Assembly: GCA_946409305.1 (NCBI GenBank)
Contig: CAMJVU010000002.1
Location: forward strand, 451 to 64,450
Length of the DNA stretch: 64,000 bases
Reading direction: 5' to 3'
Origin: an uncultured Cytophagales bacterium
GTDB lineage: Bacteria; Bacteroidota; Bacteroidia; Cytophagales; Amoebophilaceae
Position 1 is the first letter of the stretch. Every line of letters begins with the position of its first letter. The notes under the pieces are model-generated. The model did not search any database, was not told where the DNA came from, and worked only from the letters and a program-made list of their open reading frames with translations. The position numbers were made by a program, and so were the translations under genes. Of this stretch, positions 1 through 64,000 are shown piece after piece.

Positions 1-1086
1 AACACTTTCCAATAAAGTACCAACCAACATGAAACCAACCAACGTATATTCATCAATGTTGTTAGCATCAACATACGTATACCCAAAACAGTGGTATATA
101 TACGGATCATATATCATAAAAATCGCAATATAACTAAGAATGACGAACTTTAATAGCATCGAGACGTAAGACAACAATGTATGTCTGTGTATTTTATGAG
201 CGAATTCATGCCCCATCACTGCTACAATCTCATCGACAGTAAGTTCATTTAAAAGTGTATCAAACAGGACTAATTTCGTTGGACCGAACGGGACACTCAA
301 GCAAAAAGCATTCCCCTTTTTTGATCTTCTACTACCATCCATAACATAAACATTTTCCAATTTTATATTAAAATTCGTCGCCAGATCTGTTAACTTAGAC
401 TTCAATTCTCCATCATCCAATGGAGAAAACTTATTAAACATTGGCATTATAAAATATGCCGACATAATCTGTAAGAACCACACAATTAAAAACAATCCCA
501 AGATAAAGTACAATACGGTATAGAAGTTTAACCTCCCGAGGTAATCTAACCCAACACTAACTGCAAATATAACAAAACCATTTACAGTCATTCCTACTAA
601 TAATCCCTTAACTGTGTCAGTCATCATAAGCCCATTTGTCATTGTACTATATCCAAATCTTTTTTCTATTTTATCTGACAGAATTTTAAAAGGGAACATA
701 ACGATACTAGAAAATAATGCCACCACGACCATAGAACTCCAAATCCCTACAGGTACAGTAAAATCTAATCGACATACGTATTCAATTATTGTTGGACTTA
801 ATCCAATTATCAAAAAACACGTACCCATCGTCGTAGATATTCCAGAAGCAAAGTATGAAAAGATAGATTTAATTCTGTTGTATGACAACAAACTACCAAA
901 CTTATTTTCGTCAAACTCCGTCTCCAATATTGGATGTGCCGATTTTAAATCTTCTACCAGTTTGTCCGCATCTAATAACAAATCATTTGAACAATTTATA
1001 TATCCCTCAATGATACGCCTCAAGAAATTTCCAACAAAAACTACAATAATAACCCAACTCGAAAAGTCTACAATGTGATTAAACAT
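1..1086 (-). CDS. M48-family zinc metallopeptidase, Ste24 / CAAX-prenyl-protease type (C-terminus beyond window edge)
   Basis: Absent from the ORF track because it stays open to position 1. Hand translation of the minus strand from the ATG at 1086-1084 gives MFNHIVDFSSWVIIVVFVGNFL... It has several hydrophobic helices, KRFGYSTMTNGLMMTDTVKG (Ste24 N-domain wording), NAFCLSVPFGPTKLVLFDTLL and the HExxH site VAVMGHEFAHKIHRH. The listed + ORF 614..1078 is its antisense shadow. Confidence 0.8.
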   Translation of the reverse strand, partial: MFNHIVDFSSWVIIVVFVGNFLRRIIEGYINCSNDLLLDADKLVEDLKSAHPILETEFDENKFGSLLSYNRIKSIFSYFASGISTTMGTCFLIIGLSPTIIEYVCRLDFTVPVGIWSSMVVVALFSSIVMFPFKILSDKIEKRFGYSTMTNGLMMTDTVKGLLVGMTVNGFVIFAVSVGLDYLGRLNFYTVLYFILGLFLIVWFLQIMSAYFIMPMFNKFSPLDDGELKSKLTDLATNFNIKLENVYVMDGSRRSKKGNAFCLSVPFGPTKLVLFDTLLNELTVDEIVAVMGHEFAHKIHRHTLLSYVSMLLKFVILSYIAIFMIYDPYIYHCFGYTYVDANNIDEYTLVGFMLVGTLLESV

Positions 1087-1234
1087 AAAAATATTTACTT
1101 ATAATTTACTACACCACACAATAACTAATTTTAAGAATTAATCACCACTTCTGTAAATAAGATCTAATCGATCACAAAACCGACCAACCAAAACCACGAG
1201 TACCACGAGGTAAAAACACAATAACGGAACAAAA

Positions 1235-1685
1235 CTACCAACAGCCACACCCTTTTCCCCTGGTAACAATCCGTCTTGGTTTCTCATCTAGTCGAATACC
1301 TCTACCACCCTCAGAATCTTTTTTACTTTCATTCTTACGGTAAATAAAATAAATCGTAACACTAGAATACTTACCACCACTACAAAAATTCAACAATAGA
1401 TCTTCATTTTCTGGCCTTTTCCCTTTAATTGGAACAGCTTCTAAACAGTCGGGGGACAATGAAAACTCCTCTGCAAAATCATTTCTTATCTTTTTAAAAG
1501 TAGTTCCGAGAGGGTATCTCCTATCCCGCATAACCCCACTATCATGTTCACACACGCACGGTTATCACATTATTTAAGATTTTTAAATCATCATCCAAAT
1601 CAGAATCCATATTTCCGTAAGTAACAACTAATCCGTATGTTACCAACACTACACAAACGAAATGCCATATTTTATTTGCCTTCAT
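1235..1685 (-). pseudogene. Split member of the MK(T/A)NK-leader small lipoprotein family (leader ORF 1548..1685 plus body ORF 1235..1555 in the next frame)
   Basis: An unlisted 45-codon ORF runs from the ATG at 1685: MKANKIWHFVCVVLVTYGLVVTYGNMDSDLDDDLKILNNVITVRV, ending at TGA 1548-1550. It overlaps track ORF 1235..1555, which is shifted by one nucleotide. The junction lies in the GT-rich tract GTGCGTGTGTG (plus strand 1549-1559). The lipobox Cys of the other family members is Tyr here. Confidence 0.55.
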
Positions 1686-1704
1686 AATCATAACTCCTAC
1701 ATCC
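1605..1704 (-). repeat. Conserved 5' cassette, copy D (upstream leader plus signal-peptide codons)
   Basis: GGATGTAGGAGTTATGATT-ATGAAGGCAAATAAAATATGGCATTTCGTTTGTGTAGTGTTGGTAACATACGGATTAGTTGTTACTTACGGAAATATG aligns by eye with the copies at 3903-4009, 26853-26958 and 35014-35120. Confidence 0.7.
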
Positions 1705-3130
1705 CTCGTATCACATCAAAAGTCAAAGTATCGCCATCACTTATTACATGCTTTACATCATCAAAATCTTTCAAATCATCTAAAGAAGGACTAGAAGCAT
1801 AGTTCAGAATAACTCCATTTAAATAAAAAAGGTTATAATGACATTTACCAACCAGCTCTGGTTTCTTGTTAATAAGAGTCCAATAGAGAACATCCAACAA
1901 TGATTGTTTCCTACTTGTTTTTATACCGTTAAAGTTATATACATCTTCTGACCCCTGAACTCGAACTTTGACGTTTATCTCTACATTCTCTCCTTCATTT
2001 TTACTAGCCAATGTCTGAAGAGCCTCAGGATTCAAACGATAAGTGACATTATTACATTCTGGAACAACGTTGTAAACACTTTTCTCGAGATAATCACCAA
2101 CATTTTGACACGTATAAAACAGAATGTAAGGAGAACCCACAACATTACAACAATCCCACTCTTGTACAATTTTATCATTATATAAGAACCACTTACTACA
2201 TTTCTCGTTATAAACGTACGCAACATAATGACCACCTCCTTTTTCAAAAGAAACAAAAGAAGATAATTTGTAAGTATATCTCTGGAGGTTTACCATTCCA
2301 AATTTGTTCACGTCAAACTTGTTTCCATTTATTATATCACCCGCACTAACATTAACGATCATAACTGGAGCAAATTGATTCAAACCATTATTAAACGGGT
2401 TAGAAAGATCAAGTCCAACTGGGAGCCATCCCAAAAAGCTTTGGATAAGAAGTCTTAAATGATCATTAAACGTATAAAAAAGATTTTCGATAACGTTCAC
2501 GTTATTATTCCCTAATTCTGACGACAATACATTAACAATGTGACTCAAAAGTTTACACGAATCAGCGGGAGCAAAATGACAAAAAGGATTATCCTCGACA
2601 TTATTCTTTCGACCAGTAGTCATAGGAATCTCACCCACAAGATTCTTAAATAAATCAGCACTGAAAATATCCTCACCATCGTTAATCCACAAATTGTAAA
2701 AAACATCAAATAACTGTTTCGTCAAAGTATTATTCGACATTCTCTCAAAAACATCTTGATACCTAATAAAATAATTTCCCAATGCAGGTAAATTACACAA
2801 ACACTGCAATACAGCATTCATATAGCACGTAGCACCAAAATTCTTCAAACCCTTCGTAAAGAATCTTGTATTACCATCATCACTGAATAACCTTTCACGT
2901 GACTTATTTTCTTGTTCCTTTGCCAATCTCTGAATTAAATTTAGATTATTTCCACCTCCACTCTGCTTAACAACATCACTCGAATTGTTTCCACCTTCAC
3001 TCCGATTAACGGTATTATTCCCCAACAGAGGATCGGTACCAACATCCTGTGAACAACAACAAAGACCAAAATAAGAGCAACCGACACATAAGCATGCCCC
3101 CAAAACAGCACACTTCACCAACATCTTCAT
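1697..3130 (-). CDS. USP/UCH-type (peptidase C19) deubiquitinase-like cysteine protease with N-terminal signal/lipobox-like anchor
   Basis: 477 aa. N-terminus MKMLVKCAVLGACLCVGCSYF. Cys box GLKNFGATCYMNAVLQCL. His box GGGHYVAYVYNEKCSKWFLYNDKIV. Confidence 0.85.
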   Translation of the reverse strand: MKMLVKCAVLGACLCVGCSYFGLCCCSQDVGTDPLLGNNTVNRSEGGNNSSDVVKQSGGGNNLNLIQRLAKEQENKSRERLFSDDGNTRFFTKGLKNFGATCYMNAVLQCLCNLPALGNYFIRYQDVFERMSNNTLTKQLFDVFYNLWINDGEDIFSADLFKNLVGEIPMTTGRKNNVEDNPFCHFAPADSCKLLSHIVNVLSSELGNNNVNVIENLFYTFNDHLRLLIQSFLGWLPVGLDLSNPFNNGLNQFAPVMIVNVSAGDIINGNKFDVNKFGMVNLQRYTYKLSSFVSFEKGGGHYVAYVYNEKCSKWFLYNDKIVQEWDCCNVVGSPYILFYTCQNVGDYLEKSVYNVVPECNNVTYRLNPEALQTLASKNEGENVEINVKVRVQGSEDVYNFNGIKTSRKQSLLDVLYWTLINKKPELVGKCHYNLFYLNGVILNYASSPSLDDLKDFDDVKHVISDGDTLTFDVIRGM

Positions 3131-3178
3131 ACTTTATAACAACAAACTAATATAAGAAAGCAAAAATAGCAAAACTTA

Positions 3179-3705
3179 TTACTTAAAAATTTTTCTAATT
3201 TCCTCAAATTTATTCTCGACAAGACCAATGTAATGAACCATTTTCTCTGAGCCTGGAACAAAATCACTTTCCTTAATCGTTTCACCACAACTACAAGAGA
3301 ACATAGCGCTTCCAATGTACGTGTCTATATGAATTCCTTTAATGTATTTAGAATAAGCATCCAAATCCGTCTTAATACCCCCCCCTTTACGTTCTCATCA
3401 TTATATGTCTGGACAGAATCCATGACTGCTTCATTATACCAATTATTAAATGTAAATTCCCTCCGCCCATACTTCGAACGTATTACTATCTCCGCAGGAA
3501 TAAAATTCTCCACACCTCTACTATCGCGAACCACACTACTAAAATTTTCCCCATCATTCGACGAAGAATTTTCCAAACAACAGTTACAAACAAAAACAGT
3601 CAGTAACATCGTGACCACTAATCCCGTGAAATTATAATAAACATAAAAACAACACACAACGATTAATGAAAACAAGAATTTAAAAACCCAACCACAAGAC
3701 CTCAA
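3179..3705 (-). pseudogene. Membrane-anchored hypothetical protein split by a G8 homopolymer (phase-variable gene or fresh pseudogene)
   Basis: Track ORFs 3325..3705 and 3179..3364 overlap in different frames, and the frame change coincides with the C8/G8 run at 3378-3385. G9 or G6 would give one ORF of about 175 aa. Confidence 0.7.
3378..3385. repeat. Homopolymer C8 (G8 on the coding strand) at a frameshift point
   Basis: Read directly: cttaataCCCCCCCCtttac. Confidence 0.95.
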
Positions 3706-3821
3706 ATAACGAGATAAAAAAAATCAACACCCAGTCGTACCAACCCGACCAGGGGCACTAATACAATAAAAAACTAGTGTTAGTTCGAATTCTGTGTGTT
3801 ATTACCTTGTGTATTAGGCCC

Positions 3822-3983
3822 TTAACACAAAATACAAGGGCATCTACTATCACTCTCCGGATTCTGATCCAAAGTATTATCACTATCAGTATCAATATCA
3901 TTATACATATTCCCACAAGCAACAACTAATCCGTATGTTGCCAACACTCCACAAATGAAGTGCCCTATTTTATTTGTCTTCAT
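3822..3983 (-). CDS. Small (53 aa) acidic lipoprotein, MKTNK-leader family, C-terminus CPCILC
   Basis: The internal ATG at 3983 of track ORF 3822..4097 gives MKTNKIGHFICGVLATYGLVVACGNMYNDIDTDSDNTLDQNPESDSRCPCILC. The lipobox is LVVAC. The track N-terminal extension is upstream leader read through. Confidence 0.7.
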   Translation of the reverse strand: MKTNKIGHFICGVLATYGLVVACGNMYNDIDTDSDNTLDQNPESDSRCPCILC

Positions 3984-4009
3984 AATTGTAACTTCTAAAA
4001 CCACGATAA
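3903..4009 (-). repeat. Conserved 5' cassette, copy A
   Basis: TTATCGTGGTTTTAGAAGTTACAATT-ATGAAGACAAATAAAATAGGGCACTTCATTTGTGGAGTGTTGGCAACATACGGATTAGTTGTTGCTTGTGGGAATATG. It differs from copy C at about 9 of 78 coding positions by hand alignment. Confidence 0.75.
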
Positions 4010-4192
4010 ATAAATACAAATAAAATACAAAAATCCGCTCAACTGATACCGGCACTCTTGGTGATTCACCGCTAATACCAAACATTTCACAACACATTAC
4101 AGTTTAAAGGATAACACCACTACTAATATCTTCTGTTCAAACCACATCGACGTTAACACACTCAGAAACGGACAAATAATTAGAATTAGTAC

Positions 4193-6343
4193 TCATATAT
4201 TATCCGGTATTCCTGAAGAACGTGAAGAACGCATTGAATCCTTATTAACAGAAACACCATCTTGAGAAGTCTGCGGAATTAACACTTTATGAGAAAGCAA
4301 ATATTTCCCATGATCAAGAACACGTACAATTTTTACTTCTATCTTATCACCTTTATTAAGTATATTTAGAAGGTTATCTATTTGAACATGATCAACCTCT
4401 GCAACCCTTAACAAACCAACTTTTCCAGGCATAAACTCAACAAATGCCTTATCCTCAAAAACCTCTTTCACTGTTCCGTCATATATCGTATCAACATCAG
4501 GAATAGTAATCAAATCATTTATTCTTTTCTTCACCTCATCCAACATTTGTTTATTTGAAGCAAAGATTCTAACTTCACCACAATCTTTCTTTTCATTGAT
4601 TGATATAGTACTGTCGGTGTCTTTTTGAAGTTTTTGAATCACACTTCCACCAACCCCAATAACCCTACCAATCATCTCCCTGTCGATATTCATGACACCG
4701 TAATGAGGTATAAATTCTTTAACTTCCTGCCTTGGAGTATCTACAGTTTTGGACATTTCTTTTAAAATAAAATTCAATCCTTCCCTAGACTGGGATAACG
4801 CCACTTTCAAGACGTCAATATTCAATCCCAATTTCTTAACGTCCAACTGGATTGCTGTTATTCCGCCACTAGTTCCGACAACTTTAAAATCCATATCCCC
4901 CAAATCATCCTCATCAGCAGATATATCAGACAATATGAAGAATTCCTCATTTGATTTAAAAATCAAACCCATAGCAATGCCTGCAACGTGAGACTTGATA
5001 CTTATCCCGGCATCCATTAATGCCAAACTACTACCACATACCGTGGCCATTGAAGAAGATCCATTAGAACTTAATATGTCAGACACTATTCTTATAACAA
5101 AATTATTATTAGCGGGTAGTATTGGTTTTATTCCATTACACGCTAAATTGCCATGACCTATTTCCCTCCTTGAGATACCCCTATTTTGTGATGTTTCCCC
5201 CGTAGCATAACTTGGGAAATTATAGTGTAATATAAAATCCACATAACTAGAAGACAACACTCCATCTTGCATTTGTTCGTTTCTTCTATCGCCTAAAGTC
5301 AAGCTTACAAGAGCTTGAGTTTCTCCTCTTGTAAATAAAGCCGACCCGTGAACATGAGGTAAAAAGTCAATAGAAGATGAGATACCTCTAACATCAGTCA
5401 ACTTCCTTCCATCGATACGCTTACCATCTTTCAATACATTTAATAATGCTTCCTTTTTCGATTCCTTTACAACGAAATCAGTACCATCATTATCCTTGTT
5501 ATTGGAAACGTACTGTTCAACAATGTTACTAATTGCAATATCTCTATCCTTTTTATTTTCTATTGATTGTGAATACACAGAGTACAAAGATCGTGTTAAA
5601 CCTTCGTCGGAATGAATACTCACATTCTCCTTGCTATCTACCCTGGAAATCCCAAAATTTGAATTATATTCATTCAGGAATTCCTCTTGAAATAAACATT
5701 GTTCCTTTATATGGAGCATTGCTACATTTATTCCTTCTAAAAGCACTTCATCTGCAATTTCGTTGCAAGATCCCTCAATCATCACTATATGGTCCTTCGT
5801 CCCACAAACAACCAATTTTGTAGACTTATCACTTAATTCCTTATCAACCAACTCCCACTTACCATCTGAATACCAAACAACAACCTCAGATACCGGAATA
5901 TTAAAACCAACATTTGATATCAACAACGCCAAAGAAGTTGAAAAACATGCAAACCTTTCAACAACAAGATTATTATTTGCAGAAAATAACGTAATATTAA
6001 CATTCACTTCTGACAAATTTCCCTTATCAAAGACAGGCCTAATACCTCTATCAACAAGTCTTGAAATCAATATTTCTCTATCCGTCAATTTTCCCTCTCT
6101 TTTTACGCTATATGGTGGAATCTTCCCAACAGCAGCATACTTCTCCTGATATGACACGCACAACGGGAAAAAGCCATAGTTTTTTTCCCTACCATTTCTA
6201 TTGCAGGTAATTGTTGTCAACAAAACATCACCTTCGTTTGAACGAACTAGAATCGCCCCGTCGGCTTGACAAGCTACTTCCCCTGTCTCGAAACAAAGCC
6301 CACAATAATCACTCCTAAACTCCTTTCTAAAAACATTATTCAT
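4193..6343 (-). CDS. pnp: Polyribonucleotide nucleotidyltransferase (PNPase)
   Basis: 716 aa with two RNase PH-like halves, a KH segment (GRVIGVGGSVIQKLQ) and an S1 segment (GTVKEVFEDKAFVEFMPGKVGLLRVAEV). It lies directly downstream of rpsO, the usual arrangement. The stop codon is TGA. Confidence 0.95.
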   Translation of the reverse strand: MNNVFRKEFRSDYCGLCFETGEVACQADGAILVRSNEGDVLLTTITCNRNGREKNYGFFPLCVSYQEKYAAVGKIPPYSVKREGKLTDREILISRLVDRGIRPVFDKGNLSEVNVNITLFSANNNLVVERFACFSTSLALLISNVGFNIPVSEVVVWYSDGKWELVDKELSDKSTKLVVCGTKDHIVMIEGSCNEIADEVLLEGINVAMLHIKEQCLFQEEFLNEYNSNFGISRVDSKENVSIHSDEGLTRSLYSVYSQSIENKKDRDIAISNIVEQYVSNNKDNDGTDFVVKESKKEALLNVLKDGKRIDGRKLTDVRGISSSIDFLPHVHGSALFTRGETQALVSLTLGDRRNEQMQDGVLSSSYVDFILHYNFPSYATGETSQNRGISRREIGHGNLACNGIKPILPANNNFVIRIVSDILSSNGSSSMATVCGSSLALMDAGISIKSHVAGIAMGLIFKSNEEFFILSDISADEDDLGDMDFKVVGTSGGITAIQLDVKKLGLNIDVLKVALSQSREGLNFILKEMSKTVDTPRQEVKEFIPHYGVMNIDREMIGRVIGVGGSVIQKLQKDTDSTISINEKKDCGEVRIFASNKQMLDEVKKRINDLITIPDVDTIYDGTVKEVFEDKAFVEFMPGKVGLLRVAEVDHVQIDNLLNILNKGDKIEVKIVRVLDHGKYLLSHKVLIPQTSQDGVSVNKDSMRSSRSSGIPDNI

Positions 6344-6368
6344 AATGACTTTTTTTTAAATACAACAC

Positions 6369-6590
6369 CTACTTTTTTATAAAACTCAACATTTTATTGT
6401 ACCTATCAATGTCCTTTGACTTTAAATATTTCATAATCCCTCTTCTTCTGCTAACTACTTTGATAAGACTACGTTTCGATTGATAATCATGTTTATTCCT
6501 CTGAATATGAGCACTTAAATAATTTATCCTTTCAGTAAAAAAAGTTACTTGAGACTCAACAGAACCACAATCCTTAACTGCATCACCCAT
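6369..6590 (-). CDS. rpsO: 30S ribosomal protein S15 (short N-terminus)
   Basis: TERINYLSAHIQRNKHDYQSKRSLIKVVSRRRGIMKYLKSKDIDRYNKML is S15 wording. The gene sits upstream of pnp. Confidence 0.85.
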   Translation of the reverse strand: MGDAVKDCGSVESQVTFFTERINYLSAHIQRNKHDYQSKRSLIKVVSRRRGIMKYLKSKDIDRYNKMLSFIKK

Positions 6591-6612
6591 AACTAAAAAA
6601 TATAAAACTATA

Positions 6613-7410
6613 TTAAAAAAACTTCAGATATCTACCTGGCTTACTTTTGAAATCATCCGCAATTGCATCTACCTTCTTCAATATAACATTCAATTCCTTT
6701 ATCGCCTCGCTAATATTATCAATGATATTCTCTTTTTTCATACTGTTTACAACAGTTCTAACCCCCTCGTCAGTGTTTTTCACTAAAGTATTAACTTTCA
6801 ACAATGTATCTTTTACACTACTAAAAGTTTTACTTAGGTCCTTATAATCACGTTTAAAATCACTTGTCAATGAACCAACGTTACAACATATGTTATTTAC
6901 ACTTTCTATAACACTATTAAGTTTACTAATATTTAAGTTAACGACATCTGATATACCGTCCAAAGCCTTACAAGCATTTGACAATTGATCAACTATAGCA
7001 TTTATTTTCGCAAATATATTGTTCAAACTATTTCCGTGAATATTTGATTTTACAGTGGTATTAGTATCAATAACATTTCCATCCCCAATTTTTACGTCTA
7101 ACCACGTGTCACTTATTATCCCCTCATTAACTAAAACAACTGAACTATTCTTTAAAAATATTTTCCCATCGATATCAAAATATACCTTTGTCTTTAGAGT
7201 ATCATATAAAAATTCAACATTACTAACACGTCCAACTAAAAAACCATTTAAAAAGACTTTTGACCCTTTAGAAACGCCCTTATTACAGTCAAGTACAATA
7301 TTGTATGAGTTAACTTTCGAAAAACCTCCTCCGCACAAAAACCTTACAGAAATAAGGGCCCCAACTATAATAAAGGTCGAAAAAAAACCAACCTTAACCG
7401 ATTTATCCAT
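6613..7410 (-). CDS. MlaD/MCE-domain protein (outer-membrane lipid asymmetry / lipid transport substrate-binding component)
   Basis: A TM anchor VGFFSTFIIVGALISV is followed by MCE wording YNIVLDCNKGVSKGSKVFLNGFLVGRVSNVEF and a long helical C-terminus. I start it at ATG 7410, because the track start at 7449 would overlap the tRNA. Confidence 0.65.
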   Translation of the reverse strand: MDKSVKVGFFSTFIIVGALISVRFLCGGGFSKVNSYNIVLDCNKGVSKGSKVFLNGFLVGRVSNVEFLYDTLKTKVYFDIDGKIFLKNSSVVLVNEGIISDTWLDVKIGDGNVIDTNTTVKSNIHGNSLNNIFAKINAIVDQLSNACKALDGISDVVNLNISKLNSVIESVNNICCNVGSLTSDFKRDYKDLSKTFSSVKDTLLKVNTLVKNTDEGVRTVVNSMKKENIIDNISEAIKELNVILKKVDAIADDFKSKPGRYLKFF

Positions 7411-7424
7411 ATTTTTAATGCCAG

Positions 7425-7506
7425 TGCGCATGAAGGGACTCGAACCCATACACCTTGCGGCATCACCACCTCAAAGTGACTTGTCTACCAATTCCAACAC
7501 GTGCGC
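7425..7506 (-). tRNA. tRNA-Leu (anticodon GAG), class II with long variable arm
   Basis: Reverse complement: GCGCACGTGTTGGAATTGGTAGACAAGTCACTTTGAGGTGGTGATGCCGCAAGGTGTATGGGTTCGAGTCCCTTCATGCGCA. It shows the D-loop AATTGGTAGA, anticodon stem TCACT/GGTGA with loop TTGAGGT, the variable arm, and the T-loop GGGTTCGAGTCCC. By hand folding there is one mismatch in the acceptor stem and one in the T stem. No CCA is encoded. Confidence 0.75.
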
Positions 7507-7540
7507 AATATACCATCTTAACACTTTATAAAATACGTGA

Positions 7541-9400
7541 TTACGTGTACAAATTCCTGTAATCAACGACATTAAATCTCTTTAAAATCAAATTATCCAT
7601 CATGGTATCAACTTCTTCCCTTCTACCTTTCAACATTTTATCACATAGATTCGTATATTTTTCGTTATAATCCTTGCTACTGCTATCATTGCATTTTATA
7701 TTAACAGAATTTTTAAGAACAACGAACAAACCATTCTCGTCTTCTATACATATATTATCCGAAAATGGGAAAAACATAGTATTAAAAAAATTAATCACAT
7801 GCCCACATCCATCTATTCTTTCATCTTTAAAAGACAAATTATTCTCTTTTACCAACTTAACCTTATCCTTGTATATATCCTTCACTTTATTAAACATTAA
7901 ATCAACAGAAATATTATCATCAACTAACGTCATAATCTCTTTTTCAATAGCTTTAAATTTTCTATGTTTTATAACCTTTTCTCTTACCTCATCTTTTATC
8001 TTATCCATTTTTTTCACTCCTTTAAGAGTATGTTCCAATATGTAACACACTAATATTCCACTTTCCTCAGTAAAAAACAAAGCATCATTGTTTTTTTTGT
8101 GGGTAGTAAATATCTCCCTCACAATAGATCTAGCATCATTTATTTTATCATCTATATAACCACTATCAATTTTTAGTGTTTTACTTTTTACATCAATTTT
8201 TTTTTCATCCACATACTTGTTCAATAACTCGACGTTAGTAATTTTTTTAAACTCTTTTTTCACGTTACTAAAAGTTTCCTTCTTCGTCTTATCACCTATT
8301 CGCACTTCCTTCTTTAATACAGCAACTTCAAACTGTTCCTCCCCATCTTTTTTCTGAATATCAAGAACACGATAAACCCTATTAAAATCATCCATCGTCT
8401 TTGACACCTCATAATATGAATCACCGACGGATAAAGTTTTATCCTTCAAAACATCTGGTAAAAGACTCCTGTCCACAGTAAAAACATAATCCTTATACAA
8501 TGAAGTATCCTCTTCTTTTACATTATCCGATTTATACTTTGCAAACTCCATTGGACTTTTACTTTTAACGAAAGACTTTCTTATTGTTTCTAACTCCTTA
8601 CTATTTAGTGAAACGTCCAAGTCAGACAATTTAAACGGAACAATAAAATACTTGATTTCATATTCTTCATCCGTGAGGTAATCATGTTTGTTTTTATCAA
8701 CATAATCCTTTAAATCTCTATCCACTATCTTGTATTTACTACCATCTACGGAATCATAAGGGATATATATAACGTTCAAATCGATTGAAGATTCTTTTTC
8801 TCTCCATTCCCTTTGACATTCAAGTTTGTTGACAAATGACAAATTTTTTGCCAACATATTCATTTTTTTTTTACACCTAGAATCTTTCAATTTTAACTCA
8901 TAATCATTCCACCGTTCAGACATATTATCAGACTTAGATGCTTTTTTAAGATATTCTACAAGTTGTCCCTTATCAAAAGTCCCATTTTTATCTTCAACAA
9001 AAGTACTCCTTATTTCATCATCTATATGATCCCCCTGTACCATGTCAATAGTTTCATTAACTCCAACCTTTATCTGCATATTTTTTGCCATTTTAACATA
9101 TGCCTTTTCATTTATCATGCTCGTTAACACAGAATTTCCGAAATATTTCCTGAAAAAAGAATCATTTGTTTGTATTTTGTAGCGGTTATGTGCGTTAGCC
9201 ATCGTAATATCAAGTCTCCGTTGAAAATCATCAAACATTATTTTGTCACCATTAACAACAGCTATACATTTACCGTCATTGCCCTGACCACGTCTCATAA
9301 AAGCATATGCAAATTCCTGAATTATAAACGCGATACAACAAACAATTACAACAACAACCAACACCACACTATGTTGCCTTACCTTACCCAAAAGAGACAT
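7541..9400 (-). CDS. PpiD-like periplasmic chaperone / SurA-N-domain protein, membrane anchored
   Basis: 619 aa. It has the single N-terminal TM typical of PpiD (MSLLGKVRQHSVVLVVVVIVCCIAFIIQEF) and a long Lys-rich soluble part. The assignment rests on architecture only. Confidence 0.5.
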   Translation of the reverse strand: MSLLGKVRQHSVVLVVVVIVCCIAFIIQEFAYAFMRRGQGNDGKCIAVVNGDKIMFDDFQRRLDITMANAHNRYKIQTNDSFFRKYFGNSVLTSMINEKAYVKMAKNMQIKVGVNETIDMVQGDHIDDEIRSTFVEDKNGTFDKGQLVEYLKKASKSDNMSERWNDYELKLKDSRCKKKMNMLAKNLSFVNKLECQREWREKESSIDLNVIYIPYDSVDGSKYKIVDRDLKDYVDKNKHDYLTDEEYEIKYFIVPFKLSDLDVSLNSKELETIRKSFVKSKSPMEFAKYKSDNVKEEDTSLYKDYVFTVDRSLLPDVLKDKTLSVGDSYYEVSKTMDDFNRVYRVLDIQKKDGEEQFEVAVLKKEVRIGDKTKKETFSNVKKEFKKITNVELLNKYVDEKKIDVKSKTLKIDSGYIDDKINDARSIVREIFTTHKKNNDALFFTEESGILVCYILEHTLKGVKKMDKIKDEVREKVIKHRKFKAIEKEIMTLVDDNISVDLMFNKVKDIYKDKVKLVKENNLSFKDERIDGCGHVINFFNTMFFPFSDNICIEDENGLFVVLKNSVNIKCNDSSSKDYNEKYTNLCDKMLKGRREEVDTMMDNLILKRFNVVDYRNLYT

Positions 9401-9429
9401 ACTAGAACCTAAGAATTAAACTCCAAATA

Positions 9430-10011
9430 TCATTTATCATTTAGTTTCTTATCAAAAAAGACAAAAAATATAGCACCAAATATTATGCACAAGTCTGCTA
9501 CATTAAATATTGGAAGATGATGCACCCCTCCAAAAATTGGGAACCACTCCGGCAATATATTAATTGGTTCTGTACTAAAGCATAACATGTCTATCACCTG
9601 TCCATTAAACAACTTCATAGGAGCATAACTAGGAGCATTCCCTAACAATACACCGTAGAATATTATATCTATGCAATTACCAATTGCTCCACCCAATATC
9701 AATCCCGCTCCATACATTCTCAACCTCCTGTACAAGTATTGAGTAGAGTCGTAAAAAACTTTTTTAACCACATAATAAATCAGCGCAAAACGCAACAACA
9801 AAAGTATTAATTTCCAATGTTCCCATTCAAACACATGTCCCATGCAAATTCCTGGATTAGTTACGTAATAAAAGTGTACAAGACCCATATCCCTTAACTC
9901 CCCCAGCTTCATGTTAAAATGAACCCACAATTTGACGTACTGATCCAATATTACCGAACAGAAACACAGACAAATAACTAAAAATTTATCACGTCTTGAC
10001 ATCTCGCCCAT
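9430..10011 (-). CDS. lspA: Lipoprotein signal peptidase (SPase II)
   Basis: Four TM segments, with GGAIGNCIDIIFYG and FNVADLCIIFGAIFFVF matching the conserved LspA Asp-containing motifs. Confidence 0.85.
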   Translation of the reverse strand: MGEMSRRDKFLVICLCFCSVILDQYVKLWVHFNMKLGELRDMGLVHFYYVTNPGICMGHVFEWEHWKLILLLLRFALIYYVVKKVFYDSTQYLYRRLRMYGAGLILGGAIGNCIDIIFYGVLLGNAPSYAPMKLFNGQVIDMLCFSTEPINILPEWFPIFGGVHHLPIFNVADLCIIFGAIFFVFFDKKLNDK

Positions 10012-10076
10012 ATTGTCTTTATAATGTCCATGTTTTATTGTAACATCAAAATAGAATCAATAACTAAATATCTAGT

Positions 10077-11117
10077 ATGTTCGATTTTCATAAAATATTA
10101 GGTTATTTTTACAACGACTTGGCAATAGACTTAGGAACAGCGAATATTGTTATTATTCGAGACGATAAGATTATCGTTGAGGAACCATCAATAATCTCTT
10201 TTGATGATAATGGCAGAATTTTGGCAGTTGGTAATGAAGCATTGTTAATGAATGGGAAAACGCACAAAAACATAAATGTAGTAAAACCACTAAAAGATGG
10301 AGTTATTGCCGATTTTAAAGCAGCAGGACAAATGATAGACGCTTTTATAAAAGGCGCACGAAATGATCATTTTTTACCTTTCAAATCATTCTTAAATAAC
10401 GTTGTTATCGGCGTTCCATCAGGCATAACTGACGTAGAACGTAGAGCTGTTAAAGATTTTGCAGATAGTCTTGGTGCAAGTAATACGTACACGATCTATG
10501 AACCAGTAGCTTCAATTATTGGGGCGGGTATAGATGTTTTCGACTGTAATGCATCGATGATAGTGGATATTGGTGGTGGAACAACAGAAATTGCGATTAT
10601 TATTTTGGGTGGAATGGTCTGTTATAAATCAATAAAAGTTGCAGGAAACCAATTTACCCATGATATCATTAATTACTTACAACGTAATTACGGCGTATTA
10701 GTTGGTGAAAATACCGCTGAAAACATAAAAAAAAACACTAATGTAGTAGATTGTGACCAATTAGAAGAAATGGAAGGTATTTCAATATGCGGTAGAGATA
10801 CGCTATCTGGAATTCCAAAAGAAGTATGTATTAGTTACGACGATGTAGCTTCTGCCCTTAATGATTCTATTTGTTTGGTAGAGACGGCCATTTTAGATAC
10901 ATTAAAAGTCGCCCCTCCAGAAATTTCTTCTGACTTAAATAAGAATGGAATTATTTTATCCGGGGGAGGATCCTTGCTAAGAAATTTAGATAAAAGAATA
11001 GAAGAAAAGACAAAATTGAAAGTGCGCATATCGGATGATCCATTAAGGGGCGTAGCAAGAGGAATAGGGAAAGTCATCAAAAACATGAATCTTTACAAAG
11101 GTATATTGATGAGATAA
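10077..11117 (+). CDS. mreB: Rod-shape-determining actin homologue MreB
   Basis: DLAIDLGTANIVI, VIGVPSGITDVERRAV, IVDIGGGTTEIAII and GIILSGGGSLLRNLDKRI. Confidence 0.95.
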   Translation: MFDFHKILGYFYNDLAIDLGTANIVIIRDDKIIVEEPSIISFDDNGRILAVGNEALLMNGKTHKNINVVKPLKDGVIADFKAAGQMIDAFIKGARNDHFLPFKSFLNNVVIGVPSGITDVERRAVKDFADSLGASNTYTIYEPVASIIGAGIDVFDCNASMIVDIGGGTTEIAIIILGGMVCYKSIKVAGNQFTHDIINYLQRNYGVLVGENTAENIKKNTNVVDCDQLEEMEGISICGRDTLSGIPKEVCISYDDVASALNDSICLVETAILDTLKVAPPEISSDLNKNGIILSGGGSLLRNLDKRIEEKTKLKVRISDDPLRGVARGIGKVIKNMNLYKGILMR

Positions 11118-11882
11118 ATGACTGATCGTGTTAGAATATTCGTAGTCTTTTTCTGTATTGAATTGTTCTGTATGATTGCTTTAAAGATGAATGTTGGGAT
11201 ATTCCCTAAGAGTGTAATTGACGTTATTTTATCTGCAGAGGAAACAATCGAAAACATAAAAAATATAAAGAAAATCATAAACAGGAACAAAGTATTAGGT
11301 TGGGAAATTGAGAAAATGTACGAGAATATGATTAATGTTAATCTCAAAAAAGAAGATCATTTATTACATAAATTCGGGACTATTCAATCAAACATTGTTG
11401 ACATAAATATTGTTCCAAGTGGGTACTATTTATTGATAGACAAAGGAGAAAGACATGGCATAAAAAAAAAAATGATGGTTACAACATTTGACAATGAACT
11501 TGTGGGGATAATTCATGAAGTATCTCAAAATTTTAGTATTATAAGGTCGATTCTCAATGTAAATCAATATGTTTCTGTAAGAACTCAATCTGGAGATCTT
11601 GGAATAATTAAATACAGCGAAGGAAAGTGTCTTAATTTAGAAGACATTCAAAAACATTGCAGTGTTAACGTAGGAGAAGTCTGTGTAACATCCGGATACA
11701 GTTCTTTTTTTATGACAGGAGTAAAAGTAGGAGTAATAAATAAAATATCAGAGGATAAAAGTGGACAATTTTACATAATAAAAGTGATACCAAGTGCAGA
11801 TATTTTTAGAATTAATTCCGTATATATCATTGAGGATAACCAATATTTGGAAAAACAATGTATAAAAACCAAAATAAAATAA
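11118..11882 (+). CDS. mreC: Rod-shape-determining protein MreC
   Basis: It follows mreB immediately. It has an N-terminal anchor plus beta-rich wording (GIKKKMMVTTFDNELVGIIHEV, VCVTSGYSSFF). It contains an in-frame A11 run at 11462-11472. Confidence 0.7.
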   Translation: MTDRVRIFVVFFCIELFCMIALKMNVGIFPKSVIDVILSAEETIENIKNIKKIINRNKVLGWEIEKMYENMINVNLKKEDHLLHKFGTIQSNIVDINIVPSGYYLLIDKGERHGIKKKMMVTTFDNELVGIIHEVSQNFSIIRSILNVNQYVSVRTQSGDLGIIKYSEGKCLNLEDIQKHCSVNVGEVCVTSGYSSFFMTGVKVGVINKISEDKSGQFYIIKVIPSADIFRINSVYIIEDNQYLEKQCIKTKIK

Positions 11883-12964
11883 GTGTTTTTTGTAAACGAA
11901 TACGATATTCTAGTGTAGATATTGCGTTTAAACGTCTCTTAATAACGATATTCGCTTTGACGTATTATATTGTACTTCCTAATAACTTCATCGATAGTTC
12001 GAAATGCAAAATATGCGGAGTTTATGTTAGTGCACCTAATAAAATAGAACGCATATTAAAATCCATTGTTAAAGGCGTCAACGCTGTTGTTATAGATATA
12101 AAAGATGATTTTGGAAATATTACGTACAACTTAGAGAGCGATAAGTATAAACCATATTATAAAACAGCCCCTAAAATAAAGAATATAATATCAGAATTGA
12201 AAGCGAGAGGAATATATACTATTGCCAGAATAGTGGCATTCAAGGATAAAAAGAAAACCTCATCTGACCATAAAATGGCAATAATGAACAATAACGGAAC
12301 CCTATATGTAGACAAGGAAAAAATGACCTGGCTGAATCCATATAAAAGCGAGGTACAAGATTACTTAATAGATATTGCCAAACTTGCTGCCGATGCAGGA
12401 TTTGATGAAGTTCAATTCGACTATATCAGGTTTTCTCACTATAATTCCATGTTGCAACATACCAATGTGTGGAAAGAAATAAAAAGAAAAAGTAAAATAA
12501 AGGTAATAAATGAATTTTTATCCAAAACAGTAAAAGTATTACATAAAAAAGGTGTTAAGATGTCTGTCGACGTATTTGGATGTATTATTCCGGAATCTGT
12601 TGGAACTTATAAATCAGATTCAGGAAATTTAGGACAAGACTACGTAGAAATTGCAAATATCGTTGATTATATATGTCCAATGATATATCCATCACATTGG
12701 CCTGCAAATTCTTGTGGGGTGCCTAAGCCCGATTTAGATCCATATAAAATTACCAATATAGTGATGAAACTTTCCCACAAAGCTCTTGGTAATAATCAAA
12801 AAAAAGTTAGACCTTGGTTACAGGCATTTACAGCAAGATGGTTAAAGAAAGGAATGTGGAAAAAATATAGAATAAAAGAAATTCAAGAACAAATAAATGC
12901 ATCCACTAAAAACGATGTTAGTGGAATATGTTTATGGAACCCTCAAGGTAATTATGTATTTTAA
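11858..12964 (+). CDS. Putative TIM-barrel glycoside-hydrolase-like protein (GHL / DUF4015-like), membrane anchored
   Basis: VNAVVIDIKDDFGNITY, ARIVAFKD, DEVQFDYIRF and ICPMIYPSHW resemble the GHL/DUF4015 family as I remember it. It occupies the slot where mreD/mrdA/rodA usually follow mreC. Confidence 0.45.
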   Translation: MYKNQNKISVFCKRIRYSSVDIAFKRLLITIFALTYYIVLPNNFIDSSKCKICGVYVSAPNKIERILKSIVKGVNAVVIDIKDDFGNITYNLESDKYKPYYKTAPKIKNIISELKARGIYTIARIVAFKDKKKTSSDHKMAIMNNNGTLYVDKEKMTWLNPYKSEVQDYLIDIAKLAADAGFDEVQFDYIRFSHYNSMLQHTNVWKEIKRKSKIKVINEFLSKTVKVLHKKGVKMSVDVFGCIIPESVGTYKSDSGNLGQDYVEIANIVDYICPMIYPSHWPANSCGVPKPDLDPYKITNIVMKLSHKALGNNQKKVRPWLQAFTARWLKKGMWKKYRIKEIQEQINASTKNDVSGICLWNPQGNYVF

Positions 12965-12966
12965 AA

Positions 12967-13296
12967 ATGGAAAACAAATCGCAAAAAAACTTATTTTACT
13001 ACATTGAAAATTTTCTAGGAATCAATAAGGTTCATGAAATTCCTGTAAAATATTACAAAATTATAGCTTTTTGTTTATCGCTCGGAATTATATATATATC
13101 AGTTGTACATTCATACGAACACCTGAGTAGAAATTTAGCTTTGTTGAAGAAAACATTGGAAATAAAAAAATCTGAGTATACATTATTACAGTCAAAAATA
13201 TTGAAATATGAAGGACAAACGTATGTAACCGATATAGCAAAAAAAAAAGGATTGATTGAACCAGATAAACCACCTTTAAGGATCATAATCAACTAA
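12967..13296 (+). CDS. ftsL: FtsL-like cell-division protein (Bacteroidota type)
   Basis: 109 aa with a single TM (IIAFCLSLGIIYISVV), a coiled coil (LALLKKTLEIKKSEYTLLQSKI) and a C-terminal DIAKKKGLIEPDKPP. Confidence 0.55.
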   Translation: MENKSQKNLFYYIENFLGINKVHEIPVKYYKIIAFCLSLGIIYISVVHSYEHLSRNLALLKKTLEIKKSEYTLLQSKILKYEGQTYVTDIAKKKGLIEPDKPPLRIIIN

Positions 13297-13307
13297 ATAC
13301 TTCATCC

Positions 13308-14270
13308 TCAACACTGGTTTTTTTCAATACGTTGTAAAGTTTTTATTATCTCATCCAGCGACGGCCTGTTTTTGTCGTATTTTGCCAACATAGATGTTAA
13401 TAAATTCTTTAATTCACTTGTTGACATTCCTCTAATATTTTTATCGTATTCAGCATTAAAGACTCCCCTTACTTTTAAAATTTTTCCCAAATATCTCTTT
13501 TTGTTTCCCAAAGACGCCACCAGGTTCGTTAAGTTATTTAAACTATATCTCCCAAAACCCTCCATTTCATCAATAAACACCATTTTGTACAATACTAACC
13601 CCAAACACCAAATATCATACTTGAATGGATCATAACCAGTACCTTTTACTAAACCATTAGCTACATCGAACGAATAATTTCTAAATGTTCCACGTTGCGC
13701 ACTCGACTTACCATCATTACATAAAAGCATTGATCCAAAATCGATTATTTTTACATTATTATTTTTATCAAACATTATATTGCTTGGTTTTAAATCCAAA
13801 TGAGCTATACGCTTCTTATGCAAATCACTAATAATCTTAACGATTTGTAAAAAATGATTAGATAACCTACGTGGATTATTTGAATAAAATCCCCTATTGA
13901 TCCTATCTTTTAACGTACACACACACCTTTCCATGATTTCATATCTTTTGCCATCATAGTCTACAACATTTTGTATTTTTGCAACGCCAGGCACCTGCTT
14001 TAATGTATTTATACTATCGTAGAACGTATCGTTATCTTCTTCTCCTACTTTCAAAACAAAATTATCATTCAATGTGTACACAGAGCCATTAAAACCACTA
14101 CCGATACGCTTTATTTCGTCCGGGTTACAGTTTATTCCAACATTACATTGATCTAACATCTTTACGATTTCCCGTTTTCTGAATACATCAAGAAAATTAC
14201 ACAAACTTACCTGAACAAGACTTACCTGGATAAGTATGAATTCGAACAAAACAGAGACGTAACCCCTCAT
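13308..14270 (-). CDS. Eukaryotic-like (Hanks-type) Ser/Thr protein kinase with N-terminal hydrophobic segment
   Basis: G-loop IGSGFNGSVY, catalytic loop IAHLDLKPSNIMF, KIIDFGS (DFG) and subdomain IX DIWCLGLVLY. Confidence 0.85.
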   Translation of the reverse strand: MRGYVSVLFEFILIQVSLVQVSLCNFLDVFRKREIVKMLDQCNVGINCNPDEIKRIGSGFNGSVYTLNDNFVLKVGEEDNDTFYDSINTLKQVPGVAKIQNVVDYDGKRYEIMERCVCTLKDRINRGFYSNNPRRLSNHFLQIVKIISDLHKKRIAHLDLKPSNIMFDKNNNVKIIDFGSMLLCNDGKSSAQRGTFRNYSFDVANGLVKGTGYDPFKYDIWCLGLVLYKMVFIDEMEGFGRYSLNNLTNLVASLGNKKRYLGKILKVRGVFNAEYDKNIRGMSTSELKNLLTSMLAKYDKNRPSLDEIIKTLQRIEKNQC

Positions 14271-14274
14271 GCTA

Positions 14275-15480
14275 TTATTTTACCAAACGTTGTACAATGA
14301 ACGTACTCATGTAATCACCTGAAGAATTAACTATTGTAGCAGGCATATCTATAATAATTCCGATGCCCACAGCAACAGTGTATGCCATTGCAAAATGTTC
14401 AGGAGAATCATTAAATAACAAACTACACATCACCAACTCCCCGACACCAGATCCTGGGACAGGAGCCATACCAATGGATCCCAACACAGAAACCATAATT
14501 ATAAGAAAATATCCACTTAAATCACAACTCTGCCCAAATATCCCCATAACGAATAAAGCTTTAACGACCAATCCAATTGAAGATCCATCCATATGGCACA
14601 CAGCACCAAATGGAATCACTACGCTAGAAACATCGTCATCTATATTACTCTTTTTCGCTATCTCATAATTCACTGGGATATTAGCACTCGAAGAACACGT
14701 AGCCCCCGCATTCATGAAAGATGCCCAATAGTAGCTTAAAAATGTTTTTAAACAATTTATTCCACAAAAAGAAAAAACATACGTTGGAAAAAAAACAAAT
14801 ATGTACGCTGCAACAATACAACAATAGACAACAAAAACATTAATATATTGCACAGCAAAAGTAGACCCAAGTGACGATGACATACCTGCAAATAACCCCA
14901 CAAAACCTACAGGAGCACAATATGAAACTATTTTAGTAACTTCCAACATAGATTCTTGCAATTCCATCAACAATTGTCTTATTGAAGAATTTTTACACGT
15001 TCTCCTTATACCCATTCCTAACAAAATAGAAAATATAACTAATTGAAAAATCGACTGCTTTGAAAACAACAAGTAAAAATCCGGTTTAGTAAATACTTCA
15101 GATATAACATCCCACACCTTTACATTTTCATACTTTATTAAATCAATCCCCATTTGAGCCCCATCCACAGACCAAAAACTACTCGTAAAATGCATAACAA
15201 TAGCCGCAAACACTGCAGATATAACTGATGTAATAAAAAACACTACAATCGTTACGACAAATATCCTGCCATTTTCTTTCACATTGGCAGCATTGACGAT
15301 CGATGACAATAATGAAATAAATATAAACGGAACAGCACAACAAAACATCAAATTAAGGTAAATATCCCCCAAGAATTTTAAATTAACCCCAATTTCTGTA
15401 TAGACACCTATTACTATCCCGCAAATTATAGAAACAATAGAAAATAAACCAACTGTCCCCTTCATTAGAATACTATTCAC
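14275..15480 (-). CDS. Dicarboxylate/amino acid:cation symporter (DAACS family)
   Basis: About 10 TM segments, with family wording PFGAVCHMDGSSIG and APVPGSGVGELV. The track start is GTG 15480. ATG 15465 (MKGTVGLF) is an alternative. Confidence 0.8.
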   Translation of the reverse strand: MNSILMKGTVGLFSIVSIICGIVIGVYTEIGVNLKFLGDIYLNLMFCCAVPFIFISLLSSIVNAANVKENGRIFVVTIVVFFITSVISAVFAAIVMHFTSSFWSVDGAQMGIDLIKYENVKVWDVISEVFTKPDFYLLFSKQSIFQLVIFSILLGMGIRRTCKNSSIRQLLMELQESMLEVTKIVSYCAPVGFVGLFAGMSSSLGSTFAVQYINVFVVYCCIVAAYIFVFFPTYVFSFCGINCLKTFLSYYWASFMNAGATCSSSANIPVNYEIAKKSNIDDDVSSVVIPFGAVCHMDGSSIGLVVKALFVMGIFGQSCDLSGYFLIIMVSVLGSIGMAPVPGSGVGELVMCSLLFNDSPEHFAMAYTVAVGIGIIIDMPATIVNSSGDYMSTFIVQRLVK

Positions 15481-15665
15481 TCAGAAAGAGGACCGCACAA
15501 TTCATTCAAACATGAATCAACCTCCCTAGAATAGTCAGAAAGGTTATCATCTCCTGAATCCTCTCCACCCCTAATTTTGAGACTCACCTCACCTCTATCA
15601 GCAGCAGCAAAAAAAACCAAAACAAATGTTCCTAATATGAAACATTTTATACCCAACCTATTCAT
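15477..15665 (-). CDS. Small secreted protein (62 aa) just upstream of the transporter
   Basis: The internal ATG at 15665 gives MNRLGIKCFILGTFVLVFFAAADRGEVSLKIRGGEDSGDDNLSDY... The upstream context ATTGAGGTTGTGATT-ATG resembles the family leader. Its TGA lies 12 nt before the transporter ATG. Confidence 0.5.
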   Translation of the reverse strand: MNRLGIKCFILGTFVLVFFAAADRGEVSLKIRGGEDSGDDNLSDYSREVDSCLNELCGPLSE

Positions 15666-16100
15666 AATCACAACCTCAATACTACTCTCAATATACAAAA
15701 ACAATCAAAAAATACCAAAATTATCCACAATCTATCCCGAATAAGAAAAGTATTCCCGTTTTGACCTTCATAATACACTTTTTGAAGATCCATAAAATGC
15801 TACTCCACTTTTTAATCTTTATAAAACAGAATCAACTATGTTGGATATTCCACTATCCCTCCTCACAAATAGACCAGGTTAGATTACTACCACTAGATAA
15901 TGCATTATTATCCTTTCCAGAATCTCTACCTCCCAACTTCTCGTCTCCTACACCGAGAAACAACCACGACCGCAAAAACAATCACAAGAAATACCACAAA
16001 CTAAATAAACAGCTGACAGCAATAAACTTTCTAATAAATAAATAAAATAAAAATTTCTAATCAATTGATTAATTCTGACCAATTGATTAATGTAGAGATC

Positions 16101-16796
16101 TTATTCTGCTATCGCTATCACAGCAACACTAACTTCGCAATTTAAATTTACTTTTAATGCTTTTATACAACTAGTCATGGTAGATCCAGTAGTAACAACA
16201 TCATCAACGATTAATACATGTTTACCTTTTACTTCATCCATATCAACGACGGTAAATACATTATCCATACCCAGTAATCTATCAGATCCACTTTTTGTAG
16301 TTTGCGAAATTGTGTTTACCGTTCTAAAAATACAGTTATTGTTAACAGGTATGTTTATAATTTGAGACAATCCTTTCGCGAACATCTCACTTTGATTATA
16401 TCCTCTCTGTTCAATTCTTTTTTTATGTAATGGAACTGGAATAATTACGTCAAAATGAATATTACAATGATGTTTCTTTAGTATACTTCCGTATAATATC
16501 CCAAGTTGCACACCAATCTCTGGATGGTTTTTATACTTCATGTAATGTATCAGTTTTTTTACTATATCGTTTTGATGAAATTTAAACAGAGCGTATGCAT
16601 ATTTTATATCGACATTAGTATTCATTAACATCCACAACCTATTCGTATTTGGATAAAGATGATAATCTGTTATTTGTATTTTGGAAAGACACCCGTCACA
16701 TATCACACTATGTCTTCCCTCTATACATTCACCACATGACACACAACGTACAGGAAATAATAAATTAAGGAAATCTATTAATACTTGTTTTAACAC
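16101..16796 (-). CDS. ComF-family phosphoribosyltransferase-domain protein
   Basis: N-terminal double CxxC (CVSCGECI...CDGCLS) and the PRTase motif VLIVDDVVTTGSTM. Confidence 0.8.
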   Translation of the reverse strand: MLKQVLIDFLNLLFPVRCVSCGECIEGRHSVICDGCLSKIQITDYHLYPNTNRLWMLMNTNVDIKYAYALFKFHQNDIVKKLIHYMKYKNHPEIGVQLGILYGSILKKHHCNIHFDVIIPVPLHKKRIEQRGYNQSEMFAKGLSQIINIPVNNNCIFRTVNTISQTTKSGSDRLLGMDNVFTVVDMDEVKGKHVLIVDDVVTTGSTMTSCIKALKVNLNCEVSVAVIAIAE

Positions 16797-18814
16797 ACAA
16801 AAGACAGATCAACAGTTCTATTTTCTACATTGCATTTCTTAACTATAACATCAATTTGATCTCCAATACAGTACCTATTTCCAGTATACCTTCCAACTAC
16901 TTTTATCCTGCTCCTATCCAAAATAAAAGTATCATATTTATATTCACTAAACCTTATCAATCCCTCACACTTAGAATCTGTAAGTTCAACAAAAATTCCC
17001 CATTCAGCGACACCAGTTATAATTCCTATCAATCTTTGTCCAAGATAATTATTTTTAACAAACTCAACCTGTTTAAATCTTATAGATTCTCTTTCCGCAT
17101 CTGTAGCCAATTGTTCACGTTCCCCAGCATATGTACACGCTTCGCTTAATTTATTTACGTCAATTATAGGGACATTGTTTAACATCTTTTTTATCATCCT
17201 ATGAACAAGAACATCTGGATATCTACGTATAGGTGACGTAAAATGAGTGTAATGTTCGAAAGCCAATCCAAAATGTTGTTTAGGTTCTGTTGAATAAATA
17301 GCTTTAGGCATCATTCTTACTGCTGATGTTAATATAACATTTTCCTCTGGTTTTCCTTTAACTTGCTCTATAATCTTGTTAACAGAAAAAGGCAACCTAT
17401 CAATATCCTCATCTAAAATAAAACCAAATTGTTTCACAAGAATGGCAAAAGCTACAACCTTAGATTTTTCTGGAGATTCATGAACTCTGTACAAAAAACA
17501 AGGATACTTCTTTTTGTTTTCATTGCACATTTTATATGCATACATGGCAATATTTTTATTTGCCAAAAGCATAAATTCCTCAACTAAATGATGACTATCT
17601 AATAAATCCGTCTTTGAAATATTCAACGATAAATCCTCATTAACACCAAAATTAACATCCTCAAATTCAAAATTAATAGCTCCATGTAAAAATCTTTTCT
17701 CACGTAAAGCTTTGGATATCTGGAACAAAATGTCAATATTCTTGTGAAGTTCGTGTGTACTGTCATCGATAATATTCTGTGCCTCATCATACGTTAATCT
17801 TTTATCAGAACGAATAACTCCCTCACCTATCCACTGATTATAAACTTCTCCATCCATGTCCATCTCAAAAACGATAGACATTGTCAACCTATCTTCATTG
17901 GGCAACAGAGAACATAAATCATTACACAACACTTCTGGAAGCATCGGTATTACCCTGTCAATTAAGTACACAGAAGTGTTTCTTTTATAAGCTTCAACAT
18001 CAACAGGAGAACCATCCTCCACAAAATAACTTACATCAGCTATATGAACACCTACTTCGTAATGTCCATTATCTAATGACTTAATGGAAATAGCGTCATC
18101 AAAATCCTTTGCTGTCAGCGGATCTATTGTAACTGTAAAATCAGACCTAAAATCTCTCCTTTCCCTTAAAACATTTTCATCAAAAGGTTTTTTGTCCACG
18201 AAATCAGCCACCTTACTACAAAATCGTTCAGGTAATCCATATTCGTTAATTATCGACTTCATCTCTGTTTCATGTTCTCCGACCTTCCCAAAATTTTCAA
18301 CTATATTACCCTTGAATGTATATTCATTTTCAGGGTAATCAGTTAATTTAACCTTTACCCTATAAGATGTGTCATTATCAAAATTTAAAGAAGACACTTG
18401 AGAAGAATCAATAGATATTGGCCAGAAAAACTTTCTATCGGATACATTGACTAGAAAACCTTTCTTACCATTACTTTTTAAATTCCCAACAAACGTAGTT
18501 TTTGCATGTCTTATGATGTTTAAAATTTTTCCACGATAATGCCCATATTTTTTTTCACCCAATACGCCTACTCTAACCACATCTTCATTTATCGCAAAGT
18601 TCATGTCGCGCGCTACAATAAAAACATCGCCAACCTTCTTATCACTCGCAATAACATACGCAAAACGCTGACTTACATAGTCGACAGTCCCAACAACAAC
18701 AAACTTATATCGAATTCTCTCAACACACCGTCTAAGACACGAACCTACACGCTTAAAAAAATTCGATAAAAAATCAGTTCTACTACGAATTCTTGACTTT
18801 TTGTTTCTTTTCAT
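16790..18814 (-). CDS. rnr: Ribonuclease R
   Basis: RNB-domain wording (TIDPLTAKDFDDAISI, VHIADVSYFV, RVIPMLPEVLCNDLCSL, HFGLAFEHYTHFTSPIRRYPDVLVHR) and a C-terminal S1 (GIITGVAEWGIFVEL). Confidence 0.9.
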   Translation of the reverse strand: MKRNKKSRIRSRTDFLSNFFKRVGSCLRRCVERIRYKFVVVGTVDYVSQRFAYVIASDKKVGDVFIVARDMNFAINEDVVRVGVLGEKKYGHYRGKILNIIRHAKTTFVGNLKSNGKKGFLVNVSDRKFFWPISIDSSQVSSLNFDNDTSYRVKVKLTDYPENEYTFKGNIVENFGKVGEHETEMKSIINEYGLPERFCSKVADFVDKKPFDENVLRERRDFRSDFTVTIDPLTAKDFDDAISIKSLDNGHYEVGVHIADVSYFVEDGSPVDVEAYKRNTSVYLIDRVIPMLPEVLCNDLCSLLPNEDRLTMSIVFEMDMDGEVYNQWIGEGVIRSDKRLTYDEAQNIIDDSTHELHKNIDILFQISKALREKRFLHGAINFEFEDVNFGVNEDLSLNISKTDLLDSHHLVEEFMLLANKNIAMYAYKMCNENKKKYPCFLYRVHESPEKSKVVAFAILVKQFGFILDEDIDRLPFSVNKIIEQVKGKPEENVILTSAVRMMPKAIYSTEPKQHFGLAFEHYTHFTSPIRRYPDVLVHRMIKKMLNNVPIIDVNKLSEACTYAGEREQLATDAERESIRFKQVEFVKNNYLGQRLIGIITGVAEWGIFVELTDSKCEGLIRFSEYKYDTFILDRSRIKVVGRYTGNRYCIGDQIDVIVKKCNVENRTVDLSFVC

Positions 18815-19127
18815 TTACTTTCTTAACACTCTTCCCAACCTTTACATCACCATCATTAACTGTACTCTCATTACGTACATTCCCACTTTTTTTAGCCACA
18901 ACATTCTTAGTCTTTTTTACCGTACTTTTACCGTCTTTCTTACCAGACAAAGACTTAACATCATCACAAACTGTCTCGGATTTTACGGGAACAAAATTCT
19001 TTTTCAAATCTTCTATATTTACACCCTTTACGACAGGTTTTCTTAACAATCTCTTCAACTCTTTCTGTGCCGCAATAGACTTCATTCTTCTCCTCTTCAC
19101 ACGTCTCTGCAATCTCGTTATAGCCAT
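18783..19127 (-). CDS. Highly basic Lys-rich small protein, unknown function
   Basis: 114 aa, MAITRLQRRVKRRRMKSIAAQKELKRLLRK... It overlaps the annotated rnr start by about 30 nt. No motif recognised. Confidence 0.4.
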   Translation of the reverse strand: MAITRLQRRVKRRRMKSIAAQKELKRLLRKPVVKGVNIEDLKKNFVPVKSETVCDDVKSLSGKKDGKSTVKKTKNVVAKKSGNVRNESTVNDGDVKVGKSVKKVNEKKQKVKNS

Positions 19128-19303
19128 AAACTAAAGTATATCATTATAATACACCTTAAATTACCATATTACTTACCAATCAATGTGAAGAACAAGAACA
19201 AACATTTAATTCCGAGTATCTTAAAAGTATCTTAAAACGACTACGGATATTGACAACACTGATTAGCCAACTTTAATCCTACGAAATTTTTATTTATTTA
19301 TTT

Positions 19304-19987
19304 ATGAAAGCTGAAATTTTCTATACGCTGATTGCTATTGCATGTTTAGACTCTACCTATATACCAAGAAACGGTAAAATAACTCCTCATAGAAATGACA
19401 TGTTAAGATCTAAAGATGGTGAGAGTAATCACCAACTATCTGTTACGTGGGGAGGACTTTGTGCAGGAAGTGTTTTGGGAACAATTATTTGTTACTCTAA
19501 TCACTGTTGCGGAGGTCTCCCATCTCTATTTAATATCAACTTCTCATACACATATTGGTTCAACAGGTACGTAGGCATTATTGGTAATCTTGCCTTATTT
19601 GGGGATCCATATTATTCCATTATTTGTTTTGGAGGTATTAGTAATTCTATAGTACAACTTGATTGGGGAATTAGATTGAGTTATAACGGTAGAGGAATTA
19701 ATAGAGGTAATGGTAGGTGTTATAGTGGAAGATTGATGGTCAATATAGCATGGGGAAGTTTTATGAGGATCGTAAATGTAGGTAGATTCGAACCTCAACT
19801 TGATAGATTTGGAATAAACATTAGTTTTGTCCCTATTGAAATGGTTACAAAGAGGGGATTTATTTGTGGAGCAAATGTAGTATGTTTTGATGTAGCATAT
19901 TGGTTTATTTATACTAGTAGTGATCCGGCCGTGTTGTCAATTTTAAAAGGAATAAAAATATATTTTGGTAAAATCTGGTCGTTATAG
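19304..19987 (+). CDS. Small beta-barrel OMP-like protein, paralogue family member P1
   Basis: Shares LSVTWGGL, YWFNRYVGI, QLDWGIRLSYNGRG...RCYSGRLMVNIAWGS, GINISFVPIE and a terminal YFGKIW with the ORFs at 23013, 40651, 53848, 55023 and 59858. Confidence 0.7.
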   Translation: MKAEIFYTLIAIACLDSTYIPRNGKITPHRNDMLRSKDGESNHQLSVTWGGLCAGSVLGTIICYSNHCCGGLPSLFNINFSYTYWFNRYVGIIGNLALFGDPYYSIICFGGISNSIVQLDWGIRLSYNGRGINRGNGRCYSGRLMVNIAWGSFMRIVNVGRFEPQLDRFGINISFVPIEMVTKRGFICGANVVCFDVAYWFIYTSSDPAVLSILKGIKIYFGKIWSL

Positions 19988-20018
19988 TAATGTAGAAAGA
20001 TAAAAAACGATAGGGAAA

Positions 20019-20588
20019 TTATATATATTTTTCTACAAACTTGAATGATTTAAATGATAGTAACCCGATGAAACTGCCTAGTATTCCTTCAAATAAAACT
20101 TCAGGTGAAGCATTGATATCGTTCATGCACTTTAATATTCCACTTACGATCGGCCACATGAATAACAACTTTATTTTTCCACATTTTTTTTTTAACAATA
20201 TTGAGACAAACGATGTTACTCCAAACGAATTGGCCAAATTGTTATTGATAATATACGATTTTACATTATCCACATTGAACCCGTTTAACGAAGATGTTAC
20301 ATGATTATTAAAAAAATTTTTTATATATGGTTTTACGTAATCAGCTACAGGTTTAATAACGGATAAATCTGCTTTATATGATATCGCAAATATTAAAAAT
20401 ATAAGTACTGCAATTAATAATATTTTCCATTTGTAATGTTTAATTAGCAGATACAGAATAAATAAATACACTGTAATTAAAGTATATTTGTTAGTCATTA
20501 TTTCCGACATTTTACCAGCTATGACACTGTCATTTGGAATTTCTACTTTTACAAACTTATTAACGGTATCTCTTATAATATGACTCAT
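20019..20588 (-). CDS. Integral membrane protein, possibly a degenerate PAP2-like phosphatase
   Basis: 189 aa with several TM segments. NSFGVTSFVS and ASPEVLFEGILGSFIG loosely recall the PAP2 motifs SFPSGHT and HYPSDVLAGALLG, with the catalytic His residues missing. Weak call. Confidence 0.3.
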   Translation of the reverse strand: MSHIIRDTVNKFVKVEIPNDSVIAGKMSEIMTNKYTLITVYLFILYLLIKHYKWKILLIAVLIFLIFAISYKADLSVIKPVADYVKPYIKNFFNNHVTSSLNGFNVDNVKSYIINNNLANSFGVTSFVSILLKKKCGKIKLLFMWPIVSGILKCMNDINASPEVLFEGILGSFIGLLSFKSFKFVEKYI

Positions 20589-20589
20589 A

Positions 20590-22335
20590 CTAATTCAAAT
20601 TAATAATAACATCTTTATATTGCTCGCCATTTATAATGTTTATTTCTTTGTCATAATGCGTTACATTGTCATTCGGACTCAATTCATATATGTTCCCATA
20701 ATGCCATTTATCTTGTTTTAATGGCCAAGAAAGACACCTCACGCGATATTTTCCAAACGCAACATTCCTAAAATTAAAATTTTTCACATCATATATTTCC
20801 TCAATAACTTTATATTCTTTATCAAGTAGTTGAACAGTAAAATGTTTGTTATTTGAATTAATTAATCCACTGATATCTCCACATTTTGATGTAAACTTTG
20901 TCGTTAATGTTTTCTCTTCATTCTTCTCTTCATCCTCATAAACTATTGCATCTTTTATGATTATTAATGAAACCGTTATATCTTGTTTCGCATCTATAGA
21001 CTTTCCACTTTTTTTTAGATTATTTATTATGTTCTTCACATTGTTTTTCAGCTTGATTGAAATAGTATTTGTCTGAGTATCAAGAACAATATCGTCATCC
21101 GAAGTATTAATAGCGTACTCTCCATTAACGATTAATTTGAAAAACTTTTTATCAATGGATGATATAGTTTTAGTATTGCTTACCTTGAACGACGGATATT
21201 CTGATATTATTCTGTTTTTATTCAAACATTCAATAGTTAAATTGTCTTTTTGTTTTTTATTTTTTTCCTCAACAGACTTATTACTAAAACTAACATTTAT
21301 CGTTTGTTCTAAACGGTTATTGTATTCGTCATATGCCACAATATCAACTGGAAGAATGTCAATATTGGGTAAAAGTTGTAATTTACTATTGTCTAAGGTT
21401 AACTTTTTTTTATCATCAGATACACAAGCTTTTCTCAATGCTTCTTTTATACGCTTTGATTCAATCTTTGTGGAACACTGAATTTTTATTACAGGTTTAT
21501 TGAATATAACATTAAACATTCTGTCTTCACTTTTACATTCTGATACTTTAAAATCAAAAATATCGGCATTTGTGATAAATAAATCCTCGACATGTTCACC
21601 GTTTACATTAATTGGATAATGAATAAATCCATATTTGTTTTTACCTGGATCACACAACGTAGAACTATCGATATTATCGCTAGATGTTAAAATATATTTA
21701 CCTGGCGATATATTTTTTATAACGTATCCTCCTCTTCCATCTATTTGTGTTGAATATTCTGGATCCAGACAATTTAAGATGTTGGCTTGTTTTTCAACAT
21801 CGACCAACTTCACTTTTCTTCCATATTGATATAAATTGACTACTCCACTTTTTATTGGTTGATTATTCATCAAATCTCTTACACTTCCCTTAACAACGCA
21901 ATTACTTATTTCATCACCCGTGCTAAAGGATATAGTGATTCCCTTTATATGGTTATCATGTTCATCTTTTATAGCGTCGTTAAAGTTTACTATATATGTC
22001 GTGTCCTCATTTAGAGGTGCCTCAAACTTTAACTTTATAACTTTCCCCTTTTTCGTACACGTAAATATTTTATTTTTTTTGGGAGATGTTTGAATTATTT
22101 TAGGAGTTATTGAAATCTTTTTATCATCAACAAATACCGTTTTACTAAACTTTAGTTGTATCACATCTTTTTTAGACATTCCCCAATCGGTTGTTCCAGA
22201 TTGTGGCCTCTGTTCTATAAGTTCTGCTGCTTTTTTTTCTAAAGATTTTCCAGATAATTGTTCAGGACTAGCAATTCTTAAATTACATAAAATTGTCAAC
22301 AATATTAAGACATTATTTTTCATAATTTGCAACAA
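20590..22335 (-). CDS. Large secreted beta-rich protein (Ig-like / carboxypeptidase-regulatory-like wording), function unknown
   Basis: 581 aa with signal peptide [25 protein letters not shown] and beta-sandwich-like segments ([38 protein letters not shown]). Confidence 0.45.
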
Positions 22336-22873
22336 ACATTTTAGCCCTATTTAATAGATTAATATCATCCTTGTTGTCCCCTCTAACTGCAAATGTTTTT
22401 GTAACTGCATCATACTGTTTTACTCCTCTCAATACCATACATAAGTGAGTAGCAGAAATGTTTACAGTTACGAACTTACTGTTTGTTGATGATACAATTG
22501 CTTCAGCTATATTAGAAGTAAGATATTCTTGTACCTGTAATTTGCGTGACAAACCATCTACTATCCTTGCAAATTTAGATAGTCCCAGTATTTTCCCATT
22601 AGGAATATAAATTATATCAACCTTTCCATAAAACGGCATTAGATGGTGTTCACACATCGAACAAAATGATATTCCTTTGACTGAAACTAGATCATTATTT
22701 ATTTCTGTTGCGGTAAATGATGTTAGTTCTTGTGAATTATCCGATAAAAATTCTTCATACATTTTTGCAATACGTTTTGGAGTATTTAGCAATCCTTCTC
22801 TTGCAGGATCTTCTCCTATCGCTTCTAACAACATTGAAATAGATCTTTGAACCTTCTCCTTATCTATTGCCAT
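22313..22873 (-). CDS. folE: GTP cyclohydrolase I
   Basis: [20 protein letters not shown], the zinc-site wording [22 protein letters not shown] and QVQEYLT. Confidence 0.95.
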
Positions 22874-23012
22874 AAATAATAATCAGTAAATTGATACAAT
22901 ATTGCATTTAACAAAACAATAATCTTTTATTTTTTTCTATCTCAATTCATGTTACAAAAATATCGAACTATTTATGTCTTTCGTTTATCGATAATTACTC
23001 ATTTTCACTACT

Positions 23013-23714
23013 TTAGTGTAAACGTGAATTAGAAGATTCGACTTTTACTATCCATGATTTCCCAATATAAAATTCAAAACTAGCTAGTTGATCATAAAGG
23101 AAATTTTGAAAATTTCCTTTGAATACAGTTCCAAAATCGAGATTTAAAAACCTAATTCCCCAACATAATCCGCCATTCGTTTTTGATTTTTCAATTAGTG
23201 TTAATCTCATGTTCAAACCAATACATTTATACCATTGATCACTCGTCATATTCCCAAACATGACATTTAAGGTCATATTTCCACTGTATACTATATCTTT
23301 GTCCTTTTTATAAATGAAAAAAACACCACCACCAAGTTGGATAATAGACATCACATAATATCCAGACACAAAATCATAAAATCTTTCACCCCACGGACAA
23401 TTAACCAAGCATAATATACCGACTCTTTTATTTAGTCTGTATTTAAACTTATATTCCAGCTTACAAAGTAACATTATACCAGAAATCTCATCACTCCCTT
23501 GGTTCAAATAGGAATTAAGTAAGTTCTCAATAACACCTTTAATTAAGTTAACAACCGAAGCGGTATTCAGTCCACCATACACTAAAGAATGTTCTTTTGT
23601 TCTGTAATTATCTATTCGTTTCTTTTTCTTTACAGTAAAAAACGTTTCATTACGAATTCCATTTACAAACATCCAGAAAAACACCATTCCTCCTAATATC
23701 TTTGTAAAATTCAT
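23013..23714 (-). CDS. Small beta-barrel OMP-like protein, family member P2
   Basis: Family motifs HSLVYGGLNTASV, IIQLGGGVFFIYKK...NMTLNVMFGN, LNMRLTLIE, WGIRFLNLDFG and FEFYIGKSW. I start it at ATG 23714, because the track start at 23876 would overlap mnmE on the other strand. Confidence 0.65.
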   Translation of the reverse strand: MNFTKILGGMVFFWMFVNGIRNETFFTVKKKKRIDNYRTKEHSLVYGGLNTASVVNLIKGVIENLLNSYLNQGSDEISGIMLLCKLEYKFKYRLNKRVGILCLVNCPWGERFYDFVSGYYVMSIIQLGGGVFFIYKKDKDIVYSGNMTLNVMFGNMTSDQWYKCIGLNMRLTLIEKSKTNGGLCWGIRFLNLDFGTVFKGNFQNFLYDQLASFEFYIGKSWIVKVESSNSRLH

Positions 23715-23733
23715 AAAACCAATAGCATGTAAT

Positions 23734-25077
23734 ATGTTTAATAATGATATTATCGTTGCACTAGCTACTCCTAATAGTAGAAATGGAGCTATTGCCGTGA
23801 TACGATTATCTGGAAGTGGAAGTATAAATTTGGTTAATTCATGCTTAAAGAAAAAAAATATAGACAAACAACGCAATCATTCTTTAACGATAAATACATT
23901 TCTTGATGGTGACAGTGACCTTGACGATGTCGTTATTTCAATTTATTTCAAGGGAAGTTCATACACAAAAGAGGAAAGTGTAGAAATATCCTGCCATAAC
24001 TCCGAATACATAATAAACAGGATAATATTAATCCTTATTAACAACGGTGCCAGGATGGCAGATCATGGAGAATTTACTAAACGTGCTTTTTTAAATGGGC
24101 GATTAGATATTACTCAAGCAGAGGCAGTCGCCGACATTATAGCCTCAAACTCTAAATCATCACACGATATAGCTATACAACAAATGAGAGGTAATTTCTC
24201 ATCGAAAATTAAGGATATACAATCAGATATTATAGAAATAGCATCACTTTTAGAACTTAATTTGGATTTTTCACAAGAATATGTCGAATTCACAGAACGT
24301 GATACGATAAAAAATAAGTTAGCCAATATAATCAAAGAAGTATCCTCTTTGGTTGATAGTTACAAGATAGGAGAAGTAATAAAAAACGGATTACCAATAG
24401 CCATAGTCGGAAAACCTAACGTTGGAAAATCATCATTATTAAACAGACTGTTAAAGGAAGATAGGGCTATAGTATCCCCTATAGCCGGAACTACCCGTGA
24501 TACTATAGAGGCCGAAATATGTGTAGACGGAATCAACTGTAGATTTATAGATACAGCAGGATTGCGAGATGATACTTGTGATGCTATAGAACAGATAGGT
24601 ATCGAAAGAACTAAAAAAATGATAGAAAAAGCAAAACTTATATTGTATCTTGTTGACATCAATACAAAATTGGAGGAATGTAAAGATGATATAGAGTACC
24701 TAGAATCGTCAAATAAAGATTTCAAAATTATATGTAATAAAATAGATTTGAAGGATAACTTTTCAAACATAGACAATAAACACATCTACATCTCTGTAAA
24801 AAATGATATTAATATAAACCAAATAACTGATTACATATCATCGAAATATGCCAAATCTAACGATGAAATAATAACTAACGCACGACATTATTGCACTCTA
24901 ACACAATGTTTACGTTCTCTACAAAATGCCTACGAAGAAATGTCAAATAACACCCCAGATGATTTAATTATGATAGATATCAGTAGTTGCATTGAAGATT
25001 TAAATAATATAACTGGACAATCGATATCAGATGAAATTCTTAATTCTATATTCAAAAAATTTTGTATCGGAAAATAA
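23734..25077 (+). CDS. mnmE: tRNA modification GTPase MnmE
   Basis: N-terminal DIIVALATPNSRNGAIAVIRLSG, G motifs GKPNVGKSSLLN, DTAGLR and NKIDL, and the C-terminal FCIGK. Confidence 0.95.
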   Translation: MFNNDIIVALATPNSRNGAIAVIRLSGSGSINLVNSCLKKKNIDKQRNHSLTINTFLDGDSDLDDVVISIYFKGSSYTKEESVEISCHNSEYIINRIILILINNGARMADHGEFTKRAFLNGRLDITQAEAVADIIASNSKSSHDIAIQQMRGNFSSKIKDIQSDIIEIASLLELNLDFSQEYVEFTERDTIKNKLANIIKEVSSLVDSYKIGEVIKNGLPIAIVGKPNVGKSSLLNRLLKEDRAIVSPIAGTTRDTIEAEICVDGINCRFIDTAGLRDDTCDAIEQIGIERTKKMIEKAKLILYLVDINTKLEECKDDIEYLESSNKDFKIICNKIDLKDNFSNIDNKHIYISVKNDININQITDYISSKYAKSNDEIITNARHYCTLTQCLRSLQNAYEEMSNNTPDDLIMIDISSCIEDLNNITGQSISDEILNSIFKKFCIGK

Positions 25078-25223
25078 AAAAACGCAAATATTTATTAGAT
25101 AACGTATTTTACTTGTTTAATTGCTACGTTATTGAGATATCGTTAACGTTTTTTTAATTCACCTGAATTTTACTTTGCAATATTTGCACTTACTGTTACA
25201 TATTTGCATTATTGTGTACTTGA

Positions 25224-26660
25224 GTGTACACATATTGTATGTTTGGGTTTCGATGTTACGATATGTGGAATGTTTTTAAGAAAGACGTGCTTTATAGATT
25301 CTTTGCTGTGCGTAATGGTGGTGTTTTACTGTGCGTGTTATTTAGTGGAGTTTCTTGTTATCCTCCTAAACTGAGTGAAACGTCAGGTAGTGAAATGTCG
25401 GGTGATAAGGTGCCGTATAAAGGTGACGAATACCAAAAGGTGTTAAAAGAGGACTATGGATACAAGGATAGTGAGAAACTGGAATTTTTACCTGTGAATA
25501 ATGTAAAGAAACCATATGTGACCGATGTTCTTAAGGATTATGTTAAACCTACGATGGTAGGATTGGAAAATGTGGGAGCGACTTGTTTTATGAATGCAAC
25601 TTTGCAGTGTTTGAGTCAGACTGAAAGGTTGGTTAGATATTTTTTAGATAAAAAAAACGAAGAAAGGATAAATAACAACAATATTACTATGAAAAAGAAC
25701 GAGGAATGTCAGTTGTCTCCTTCATTTCTTGAGGTTATCAAAGGACTGTGGAATAAGGATTGTAAATCTGGATATTATGATCCTAGCAGTTTCAGGGATC
25801 TTGTTGAAAAAATGAATCCGTTGTTTGAGAAGGGGAAAGCGGGTGATCCTAAGGATTTTATTATATTTATACTTGAACAGTTACACAAGGAGTTGAGTAA
25901 GAATGTTGCAGCTACCTGCGATGAATACAATAAAATGATACGACCGAATAAATTTTTCAATCAATATGACAAGAAAAGTGCATTTTCTTACTTTTTTGAA
26001 AATTTTACAAAAAACTGTTCGATAGTAACGGATACCTTTTTTGGAACTACTGAGACGATGCGTCAGTGTGTAAATTGCAAATTGATTTGCTACAATTATG
26101 AGGTTTTTAATTGCCTCATTTTTCCTTTGGATGAAGTAAGGAAGTTTGTGAACAATATGTCTATGAATAATATGAACAACATGTTTATGCCTATGAATGG
26201 AAATAGAGTTAGTCTACGTGATTGTTTCTTGTATAATGGAAAGACAGAATTGTTCTGTGGAGAAGATCAGAATTATTGTAATCGTTGTAAGGGTTTGCAT
26301 AATTCGGGATATACTTCCAGGATATATACAGAACCAAATGTTCTAGTTTTAATACTTAATAGAGGTAAGGGGAATATTTATAATGTTGGTTTGGATTTTG
26401 GTGAGTCTTTGGATATAACGGATTTTGTTGTGAACAAAAATGGAAGAAAAGTTTATGAATTGTATGGGGTTGTTACCCACTTTAAAGGAAACGATCCTAA
26501 GGGACTTGATTCTCATTTTATGGCATCTTGCAAGAATCCTATTGATAATGAGTGGTACAAATATAACGACAATAGTGTTACTAAAGTTAAAAATGTTCAA
26601 AGAGATGTTATAGAATTTGGAACTCCTTATATATTGTTTTACAAGAAAAGAGAAAAATAA
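25224..26660 (+). CDS. USP/UCH-type (C19) deubiquitinase-like protease, second copy, with N-terminal hydrophobic anchor
   Basis: Cys box GLENVGATCFMNATLQCL, a CxxC pair (CVNCKL...CNRCKG) in the finger region, and His box DSHFMASCKNPIDNEWYKYNDNSV. The start is uncertain (GTG 25224, ATG 25239 or ATG 25263). Confidence 0.85.
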   Translation: MYTYCMFGFRCYDMWNVFKKDVLYRFFAVRNGGVLLCVLFSGVSCYPPKLSETSGSEMSGDKVPYKGDEYQKVLKEDYGYKDSEKLEFLPVNNVKKPYVTDVLKDYVKPTMVGLENVGATCFMNATLQCLSQTERLVRYFLDKKNEERINNNNITMKKNEECQLSPSFLEVIKGLWNKDCKSGYYDPSSFRDLVEKMNPLFEKGKAGDPKDFIIFILEQLHKELSKNVAATCDEYNKMIRPNKFFNQYDKKSAFSYFFENFTKNCSIVTDTFFGTTETMRQCVNCKLICYNYEVFNCLIFPLDEVRKFVNNMSMNNMNNMFMPMNGNRVSLRDCFLYNGKTELFCGEDQNYCNRCKGLHNSGYTSRIYTEPNVLVLILNRGKGNIYNVGLDFGESLDITDFVVNKNGRKVYELYGVVTHFKGNDPKGLDSHFMASCKNPIDNEWYKYNDNSVTKVKNVQRDVIEFGTPYILFYKKREK

Positions 26661-26852
26661 CGATATATCTGTAATTTTCCTTTGTAATATCGAAGTGGTA
26701 TCATGTTTTTTATCTTTGTTTGTTATTGTGAGGGTTGGTGTTTTTTTCGTAAGGTATTTTTGATTTCTGTGATCATTTAAATCTGTAACGTTTTAAACGT
26801 AAGTATTTTTTATTTTTCTTTTAACAATATTTGGTTTTATTTATTTATTTAT

Positions 26853-26958
26853 TTATTGTGGTTGTAGAAATTGCAATTATGAAGACAAATAAAATGTTAC
26901 ACTTCGTTTGTGGAGTGTTAGTAGCACAAGGTATTGTGGTTACTTGCGTGAATGGATG
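26853..26958 (+). repeat. Conserved 5' cassette, copy B
   Basis: TTATTGTGGTTGTAGAAATTGCAATT-ATGAAGACAAATAAAATGTTACACTTCGTTTGTGGAGTGTTAGTAGCACAAGGTATTGTGGTTACTTGCGTGAATGG. Confidence 0.75.
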
Positions 26959-35724: not shown

Positions 35725-38205
35725 TTACATTCTATTGTTTTTTAATAGATTATCTTTCAACCATTCACTAAAAAATGGAGCAAACGGATTCATTATTACT
35801 GCCGTCTTATATAAACACTCGTACAAAATATTAAACGCAATCATTTGATCCTCCTTATTATCGTTTCTAGAAAAACGCTTTCTATTTATTCGTACATACC
35901 AATTACTTAGATCATCAATAACAAAGTCATTTATTAGACGTATAGCTCTTGTTGGATCGTAATTGTCTAAAAATTTATCCACATCTTTTATGACAGTATT
36001 CAATCGTGATAAGATCCACTTGTCGATATGACACAGTTTGTTTTGTTTAAATGCAGAAGATACCACATCCGATGTGTTAGTATCATTTGAGACCCAACTA
36101 TTGTCTACTTCAATATCATTCGAATTAGAATAAAGCGCATAGAAATTGTAAGTATTAAAAAGTGTTATGAAAAACTTACGGACAACTTCTTCCACGCCTA
36201 AGACGTCAAATTTGAGATTTTCCCATGGATCTGTGTTGGATATCATGTACCATCTAACCGCATCTGATCCGTACTTGTTTATCAAATCAAATGGATCTAC
36301 ACTATTCCCCAATCTCTTAGACATTTTATTGCCATTTTTATCCAACACTAACCCATTTGAGACGACGTGTTTGTAGGATATATTGTCAAAAAGCATTGTA
36401 GACAGAACATGTAATGTAAAAAACCATCCTCTAGTCTGATCTACTCCTTCACAAATAAATTCTGCAGGAAAACATTTATCAAAATCATCTTTATTCTCAA
36501 ATGGATAATGATATTGTGCAAAAGGCATACATCCGGAGTCAAACCATACATCCAACACTTCTGGTACTCTATACATTTTCTTACCATTATCGCCAACCAA
36601 TATGATTTTATCAATGAATGGTTTATGAGAATCTCTAACAATTTTTTTATTAATATCCTCGTTAATATTATTTAATTTCTCATTCGCTAACTTTATTTCA
36701 TTTTCTAGTTCATCAAAAGAACCTATACATTTTATATCCTTACCATCTTCTGACATCCATATTGGAATAGGTGTTCCCCAAAATCTATTTCTACTAACAT
36801 TCCAGTCAACTAAATTTTCTAACCAGTTAGCAAATCGCCCACTTCCAGTACTTTCTGGATGCCAATCGATTTTTTTGTTCAACTCTATCATTCTGCCCTT
36901 AACTGACGTGGTTTTTATAAACCAAGCCTTCAAGGGATAATACAGCAATGGTTTATCAGTTCTCCAACAATGAGGATATGAATGTTCATGTTTCTCACTT
37001 CTAAAACATAGTCCAACCTGTTTTAATTTTTTTACAATTTCAACGTCAACATCTACAGTTTCATCTGGATCATCATAATACGCTTTTTTTACATAACAAC
37101 CAGATAAATCCGTTATCTCTTCTACGTATCTACCTTGTTCATCAACAATTGGGACTTCGACACCATCTCTAATCACGACAATATCGCAAATATTAGATTC
37201 TTTAGAAACTCTTCTATCATCTGCCCCAAATGATGGAGCTATATGTACTATCCCGGTTCCATCTGTTGTTGTTACATAATCTGCATTTATGATTTCAAAA
37301 GCTTTACCAGTTGATTGTACATATTTGAACAGCTGTTCGTATTTTCTACCAACCAGATCTGCCCCTTTATATTGACCAATAACATTATATTCCTTTTCAC
37401 TGTCAAAATATCGTTGCAGAGCCTCTTTGGCCAATATAACGTTTATAACATCTCCAGAATACTTGTTTTTGCAATTTATTTTTACGTAGTCGATATTTTT
37501 ATTGACTGCTAGAGCACTGTTGGCAGGTAATGTCCATGGTGTAGTTGTCCAAGCTATGAAATATGTATTTGCCTCATCTAAACATTTGAACATTGCTGTT
37601 ACTGTTAGATCTTTTACTAATCTATAACATCCCGGTTGATTCAATTCGTGTGAACTAAGACCAGTACCCGCTGCAGGAGAATACGGTTGAATGCTATAAT
37701 CCTGATAGACGTATCCTTTATCGTAGAGTTGTTTAAAAGCCCACCACTCAGATTCTATATAATTTTGATCGCAAGTAATATATGGATGATCTATATCCGT
37801 ACAATAACCGTGTAATAAAGTCAGTTCTTTCCATTTATCGGTATATTCGTTAACAGACTCATGACATTCCCTATTATACTCTTCAATGGATATAGTCTTA
37901 CCGATATCTTTTTTGGTGATACCTAATTGTTTTTCTACTTTTAACTCGACAGGAAGACCATGTGTATCCCACCCACTTTTATTAATCACGTTGCATCCCT
38001 TTAGGTATTTATATCTGCAAAATATATCTTTTAACGTTCTAGAAAGAATGTGATGTATTCCAGGTAATCCACTTACTGAAGGTGGACCATCATAACATGT
38101 TATTGTCAACTTACTTTTATCAAATTTAAATTCATCATACTTATTTCCTTCAATGTATTGTTTATTAATTTCTGTCAGATTCAATTGCTTAAATACCTCG
38201 CACAT
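35725..38205 (-). CDS. ileS: Isoleucine--tRNA ligase, type 2 wording, unusually short (826 aa)
   Basis: GPPSVSGLPGIHHILSRTLKD (HIGH region), GWDTHGLPVE, WTTTPWTLPAN (editing domain) and KMSKRLGN (KMSKS). Confidence 0.9.
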   Translation of the reverse strand: MCEVFKQLNLTEINKQYIEGNKYDEFKFDKSKLTITCYDGPPSVSGLPGIHHILSRTLKDIFCRYKYLKGCNVINKSGWDTHGLPVELKVEKQLGITKKDIGKTISIEEYNRECHESVNEYTDKWKELTLLHGYCTDIDHPYITCDQNYIESEWWAFKQLYDKGYVYQDYSIQPYSPAAGTGLSSHELNQPGCYRLVKDLTVTAMFKCLDEANTYFIAWTTTPWTLPANSALAVNKNIDYVKINCKNKYSGDVINVILAKEALQRYFDSEKEYNVIGQYKGADLVGRKYEQLFKYVQSTGKAFEIINADYVTTTDGTGIVHIAPSFGADDRRVSKESNICDIVVIRDGVEVPIVDEQGRYVEEITDLSGCYVKKAYYDDPDETVDVDVEIVKKLKQVGLCFRSEKHEHSYPHCWRTDKPLLYYPLKAWFIKTTSVKGRMIELNKKIDWHPESTGSGRFANWLENLVDWNVSRNRFWGTPIPIWMSEDGKDIKCIGSFDELENEIKLANEKLNNINEDINKKIVRDSHKPFIDKIILVGDNGKKMYRVPEVLDVWFDSGCMPFAQYHYPFENKDDFDKCFPAEFICEGVDQTRGWFFTLHVLSTMLFDNISYKHVVSNGLVLDKNGNKMSKRLGNSVDPFDLINKYGSDAVRWYMISNTDPWENLKFDVLGVEEVVRKFFITLFNTYNFYALYSNSNDIEVDNSWVSNDTNTSDVVSSAFKQNKLCHIDKWILSRLNTVIKDVDKFLDNYDPTRAIRLINDFVIDDLSNWYVRINRKRFSRNDNKEDQMIAFNILYECLYKTAVIMNPFAPFFSEWLKDNLLKNNRM

Positions 38206-38300
38206 ATAATTTAAGTAGAATAAAGATGTGACAACTTTTAAATATTGAGACTTTGTTGGATGTCTTGCATTTTATGTTATTTGGAACAAAATATTGACTT

Positions 38301-39275
38301 ATGGTAAAGAAAAAGTTAAGTATTGTCATCTCATTTGTTTCATTATTAGTTTTGTTTATCATCTACAGTAAAAGATTTGATGTATTCTTTCGTGGGAACA
38401 AAATTGATGTATTAAATAAACAAAAATCTATAATTCCAGATCTAATGAGTTATAAAGATATTGTCTATGTTATTGATGAACATGATGAAGATCTTAAAAA
38501 ACAGGGATTAATTAAAATACTTTACGCAAAAAACGAATTGCACAATGATCACGTTTATAAGGATACATCTTGGTGGCAAACCTTAGTAGTAGAAAAAAGT
38601 AAGAAACAAGATTTTTTAGACACTTTACAGTTTCATTTTTCTGATTGTTGCAAGAACAAGAATCCACGTAAGGCAGTAACCCCAATATACAAAAAATGTC
38701 ATAAAGAATGTAAAATGCAGGAATACGAAACGTTCTTTTTAAATAACCAAAATGTACATTGTACGTTGGACGAAGCAAAAGAAAGTATTTTAAAAAACTT
38801 TTTTAACAATGGTCGACATAAGAGAAAAACCAAATGGGAAGATTTTTTTGAAGTAATATACAGAAAGTTCAAAAATCAAGATGGATCACAATGTTTCAGT
38901 GAAGGAGAAAATGTAAATAGCCAATACACTTACTTGTATTTACTTACAAAAGAATATATGTATGAGCTTGGTTTTAAAATATCAGGACAGATATTATTTC
39001 TGATACGTGTTAATTTAACAAGTGATGTAAAACATTTTAAAATTTATAAATCAATAAAGAAACACTATAAAGATTTTGATAAAAGAAACAATAATTATGA
39101 AATACCATTTGACTACATCTGGCAACACAATTTTGAAAAAGATAAAACTACTACTAGTTACTCCGGAACAATAACTTTTGAGGAGCAATTATGTACCGAT
39201 ATTTACAAAGCCTTCAAAAACGAAGAAACAGCGGGGAACATCTCAAAACGATATTCTGACAAATACTTACTTTAA
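38301..39275 (+). CDS. Hypothetical membrane-anchored protein, no recognisable domain
   Basis: 324 aa with N-terminal TM LSIVISFVSLLVLFIIY. Lys-rich, with scattered Cys. Confidence 0.5.
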   Translation: MVKKKLSIVISFVSLLVLFIIYSKRFDVFFRGNKIDVLNKQKSIIPDLMSYKDIVYVIDEHDEDLKKQGLIKILYAKNELHNDHVYKDTSWWQTLVVEKSKKQDFLDTLQFHFSDCCKNKNPRKAVTPIYKKCHKECKMQEYETFFLNNQNVHCTLDEAKESILKNFFNNGRHKRKTKWEDFFEVIYRKFKNQDGSQCFSEGENVNSQYTYLYLLTKEYMYELGFKISGQILFLIRVNLTSDVKHFKIYKSIKKHYKDFDKRNNNYEIPFDYIWQHNFEKDKTTTSYSGTITFEEQLCTDIYKAFKNEETAGNISKRYSDKYLL

Positions 39276-39289
39276 GTTAGAAAAAATCT

Positions 39290-40579
39290 CTATTCGCTCT
39301 TTTTCGTTACAGTTACAAAAATCCACTCAGGACAACCTCCACTGAATTGTAACGTATCTCCAAAATTCTTCAAGAAATCACGAATTTCTCCAACCTTAAC
39401 AGATACATCTCGATTAGAATCTAAGTTATAGAACTTTCCAGACTTTGGGTCCTTAACAACAGCAGTATAATGACCACTTTTGAAAATCGCCGAATTAAAC
39501 TCAAAGTTATAATTATCGAGAGACTTCTTTACCTTATCAAACCCCTCCTTCAAGTTTCCTATCTTACCATCTATATTGCTACTATTAATTTCATCGATAG
39601 GTCCAAATTCCTTTTTATACTCTTTAAAAACAATATTCCGAATATCTTCTAATACCATCTTATCTTCACTGAAAAACAAAATATTAAACGCACTATTTCC
39701 ATTTGTACTCCCCAACTTGTTAATAAAACGAAAATAAGGATGGGCAACTTGTACATCAAAATACTTCGCACCATCCAATGTATATTTTTCTACACGTACA
39801 GGATTTTCTCCAAGAAACTTTGAAATAGAATTATCTAAAATTTTATCTAAAATAAAACTACGTGGATTATCAATGGCTATCTTATTGAAATATGTACTAA
39901 CTTTGTCTTCTAAGGACTTATCAGTAAGTTCATACCTAAAACGAAAATATCCCTCAAGAAAACAGAAAGACATGACTTTACCCATTTGTTTCGTAGCATA
40001 ATAATCACGAGCAAGAAAATAATAGGCGTCACATGCTGGGTGAGGACTATCTTTAGTTCTCTTCTCAAAAAAACTAGCATAATGTCTCAACCCATGTTTA
40101 TATAACATTTCATAATGCTTCCTGAAATCAATATTGTAATTCCCATTTTTATTTCTCAATTCTTCGTATATATCCTTTATCATCTTCAAATTTAGATTTT
40201 TTTCATCATTATCGTACTTGTAATTCTTTATAAAATTCTGATAAGCAGGGACATTTAATAACGCAAGTATTGGAGCAATTAACCAACAACAATTGTATCT
40301 ATCCATCATGTCAGTACCATAATTCTGTAAGAAACTACAATTCAAGAATTCAAATCCATCATTTTTCAGGTTTTCACCCCAATTTACCTCCCCCAAAGAT
40401 CCTGATTCCAACTGAGAAGGATTACTCCCTGACACCACCCCAACACTCGAACGACACACCACAGACTCTTCAAAGGACCCCACTCGAGACATACCACACT
40501 CGTAACAAGAAATAAACAACGGAGAAATAAATAAAATAAACCTCCACACACTCTTATCAAAACTAATCATAATACCCAC
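39290..40579 (-). CDS. Divergent USP/UCH-like (C19) cysteine protease, third copy
   Basis: Signal with FISC. Degenerate Cys box DRYNCCWLIAPILALLNVPAYQNFI and His box FKSGHYTAVVKDPKSGKFYNLDSNRDV. Confidence 0.6.
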   Translation of the reverse strand: MGIMISFDKSVWRFILFISPLFISCYECGMSRVGSFEESVVCRSSVGVVSGSNPSQLESGSLGEVNWGENLKNDGFEFLNCSFLQNYGTDMMDRYNCCWLIAPILALLNVPAYQNFIKNYKYDNDEKNLNLKMIKDIYEELRNKNGNYNIDFRKHYEMLYKHGLRHYASFFEKRTKDSPHPACDAYYFLARDYYATKQMGKVMSFCFLEGYFRFRYELTDKSLEDKVSTYFNKIAIDNPRSFILDKILDNSISKFLGENPVRVEKYTLDGAKYFDVQVAHPYFRFINKLGSTNGNSAFNILFFSEDKMVLEDIRNIVFKEYKKEFGPIDEINSSNIDGKIGNLKEGFDKVKKSLDNYNFEFNSAIFKSGHYTAVVKDPKSGKFYNLDSNRDVSVKVGEIRDFLKNFGDTLQFSGGCPEWIFVTVTKKSE

Positions 40580-40650
40580 ACAGTAGTAATATACGTCAAT
40601 TATTGTACATCCAGTTTATGCACACGTTAAAGTGTTTTGTTATTATGTCA

Positions 40651-41427
40651 CTACATCTGATTCATACTTTTACTTTTACTTTTACTTTTACTTTTACTTT
40701 TACTTTTTTTTCGTGGTAAATCGATGTCAATCTTCACATCAAAAGTTCCCTCAAATAGCCATGTTCTACCAAAGAAAAATTCCAATGATGTAAAAGCTGA
40801 AAAACCTAAATTTTCCCATTTCCCTTTTATTAAACTTCCTACGTCAATTGTTCCCCAATTAATTCCCCAAGTAAAACTAGTTGGAGAAACACTTTCAAAA
40901 ATAGTAAGTTTCAAATTCATTCCTACCTTTTTAGGGTTGCATTCAAATTGTGAATTAACTAACACATCATCTGCGACACTCAACCACATCAGATTAATTG
41001 TCAACCTTCCTAAATAGCATTTCCTATCAACATAATCATTATTTCCTTCATTATTGTAACTCCAACAAATTCCCCACCCAAATTGAAACAACGGAACACT
41101 ATTCTTATCAAAACCAAAAGGAACATAAAAGTCCCCAATTAAAGTAAAACTACTGACCCATCCTCTCCGTTTAGTAACCCAATATTTGTGTAAGATGTTA
41201 ATTTTGAAAATGTATAATATTTGTGGAGGCATTTTGATGTTTGTACCACAAAATGCATCAACAGGGGCCATAAGTAAATTAAACGGAGTTGGCCCTGCGG
41301 TTATAGACAAAGATCCAAAATCTTTTTTTTTCGAATATTTACCTAGTCTTTTATGTCCTTCCTTGCTACTGTAACTATTTTGGATATTCATGTTTAAGAC
41401 AGCAACAATGATAAAAAACAACTTCAT
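40651..41427 (-). CDS. Small beta-barrel OMP-like protein, family member P3, with C-terminal (KS)7 tail
   Basis: Family motifs LSITAGP, FQFGWGICWSYNNEG...RKCYLGRLTINLMWLS, GMNLKLTIFE, WGINWGTIDVG and FFFGRTW, then KKSKSKSKSKSKSKS. Confidence 0.75.
   Translation of the reverse strand: MKLFFIIVAVLNMNIQNSYSSKEGHKRLGKYSKKKDFGSLSITAGPTPFNLLMAPVDAFCGTNIKMPPQILYIFKINILHKYWVTKRRGWVSSFTLIGDFYVPFGFDKNSVPLFQFGWGICWSYNNEGNNDYVDRKCYLGRLTINLMWLSVADDVLVNSQFECNPKKVGMNLKLTIFESVSPTSFTWGINWGTIDVGSLIKGKWENLGFSAFTSLEFFFGRTWLFEGTFDVKIDIDLPRKKSKSKSKSKSKSKSMNQM
40666..40707. repeat. Hexanucleotide microsatellite (ACTTTT)x7, coding (KS)7 on the minus strand
   Basis: Read directly; seven perfect units followed by a T run. 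Confidence 0.95.
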
Positions 41428-41460
41428 TACTTAATTATAATAATTGAGCATAGTTAGATT

Positions 41461-43233
41461 ATGAAGTCTGAAGATATGATGGTGCGTTCAAGGATTGTAT
41501 TTATAAGTTTCCTTATTTTAGCTATAGTCATCGTGTGGAGACTTCTAGATGTCGGGTTAATACATAAAACCAAGTTTCGGATGGCAAACAAGGAGATAAC
41601 ATTTGCCGTGAGAAACGTACCTGCAAAAAGAGGAAATATATATTCGAGTGATGGTAAATTATTAGCCACGTCTTTGACGTTTTTCCGTTTATCGATTGAT
41701 CCTACAATTGTTGACAAATCTCTTTTTGAATCGTATGTAGATGAATTATCTTCATGCTTGAGCATAATATTTAAAAACAAAACAAAAGAAGAATACATTA
41801 GTAAGATTAAAAAAGCCAGGAACAGTGGTAAACACTATTTGCAACTTGGTGATCGACCTATTTCATTTGATGAGAAAATAGTGTTGGACAAAACCAGAAT
41901 AGTAAAACTTGGTCGCTATAAAGGAGGTATTATATTTACTCCATTTGATAAGAGATTTAATCCATTTGAGAACCTTGGAAGTAGAGTAATTGGATACGTC
42001 AATGATAATTGTGGTGTTGTGGGAATTGAAAAAGAGTACGACGAATATCTTCGAGGACAAGATGGTAAAGCTTTGTTTCAACATATGGCTGGAGACTTTT
42101 GGCAAATTACACCTAGTCAAGATAATTATAATCCAGTGGAAGGGTGCGATATTATAACAACAATCAATTCAAATATAGAAGACATTGTCCATGATTGTCT
42201 CAAAAGAACTTTAATAAAAACCAAAGCAAATTATGGCAGTGCTATAATCATGGAAGTCAAAACAGGCGATATAAAAGCGCTAATAAACCTTTCAAGAGAT
42301 AAAAATGGTAAATATTCAGAGTCGTACAATTATGCAATGGGGTCATATGGTTCAAAAGAACCAGGATCGGTATTCAAATTATTATCATTCCTTGCCTTAT
42401 TTGAGGAGACTAACCTTCAACTCAACGACACCGTTGATACCGGTAATGGAGTGTACAAATTTGCCAATATATACATGCACGATACTCACCAATTTGGGAA
42501 GATTACTGTTAAAGAATCTTTTGAACACTCTTCTAATATTGCTGTTGCTAAATTGATCAATAATGCATTTGGGAACAATCCTAACAAATTTTTAAATCAT
42601 ATTAGAAGATTTAAACTTGACAAACCACTTGGTTTGTTTAAATACGGTGAAGCAGTACCATATGTAAAAAAATACAAAGACCGTAATTGGACAAGCGTTA
42701 CACTACCATGGATGGCAATGGGATATGAAATAAAGTTATCACCGATACAGATAATAACACTGTATAACGCAATTGCTAACAATGGAGTAATGATCAAACC
42801 TAAATTAATACAGTCAATTAATAGAGGAAATAGTTTCATAAAAAATTTCGAAACGGGAATTATATGCGATAAAATATGTTCTGATGCCACTTTGATAAAA
42901 TTAAAAAAATTATTAAAAGGAGTTATTGAACGTGGAACTGGTAAACGTTTTAATGATGGGATATATTCACTTTCTGGTAAGAGTGGAACTGTGAATAAGT
43001 TAATAAATGGGAAATATAGTAATAATACGACAACTACATTTGCTGGTTATTTCCCAAGTGAAAAACCAAAATACAGCTGCATTATTGTAATTGATGATCC
43101 CAAGGGCAAAGAATATCACTTCGCAGGTCAAGTGGCAGGACCTGTATTGTATGAAATAATGAATAAAATTGCTGTAAAAGATAGAGAAGGAAGTGAAACT
43201 ATAATGATTAATAGGAAGTGTATAGAAGAATAG
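41461..43233 (+). CDS. ftsI: Penicillin-binding protein, class B transpeptidase (FtsI/PBP3-like)
   Basis: N-terminal anchor, then GSVFK (SxxK), HSSNIA (SxN) and GKSGT (KSG). Confidence 0.85.
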   Translation: MKSEDMMVRSRIVFISFLILAIVIVWRLLDVGLIHKTKFRMANKEITFAVRNVPAKRGNIYSSDGKLLATSLTFFRLSIDPTIVDKSLFESYVDELSSCLSIIFKNKTKEEYISKIKKARNSGKHYLQLGDRPISFDEKIVLDKTRIVKLGRYKGGIIFTPFDKRFNPFENLGSRVIGYVNDNCGVVGIEKEYDEYLRGQDGKALFQHMAGDFWQITPSQDNYNPVEGCDIITTINSNIEDIVHDCLKRTLIKTKANYGSAIIMEVKTGDIKALINLSRDKNGKYSESYNYAMGSYGSKEPGSVFKLLSFLALFEETNLQLNDTVDTGNGVYKFANIYMHDTHQFGKITVKESFEHSSNIAVAKLINNAFGNNPNKFLNHIRRFKLDKPLGLFKYGEAVPYVKKYKDRNWTSVTLPWMAMGYEIKLSPIQIITLYNAIANNGVMIKPKLIQSINRGNSFIKNFETGIICDKICSDATLIKLKKLLKGVIERGTGKRFNDGIYSLSGKSGTVNKLINGKYSNNTTTTFAGYFPSEKPKYSCIIVIDDPKGKEYHFAGQVAGPVLYEIMNKIAVKDREGSETIMINRKCIEE

Positions 43234-43317
43234 AATATTAAGAGTTCGAAAAAAGATTTAATTACATTATTTATCTTATTTACAAAGCAGTTGTTCGGTT
43301 TACAACTATATAAGAAT

Positions 43318-44574
43318 ATGACATTTGATGAAATGAATTTAAAGCCAGAGATAAAGACTTCTTTGTCAAGGTTAAAGTTCACCACCCCTACAGATATCCA
43401 ATCTAAGTCAATTCCAGTAGCACTTGAAGGTAAGGATATAATAGGTTCGGCCCAGACAGGAACTGGAAAGACGTTGGCATTTTTATTACCTATTGTATCC
43501 GGTTTATTGGATAACAAAGATGGCAAGGCACTTATTGTGGAACCAACAAGAGAATTGGCACAGCAGGTACTCAATAATGTACGAAAGCTATTGGACAAAG
43601 ATATTTTTGTTAAATATGTTTTGTTGATCGGGGGAGAACCGTTTTTCCCACAAACACGGAATTTGAAACATAATCCTAGACTCATTATTGGAACGCCAGG
43701 ACGTATAATAGATCATATTCAACGAGAATCTTTGGACTTAAGTCAATGTAAATACCTTGTTCTAGATGAGACTGACCGTATGTTTGAGATGGGATTCTAT
43801 GAACAATTGGAAAAGATATTTGGTGCCATTCCAGAAGAAAGACAAACTCTGATGTTCTCAGCAACATTTCCTAAGGAAGTAGAACGTTTGGCATTACAAC
43901 ACATGCACAATCCCGAGCGAATATTTGTGCAAAATAATGAGCAGGCCAACGTAATAGCAGATAATTTGGTTCAAGAAGAAATAAGGGTAGACTCTAAGAG
44001 TAAGTATTCTGAATTAGTTAATCAATTAAATCAAAGAGAAGGAACCGTAATAGTGTTTGTAAAAACTAAGGCTGATGCCGAATATATAGCGAATAAGTTA
44101 TTCAAGGATGGTTTTACTGCCTGTGCAATGCACGGAGATTTGAGGCAAAGAACAAGAGAACGAAACATAAGAGACTTTAGAAGTGGAAGATATAGAATAA
44201 TGGTGGGAACTGATGTTATAGCTAGAGGATTAGATGTTCCACATGTAAAACATGTTATCAATTACAGCATTCCTCTTGCACCTGAAGATTACATACACCG
44301 TATTGGACGTACTGCCAGGGCCGGAGCTGATGGATACGCTGTTAGTTTTATATCAGATGAGGATAAGAGACCATGGCAGGCTATACAGGAAATGTTACAT
44401 CCAGAGCTTAAAAAGGAAAGAATTAATGAAAATGAAAAACGGAGATTTGGAAGAGGCGGAAAAAGATTTAGTAAGTTTGGTGATAAACGATTTGGAAATA
44501 GAAAGTTCAGAAATTTCGGAGGATATCACAAACCTACCAGAAAATACAACAATTATAATGATGATACTTTATGA
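43318..44574 (+). CDS. DEAD-box ATP-dependent RNA helicase (motif II reads DETD)
   Basis: Q-motif region FTTPTDIQ, AQTGTGKT, PTRELA, VLDETDRM, SAT, HGDLRQRTRE and RIGRTARAG, with a basic RG/K-rich tail. ATG 43318 is preferred over track TTG 43291. Confidence 0.9.
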   Translation: MTFDEMNLKPEIKTSLSRLKFTTPTDIQSKSIPVALEGKDIIGSAQTGTGKTLAFLLPIVSGLLDNKDGKALIVEPTRELAQQVLNNVRKLLDKDIFVKYVLLIGGEPFFPQTRNLKHNPRLIIGTPGRIIDHIQRESLDLSQCKYLVLDETDRMFEMGFYEQLEKIFGAIPEERQTLMFSATFPKEVERLALQHMHNPERIFVQNNEQANVIADNLVQEEIRVDSKSKYSELVNQLNQREGTVIVFVKTKADAEYIANKLFKDGFTACAMHGDLRQRTRERNIRDFRSGRYRIMVGTDVIARGLDVPHVKHVINYSIPLAPEDYIHRIGRTARAGADGYAVSFISDEDKRPWQAIQEMLHPELKKERINENEKRRFGRGGKRFSKFGDKRFGNRKFRNFGGYHKPTRKYNNYNDDTL

Positions 44575-46964
44575 AAATATCATTGCAGTGGTTGAACGAT
44601 TTTATCGATATAATCAAATATCCTGTTAGTTGTATATCTGACAAGCTGACAAGTTGTGGTTTAGAAGTCGGGAACGTAGACACGTATGAGTCCATCCCTG
44701 GGAGCTTTGAAGGACTGGTCGTTGGAGAAGTTGTAGATTGTAAACAACATCCGAATGCTGATTTATTGCGTTGTCTTAAGGTTGATATAGGAGACAAAGT
44801 GTTGAATATAGTGTGCGGAGCTCCAAATGCTAGAAAAGGAATAAAGGTCGTAGTTGCACAAGTTAACACAATGATATATCCATTCGAAGGTGATCCTATT
44901 GTTATAAAGAAATCAAAGATAAGAGGGGAATTTTCTGAGGGAATGTTATGTGCAGAAGATGAAGTAGGAATAGGTAAAAACCACAACATGATAATAGAGG
45001 TTGATAATAGTTATGTCAATGGAACTCCAGTTAATGAAGTTTACAATGTAAAAAAACAACAAATATTGGACGTTGAATTGACTCCTAATCGCGGAGATTC
45101 ATGTTCTCATTTAGGAATAGCAAGAAGTTTAAAAGCATTGTTTAATGAAGAAATTAAAAATCAGTCAACGTTGCAATTGGATAAGAATGAGATGTCGTCT
45201 TACGTCATAAATTCAGCTCACAATGGATGTAAAAGATATGATTGCATTGTCGTTAAAAATGTAAAGATTAGCGAATCTCCCAAATATGTAAAAGAAAGAC
45301 TATTAGCTGTTGGAGTAAGACCAATAAATAATGTTGTTGATATAACTAATTACGTCATGTTAGAATTGGGTCAACCGATGCATGCTTATGACTTTGGAAG
45401 AATAAATGGAAACCTTCACGTGAGATTGGCAAACAATAATGAATCCATAAAAGCTTTGAATGGAAGTGAATATCAATTGGCGAGTACAGATCTTGTGATT
45501 GCAGATGACATGAGAGCACTGGGAATTGCAGGAATTATAGGAGGACAATATTCTTCTATCCAAAACGACACAGTGGATATATTGTTCGAAGCAGCTTATT
45601 TTGATCCTATTGTAGTTAGAAAATGTGCATCTAGATTACATATAAAAACTGATGCCTCATATCGTTTCGAAAGAGGATGTGATATAGATATGCCGTTGAA
45701 AGCGTTACAGAGAGCATGTTGGCTCTTAAAAGAGCAATGCCCAGAAGCTATTGTAGATAAATATCACGAATATTTTAATGGACAAAAACCTGATGTAGTC
45801 AATTTATCGTTGAGATGGTTCAATAGTATTGTAGGACAAGAGATTTCACATGATAAAATATTTGAGATACTTAAAAAATTAGATTTTAAGATATTTGTAG
45901 TTGACAGTGATAACGTATCAATAACTGTCCCATTGTACAAAACAAACATAAAGAGAGACGTTGACATTGTTGACGAATTTATGAGATTTTACGGATACGA
46001 AAATATTAAAACAACTGAAACTCTAGTACATAACATTGATACCGTTAACTCTAATTTAGATATTTCTTCGGAGTATAGAATCCGTGAACGTATCTGTAAT
46101 TATTTATCGTCAAATGGATTTTACGAAATAAGTACTAATTCTTTGATATCTAGCAAGAATGTAGATGGTCAATGTAATATAAAAATTTCAAACCCATTAA
46201 GTAATGAACACGATACATTACGTCCAGATCTGATATACTCTGGAATGCGTGTTATAAGGGATAACATTAACAATGGAAACAAAAATTTAAAGTTGTTCGA
46301 GTTAGGAAAACATTATCATAAAGTTGATCAGCGATGTGGTGAATCTCTTTTTTTAGGAATATTTGTGACAGGAGAGACGGATGAGTCGTGGATGTTAAAG
46401 AAACGTCAGTTATCATTTTTTGATCTCAAATCAATTGTTGTATCTTTATTAAAAACGTTTGGAGTATATGATTATTCTGAAACGATTACACAAAATAATC
46501 AGTACTTTTCGCAATGTCTGAGTATCGATATCAAAGAGGATAGTATTGCAAAATGTGGCATTGTTTCTAGTTCAATGAGAGAAAAATTTAGTGTAGAACA
46601 GGAAGTCTTTTACGCAAGTATCGATATTGATGTTTTCTTCAAACATATACGGAATAAAAAAACAAAAGATTACGAACCAGTATCACAATATCCATCCGTA
46701 AAAAGAGATTTATCTATAATCGTCGATAAGAGTACAACTTTTTATGACATAAATGATATCATTCTAAAAACAAATAAGTTAATAAAGAATGTTAATGTTT
46801 TTGATGTGTACGTCGGAGATCAGATTCCTGATGGAAAGAAATCATACGCCATATCAATAATATTCCAAGATAATGATGGAACGCTGGAAAGTAATAAAGT
46901 ACACAAAATAACAAAAAAAATAGTTGACAATTTATTCAATAGATTTGGTGCTACAATAAGGTAA
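44571..46964 (+). CDS. pheT: Phenylalanine--tRNA ligase beta subunit
   Basis: 797 aa. It has the typical N-terminus MKISLQWLNDFIDI, a tRNA-binding domain (HPNADLLRCLKVDIGD) and B3/4 and B5 wording. There is a 4-nt overlap with the helicase stop. Confidence 0.9.
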   Translation: MKISLQWLNDFIDIIKYPVSCISDKLTSCGLEVGNVDTYESIPGSFEGLVVGEVVDCKQHPNADLLRCLKVDIGDKVLNIVCGAPNARKGIKVVVAQVNTMIYPFEGDPIVIKKSKIRGEFSEGMLCAEDEVGIGKNHNMIIEVDNSYVNGTPVNEVYNVKKQQILDVELTPNRGDSCSHLGIARSLKALFNEEIKNQSTLQLDKNEMSSYVINSAHNGCKRYDCIVVKNVKISESPKYVKERLLAVGVRPINNVVDITNYVMLELGQPMHAYDFGRINGNLHVRLANNNESIKALNGSEYQLASTDLVIADDMRALGIAGIIGGQYSSIQNDTVDILFEAAYFDPIVVRKCASRLHIKTDASYRFERGCDIDMPLKALQRACWLLKEQCPEAIVDKYHEYFNGQKPDVVNLSLRWFNSIVGQEISHDKIFEILKKLDFKIFVVDSDNVSITVPLYKTNIKRDVDIVDEFMRFYGYENIKTTETLVHNIDTVNSNLDISSEYRIRERICNYLSSNGFYEISTNSLISSKNVDGQCNIKISNPLSNEHDTLRPDLIYSGMRVIRDNINNGNKNLKLFELGKHYHKVDQRCGESLFLGIFVTGETDESWMLKKRQLSFFDLKSIVVSLLKTFGVYDYSETITQNNQYFSQCLSIDIKEDSIAKCGIVSSSMREKFSVEQEVFYASIDIDVFFKHIRNKKTKDYEPVSQYPSVKRDLSIIVDKSTTFYDINDIILKTNKLIKNVNVFDVYVGDQIPDGKKSYAISIIFQDNDGTLESNKVHKITKKIVDNLFNRFGATIR

Positions 46965-46981
46965 ACAATTTATATTTAGTT

Positions 46982-47884
46982 ATGAAGTTTGGAGTGTTTT
47001 TATTGCCTGTTTTATTCTGGTGTGGGTGGTATTGTCAAGAAGGCGAAAATGATGTACAACGAAATGAGAATTTAGATAAGAGAGAAAGTAGCCGTATAAG
47101 GGAGGATTGTCACACAGGAAGAAATGTTGATCCGATGGTTTCTCTTGTCGAGTACCTCAATGAAGGAAAATATGGGGAAATTTGGCGTGAGGGTACTGAT
47201 TTGAGACAATGCCTTGATCCGTTGATCGAAGAATTTAGGGGAATGTCTACTAAAAAAAGAACTGAGTTACTAGGTGATTTTGGAGTTATACTATTAGACA
47301 TTGATAGGTCTTTTGGGCGTAAAGTTCTTAATGTTAATGAGTATCTAAAGTCTTTATTAAATATTCTTTTTGATTTTTCTATAAGAGAAGGGAACGGATA
47401 TTCCCAGGGATATAATTATGTAGCGGTGGAGTGTTTGATTCAACGTAAAAATGATTACAATGAGAGTAAAAAATTGTTTTTTGATGTAATGACTAAGTTG
47501 AAAATAAAGTGTTTAGGTTACGAAGGTAATTACATCGGTTTATTTAAAAAATTTATAAAAGATAATTCTTTTAGAGGTCTTGTTTTAGTTGCTATCAGGG
47601 AAAAAGCAGATAAAACTTTTTTCGATAAGGAGTTTGAAGATTTATGGATCGGCGGGTTTTTGCAAGGATTATTATTCAGTTTTTTTAGTAGATCCCTTGA
47701 TTCCGGGAACTCATGGAAACGCATATTGTTATGTTTAGAAAAAGGAGAATGTTTTGACGTGTTTAATGAGTTTTGTTTAGCTTTGGATTATGTTTTAACA
47801 TGTGTTCGTGATAAATGTGGAAATGGGGGGAAGGTGGATTTTTATGTTGTGCATGATATTGTGAAAAAATATCTTAATGGTTAG
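46982..47884 (+). CDS. TBC-domain (RabGAP)-like protein with signal peptide
   Basis: MKFGVFLLPVLFWCGWYC, then VILLDIDRSFGRK (IxxDxxR arginine-finger motif) and, about 30 aa later, GNGYSQGYNYVAVECLI (YxQG glutamine-finger motif). Confidence 0.65.
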   Translation: MKFGVFLLPVLFWCGWYCQEGENDVQRNENLDKRESSRIREDCHTGRNVDPMVSLVEYLNEGKYGEIWREGTDLRQCLDPLIEEFRGMSTKKRTELLGDFGVILLDIDRSFGRKVLNVNEYLKSLLNILFDFSIREGNGYSQGYNYVAVECLIQRKNDYNESKKLFFDVMTKLKIKCLGYEGNYIGLFKKFIKDNSFRGLVLVAIREKADKTFFDKEFEDLWIGGFLQGLLFSFFSRSLDSGNSWKRILLCLEKGECFDVFNEFCLALDYVLTCVRDKCGNGGKVDFYVVHDIVKKYLNG

Positions 47885-48019
47885 AATATTACATACAGGT
47901 TTGATAGCTGGAACATTAGTTTAGATCGGTAGCTTGTTGTTAGGGTGAATTAGTGATGGAATGTCATGAGATGTGGTGTGATAGTGTTGATTGTTGGTTA
48001 ATGGAAGACCACTGTACGG

Positions 48020-48928
48020 GTGATTATGTTTAAATCTGATATCCTCGAAAGTTTTGATTTTGAGTTTAAAAAATATCTCCTATACAGTGGAAAATTCGTT
48101 AAAAATACACGTCAAGAGTTTTTAACACAGATACGTAAGGAATTTGATGTAAAAGATGGTTCTGTTTCTTATAGCAGGTGCCATTCTGTGAGTTATTTGT
48201 CTATCGTTGAATCTGTTGTGAAAGTTTTTAACTTGATTTGTTCAGCAAAAAATTGTGAAATTAACATTACCTACGATGATAGTGTTGCTATCGCTTTAAG
48301 GTATTTATCAGGATTGGTTCTTGCTGTTAAGAAAAGTCCGTTACTTATTTCAGATGACTATAAGTCTATGTCTGTTAATAATATTTACAACAGAATATTG
48401 GAGTCTGACAATATTGAAGATGCATTTGTAGAATACGCTATATCTAAAAATCTCGTTCTAAAATTGATTTTTAGATTGTTACGTAACCCAAACGATAAAG
48501 ATTTTGTTGAACATTTGTTGGATTACGGGAACATATTAATTGAAAAACTAAACAATTGTCATATGAATTTAAGAGTTGGTCCTGCAAAATATAATTCAGA
48601 AGTCCGTGAGTATTACGATATCATAAGTTTTGAGAGTTGTGAAAATGGAATTATTATCGATAATGAGATGGATTGTTGTGCTCTTTCTCACATAAAACAT
48701 CTAATGTATCCACTTGAAGATAATATAAAATTTTTAGCTCCTAGATCGGTGAACCTTCCCGATATGTATAAAAGGAATGGAGAATACGAGATTATGACCA
48801 GCTTCCAAAAGTGTGATGGGAAAATTAAAATGACAGGAGAAAAAGTTAATGATAAAAACTTTTATATCAGAGATTGGTACACAAAAGGTAAAGACCTAAT
48901 CATTTTTCAGAGTCATGAATATTCGTGA
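48020..48928 (+). CDS. Hypothetical protein, no signal peptide, no recognisable domain
   Basis: 302-aa ORF on the same strand, 136 nt after the TBC-like gene. The start context GGGTGATT-ATG resembles other accessory genes. Confidence 0.5.
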   Translation: MIMFKSDILESFDFEFKKYLLYSGKFVKNTRQEFLTQIRKEFDVKDGSVSYSRCHSVSYLSIVESVVKVFNLICSAKNCEINITYDDSVAIALRYLSGLVLAVKKSPLLISDDYKSMSVNNIYNRILESDNIEDAFVEYAISKNLVLKLIFRLLRNPNDKDFVEHLLDYGNILIEKLNNCHMNLRVGPAKYNSEVREYYDIISFESCENGIIIDNEMDCCALSHIKHLMYPLEDNIKFLAPRSVNLPDMYKRNGEYEIMTSFQKCDGKIKMTGEKVNDKNFYIRDWYTKGKDLIIFQSHEYS

Positions 48929-49940
48929 CCTGACAGTTGAAATTATTCGCTAATGTTATTAACTCCTTCATCAACTCGTGTCTGACATTTATTCCGTTTT
49001 TATCATCTTTTTTTATATTTGTGATTACGATAGGATTTAAAGTAACGGAATTACTCTGAATTTCTTTCAATACAACGATTATTTTTTCGTTCTGGTTGTA
49101 ATATGGTTTTTTCTTTACATGATCTTTGATATTCTCAATGTAACTATATACACTATTGAGATCTGAGTACTTTAAATCAACTATAAAACTCAAACTAAAA
49201 AAACCATTTTTACTCTTATTTACTATTAGACTACTTGTAAATATTGAATTTTTTATTAGAACAACTTTATTATCTATCGTTTTTATTTCAACAGCTTTAA
49301 GGCCAATTTTATTCACGTATCCTTCAATGTTTTTGTCTTGAACGTACACTAAATCCCCTTTTTTGTATAAGTTTGTTAATATCAAAAAGAATCCATTGAA
49401 AACGTCTTCCAAAGTATTTTTTAATATCAAAGAAAATACTGTTAATGGAGTACAAACACTAAAAATAAAATTTGAAGGATGTATGTCAAAAATAGACAAT
49501 ATTACTCCTACCGCAATCAAAATAACTAAAGCATTAATAATATTTTTTATTATTTTGACAACCAATAGTTTTTCATCATTCTTACTGTTATTAATTTTGT
49601 TAATTAACGAATCACAAATCACACTTGTAAAATTAAAAACACATAATAACCCACAAAAAAGAAAAGAAAATATTCTGATCTTTATAAGATAGTACAATAT
49701 GTCTATGTCAAGATATGTCAGTAATACATTATCTTTATCTGTAATAAAACGAAAAGCTAATGTAATAAGAATGGGATAATGAAAAACCCTAACAATATTC
49801 TTTAACACTTTAATGGTAGTGCTATTAGATTTTTTATTCTTTACCTTAATGCAAAAAACGTGCAAAAATACCAGTAAAACTATATTTACAATTATATCAA
49901 TAAAATAAAACAAATAGAACATTACAACACTGCTCGACAT
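48900..49940 (-). CDS. Small-conductance mechanosensitive channel (MscS family)
   Basis: TM helices followed by MscS beta-domain wording GDLVYVQDKNIEGYVNKIGLKAVEIKTIDNKVVLIKNSIF. Confidence 0.75.
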   Translation of the reverse strand: MSSSVVMFYLFYFIDIIVNIVLLVFLHVFCIKVKNKKSNSTTIKVLKNIVRVFHYPILITLAFRFITDKDNVLLTYLDIDILYYLIKIRIFSFLFCGLLCVFNFTSVICDSLINKINNSKNDEKLLVVKIIKNIINALVILIAVGVILSIFDIHPSNFIFSVCTPLTVFSLILKNTLEDVFNGFFLILTNLYKKGDLVYVQDKNIEGYVNKIGLKAVEIKTIDNKVVLIKNSIFTSSLIVNKSKNGFFSLSFIVDLKYSDLNSVYSYIENIKDHVKKKPYYNQNEKIIVVLKEIQSNSVTLNPIVITNIKKDDKNGINVRHELMKELITLANNFNCQVTNIHDSEK

Positions 49941-50075
49941 ATATTAAATAACCCACATGTCCACTTCTTAATCTAATACTTAATTCAAACATTCTACACT
50001 TTTTCAATAAAAATACCTTTTATTAAAAGCCATCATGCTAGTAACAATTTACGAAAATGTTTAAAACATTTTATA

Positions 50076-50987
50076 ATGGTGTATCATATCCCTGTAATGT
50101 TAGATGAGGTCATAGACAACCTTATAGAAGATCCAAATGGAATATATGTTGATCTAACTTTTGGTGGAGGCGGACATTCTAAAGAAATAATAAAACGTTT
50201 AAATAAAGGACATTTGTACGCATTTGACCAGGATAAAGATGTGGTACAAAACTTGAAGGATTTTGAGCAATATGACAACTTTACCTTTATCAATTCCAAT
50301 GGGAAACATATCAAACAATTTTTAGAATACTACGATGTAAAACGTATTAATGGTGTTTTCTTGGATCTTGGTATTTCTTCTTATCAAATAGATACTCCAG
50401 AAAGGGGTTTCTCTACCAGATTTTTGGGAGATCTCGATATGAGGATGAATAAAAATGCTAATCTTACCGCTCAAATAGTGGTTAATGAATATTCAGCTAG
50501 TGGATTACAAAAAATATTTAAAGAATATGGAGAATTAGAAAATTCGTCATTGATAGTAGAGGCAATAGTTGATTATAGAAAGAAGAAACAAATTACCACT
50601 ACTAACGATTTGAAAGAAATACTGCTAAAAAATGTAAAAATGAATACTAGATATCAGGCAAAATTTTTATCGAAAGTATTTCAAGCCATAAGAATTGAAG
50701 TTAATGACGAATTAAATACGTTGAAAGACATATTAACAAGTGTGAGTGACATTCTAACAGAAAACGGTAGAATAGTCGTAATATCTTATCATTCTCTTGA
50801 AGATAGAATCGTAAAAAATTTTTTCAAGTGTGGAAACTTTGATGGAGTAGTGGATAAAGATTTTTATGGAAATATAACAACTCCTTTCAAACCTTTATAT
50901 AAAAAACCTATAACACCATCTATAAATGAAATCATCTCCAATAACAGGTCAAGAAGTGCTAGATTAAGAGTTGGAATAAAATTATAA
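50076..50987 (+). CDS. rsmH: 16S rRNA (cytosine1402-N4)-methyltransferase RsmH (MraW)
   Basis: HIPVMLDEVIDNL, DLTFGGGGHS, DLGISSYQID, ISYHSLEDRIVK and NNRSRSARLRV. Confidence 0.95.
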   Translation: MVYHIPVMLDEVIDNLIEDPNGIYVDLTFGGGGHSKEIIKRLNKGHLYAFDQDKDVVQNLKDFEQYDNFTFINSNGKHIKQFLEYYDVKRINGVFLDLGISSYQIDTPERGFSTRFLGDLDMRMNKNANLTAQIVVNEYSASGLQKIFKEYGELENSSLIVEAIVDYRKKKQITTTNDLKEILLKNVKMNTRYQAKFLSKVFQAIRIEVNDELNTLKDILTSVSDILTENGRIVVISYHSLEDRIVKNFFKCGNFDGVVDKDFYGNITTPFKPLYKKPITPSINEIISNNRSRSARLRVGIKL

Positions 50988-50993
50988 GATAAC

Positions 50994-51365
50994 ATGATGG
51001 AATCTCTTAAAGTTATATTAAATGGTAAATATAAAATGCAAAGGAGTGAATTTTTATCATTTGCTGAACCTTGTAAATCTATCGATGAATCACAAGATAT
51101 TGTAAAAAAATACAAAAAAAAATATCACGACGCAAAACATATTTGTTGGGCTTTAAGTATAGATAACGGGGAAACAACATGTTATAGTGATAATGGAGAA
51201 CCGTCTGGAACTGCGGGAATTCAGATATTTAAAGAGATTTGTGCAGCAAATCTTACAAACTTAATAGTGGTTGTTATACGTTATTTTGGAGGAGTTAAAT
51301 TGGGGAAAAAAGGACTATCGGAAGCTTATAAAACATCCGTCAACATATGTTTAAGTAGTAAATAA
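50994..51365 (+). CDS. yigZ: YigZ / IMPACT-family (UPF0029) protein, N-terminal domain only
   Basis: DAKHICWALS, SDNGEPSGTAG and VVVIRYFGGVKLGKKGLSEAYK. Confidence 0.8.
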   Translation: MMESLKVILNGKYKMQRSEFLSFAEPCKSIDESQDIVKKYKKKYHDAKHICWALSIDNGETTCYSDNGEPSGTAGIQIFKEICAANLTNLIVVVIRYFGGVKLGKKGLSEAYKTSVNICLSSK

Positions 51366-51387
51366 TTAGGTTCAGATAGATTTTAAT

Positions 51388-52725
51388 ATGACTGATAGAA
51401 TAAGGGTTGGAATTTTATTTGGCGGTAGATCACGGGAACGAGAAGTATCTTTTGCAGGAGGAAGAACAGTTTATGATAGTATAGATAAAGAACTATACGA
51501 ACCAATCCCTATTTTTGTTGATGGGCACAACACGTTAATTAAGTTAAATTGGCAATATCTGTATCGTGGAACCATTAGGGATTTTTATCCTTCGAAAGAA
51601 ATGAGACCAAATGATCTTAAAAATATCAGAATATACGATGATTCAATAAAAAATATAGATTATTCACAATTGGGAGATATTGGCACAGTTATAAGGATAG
51701 AAAATTTAAAAAATATAGTTGACGTTATTTTCCTGATTCTTCATGGGTTAGACGGAGAAGATGGAAATATCCAAGGTATGTTAAATTTCTTAGACATCCC
51801 ATATACAGGATCTGGTATTTTGGGTTCTGCCATTGGAATAGATAAGGTATTCCAAAAAGAAATAATGAAGCAATATGGATATGAAGTCAATGAGTGTACA
51901 ATAATAACCAGTGAAGACTGGAATACCAAAAGAAATAAAATAATGGAGGATGTGTTATCAAAATATCATGTTCCATTCATCATTAAAAGTTCTTCTCAAG
52001 GATCTTCGATAGGCGTTTCAAGGGTAGATAATGTAGACAAACATGTTATATCTGATGTCATAAATAAAAGTTTTGGACAGTTAGTTGTACATGGCAATTC
52101 CTGGAATAAGATGAGTTATCAACAAAAAGAACAATTAGTATTTGATCAAATAGATTATCGTTACGGGATTGGATATCCAGTTATTATTGATGACTTGATA
52201 ATCTATTCTCCACTGGAGTTAATAAATCGTATAGATGGTCATTTACATAATAATGATGAATGTGTCATTTCTTCAAGTCAAAGATGTAATCATGTTATTG
52301 TCGAAGAATTTATAGAAGGTAGAGAATTCTCTTGTGTCGTTGTGCAAGATCATGGGTATAACCCTGTGGCTTTTCCTCCGACAGAAATAATAAAATCTGA
52401 TGGAATTTTTGATTACAGGAGTAAGTACTTACCAGGTGCAACGGTCAAACAAACCCCAATGAATGTTGATAAAATCACCTTAGAAAAGATAAGAGAAACA
52501 AGTGTACAAGTCTTTAAGGATTTGCATTTTAATGTTTACGCTAGAATAGATGGCTTCTTAACTAAAGAAAATGAGATAATAATAAATGATCCAAATACAA
52601 TAGCAGGAATGGAACCATCATCATTCATATTTCAACAAGCAGCAGAAATAGGGCTAACTCCAACAGATTTGATAACCTTCATATTAACGAACGCTACCAA
52701 ACCATCACAGAAACTAATAAAATAA
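51388..52725 (+). CDS. ddl: D-alanine--D-alanine ligase, unusually long (445 aa)
   Basis: RVGILFGGRSREREVSFAGGRTV, LHGLDGEDGNIQGMLNFLDIPYTGSG, PFIIKSSSQGSSIGV and EEFIEGREFSCVVV, with an ATP-grasp C-terminus. Confidence 0.85.
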   Translation: MTDRIRVGILFGGRSREREVSFAGGRTVYDSIDKELYEPIPIFVDGHNTLIKLNWQYLYRGTIRDFYPSKEMRPNDLKNIRIYDDSIKNIDYSQLGDIGTVIRIENLKNIVDVIFLILHGLDGEDGNIQGMLNFLDIPYTGSGILGSAIGIDKVFQKEIMKQYGYEVNECTIITSEDWNTKRNKIMEDVLSKYHVPFIIKSSSQGSSIGVSRVDNVDKHVISDVINKSFGQLVVHGNSWNKMSYQQKEQLVFDQIDYRYGIGYPVIIDDLIIYSPLELINRIDGHLHNNDECVISSSQRCNHVIVEEFIEGREFSCVVVQDHGYNPVAFPPTEIIKSDGIFDYRSKYLPGATVKQTPMNVDKITLEKIRETSVQVFKDLHFNVYARIDGFLTKENEIIINDPNTIAGMEPSSFIFQQAAEIGLTPTDLITFILTNATKPSQKLIK

Positions 52726-52785
52726 GAAACACAAACTACGAAACAATTAAGTGCGACAAATACTCATTAAAAAGATAGTCCTTAT

Positions 52786-53430
52786 CTAACACAGAAAACA
52801 CGAAGAACAGCCAAAACTACCTGCAGAACCATCTTTCTCTCCAACACCACCAATAGGTTTAATCTCACTACCACTACCACTGCTGGCTAATCCCCTCAGC
52901 TTACTGACAACCTCATCCCAATGATGACAACATTTTCCCGCTTCCTCATTAGCATTAAGAGACTTAATCATGCCATTAATCTCATCATTAGTTACACGTT
53001 TACCACAACCATTTAAGAAATCCTGAACAACATCATGAAGTACAAGATGATGTGTTGCGGCTAAATTTTTAGGAAGTTTATATTTGCTTCCTATATTATC
53101 TGATTTTACAAACTTACTGAATGATTCAAGGAAAAGACTATTCACTTTCATGGAGTCAAACAATATCGTATTTCACCCTTGATTATTAAACATACCACTC
53201 AACAAATCATCAAACCTAGCAAAATGCTCCAATATTAACTCCAAATCTCTAGTATCATCACCCTTTATCACACAGTCGAAATATTTCCCTAACCCTTCAT
53301 CGACCAAATATTGTTTGAATTTATCTTCCAATCCCTTATCAACAACTTCAGTCTTGTACAACTCTTGACAACAACCTACAACCACAAACACCCACACAAA
53401 CAAAACAATTTTTCGAATTTTCAAAACCAT
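52786..53430 (-). pseudogene. Secreted lipoprotein-like protein interrupted by one in-frame TGA; C-terminus CSSCFLC
   Basis: Track ORFs 53173..53430 (MVLKIRKIVLFVWVFVVVGCCQE..., lipobox VVGC) and 52786..53163 are in the same frame. They are separated only by TGA at 53173-53175 plus three sense codons (…FNNQG*NTILFDSMKV…). Confidence 0.6.
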
Positions 53431-53493
53431 ATCTTGATATAGTACAATTCCCTTGATTTAATTTATGTAATCATTTTATTGGTTTCTTTAATA

Positions 53494-53778
53494 TTAAGCC
53501 CTCAATGAAATAAAAAGACATTTCAGTAATTCTACCCAAAAAGATCCTTTACCCTTTTTTTCCTCATCAATTTGCCTCTGTATCTCAAAATCTTTACAAG
53601 ACACCTTATCTTCCTCTTCTTGAATGTCAGAAAAACCTTCAGGATCTTTTAATATTTCTTCATGAATTTTAGGCAATTCGTGGGAACTGCCAATATTTCC
53701 AGTTTCGTAAATTTTTGATGACACTCCTGATACAAACAAATAAAAAGAAAATAAACTAATTATCCATTTCATGATCAC
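53494..53778 (-). CDS. Small secreted acidic protein
   Basis: 94 aa with signal MIMKWIISLFSFYLFVSGVSS, then an E/D-rich segment. Start context GTGATC-ATG. Confidence 0.5.
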   Translation of the reverse strand: MIMKWIISLFSFYLFVSGVSSKIYETGNIGSSHELPKIHEEILKDPEGFSDIQEEEDKVSCKDFEIQRQIDEEKKGKGSFWVELLKCLFISLRA

Positions 53779-53847
53779 AAAATTCCATGCCTACAAACAT
53801 AAAATACTTTAAGGAATATTTAGTTGAATTTTATTGGTATTCTATTG

Positions 53848-54852
53848 TTATTCTGAACTATCATCATTCACAAATTGTTCATCCTGGTTGATATGGTCAA
53901 ACAAATTCCACGTTTTACCAATAAAAAATTCAAAATTACAAAAGGATAATAATACTTGTTTTTTTAAATAAAAAAGAAGATTATTTCTGTCAATCATAGC
54001 CAAGTCAACGATAACAAATCTAAAACCTAAAGTAAAACCATTAGAGTAGACCACTTTTAGTGGAGTAATTGTCAAATTAAACCCAAAATTTACCAGCAAA
54101 AATGCATCCTTAAAATAATAAACAGGTTCTTTAACAGGTTCTTTAACAGGTTCTTTAACAGGTTCTTTTAACACAACAGTGTAACTCTTGCCATAATACC
54201 TTTTCTTTATAAAAAAAGCCGGATCTTCGCCTTGTCCAAATATAGTCACACTATGAGGCGTCTTAGTAACCTTTACCCTATACTCACCTTCTTCTAATTC
54301 CGCAAGATTAAAATACTCATCACAATTAGTTCCTGGTTTTATGTTCACAAGACTTCCCAAAAGTACATTAAATGAGATATCTCCACCGAACTGTTTTTTC
54401 TCACTTTTATTATATTTCCATGTCATTCCACCACCAATTTGCAATATAGGAAAACAGTATTGACTACCCTCAGAAGTATTCTTTTCATTATATAAATTTC
54501 CCAACACCGTACATTTTGCGATGAGACCGATCTTCCAATTGAATGGATAATATTCATAGCAAAGGTTAGTTCTTAAAAGATAAAATAATCCAAACCAACC
54601 TTCAGTTTTTCTAAAATCAACAAATTTATTTAGAGCATAAACGATACTCCCAATATTTAATCCTCCACACGTAACAGATAAATGATGATTACCTCTAAAA
54701 ACAATATTGTCTCCATTATTATCAGGAAAACTTTTCACTTGAGTATCTTTTAACTCGTTGCCACTCTCTGGAATTATATTATCATTGCTAGACGCATTAA
54801 CAGAATTTAAGACTATAGTAACAACTAAATGTTGGAGGATTCTAAATTTCAT
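53848..54852 (-). CDS. Small beta-barrel OMP-like protein, family member P4, with about 70-aa insertion containing (KEPV)4
   Basis: MKFRILQHLVVTIVLNSVNASS signal. Family motifs HHLSVTCGGLNIGS, ILQIGGGMTWKYNK...GGDISFNVLLGS, FNLTITPLK and FEFFIGKTW. Between the middle strands there is an insertion, EYFNLAELEEGEYRVKV...VLKEPVKEPVKEPVKEPVYYF. Confidence 0.7.
   Translation of the reverse strand: MKFRILQHLVVTIVLNSVNASSNDNIIPESGNELKDTQVKSFPDNNGDNIVFRGNHHLSVTCGGLNIGSIVYALNKFVDFRKTEGWFGLFYLLRTNLCYEYYPFNWKIGLIAKCTVLGNLYNEKNTSEGSQYCFPILQIGGGMTWKYNKSEKKQFGGDISFNVLLGSLVNIKPGTNCDEYFNLAELEEGEYRVKVTKTPHSVTIFGQGEDPAFFIKKRYYGKSYTVVLKEPVKEPVKEPVKEPVYYFKDAFLLVNFGFNLTITPLKVVYSNGFTLGFRFVIVDLAMIDRNNLLFYLKKQVLLSFCNFEFFIGKTWNLFDHINQDEQFVNDDSSE
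54121..54168. repeat. 12-nt tandem repeat (AACAGGTTCTTT)x4, coding (KEPV)4 on the minus strand
   Basis: Read directly; four perfect units. Confidence 0.95.
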
Positions 54853-54903
54853 AAAATAAAATATTAATATTGCCATTTCATAAATAAAATATTAATATTG
54901 CAA
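54847..54903. repeat. Tandem duplication (29 + 28 nt) of the P4 translation-start region
   Basis: tttcataaaataaaatattaatattgcca / tttcataaataaaatattaatattgcaa. Each copy carries a minus-strand ATG. Confidence 0.9.
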
Positions 54904-55022
54904 TATCACTAATGCCAACTGCCCAAGTGAATATCTGTTAGTAACTTCATTCCTACTCAGAATTTGTTCTGCAAATTGAACATCTTTTTACTTTTAACAG
55001 GTTGCGTAAAAGATGTTTTTTG

Positions 55023-55775
55023 TTAAATGTCAATTTTGATTTTGGCATCAACATCTACTGTCAAATCTACCATCTTCCCGATAAATACTTCAATATTTCC
55101 GCCATTTATGAAAGTTAATATATCAGGGATACTGTTGTTTCTTTTCCCTATCAACCATCCTAGATCAAGAACACCGAAATTAATACCCCAATGGAGACCT
55201 GAGGGATAAACAATCTCAATTGGTGTCAACTTTAAGTTAACTCCAATATTTTTAGGTTTAAATTCGATACTAAGATCATCATCCAAAATACTTCCCCACA
55301 TCCCATTAGCAGTTAATCTTCCACTGCAACATCTCCTACTATTTTTTTTACTAGAACCATTGTGATTGTAACTCCAGATAATTCCAAAACCGATCTGCAA
55401 TATAGAACTGCCGTAGTCGTTGTTCCCAGTGATCGTGATATAACGATCTCCCAAAAAATTTATACCGTAACAAATTCCAAAACATCTATTAAACCAATAA
55501 GAACCTGAAACATGTGTGCGTAAAAATAACAGTAAAGCCCATGGTTGCAATTGAATAATACCTAATATTGGAATTGTATTTATTGCCCCTAATGTAAAAG
55601 AAAGTCGACTTTTACTATTGAGAGATAACATCTTACAATAACCTTTTTTATGATTTGATTTTCTCCTGGTGATATTTACAACTGAATTTTTATCGTTATT
55701 ATCAGGTAAAACAACACCATTAAATAGTATCAAAACAAAACAACATTTGGATTTTTGAAAGGATGATATCGACAT
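55023..55775 (-). CDS. Small beta-barrel OMP-like protein, family member P5
   Basis: Family motifs LSFTLGAIN, SYWFNRCFGI, ILQIGFGIIWSYNHNG...RRCCSGRLTANGMWGS, GVNLKLTPIE, WGINFGVLDLG and VFIGKM. Confidence 0.75.
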   Translation of the reverse strand: MSISSFQKSKCCFVLILFNGVVLPDNNDKNSVVNITRRKSNHKKGYCKMLSLNSKSRLSFTLGAINTIPILGIIQLQPWALLLFLRTHVSGSYWFNRCFGICYGINFLGDRYITITGNNDYGSSILQIGFGIIWSYNHNGSSKKNSRRCCSGRLTANGMWGSILDDDLSIEFKPKNIGVNLKLTPIEIVYPSGLHWGINFGVLDLGWLIGKRNNSIPDILTFINGGNIEVFIGKMVDLTVDVDAKIKIDI

Positions 55776-55779
55776 ATCT

Positions 55780-57162
55780 TCAACATACGATACTCCATGG
55801 TTCTAGTACTACCGGTTCTTTATTGTAAGCTTCTATGATATCATCATTTAAATATTTTTTATCTACAATACACTCATAAACATATTCACTGAACCATTCA
55901 TCCGACATTATAAATATTCCTTTTTTACCTACATCTTCTCCCCATGAATTCTGTACTTTCCAACGAACAGGTGCATTGTTGCTATCTAAATGAACGCCAG
56001 TTAGGGTCATAGCATGATTACATTCACTATTCAACAATAAAGCACGTTCCATCTTGTCGTATTTAAACTCAACGCCAAACATCTCAGATATATTAGATAC
56101 TTCTGTTGCCAGATAACCTTCTTCACGATACATTTCACTGGTCACGTCACAAGCAAACCATAATGGAGTGTTATCCTTCAATGATTTTATTGCTGTTTCC
56201 TTTATCAGATTTATCGGAACGTTTAAACTTTTATACGCGTTTTTACTAGTTTCTTCCATCATGTTTACGCAACCTTTATTCGTGTATGTTTGATAAAAAG
56301 GATACTGTAATGATGGATAATTTGTTAGAATTACGTAATCGTCAAGGTTGCACGATAAATATGTTTTCGAAAACTCCAGTGGAGTTGTTTTAATTGTTTT
56401 TATAACTTTTTTTTCCTCATCTTCATCCTTTTTCTTATCCTCATTCTTATTTTTCTTATCATCTTCAAGTTCGAAATCGAATGTAAACTCATCTACAGGC
56501 AAACCTATACATATGGCTAATATTTTATAAACTTCCTGTAGTGCATTTTCTTTTAAGTCGTAAACTACCTGTAAATCTTTGCTGTTCTTTCGAATTAAAG
56601 ATATATACTTAGTTACAACTGTATTGATCAGAATGTTCATCTCACAAGAACGAGAACTAACATCTGTTTCCCCCATTGCTTCTTTAGGACATATTCCATA
56701 TTTCTTCACCAATTTTACAAAATAGTGCCAAAAACCACCATCATTATCTCCAGATAAAAGCAGATCATATCTAAGTACACGAGAATCAATAGGTTCATTG
56801 ATGTGTTTGATTATATATTCAAGAGTAGTATTGGTTTTTTCAAGTTTATCATAAAACATCAAATAAGATTCAGATAACTCAATATCCTTGACATGTAGAT
56901 TTTTCTTTACAATTTCTCTCAATATATTCAAACCGGCGAACATCCAACATCTTCCAGACTTTTTCTGATTTGTAACGCTGGACATATCTTTAACTTCAAC
57001 GTTGAATATTGGTTGTAGCTTGAAAGACTCCTGCGTATTGAAGGCAGAATCAAATACTCCATTATTTTGTACTGCATTGCTAACGATTCTGAAATTTTTA
57101 TCTAGTAAAACACTGTTTTTCATCCTTTGTAAATCGTTTGTAGTTATTGTTTTATTACCCAT
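55780..57162 (-). CDS. pepC: Aminopeptidase C / bleomycin hydrolase (peptidase C1B)
   Basis: Catalytic Cys wording QKKSGRCWMFAGLN and His region CNHAMTLTGVH. It has a K/D/E-rich insertion DDKKNKNEDKKKDEDEEKK. Confidence 0.9.
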   Translation of the reverse strand: MGNKTITTNDLQRMKNSVLLDKNFRIVSNAVQNNGVFDSAFNTQESFKLQPIFNVEVKDMSSVTNQKKSGRCWMFAGLNILREIVKKNLHVKDIELSESYLMFYDKLEKTNTTLEYIIKHINEPIDSRVLRYDLLLSGDNDGGFWHYFVKLVKKYGICPKEAMGETDVSSRSCEMNILINTVVTKYISLIRKNSKDLQVVYDLKENALQEVYKILAICIGLPVDEFTFDFELEDDKKNKNEDKKKDEDEEKKVIKTIKTTPLEFSKTYLSCNLDDYVILTNYPSLQYPFYQTYTNKGCVNMMEETSKNAYKSLNVPINLIKETAIKSLKDNTPLWFACDVTSEMYREEGYLATEVSNISEMFGVEFKYDKMERALLLNSECNHAMTLTGVHLDSNNAPVRWKVQNSWGEDVGKKGIFIMSDEWFSEYVYECIVDKKYLNDDIIEAYNKEPVVLEPWSIVC

Positions 57163-57298
57163 AATCTGTTATCTACGAACAATAATTTATTTTAAATTAC
57201 AAGAACGTGCTCATTTTAAATAAACTCACGTAATTTTGTACTCTATCAAATGCCTTCAAAATGAGTTAATATCCCGATAATGTTCTCAATATTTAAAT

Positions 57299-59752
57299 AT
57301 GCAGGATGAAACAACAGGTAAAAGGATAATGCCGATTGAGATTACTGATGAAATGAAGAAAGCATATATCGATTATTCGATGTCTGTCATTGTTTCTCGT
57401 GCTATCCCTGATGTTAGAGATGGATTGAAACCTGTTCAAAGGCGTATTCTTTTTACGATGAATGATCTAGGATTGCAACATAACAAGCCTCACAGAAAAT
57501 GCGTAAAAACTGTCGGAGAAGTTATGGGATCGTATCATCCACATGGGGACAGTTCTATCTACATGGCCATGGTCCATCTTGCTCAAAAATGGTCTTTAAG
57601 ATATGTACTGATTGATGGTCAAGGTAATTTTGGATCTATAGATGGTGATGAACCAGCAGCTATGAGGTACACTGAAGCTAGAATGAATAAATATGCAGAA
57701 GAACTCCTAGTAGACATAGATAAGGATACTATTGACTGGACTGTTAACTTTGATGAAACAAAAAAAGAACCAACAGTTTTACCATCCAAATTACCAAATC
57801 TTTTAATTAATGGGACTACTGGTATCGCAGTAGGTATGGCCACAAATATGGCTCCACACAACTTGAAAGAGGTTGTAGATGCTATAACAGCTTATATCGA
57901 TAATTTTGACATTACCGTAGAAGAATTAATGCAATACGTAAAGGGTCCCGATTTCCCAACAGGTGCTATTATATGCGGTACAAAGGGAATATTTGATGCT
58001 TACAATACTGGAAGAGGGCGCATTGTTGTTCGTTCCAAAACAGAAATAATTGAAGATAATCATGGAAGAGCGCAGATAATTGTTACTGAAATACCTTTTG
58101 GAGTAAATAAGGCCTTATTAATCGAAAAAATAGCAGAACTAGTCAATGAAAAAAAAATAGAAGGAATTTCTGATATCCGTGATGAATCTGATAAACAAGG
58201 ATTAAGAATATCTATAGATCTTAAGCGTGAAGCCGTTGCACAGGTGGTTTTAAATAATCTTTTTGCTAATACATCTTTACAATACGCTTTTAATGTCAAT
58301 AATGTGTGTCTTGTTCATGGCCGTCCGATGACATTGGGGCTTAAAGATTTGATAAGATATTTTTATGAACATAGACATGAGGTAACAGTAAGACGTACAC
58401 AATTTGAATTAAAACAAGCAAAAACTAGAATACATATCCTAAATGGATATATCATCGCTCTAGACAATATTGATCCAATCATCAAATTGATAAAATCTTC
58501 GAAAGATAGTTCAGAGGCTATATCAAAAATGAACACCGATTATGGTTTAGATGAAATACAAGCCAAGGCTATATTGGAAATGAAGTTACAACGTCTCACG
58601 GGATTAGAACGAGAAAAAATACAAAAAGAACACGATGAACTCGTTGATTTAATAAAACGCTTAGAATCAATATTAGCTGATGATGAACTAGTTAAAGAAA
58701 TAATAAAGAATGAATTAATAGATCTTAAAAACAGATGCTCTGACGCTAGAAGGACAGAAATACAACAGGACTTTTCTGATTTAACAACAAAAGATATTAT
58801 TCCAGATGAAGATGTTGTCATAACATTATCGAATCAGGGGTACATTAAGAGAACTAATCTTTCTGAATATAGGTTGCAAAATAGAGGAGGGGTAGGTGCC
58901 AAAGGATCTGCAACAAAAGAAGATGATTTTATCAAATATTTAACTATCTCTTCTACACATAAATTTCTACTAGCTTTCACTATTAAAGGAGAATTATATT
59001 GGGAAAATGTCTATGAATTACCTGAAGGAACTAAGAATTCTAAGGGACGTGCTATCCAGAATATATTCCCTATAGAACCAGATGATAGATTAGCGTGTGT
59101 CCTGAATGTCGAAGATCTTAATAATGAGGAGTATTTAAATTCTCACTATGTTGTTTTTTGTACAAAAAAAGGTATAATTAAAAAGACTATTTTGAAAGCG
59201 TATTCTAATGTTCGTTCTAGTGGTATTCACGCGATTAATATCGTCGATGGAGATGAATTGTTAGATGCGAAAATAACAGATGGATATCAAGAAATAATAT
59301 TGGCGACACGTGATGGTAAGGCTATCAGGTTTGATGAATCTAATGTAAGACCAGTAGGAAGAACTTCTATTGGTGTTAAGGGTATTGACGTAAGTGGCGA
59401 TAATGAGGTAGTTGGATTCGTTTCTATCGATCCTAATGACAAGACTAAAACATTATTAGTGGTTAGTGAACGAGGTTTTGGGAAAAGATCTGATATTGAG
59501 GATTACAGAATTACAAATAGAGGAGGTAAAGGTGTCAAAACCATCAATATAACTCCTAAAACTGGTAATTTGGTTTCTATTGAAAGTGTAAAACAAGATG
59601 ATGAATTGATGATTATAAATGATTCTGGTGTGGCTATAAGAATCAATGTTAGAGATATTAGAATTTCTAGTAGAGCGACACAAGGCGTTACATTGATAAA
59701 GGTACCAAAAGGAGAGGTTATAAAATCAATCGCAAAAATAGAATGTATATAA
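57299..59752 (+). CDS. gyrA: DNA gyrase subunit A
   Basis: YIDYSMSVIVSRAIPDVRDGLKPVQRRILF, HPHGDSSIY, AAMRYTEARM (catalytic Tyr) and C-terminal beta-pinwheel repeats. Confidence 0.95.
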   Translation: MQDETTGKRIMPIEITDEMKKAYIDYSMSVIVSRAIPDVRDGLKPVQRRILFTMNDLGLQHNKPHRKCVKTVGEVMGSYHPHGDSSIYMAMVHLAQKWSLRYVLIDGQGNFGSIDGDEPAAMRYTEARMNKYAEELLVDIDKDTIDWTVNFDETKKEPTVLPSKLPNLLINGTTGIAVGMATNMAPHNLKEVVDAITAYIDNFDITVEELMQYVKGPDFPTGAIICGTKGIFDAYNTGRGRIVVRSKTEIIEDNHGRAQIIVTEIPFGVNKALLIEKIAELVNEKKIEGISDIRDESDKQGLRISIDLKREAVAQVVLNNLFANTSLQYAFNVNNVCLVHGRPMTLGLKDLIRYFYEHRHEVTVRRTQFELKQAKTRIHILNGYIIALDNIDPIIKLIKSSKDSSEAISKMNTDYGLDEIQAKAILEMKLQRLTGLEREKIQKEHDELVDLIKRLESILADDELVKEIIKNELIDLKNRCSDARRTEIQQDFSDLTTKDIIPDEDVVITLSNQGYIKRTNLSEYRLQNRGGVGAKGSATKEDDFIKYLTISSTHKFLLAFTIKGELYWENVYELPEGTKNSKGRAIQNIFPIEPDDRLACVLNVEDLNNEEYLNSHYVVFCTKKGIIKKTILKAYSNVRSSGIHAINIVDGDELLDAKITDGYQEIILATRDGKAIRFDESNVRPVGRTSIGVKGIDVSGDNEVVGFVSIDPNDKTKTLLVVSERGFGKRSDIEDYRITNRGGKGVKTINITPKTGNLVSIESVKQDDELMIINDSGVAIRINVRDIRISSRATQGVTLIKVPKGEVIKSIAKIECI

Positions 59753-59857
59753 CAAAACATGACGCCATACTCTAAATCATTATTTTGTACAACTGAATTA
59801 CAGAATGTCCGATTAAAATAGCAGTACCACAAATTGCAATTTATTACTTATTTCCTA

Positions 59858-60247
59858 TTAAGTTAGCGTAAAACTCCAACCTAGTGCAACCTTAATATTA
59901 TTAATCGTTCCACTAACTACTGCACTTCCGAAACCACCTTCCCAAAATCTAAGAATATCAATAGATATAAAATTGATCTCTAACCTGAAAGGACCTTTAG
60001 TAAACTTAAACGGTACCACATTTATGCATAATGCTACGTTTTTAATCACCCTATCAAGTGACATATTCATCGTTATATCTCCTCCAAATGAACCATATTT
60101 CTGCTCAAAATTACTTCCTCTACCATTGTAGTTCCATAAAAATCCTACCCCTAAAGTTGAATAAAGATAAGAATTGTTACCATCGCTCTTAGAAGCACAT
60201 ATACAATCCAAGATCCCTACTCTTAGCACTATAAACATATTGATCAA
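59858..60247 (-). pseudogene. 5'-truncated member (P6) of the beta-barrel OMP-like family
   Basis: Only the C-terminal two thirds is present: LGVGFLWNYNGRGSNFEQKYGSFGGDITMNMSL, INVVPFKF and LGWSF. There is no signal peptide and no LS(V/I)T.GG block in frame. Upstream DNA (60248-60300) reads YIGSEGGTLVTK-stop in another frame. Confidence 0.5.
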
Positions 60248-60459
60248 GAGAACTACTTTGTAACCAAGGTGCCACCCTCACTACCGATATAAATCTCAAC
60301 AGTTGCTAACTTAACGTTGATAATAGTATAAAATAAATGGCATGAATAATTTCAATTTTGAGATTACATCACTCTTCAATACATCATTATAGAGTATTTT
60401 GTTATCTTCCTCAATTTAATTGATGAATATTTTCCAGTAAAATTTTACTATAATAAGAT

Positions 60460-61548
60460 ATGACTAACTTACTTACTGATCTGATTGTTGAAGATCAAAA
60501 CTTAAATGATTGCAAGTGCAATCAAAAGGACAAACACTTTTCTATTTATGAAAGACTACTCCAAATTTTTTATGTTAAAATTTGCACGGTTATAAAAAAT
60601 GTTAAACTACTGGGTTTCTATGCATTCAAAATGTCGTGGATGTTTTATGCTTATTGTAATTATAATCTTTGTTTAGCGAAAAAAGTAAACGATATTGAAC
60701 GTCAGGAAGCAATTAGTACAAACATAGAAAAATATGATAAAATACCTACTAGTACCACTAATAAAGAACAGAATCTCAATAGTTACGAAGATTATGAGAA
60801 ATTAGTGGCAAATATTGAGAAACAGAAAAAAAATAAACAAATTGATGATAATTGTTTTAGCAACTTTTTAGTCTTATATGGCATAAAAAAAACATCATAT
60901 AACGACTTCTTAGGTGCACATTACAAAGAACAAAGTGATTACAATTCTTATTTAAGAAAAACGTTAAAAGGTGAAACTAAAACAATTTTTTTCGAATACA
61001 TCTCTGAAAGAGAAACCAAAATGTTAAAAAATACTGACGATATTACTCACACAATTGCTAATGGAGTGGGTGGGTACGTAAATGAACCTGCAATGAGTAA
61101 AAACAAAAAGAATAATAAAATAGCTTTTGAGTCCATTGGAGAAAAGGAATACCTAAAAAATGGTAAAGTTAAAATAGAGAGAATTGATCATTTTGATGTA
61201 ATTCGTAAATGTTTCTTCACATTAGTCAACAAAAAATTGGAATTAGAAAAGTACAAGGATATAGAAGAAAGTGATGTAAAGAAATTTATATCTCCGTGTT
61301 TTAACCGTAATTTTACAATTGACAAAAATGAAAAACAACTAATAAACAAGAAAGTAGTACATCTTATTTTAGAAGCATTCTACGATATTTGTAAATTTCA
61401 CAACATTGCGTTTATTGCTCTATATCGAACTCAGGATTCAAGCTGTGAAAAAAATGCAGATGTTAAAGGTGCATACAAAGAAACGGGTGAAAAATTGAAT
61501 AACATATATAGCAACATTACTAAAAAGATTAACTATTGTGAACCGTAA
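60460..61548 (+). CDS. Hypothetical protein, no recognisable domain
   Basis: 362-aa ORF, Lys/Asn-rich, with one central-N-terminal hydrophobic stretch (LLGFYAFKMSWMFYAYCNY). Confidence 0.5.
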   Translation: MTNLLTDLIVEDQNLNDCKCNQKDKHFSIYERLLQIFYVKICTVIKNVKLLGFYAFKMSWMFYAYCNYNLCLAKKVNDIERQEAISTNIEKYDKIPTSTTNKEQNLNSYEDYEKLVANIEKQKKNKQIDDNCFSNFLVLYGIKKTSYNDFLGAHYKEQSDYNSYLRKTLKGETKTIFFEYISERETKMLKNTDDITHTIANGVGGYVNEPAMSKNKKNNKIAFESIGEKEYLKNGKVKIERIDHFDVIRKCFFTLVNKKLELEKYKDIEESDVKKFISPCFNRNFTIDKNEKQLINKKVVHLILEAFYDICKFHNIAFIALYRTQDSSCEKNADVKGAYKETGEKLNNIYSNITKKINYCEP

Positions 61549-62088
61549 ATTTGAACTTGATTTGTTTCATGTCGAGTTATTTATCGATGTAAGAAGTGTT
61601 TTTGCGAGGGATAAAAAAGTAACAACTGTTTAAAAATTCACTTCGATCTCCTATTTTTTTGATTAAGTTTGAGTACAAAAACAACCATGATTATTTTTAT
61701 GGCTCTAGTAAATTTAACAAATTCTGACTGTCTATAAAATCTAGATTAACAAACCATAGCATTACTGTAGATCTATGAATTTTTCATCGCAAAAATTACA
61801 ACTATGAAAAAAAATAAAAATTTTAGGGACGCGTTGTATCATTATCATTAGAAGTGTCATAGAAAAGATAATCAATCTTGTTAGATAAATTGTTCAGTTG
61901 TACATAGTTGCAATAATAGAAAAAGCCATGAAGAATCAGATAAACTTTTGTGATAGACAGGTGATTGAGAGATAGAATGAGTAGGAATAAAGAAAACGAC
62001 AACTTACAAATAAATTCTTCAACATTTGAAGTTTTGTTCATCTAGTAGAACACGATATTTTGATTCTTGTTTTTTGTTTTACTATAGT

Positions 62089-64000
62089 ATGTTTATGTTT
62101 TGTCATAAGCCTACCATTTTCACTGTCTGTATTCTTTCATGCAATAGTATTAGCGATTCATTGTGCTACAAATATTTCGAAAATAATGCAATAGCAGATT
62201 TGATGGATAAGAAATGTGAAACTAAATGTTTGTCTAACAACATTAATGATATTAGATTCTTGTGTCCTTACGACAAATTGGTTATTGATAAGGTGGTAAC
62301 TTTACCAAACAGATATTTTTGTGATGAAAAGATAGTAAATTTTTACAACAATATTAATTTGAGTAAATTGTCTCTTGATTTACAATCAAATGTTTTATTA
62401 AAACAAGGGATTATAGATATTTACAATGGGAGATATGATAGTGCATCTGAAAAATTTGATTTATTCAAAAAAGAAGATAGACAAGATGATGAAATTTTGT
62501 ATTACACAGGCTTTTTGGAATTAAAAAAGAAAAACATAAAAAAAGCAATAGAGTATTTCAGGAAAGTTGTCGAAAATAAAAGATGTATAATACCTGCTTC
62601 ATACATGTTGTTGAAATGTTTTGTAGAGAGTAAAAAGTACAATGAAGCTGTTGATTTTTTGAACCAATACGATAATTATCTCTTCGAAGCAAGTGATTTA
62701 AAAAATTACTCGTGCGAAGATATTTTAAAATTATCAGGTGATGTTTATTTGGTGGCAAAGAACTACGAACAATCCTATGAATGTTATAAAAAATTTTTAA
62801 AACTTTATCCTAGAAACAATAAACAAACAGATGTAAAAATGGAGAAAAAGAAAAGCAAAAAAAATAATGTGAAAAGAGAAATGAGTGACGATGATATTGA
62901 GGAAGAATTGCTAATAAATGAAAATATTCTAGATTACGACGATGGAGAGGATGAAGAAGATAGTGAATCAAATTTTGAGGAAATAACTGACAACAATGAT
63001 AATTTGTACGATATAGCAAGACTTAGGTACGCATACGTATGTCATAAGCTTAAATATGACGATAAAACAAACGAAATATTAACAGAATTGGTAAACCAAA
63101 ATAATGTTATCGGACAATTGTCAAAATACTACTTTGGGTATATATGTTTCAAAAAGAAACAATTGAATGAAGCTATTGATTGGTTCTTGAAAGCGTATGA
63201 GATAAAATATGACAGGAATATAACAGCTGAAAGTTTATTTAATGTGATAATTATAAATCTTGAACTCAAAAAAAATAAGCTGGCAATGGAATATATTAAA
63301 ACATTTAAAAAACTATTCTTTGATAATGATTTAATATCAGATGTTGATAATATATTTGCCGAATTATCTGATAAAGAAGGGGATTATAACGTCGTAATAT
63401 CTGCACTTACATCGTTAAAAAATAAGAGCGAAAAAATTAATAAAATATTGCAAAAAAACAACATTAATAAGGGACATAAATGTTTTCAATGTGAATCATA
63501 TGAAGATGCTATAGAATATTACAAACAATCGTTACTATATCCAGTAAATATAGAAAAGGTGTATGAAGCCAACTTCTGGACAGGAGAATGTTTATTGAAG
63601 TTAGGAGAATATACCCAAGCAATGAAACACTACCGTCAGATTCCGAGTTCATGTCAGTACTACGATCGTGCAATTTACGGCCTCGCATACGCGAATTTTT
63701 ATTCAAAAAATTACAAAACATCATTGGAATATTTTGACATCATCCCTAATACCTTTGACGATGTTGAGTTACGTAAGTCCGATTGTCTTATGATGAATAA
63801 AGATTATGATAAGGCGATTAAAATCTACGACAAAAATAAGGAAAAACATCCTGATCATTGTTTATACAATTTGGGCATCATATATGAAATGCTTAACCAA
63901 TATGACAATGCCCAATTTAATTTTGATAAAATAGTTGATGAACATAAAGATTCTATTTATCACAATGACGCTATACTAGAATCAGGAAAAATTTATGTCA
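62089..64000 (+). CDS. TPR-repeat lipoprotein-like protein (C-terminus beyond window edge)
   Basis: Absent from the track because it is open to the window end. Hand translation from ATG 62089 gives MFMFCHKPTIFTVCILSCNS... followed by repeated TPR-like units (GRYDSASEKFDLF..., KKAIEYFRKVVEN, YEDAIEYYKQSL, GEYTQAMKHYRQI, YDKAIKIYDKN) and a central acidic stretch. The minus-strand ORFs at 62558, 62810 and 63509 are shadows. Confidence 0.65.
   Translation, partial: MFMFCHKPTIFTVCILSCNSISDSLCYKYFENNAIADLMDKKCETKCLSNNINDIRFLCPYDKLVIDKVVTLPNRYFCDEKIVNFYNNINLSKLSLDLQSNVLLKQGIIDIYNGRYDSASEKFDLFKKEDRQDDEILYYTGFLELKKKNIKKAIEYFRKVVENKRCIIPASYMLLKCFVESKKYNEAVDFLNQYDNYLFEASDLKNYSCEDILKLSGDVYLVAKNYEQSYECYKKFLKLYPRNNKQTDVKMEKKKSKKNNVKREMSDDDIEEELLINENILDYDDGEDEEDSESNFEEITDNNDNLYDIARLRYAYVCHKLKYDDKTNEILTELVNQNNVIGQLSKYYFGYICFKKKQLNEAIDWFLKAYEIKYDRNITAESLFNVIIINLELKKNKLAMEYIKTFKKLFFDNDLISDVDNIFAELSDKEGDYNVVISALTSLKNKSEKINKILQKNNINKGHKCFQCESYEDAIEYYKQSLLYPVNIEKVYEANFWTGECLLKLGEYTQAMKHYRQIPSSCQYYDRAIYGLAYANFYSKNYKTSLEYFDIIPNTFDDVELRKSDCLMMNKDYDKAIKIYDKNKEKHPDHCLYNLGIIYEMLNQYDNAQFNFDKIVDEHKDSIYHNDAILESGKIYV

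Follow-up and report, generated by a model that had tools for sequence, protein, structure and literature searches.

The transmembrane domain of OmpA and the N-terminal barrel of OprF (PF01389) consist of eight antiparallel strands connected by four long loops and, on the opposite side, by short turns, within about 170-190 residues. The OmpX/Ail/Lom proteins and the Opa and NspA proteins of Neisseria are likewise eight-stranded barrels, in which the strands reach past the membrane and variable outward loops bind host molecules. Opa is multicopy with hypervariable loops, and is switched on and off through out-of-frame pentanucleotide repeats in the leader. In the reduced genomes of intracellular bacteria, Msp2/P44 of Anaplasma, OMP-1/P28 of Ehrlichia and WSP of Wolbachia (PF01617) constitute sets of many small outer-membrane barrel paralogues with conserved strands, hypervariable surface loops, pseudogene copies and exchange of alleles between strains. 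The Bacteroidota have phylum-typical eight-stranded barrels of similar length in the so-called porin family (OMP_b-brl, PF13505; OMP_b-brl_2, PF13568; PorT-like).

The protein family analysed here is encoded in a 64-kb window (the whole stretch of DNA that was analysed). In predicted architecture and length it resembles the OmpA and OprF barrels, to which it has no detectable sequence similarity. Unlike OmpA, it lacks an OmpA-like peptidoglycan-binding domain at the C-terminus; a polar linker stands at the N-terminal side instead, and some copies end in short tails. It is also multicopy and hypervariable where OmpA is single-copy and conserved. Predicted fold, multiplicity and loop hypervariability are shared with Opa, but the repeats of the family are in frame (12-nt and 6-nt units), the inferred host is a ciliate without adaptive immunity, and neither the Opacity nor the Ail_Lom model has a sequence match. 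The same biological pattern is seen as in Msp2/P44, OMP-1/P28 and WSP, whereas there is no sequence relationship to Surface_Ag_2 (PF01617), the phylum is a different one (probably Bacteroidota) and no organisation into an expression site and donor cassettes was seen, the copies being scattered beside housekeeping genes and each having a start and a signal sequence of its own. What is new is the sequence family; the fold and multicopy variable outer-membrane proteins in intracellular bacteria are already well known.

The initial annotation had proposed a six-member paralogous family, and all six open reading frames were found where it had placed them, with its ordered motif blocks visible in the alignment. 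Pairwise BLASTP within the window showed directly that the copies are homologous, although only five are full-length and the sixth is an N-terminally truncated remnant. The E-values among the five full-length copies ranged from 7e-30 (55023 versus 40651; copies are designated by their first coordinate) to about 1e-4, at pairwise identities of only 20-37%, and the remnant aligned to the C-terminal half of the other copies (E = 6e-5 to 55023). Of all 817 stop-to-stop ORFs in the window, an HMM built from the six copies matched only these six; the best remaining match had an E-value of 0.38. The copies and their main features are as follows.

19304-19987, plus strand: intact member, 227 aa, with a C-terminus that is exactly ...FGKIWSL-COOH and thus carries the β-signal-like motif at the true end
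23013-23714, minus strand: intact and most divergent member, 233 aa from the ATG at 23714
40651-41427, minus strand: intact member, 258 aa, with a 32-aa C-terminal extension ending in (KS)7
53848-54876, minus strand: intact member, 342-aa ORF, with loop 3 enlarged by a long insertion; downstream partner in the tandem pair
54100-54342, minus strand: the loop-3 insertion of 81 aa, which separates predicted strands 5 and 6; residues 179-259 of the 342-aa ORF
54845-54908, no strand assigned: 28-bp x2.2 tandem duplication over the start-codon region of 53848, single copy in sister strains
55023-55775, minus strand: intact member, 250 aa, from ORF, homology and AlphaFold2 model; upstream gene of the tandem pair
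59858-60247, minus strand: N-terminally truncated remnant, 129 aa, from part of strand 3 through strand 8

The nearest paralogue of 55023 in the window by BLASTP is 40651 and not its tandem neighbour 53848. In the 55023 protein, of which an identical copy is present in a public collection (P0014), the N-terminus is signal-like and is followed by some 30 aa of polar linker, by eight strands predicted at residues 55-62, 87-94, 99-113, 121-135, 149-164, 170-189, 194-204 and 229-239, and by an 11-aa C-terminal extension; the protein from 19304 is identical to P0015. The true start of 53848 is probably MKFRIL at 54852, giving 334 aa, since the eight additional N-terminal codons of the ORF result from the 28-bp duplication that is missing in other strains. 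For 23013, the mechanical ORF extends to a TTG at 23876 and overlaps mnmE, but the ATG at 23714 is the most likely start and agrees with a database entry of 233 aa, which lies on a contig of 65,670 bp. The remnant at 59858 has neither a signal peptide nor strands 1-2; it is preceded by only about 210 bp of DNA, which is non-homologous.

Three of the five top-scoring tandem repeats of the window fall within family genes. The (KEPV)4 segment of 53848 is encoded by a 12-nt x4.3 repeat (54121-54173) and is part of a real insertion, 81 aa long rather than about 70 aa as first estimated, and located in loop 3. The (KS)7 segment of 40651 corresponds to a perfect AAAAGT repeat (6-nt x7.2, 40665-40707). 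It had been listed among the loop differences; the tail is real, but it trails the last strand and is therefore predicted to be periplasmic. A scan for σ70-type promoters and terminators in 52600-57400 gave matches near or below the expectation from shuffled sequence. A chlamydia-like disulfide-linked envelope was considered and dropped, cysteine accounting for 2.6% of residues in the family and 2.25% in the rest of the window.

Family copies were also found outside the window. Only about 30 relatives, and no broad family, emerged when 1.84 billion representative proteins were searched exhaustively. The phage-tail-like proteins P0040-P0044 and P0048 from this search were spurious and shared only the short repeated motif NGTGI(S/T)WSYN. 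A further homology search, word-indexed and based on 23 aligned sequences, brought little more, with only 3 proteins returned. The 36-sequence alignment offers no conserved stretch from which search patterns could be drawn; with a 5-sequence alignment, a scan of JGI metagenomes gave 61 pattern matches and no relative. No family member was present in the gyrA neighbourhood of 20 other genomes, and three unannotated ORFs of 235-244 aa in L028, which were suspected to be a further tandem cluster, were not matched by the family HMM. Three housekeeping proteins from the window, as well as P0002, P0010, P0018 and P0021, were looked up as exact proteins, and none was on record.

The initial annotation had been unable to name a known family, and none was found. 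The six window proteins had no Pfam match at E <= 1 and all 36 members collected had none by hmmscan at E <= 10, in a scan that covered OmpA_membrane (PF01389), OMP_b-brl (PF13505), OMP_b-brl_2 (PF13568), OmpW, Opacity, Ail_Lom and Surface_Ag_2 (PF01617). This removes OMP_b-brl, OmpW and Opa-like proteins, which had been suggested as candidates, as sequence relatives, and leaves no sign of a well-known, ubiquitous outer-membrane protein family. NCBIfam, including its outer-membrane protein models, yielded no family match, and a profile search of PDB sequences yielded a single chance match (E = 0.56). Judged by sequence, the family is previously undescribed and lineage-restricted.

The gene content of the window is that of a diderm (MlaD, a SurA-N/PpiD-like chaperone, LspA, MreBC and PBP2), with no BamA in the 64 kb, and two UCH genes, a eukaryote-type kinase and TPR proteins are markers of an intracellular lifestyle. 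The GyrA protein is closest to Bacteroidota. Symbionts of rumen ciliates from the Amoebophilaceae have genomes of 0.53-0.6 Mb with 32-33% GC (bioRxiv 10.1101/2025.07.29.667580). The source is probably such an endosymbiont with a genome of about 0.55 Mb, an assignment made from these traits and not from a sequence match; for the rumen as origin, a contig name prefix (STEW19) was used as well.

We modelled the 55023 protein with AlphaFold2 using an alignment of 36 sequences. The model (mean pLDDT 78.6, pTM 0.71, 116 residues >= 90) contained eight long strands of 8-20 residues each, and a weaker first model gave the same picture of the fold. Foldseek matches against the PDB were nearly all outer-membrane barrels, led by eight-stranded ones, with probabilities of 0.93-1.00 at the top. 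The best match was the OmpA transmembrane domain (1g90, E = 9.7e-4, probability 1.00), and others included 2ge4, Ail (2n2l), the OprF barrel (4rlc, TM-score by target 0.52), 3qra, NspA (1p4t), PagP, Opa60 (2mlh) and AlkL. The TM-scores were moderate, 0.37 by query and 0.49-0.56 by target. The predicted fold class is thereby that of the small barrels proposed earlier (8-10 strands, OmpA/OmpW/PorT size), with eight strands and not ten.

Barrel closure and side-chain direction were read from the DSSP strings and the Foldseek matches. I/L/V/F/W/Y make up 65% of one strand face; on the other, G, S, N and T are the most frequent residues, alongside K and R. Alternation was seen in seven of the eight strands with permutation p-values of 0.02-0.35; across all strands the values were 0.02-0.8, none convincing singly, and the Fisher combination of the per-strand period-2 hydrophobicity tests was only about 0.006. 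By inspection, M-(K/R) opens the five full-length window copies and nearly all full-length relatives, and a hydrophobic stretch of 10-15 residues comes next, often up to (C)LNS. At the other end, at least 14 members, including 19304, stop exactly at G-x-x-[W/F]-x-Φ-COOH. The published consensus of the β-signal is ζxGxx[Ω/Φ]x[Ω/Φ] (PMC10945584), and the GxxWxΦ of the last strand fits its core, with an aromatic or hydrophobic residue instead of a polar one at the ζ position. Four of the five intact window copies, both tandem genes included, continue for 10-33 residues beyond the motif, which is atypical of classical outer-membrane proteins.

These extensions and the polar N-terminal linkers, both unusual for outer-membrane proteins, and the signal-like N-termini could point to secreted or periplasmic soluble β-barrels or β-sandwiches, such as lipocalin- or YceI-like binding proteins or effectors. 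One soluble barrel, a YceI-like protein, was indeed matched in the first fold search, at rank 46 with E = 1.2. We consider a soluble fold very improbable. Nearly all significant or near-significant fold matches are integral outer-membrane barrels, the strands have an I/L/V/F/W/Y-rich face opposite a glycine-rich polar face where a soluble barrel, with its hydrophobic core, would show the reverse, and a C-terminal GxxWxΦ-COOH is typical of BAM substrates. A general diffusion porin, trimeric, 16-18-stranded, with about 300-350 mature residues and a constriction loop L3, also fits poorly, since only eight strands are modelled, within about 185 residues; the matches to OmpF and OmpC covered their targets partially (TM 0.15-0.21). 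Of the two roles named in the initial annotation, porin or adhesin, the first, in the sense of a general porin, is therefore unlikely and a surface protein like OmpA, OmpX, Ail or Opa is favoured. We infer export, BAM dependence, an outer-membrane location, outward-facing loops L1-L4 and contact with the host.

To quantify the variation along the barrel, we compared segment lengths among 20 full-length members. Strand lengths were near constant, those of b2 and b5 exactly so, whereas the loops ranged over 22-63 (L1), 3-10 (L2), 4-79 (L3) and 2-31 (L4) residues. The turns T1 and T3 have about 4 residues throughout; T2 is long, at 7-22 residues, and more conserved than any other segment, a combination not expected of a periplasmic turn. 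Amino-acid differences between strains affected 18.6% of the positions in L1-L4 and 5.0% of those in strands and turns (Fisher p = 4.7e-7), the strands by themselves differing at 4.6% of positions. The earlier proposal that differences concentrate in the putative loops thus holds both among paralogues (loops of 2-79 residues, strands fixed) and between strains.

This distribution bears on another function compatible with the fold, namely that the proteins are channels for small solutes or hydrophobic substrates (OmpW/OprG/AlkL/OmpA-pore-like) which feed the reduced symbiont, with paralogues differing in substrate. The fold matches include AlkL and the OprF barrel, many metabolites have to be imported by an organism with a genome of about 0.55 Mb, and no general porin was seen in the window. 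However, paralogues with diverging substrates would be expected to change in the lumen or in a lateral gate, and the variation is found exclusively in loops and termini. The length of the strands is strictly conserved, G, S, N, T, K and R are frequent at the positions that face inward, some strains can do without certain copies, and the OmpW and OmpA_membrane models have no sequence match. We regard channels as unlikely.

We also compared the loci between strains that are 95-97% identical, where differences in the family were observed directly. The orthologue of 53848 is intact in L026 and frameshifted (-2, +1) in L022-L025; both frameshifts lie outside repeats and are fixed in four independent assemblies. 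The 12-nt KEPV unit is present once in the L022/L024 strains, and the in-frame repeats of family genes vary in copy number between strains. At the 59858 locus, L022/L024 have a full-length, highly divergent allele of 247 aa. The tail of 40651 is wholly different in strain L021, a further degraded family copy is located at L030:2060-2676, and a neighbouring gene carries a nonsense mutation. Phase variation of the Opa type was rejected because the repeat units are in frame and the frameshifts are in non-repetitive sequence.

The dN/dS ratios of family members were 0.41-2.2, with 0.41 for 55023 and values of at least 1 for 40651 and 53848, versus 0.09-0.23 for gyrA, pepC, pheT, ddl and PBP2. Other orphan genes in the window had equally high ratios (0.99-1.8). 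Since these are high too and one copy is a fixed pseudogene in the sister strain, relaxed constraint accounts for part of the variation, and the present data fit diversification and relaxed constraint alike. In its extreme form, relaxed selection would make the family evolutionary debris, drifting towards loss, with loop variation reflecting weaker structural constraint. The remnant in the window, the fixed frameshifts, the degraded copy in L030, the orphan-like dN/dS of 40651 and 53848 and the nonsense mutation next door, indicative of ongoing decay, are all in line with such a fate. Yet five long ORFs are intact and retain the conserved glycine, aromatic and β-signal positions at 20-37% identity, which argues for long-term purifying selection on the barrel. 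The low ratio of 55023, the lower divergence of strands than of loops between strains, and the persistence of about 28 sequence groups in a lineage under strong genome reduction also speak against debris, which we hold to be quite unlikely.

The interpretation given in the initial annotation is, as a whole, supported. In the explanation that we favour, the genes specify small proteins, about 180-200 residues long when mature, which form a family restricted to this lineage. They would be exported by means of an N-terminal signal peptide, and the BAM machinery would insert them into the outer membrane via the C-terminal β-signal-like strand (GxxWxΦ). There they would fold into eight-stranded antiparallel β-barrels of the OmpA-TM/OmpX/Ail/Opa architectural class. 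Strands and predicted periplasmic turns are conserved, the predicted outward loops L1-L4 are free to vary by substitution, indels and in-frame repeat expansion, and entire copies are gained, truncated, frameshifted or swapped among close strains. The most likely role is that of abundant, variable surface proteins that touch host structures and act as adhesins or bind host factors, rather than as diffusion pores. Taken together, from export to gene turnover, we consider this explanation reasonably likely.

If it is right, some ten or more of the few hundred genes in a genome of about 0.55 Mb belong to a single family of variable outer-membrane barrels. Such a family would be central to life inside the ciliate, because genome reduction usually strips paralogues and yet these have been retained. 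Its members are concrete candidates for the contact surface between symbiont and host in rumen protozoa, a system that was recognised only recently, and possible markers for strain typing or for detection by FISH or antibodies. The small outer-membrane protein fold class would gain a new, so far unannotated sequence family. A further-reaching and doubtful extension is that the family forms the principal variable coat on the surface of a rumen-ciliate endosymbiont, with the repertoire of a strain (its intact copies, its length variants in loop 3 and in repeats, and the divergent gyrA-adjacent allele) setting the ciliate species that it can colonise, and with the gyrA-proximal locus under balancing selection. 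Were this true, a previously unknown outer-membrane protein family would constitute a host-range determinant in a protist endosymbiosis. The dS values between strains peak by the gyrA-proximal locus, reaching 0.33 in gyrA as compared with 0.01-0.05 elsewhere.

ORF calling in the window, which has a GC content of about 32%, recovered each of the six paralogous ORFs proposed in the initial annotation:

19304-19987 (+), full-length family ORF
23013-23714 (-), full-length family ORF
40651-41427 (-), full-length family ORF
53848-54876 (-), full-length family ORF
55023-55775 (-), full-length family ORF
59858-60247 (-), half-copy, C-terminal half only

The five full-length copies matched each other with pairwise BLASTP E-values of 7e-30 to ~1e-4, and the half-copy matched them with E-values down to 6e-5. 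When the six-member profile was run against the window's 817 stop-to-stop ORFs, it retrieved those six alone (next E = 0.38). The proposed six-member family thus stands as to homology, but with five members of full length. Every one of its ordered motif blocks was seen in the alignment, and the two repetitive segments are real: the (KEPV)4 insertion corresponds to an in-frame tandem repeat (12 nt x 4.3, at 54121-54173) and the (KS)7 tail to a perfect in-frame tandem repeat (6 nt x 7.2, at 40665-40707). For the 23013 gene, the ATG at 23714 is the most likely start; it gives 233 aa and agrees with a 233-aa database entry on a 65,670-bp contig. The start of the 53848 gene is probably at 54852; the extra 5' codons of its ORF stem from a 28-bp tandem duplication that other strains lack. 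The tandem genes 55023 and 53848 are not recent duplicates of one another. The 39 non-family proteins in the window were themselves rich in cysteine overall (2.25%), so the cysteines of the family are no special feature.

A seventh, intact copy (P0017) precedes the window by about 9 kb and has as neighbours genes for a XerC-like protein, a ubiquitin C-terminal hydrolase (UCH) and PNPase, the latter two corresponding to window positions 1697-6343. Another intact copy (P0034) adjoins def on a different contig from the same sample, P0018 and P0021 lie together on one 11-kb contig, and P0054, P0023 and P0002 are on other contigs deposited at NCBI. A further copy is degraded; its coordinates, and those of the two intact copies P0017 and P0034, are:

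L030:2060-2676, degraded copy, broken up into three short ORFs
L029:64-759, intact copy
L028:15-818, intact copy

Ten or more copies per genome is a plausible figure, as an estimate rather than a count.

The initial annotation could not name a known family, and none was matched in Pfam (E <= 1 for the six window proteins, E <= 10 for 36 members), NCBIfam or the PDB sequences. When 1.84 billion representative proteins were searched exhaustively with HMMER, 39 matches were obtained, 6 of which were spurious, being long phage-tail-like proteins that share a short repeated motif. Since the true relatives number only about 30, in about 28 groups at >= 55% identity, the family is real and confined to a very narrow lineage.

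An AlphaFold2 model inferred from 10 sequences was mediocre (pLDDT 63.5), whereas a model of the 55023 protein from 36 sequences reached a pLDDT of 78.6 and a pTM of 0.71, with a core above 90. In the latter, a helix across the signal-like N-terminus is followed by a polar, disordered linker that ends near residue 54 and by eight long strands (55-62, 87-94, 99-113, 121-135, 149-164, 170-189, 194-204 and 229-239), in line with the 8-10-stranded barrel of OmpA-like size suggested initially. Foldseek matches in the PDB were almost all integral outer-membrane barrels with eight-stranded ones on top, headed by the OmpA transmembrane domain 1g90 (E = 9.7e-4, prob 1.00) and including 2ge4, Ail (2n2l), NspA, PagP, Opa60 and PagL; the OprF barrel 4rlc was also among the leading matches (TM 0.52 by target). 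The weaker first model gave the same picture. One face of the predicted strands consists to 65% of I/L/V/F/W/Y, and the opposite face is rich in G, S, N, T, K and R. In a comparison of 20 full-length members, strand lengths and those of turns T1 and T3 were essentially fixed, while the odd-numbered connections, predicted to face outward, spanned 22-63 (L1), 3-10 (L2), 4-79 (L3) and 2-31 (L4) residues; the 53848 protein carries its 81-aa insertion in L3. At least 14 members end exactly in G-x-x-[W/F]-x-Φ, which fits the core of the BAM β-signal consensus, ζxGxx[Ω/Φ]x[Ω/Φ] (PMC10945584). Atypical features are that the ζ position is not polar, that four window copies extend 10-33 residues beyond the terminal motif, and that turn T2 (SYNGxGxN...) is long, yet the most conserved segment.

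The best-supported interpretation is that the proteins are eight-stranded outer-membrane barrels of a new sequence family, which would supply an intracellular symbiont with multicopy surface proteins. Export would be through Sec and assembly through BAM, and the variable loops would face outward. The initial annotation suggested porins or adhesins. Eight strands and a small polar lumen argue against a general porin, and the model favours a binding role like that of OmpX, Ail or Opa, or a structural role like that of OmpA; a channel for small solutes or hydrophobic substrates, resembling OmpW/AlkL, is a possible alternative. The architecture is like that of OmpA-TM, OmpX, Ail and Opa, and the multicopy surface proteins of Anaplasmataceae and Wolbachia and the Neisseria Opa proteins are biologically similar, but none of these sequence families includes members of the present one. 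New outer-membrane protein families are found frequently, and a large-scale survey lists >270,000 such proteins unrelated to solved structures (PMC10629564); the phenomenon is familiar, the sequence family new.

We also compared the copies with those on related contigs (L021-L025), which were 95-97% identical to the window. Amino-acid differences amounted to 18.6% in L1-L4 versus 5.0% in strands and turns (p = 4.7e-7), which together with the length variation among paralogs bears out the proposed concentration of variation in loops. It follows that purifying selection acts on the barrel, that change in its loops and termini is either tolerated or promoted, and that entire copies come and go. 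The C-terminal tail of the 40651 protein was completely different between strains, and related strains (L022/L024) carried a full-length 247-aa allele at the 59858 locus, of which only 103 bp could be aligned to the window remnant, at 80% identity, between flanks that were 92-97% identical. Some of the variation is simply due to decaying genes. In four independent assemblies the 53848 ortholog, intact in L026, contained two frameshifts (-2, +1) in non-repetitive sequence and one KEPV unit versus four in the window. Classical phase variation is unsupported, since the repeats preserve the reading frame and the frameshifts lie elsewhere. The dN/dS ratios were 0.41 for 55023, 1.4 for 40651 and 1.5-2.2 for 53848 (partly a pseudogene comparison); those for gyrA, pepC, pheT, ddl and PBP2 were 0.09-0.23, and other orphan genes of the window also had ratios of about 1 or more.

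The dS values relative to L022 were 0.33 for gyrA (57299-59752 (+)), 0.14 for pepC and 0.09 for the 55023 gene, and 0.01-0.05 elsewhere, so that the hypervariable locus adjacent to gyrA showed about 10 times the dS found elsewhere. This peak lies directly beside the replaced 59858 locus, a pattern that suggests either recombination bringing in DNA of a less closely related strain or variation linked to a balanced polymorphism. On a bolder and less probable reading, the family would be the main variable coat and the strain-specific repertoire would set the ciliate host range; the gyrA-adjacent locus would then be a balanced polymorphism.

The window encodes diderm-envelope functions (MlaD, a SurA-N/PpiD-like chaperone, LspA, MreB, MreC, PBP2 and Ddl) as well as four eukaryote-like proteins:

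1697-3130 (-), ubiquitin C-terminal hydrolase (UCH)
25224-26660 (+), ubiquitin C-terminal hydrolase (UCH)
13308-14270 (-), Ser/Thr protein kinase
46982-47884 (+), weak RabGAP-TBC match

Proteins of these kinds are characteristic of intracellular symbionts that manipulate their hosts, Amoebophilus being one example. The RabGAP-TBC-like gene evolves fast between strains (dN/dS 1.09), and a TPR protein is encoded in the syntenic locus L022. GyrA was at most 56-58% identical to proteins in species-representative genomes, a Bacteroidota genome being among the best, and contigs near-identical to the window were present in several metagenome assemblies, one of them bearing a name prefix that points to a rumen study. 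Amoebophilaceae endosymbionts of rumen ciliates have genomes of 0.53-0.6 Mb with 32-33% GC (bioRxiv 10.1101/2025.07.29.667580), a preprint that mentions no outer-membrane protein family; from the match in traits, the organism probably belongs to this lineage.

Several other genes in the window have unusual features. Immediately downstream of the tandem pair, a putative lipoprotein gene (52786-53430 (-), leader ...VVVGCC) encodes a 212-aa product in four related strains, whereas the window version is broken by a nonsense mutation (CGA to TGA) into ORFs of 85 and 125 aa and also has a 6-bp in-frame insertion. The best-scoring tandem repeat (33555-33770, 120 bp x 1.8, 77% matches) is located in a lysine/glutamate-rich ORF of 219 aa with a lipoprotein-like leader (MIVGC; 33519-34178 (-)) and no Pfam match. 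Another protein without a Pfam match (26831-27862 (+), 343 aa) is hydrophobic at its N-terminus, contains 41 cysteines (12%) and has an acidic repeat region encoded by a 48-bp x 2.1 tandem repeat (27013-27115); it may be a CxxC-rich protein that binds zinc or acts as a secreted effector. Finally, the D-Ala-D-Ala ligase (51388-52725 (+)) is 445 aa long, about 100 aa above the usual length, and matched Ddl models in two separate stretches, which implies a sizeable internal insertion.
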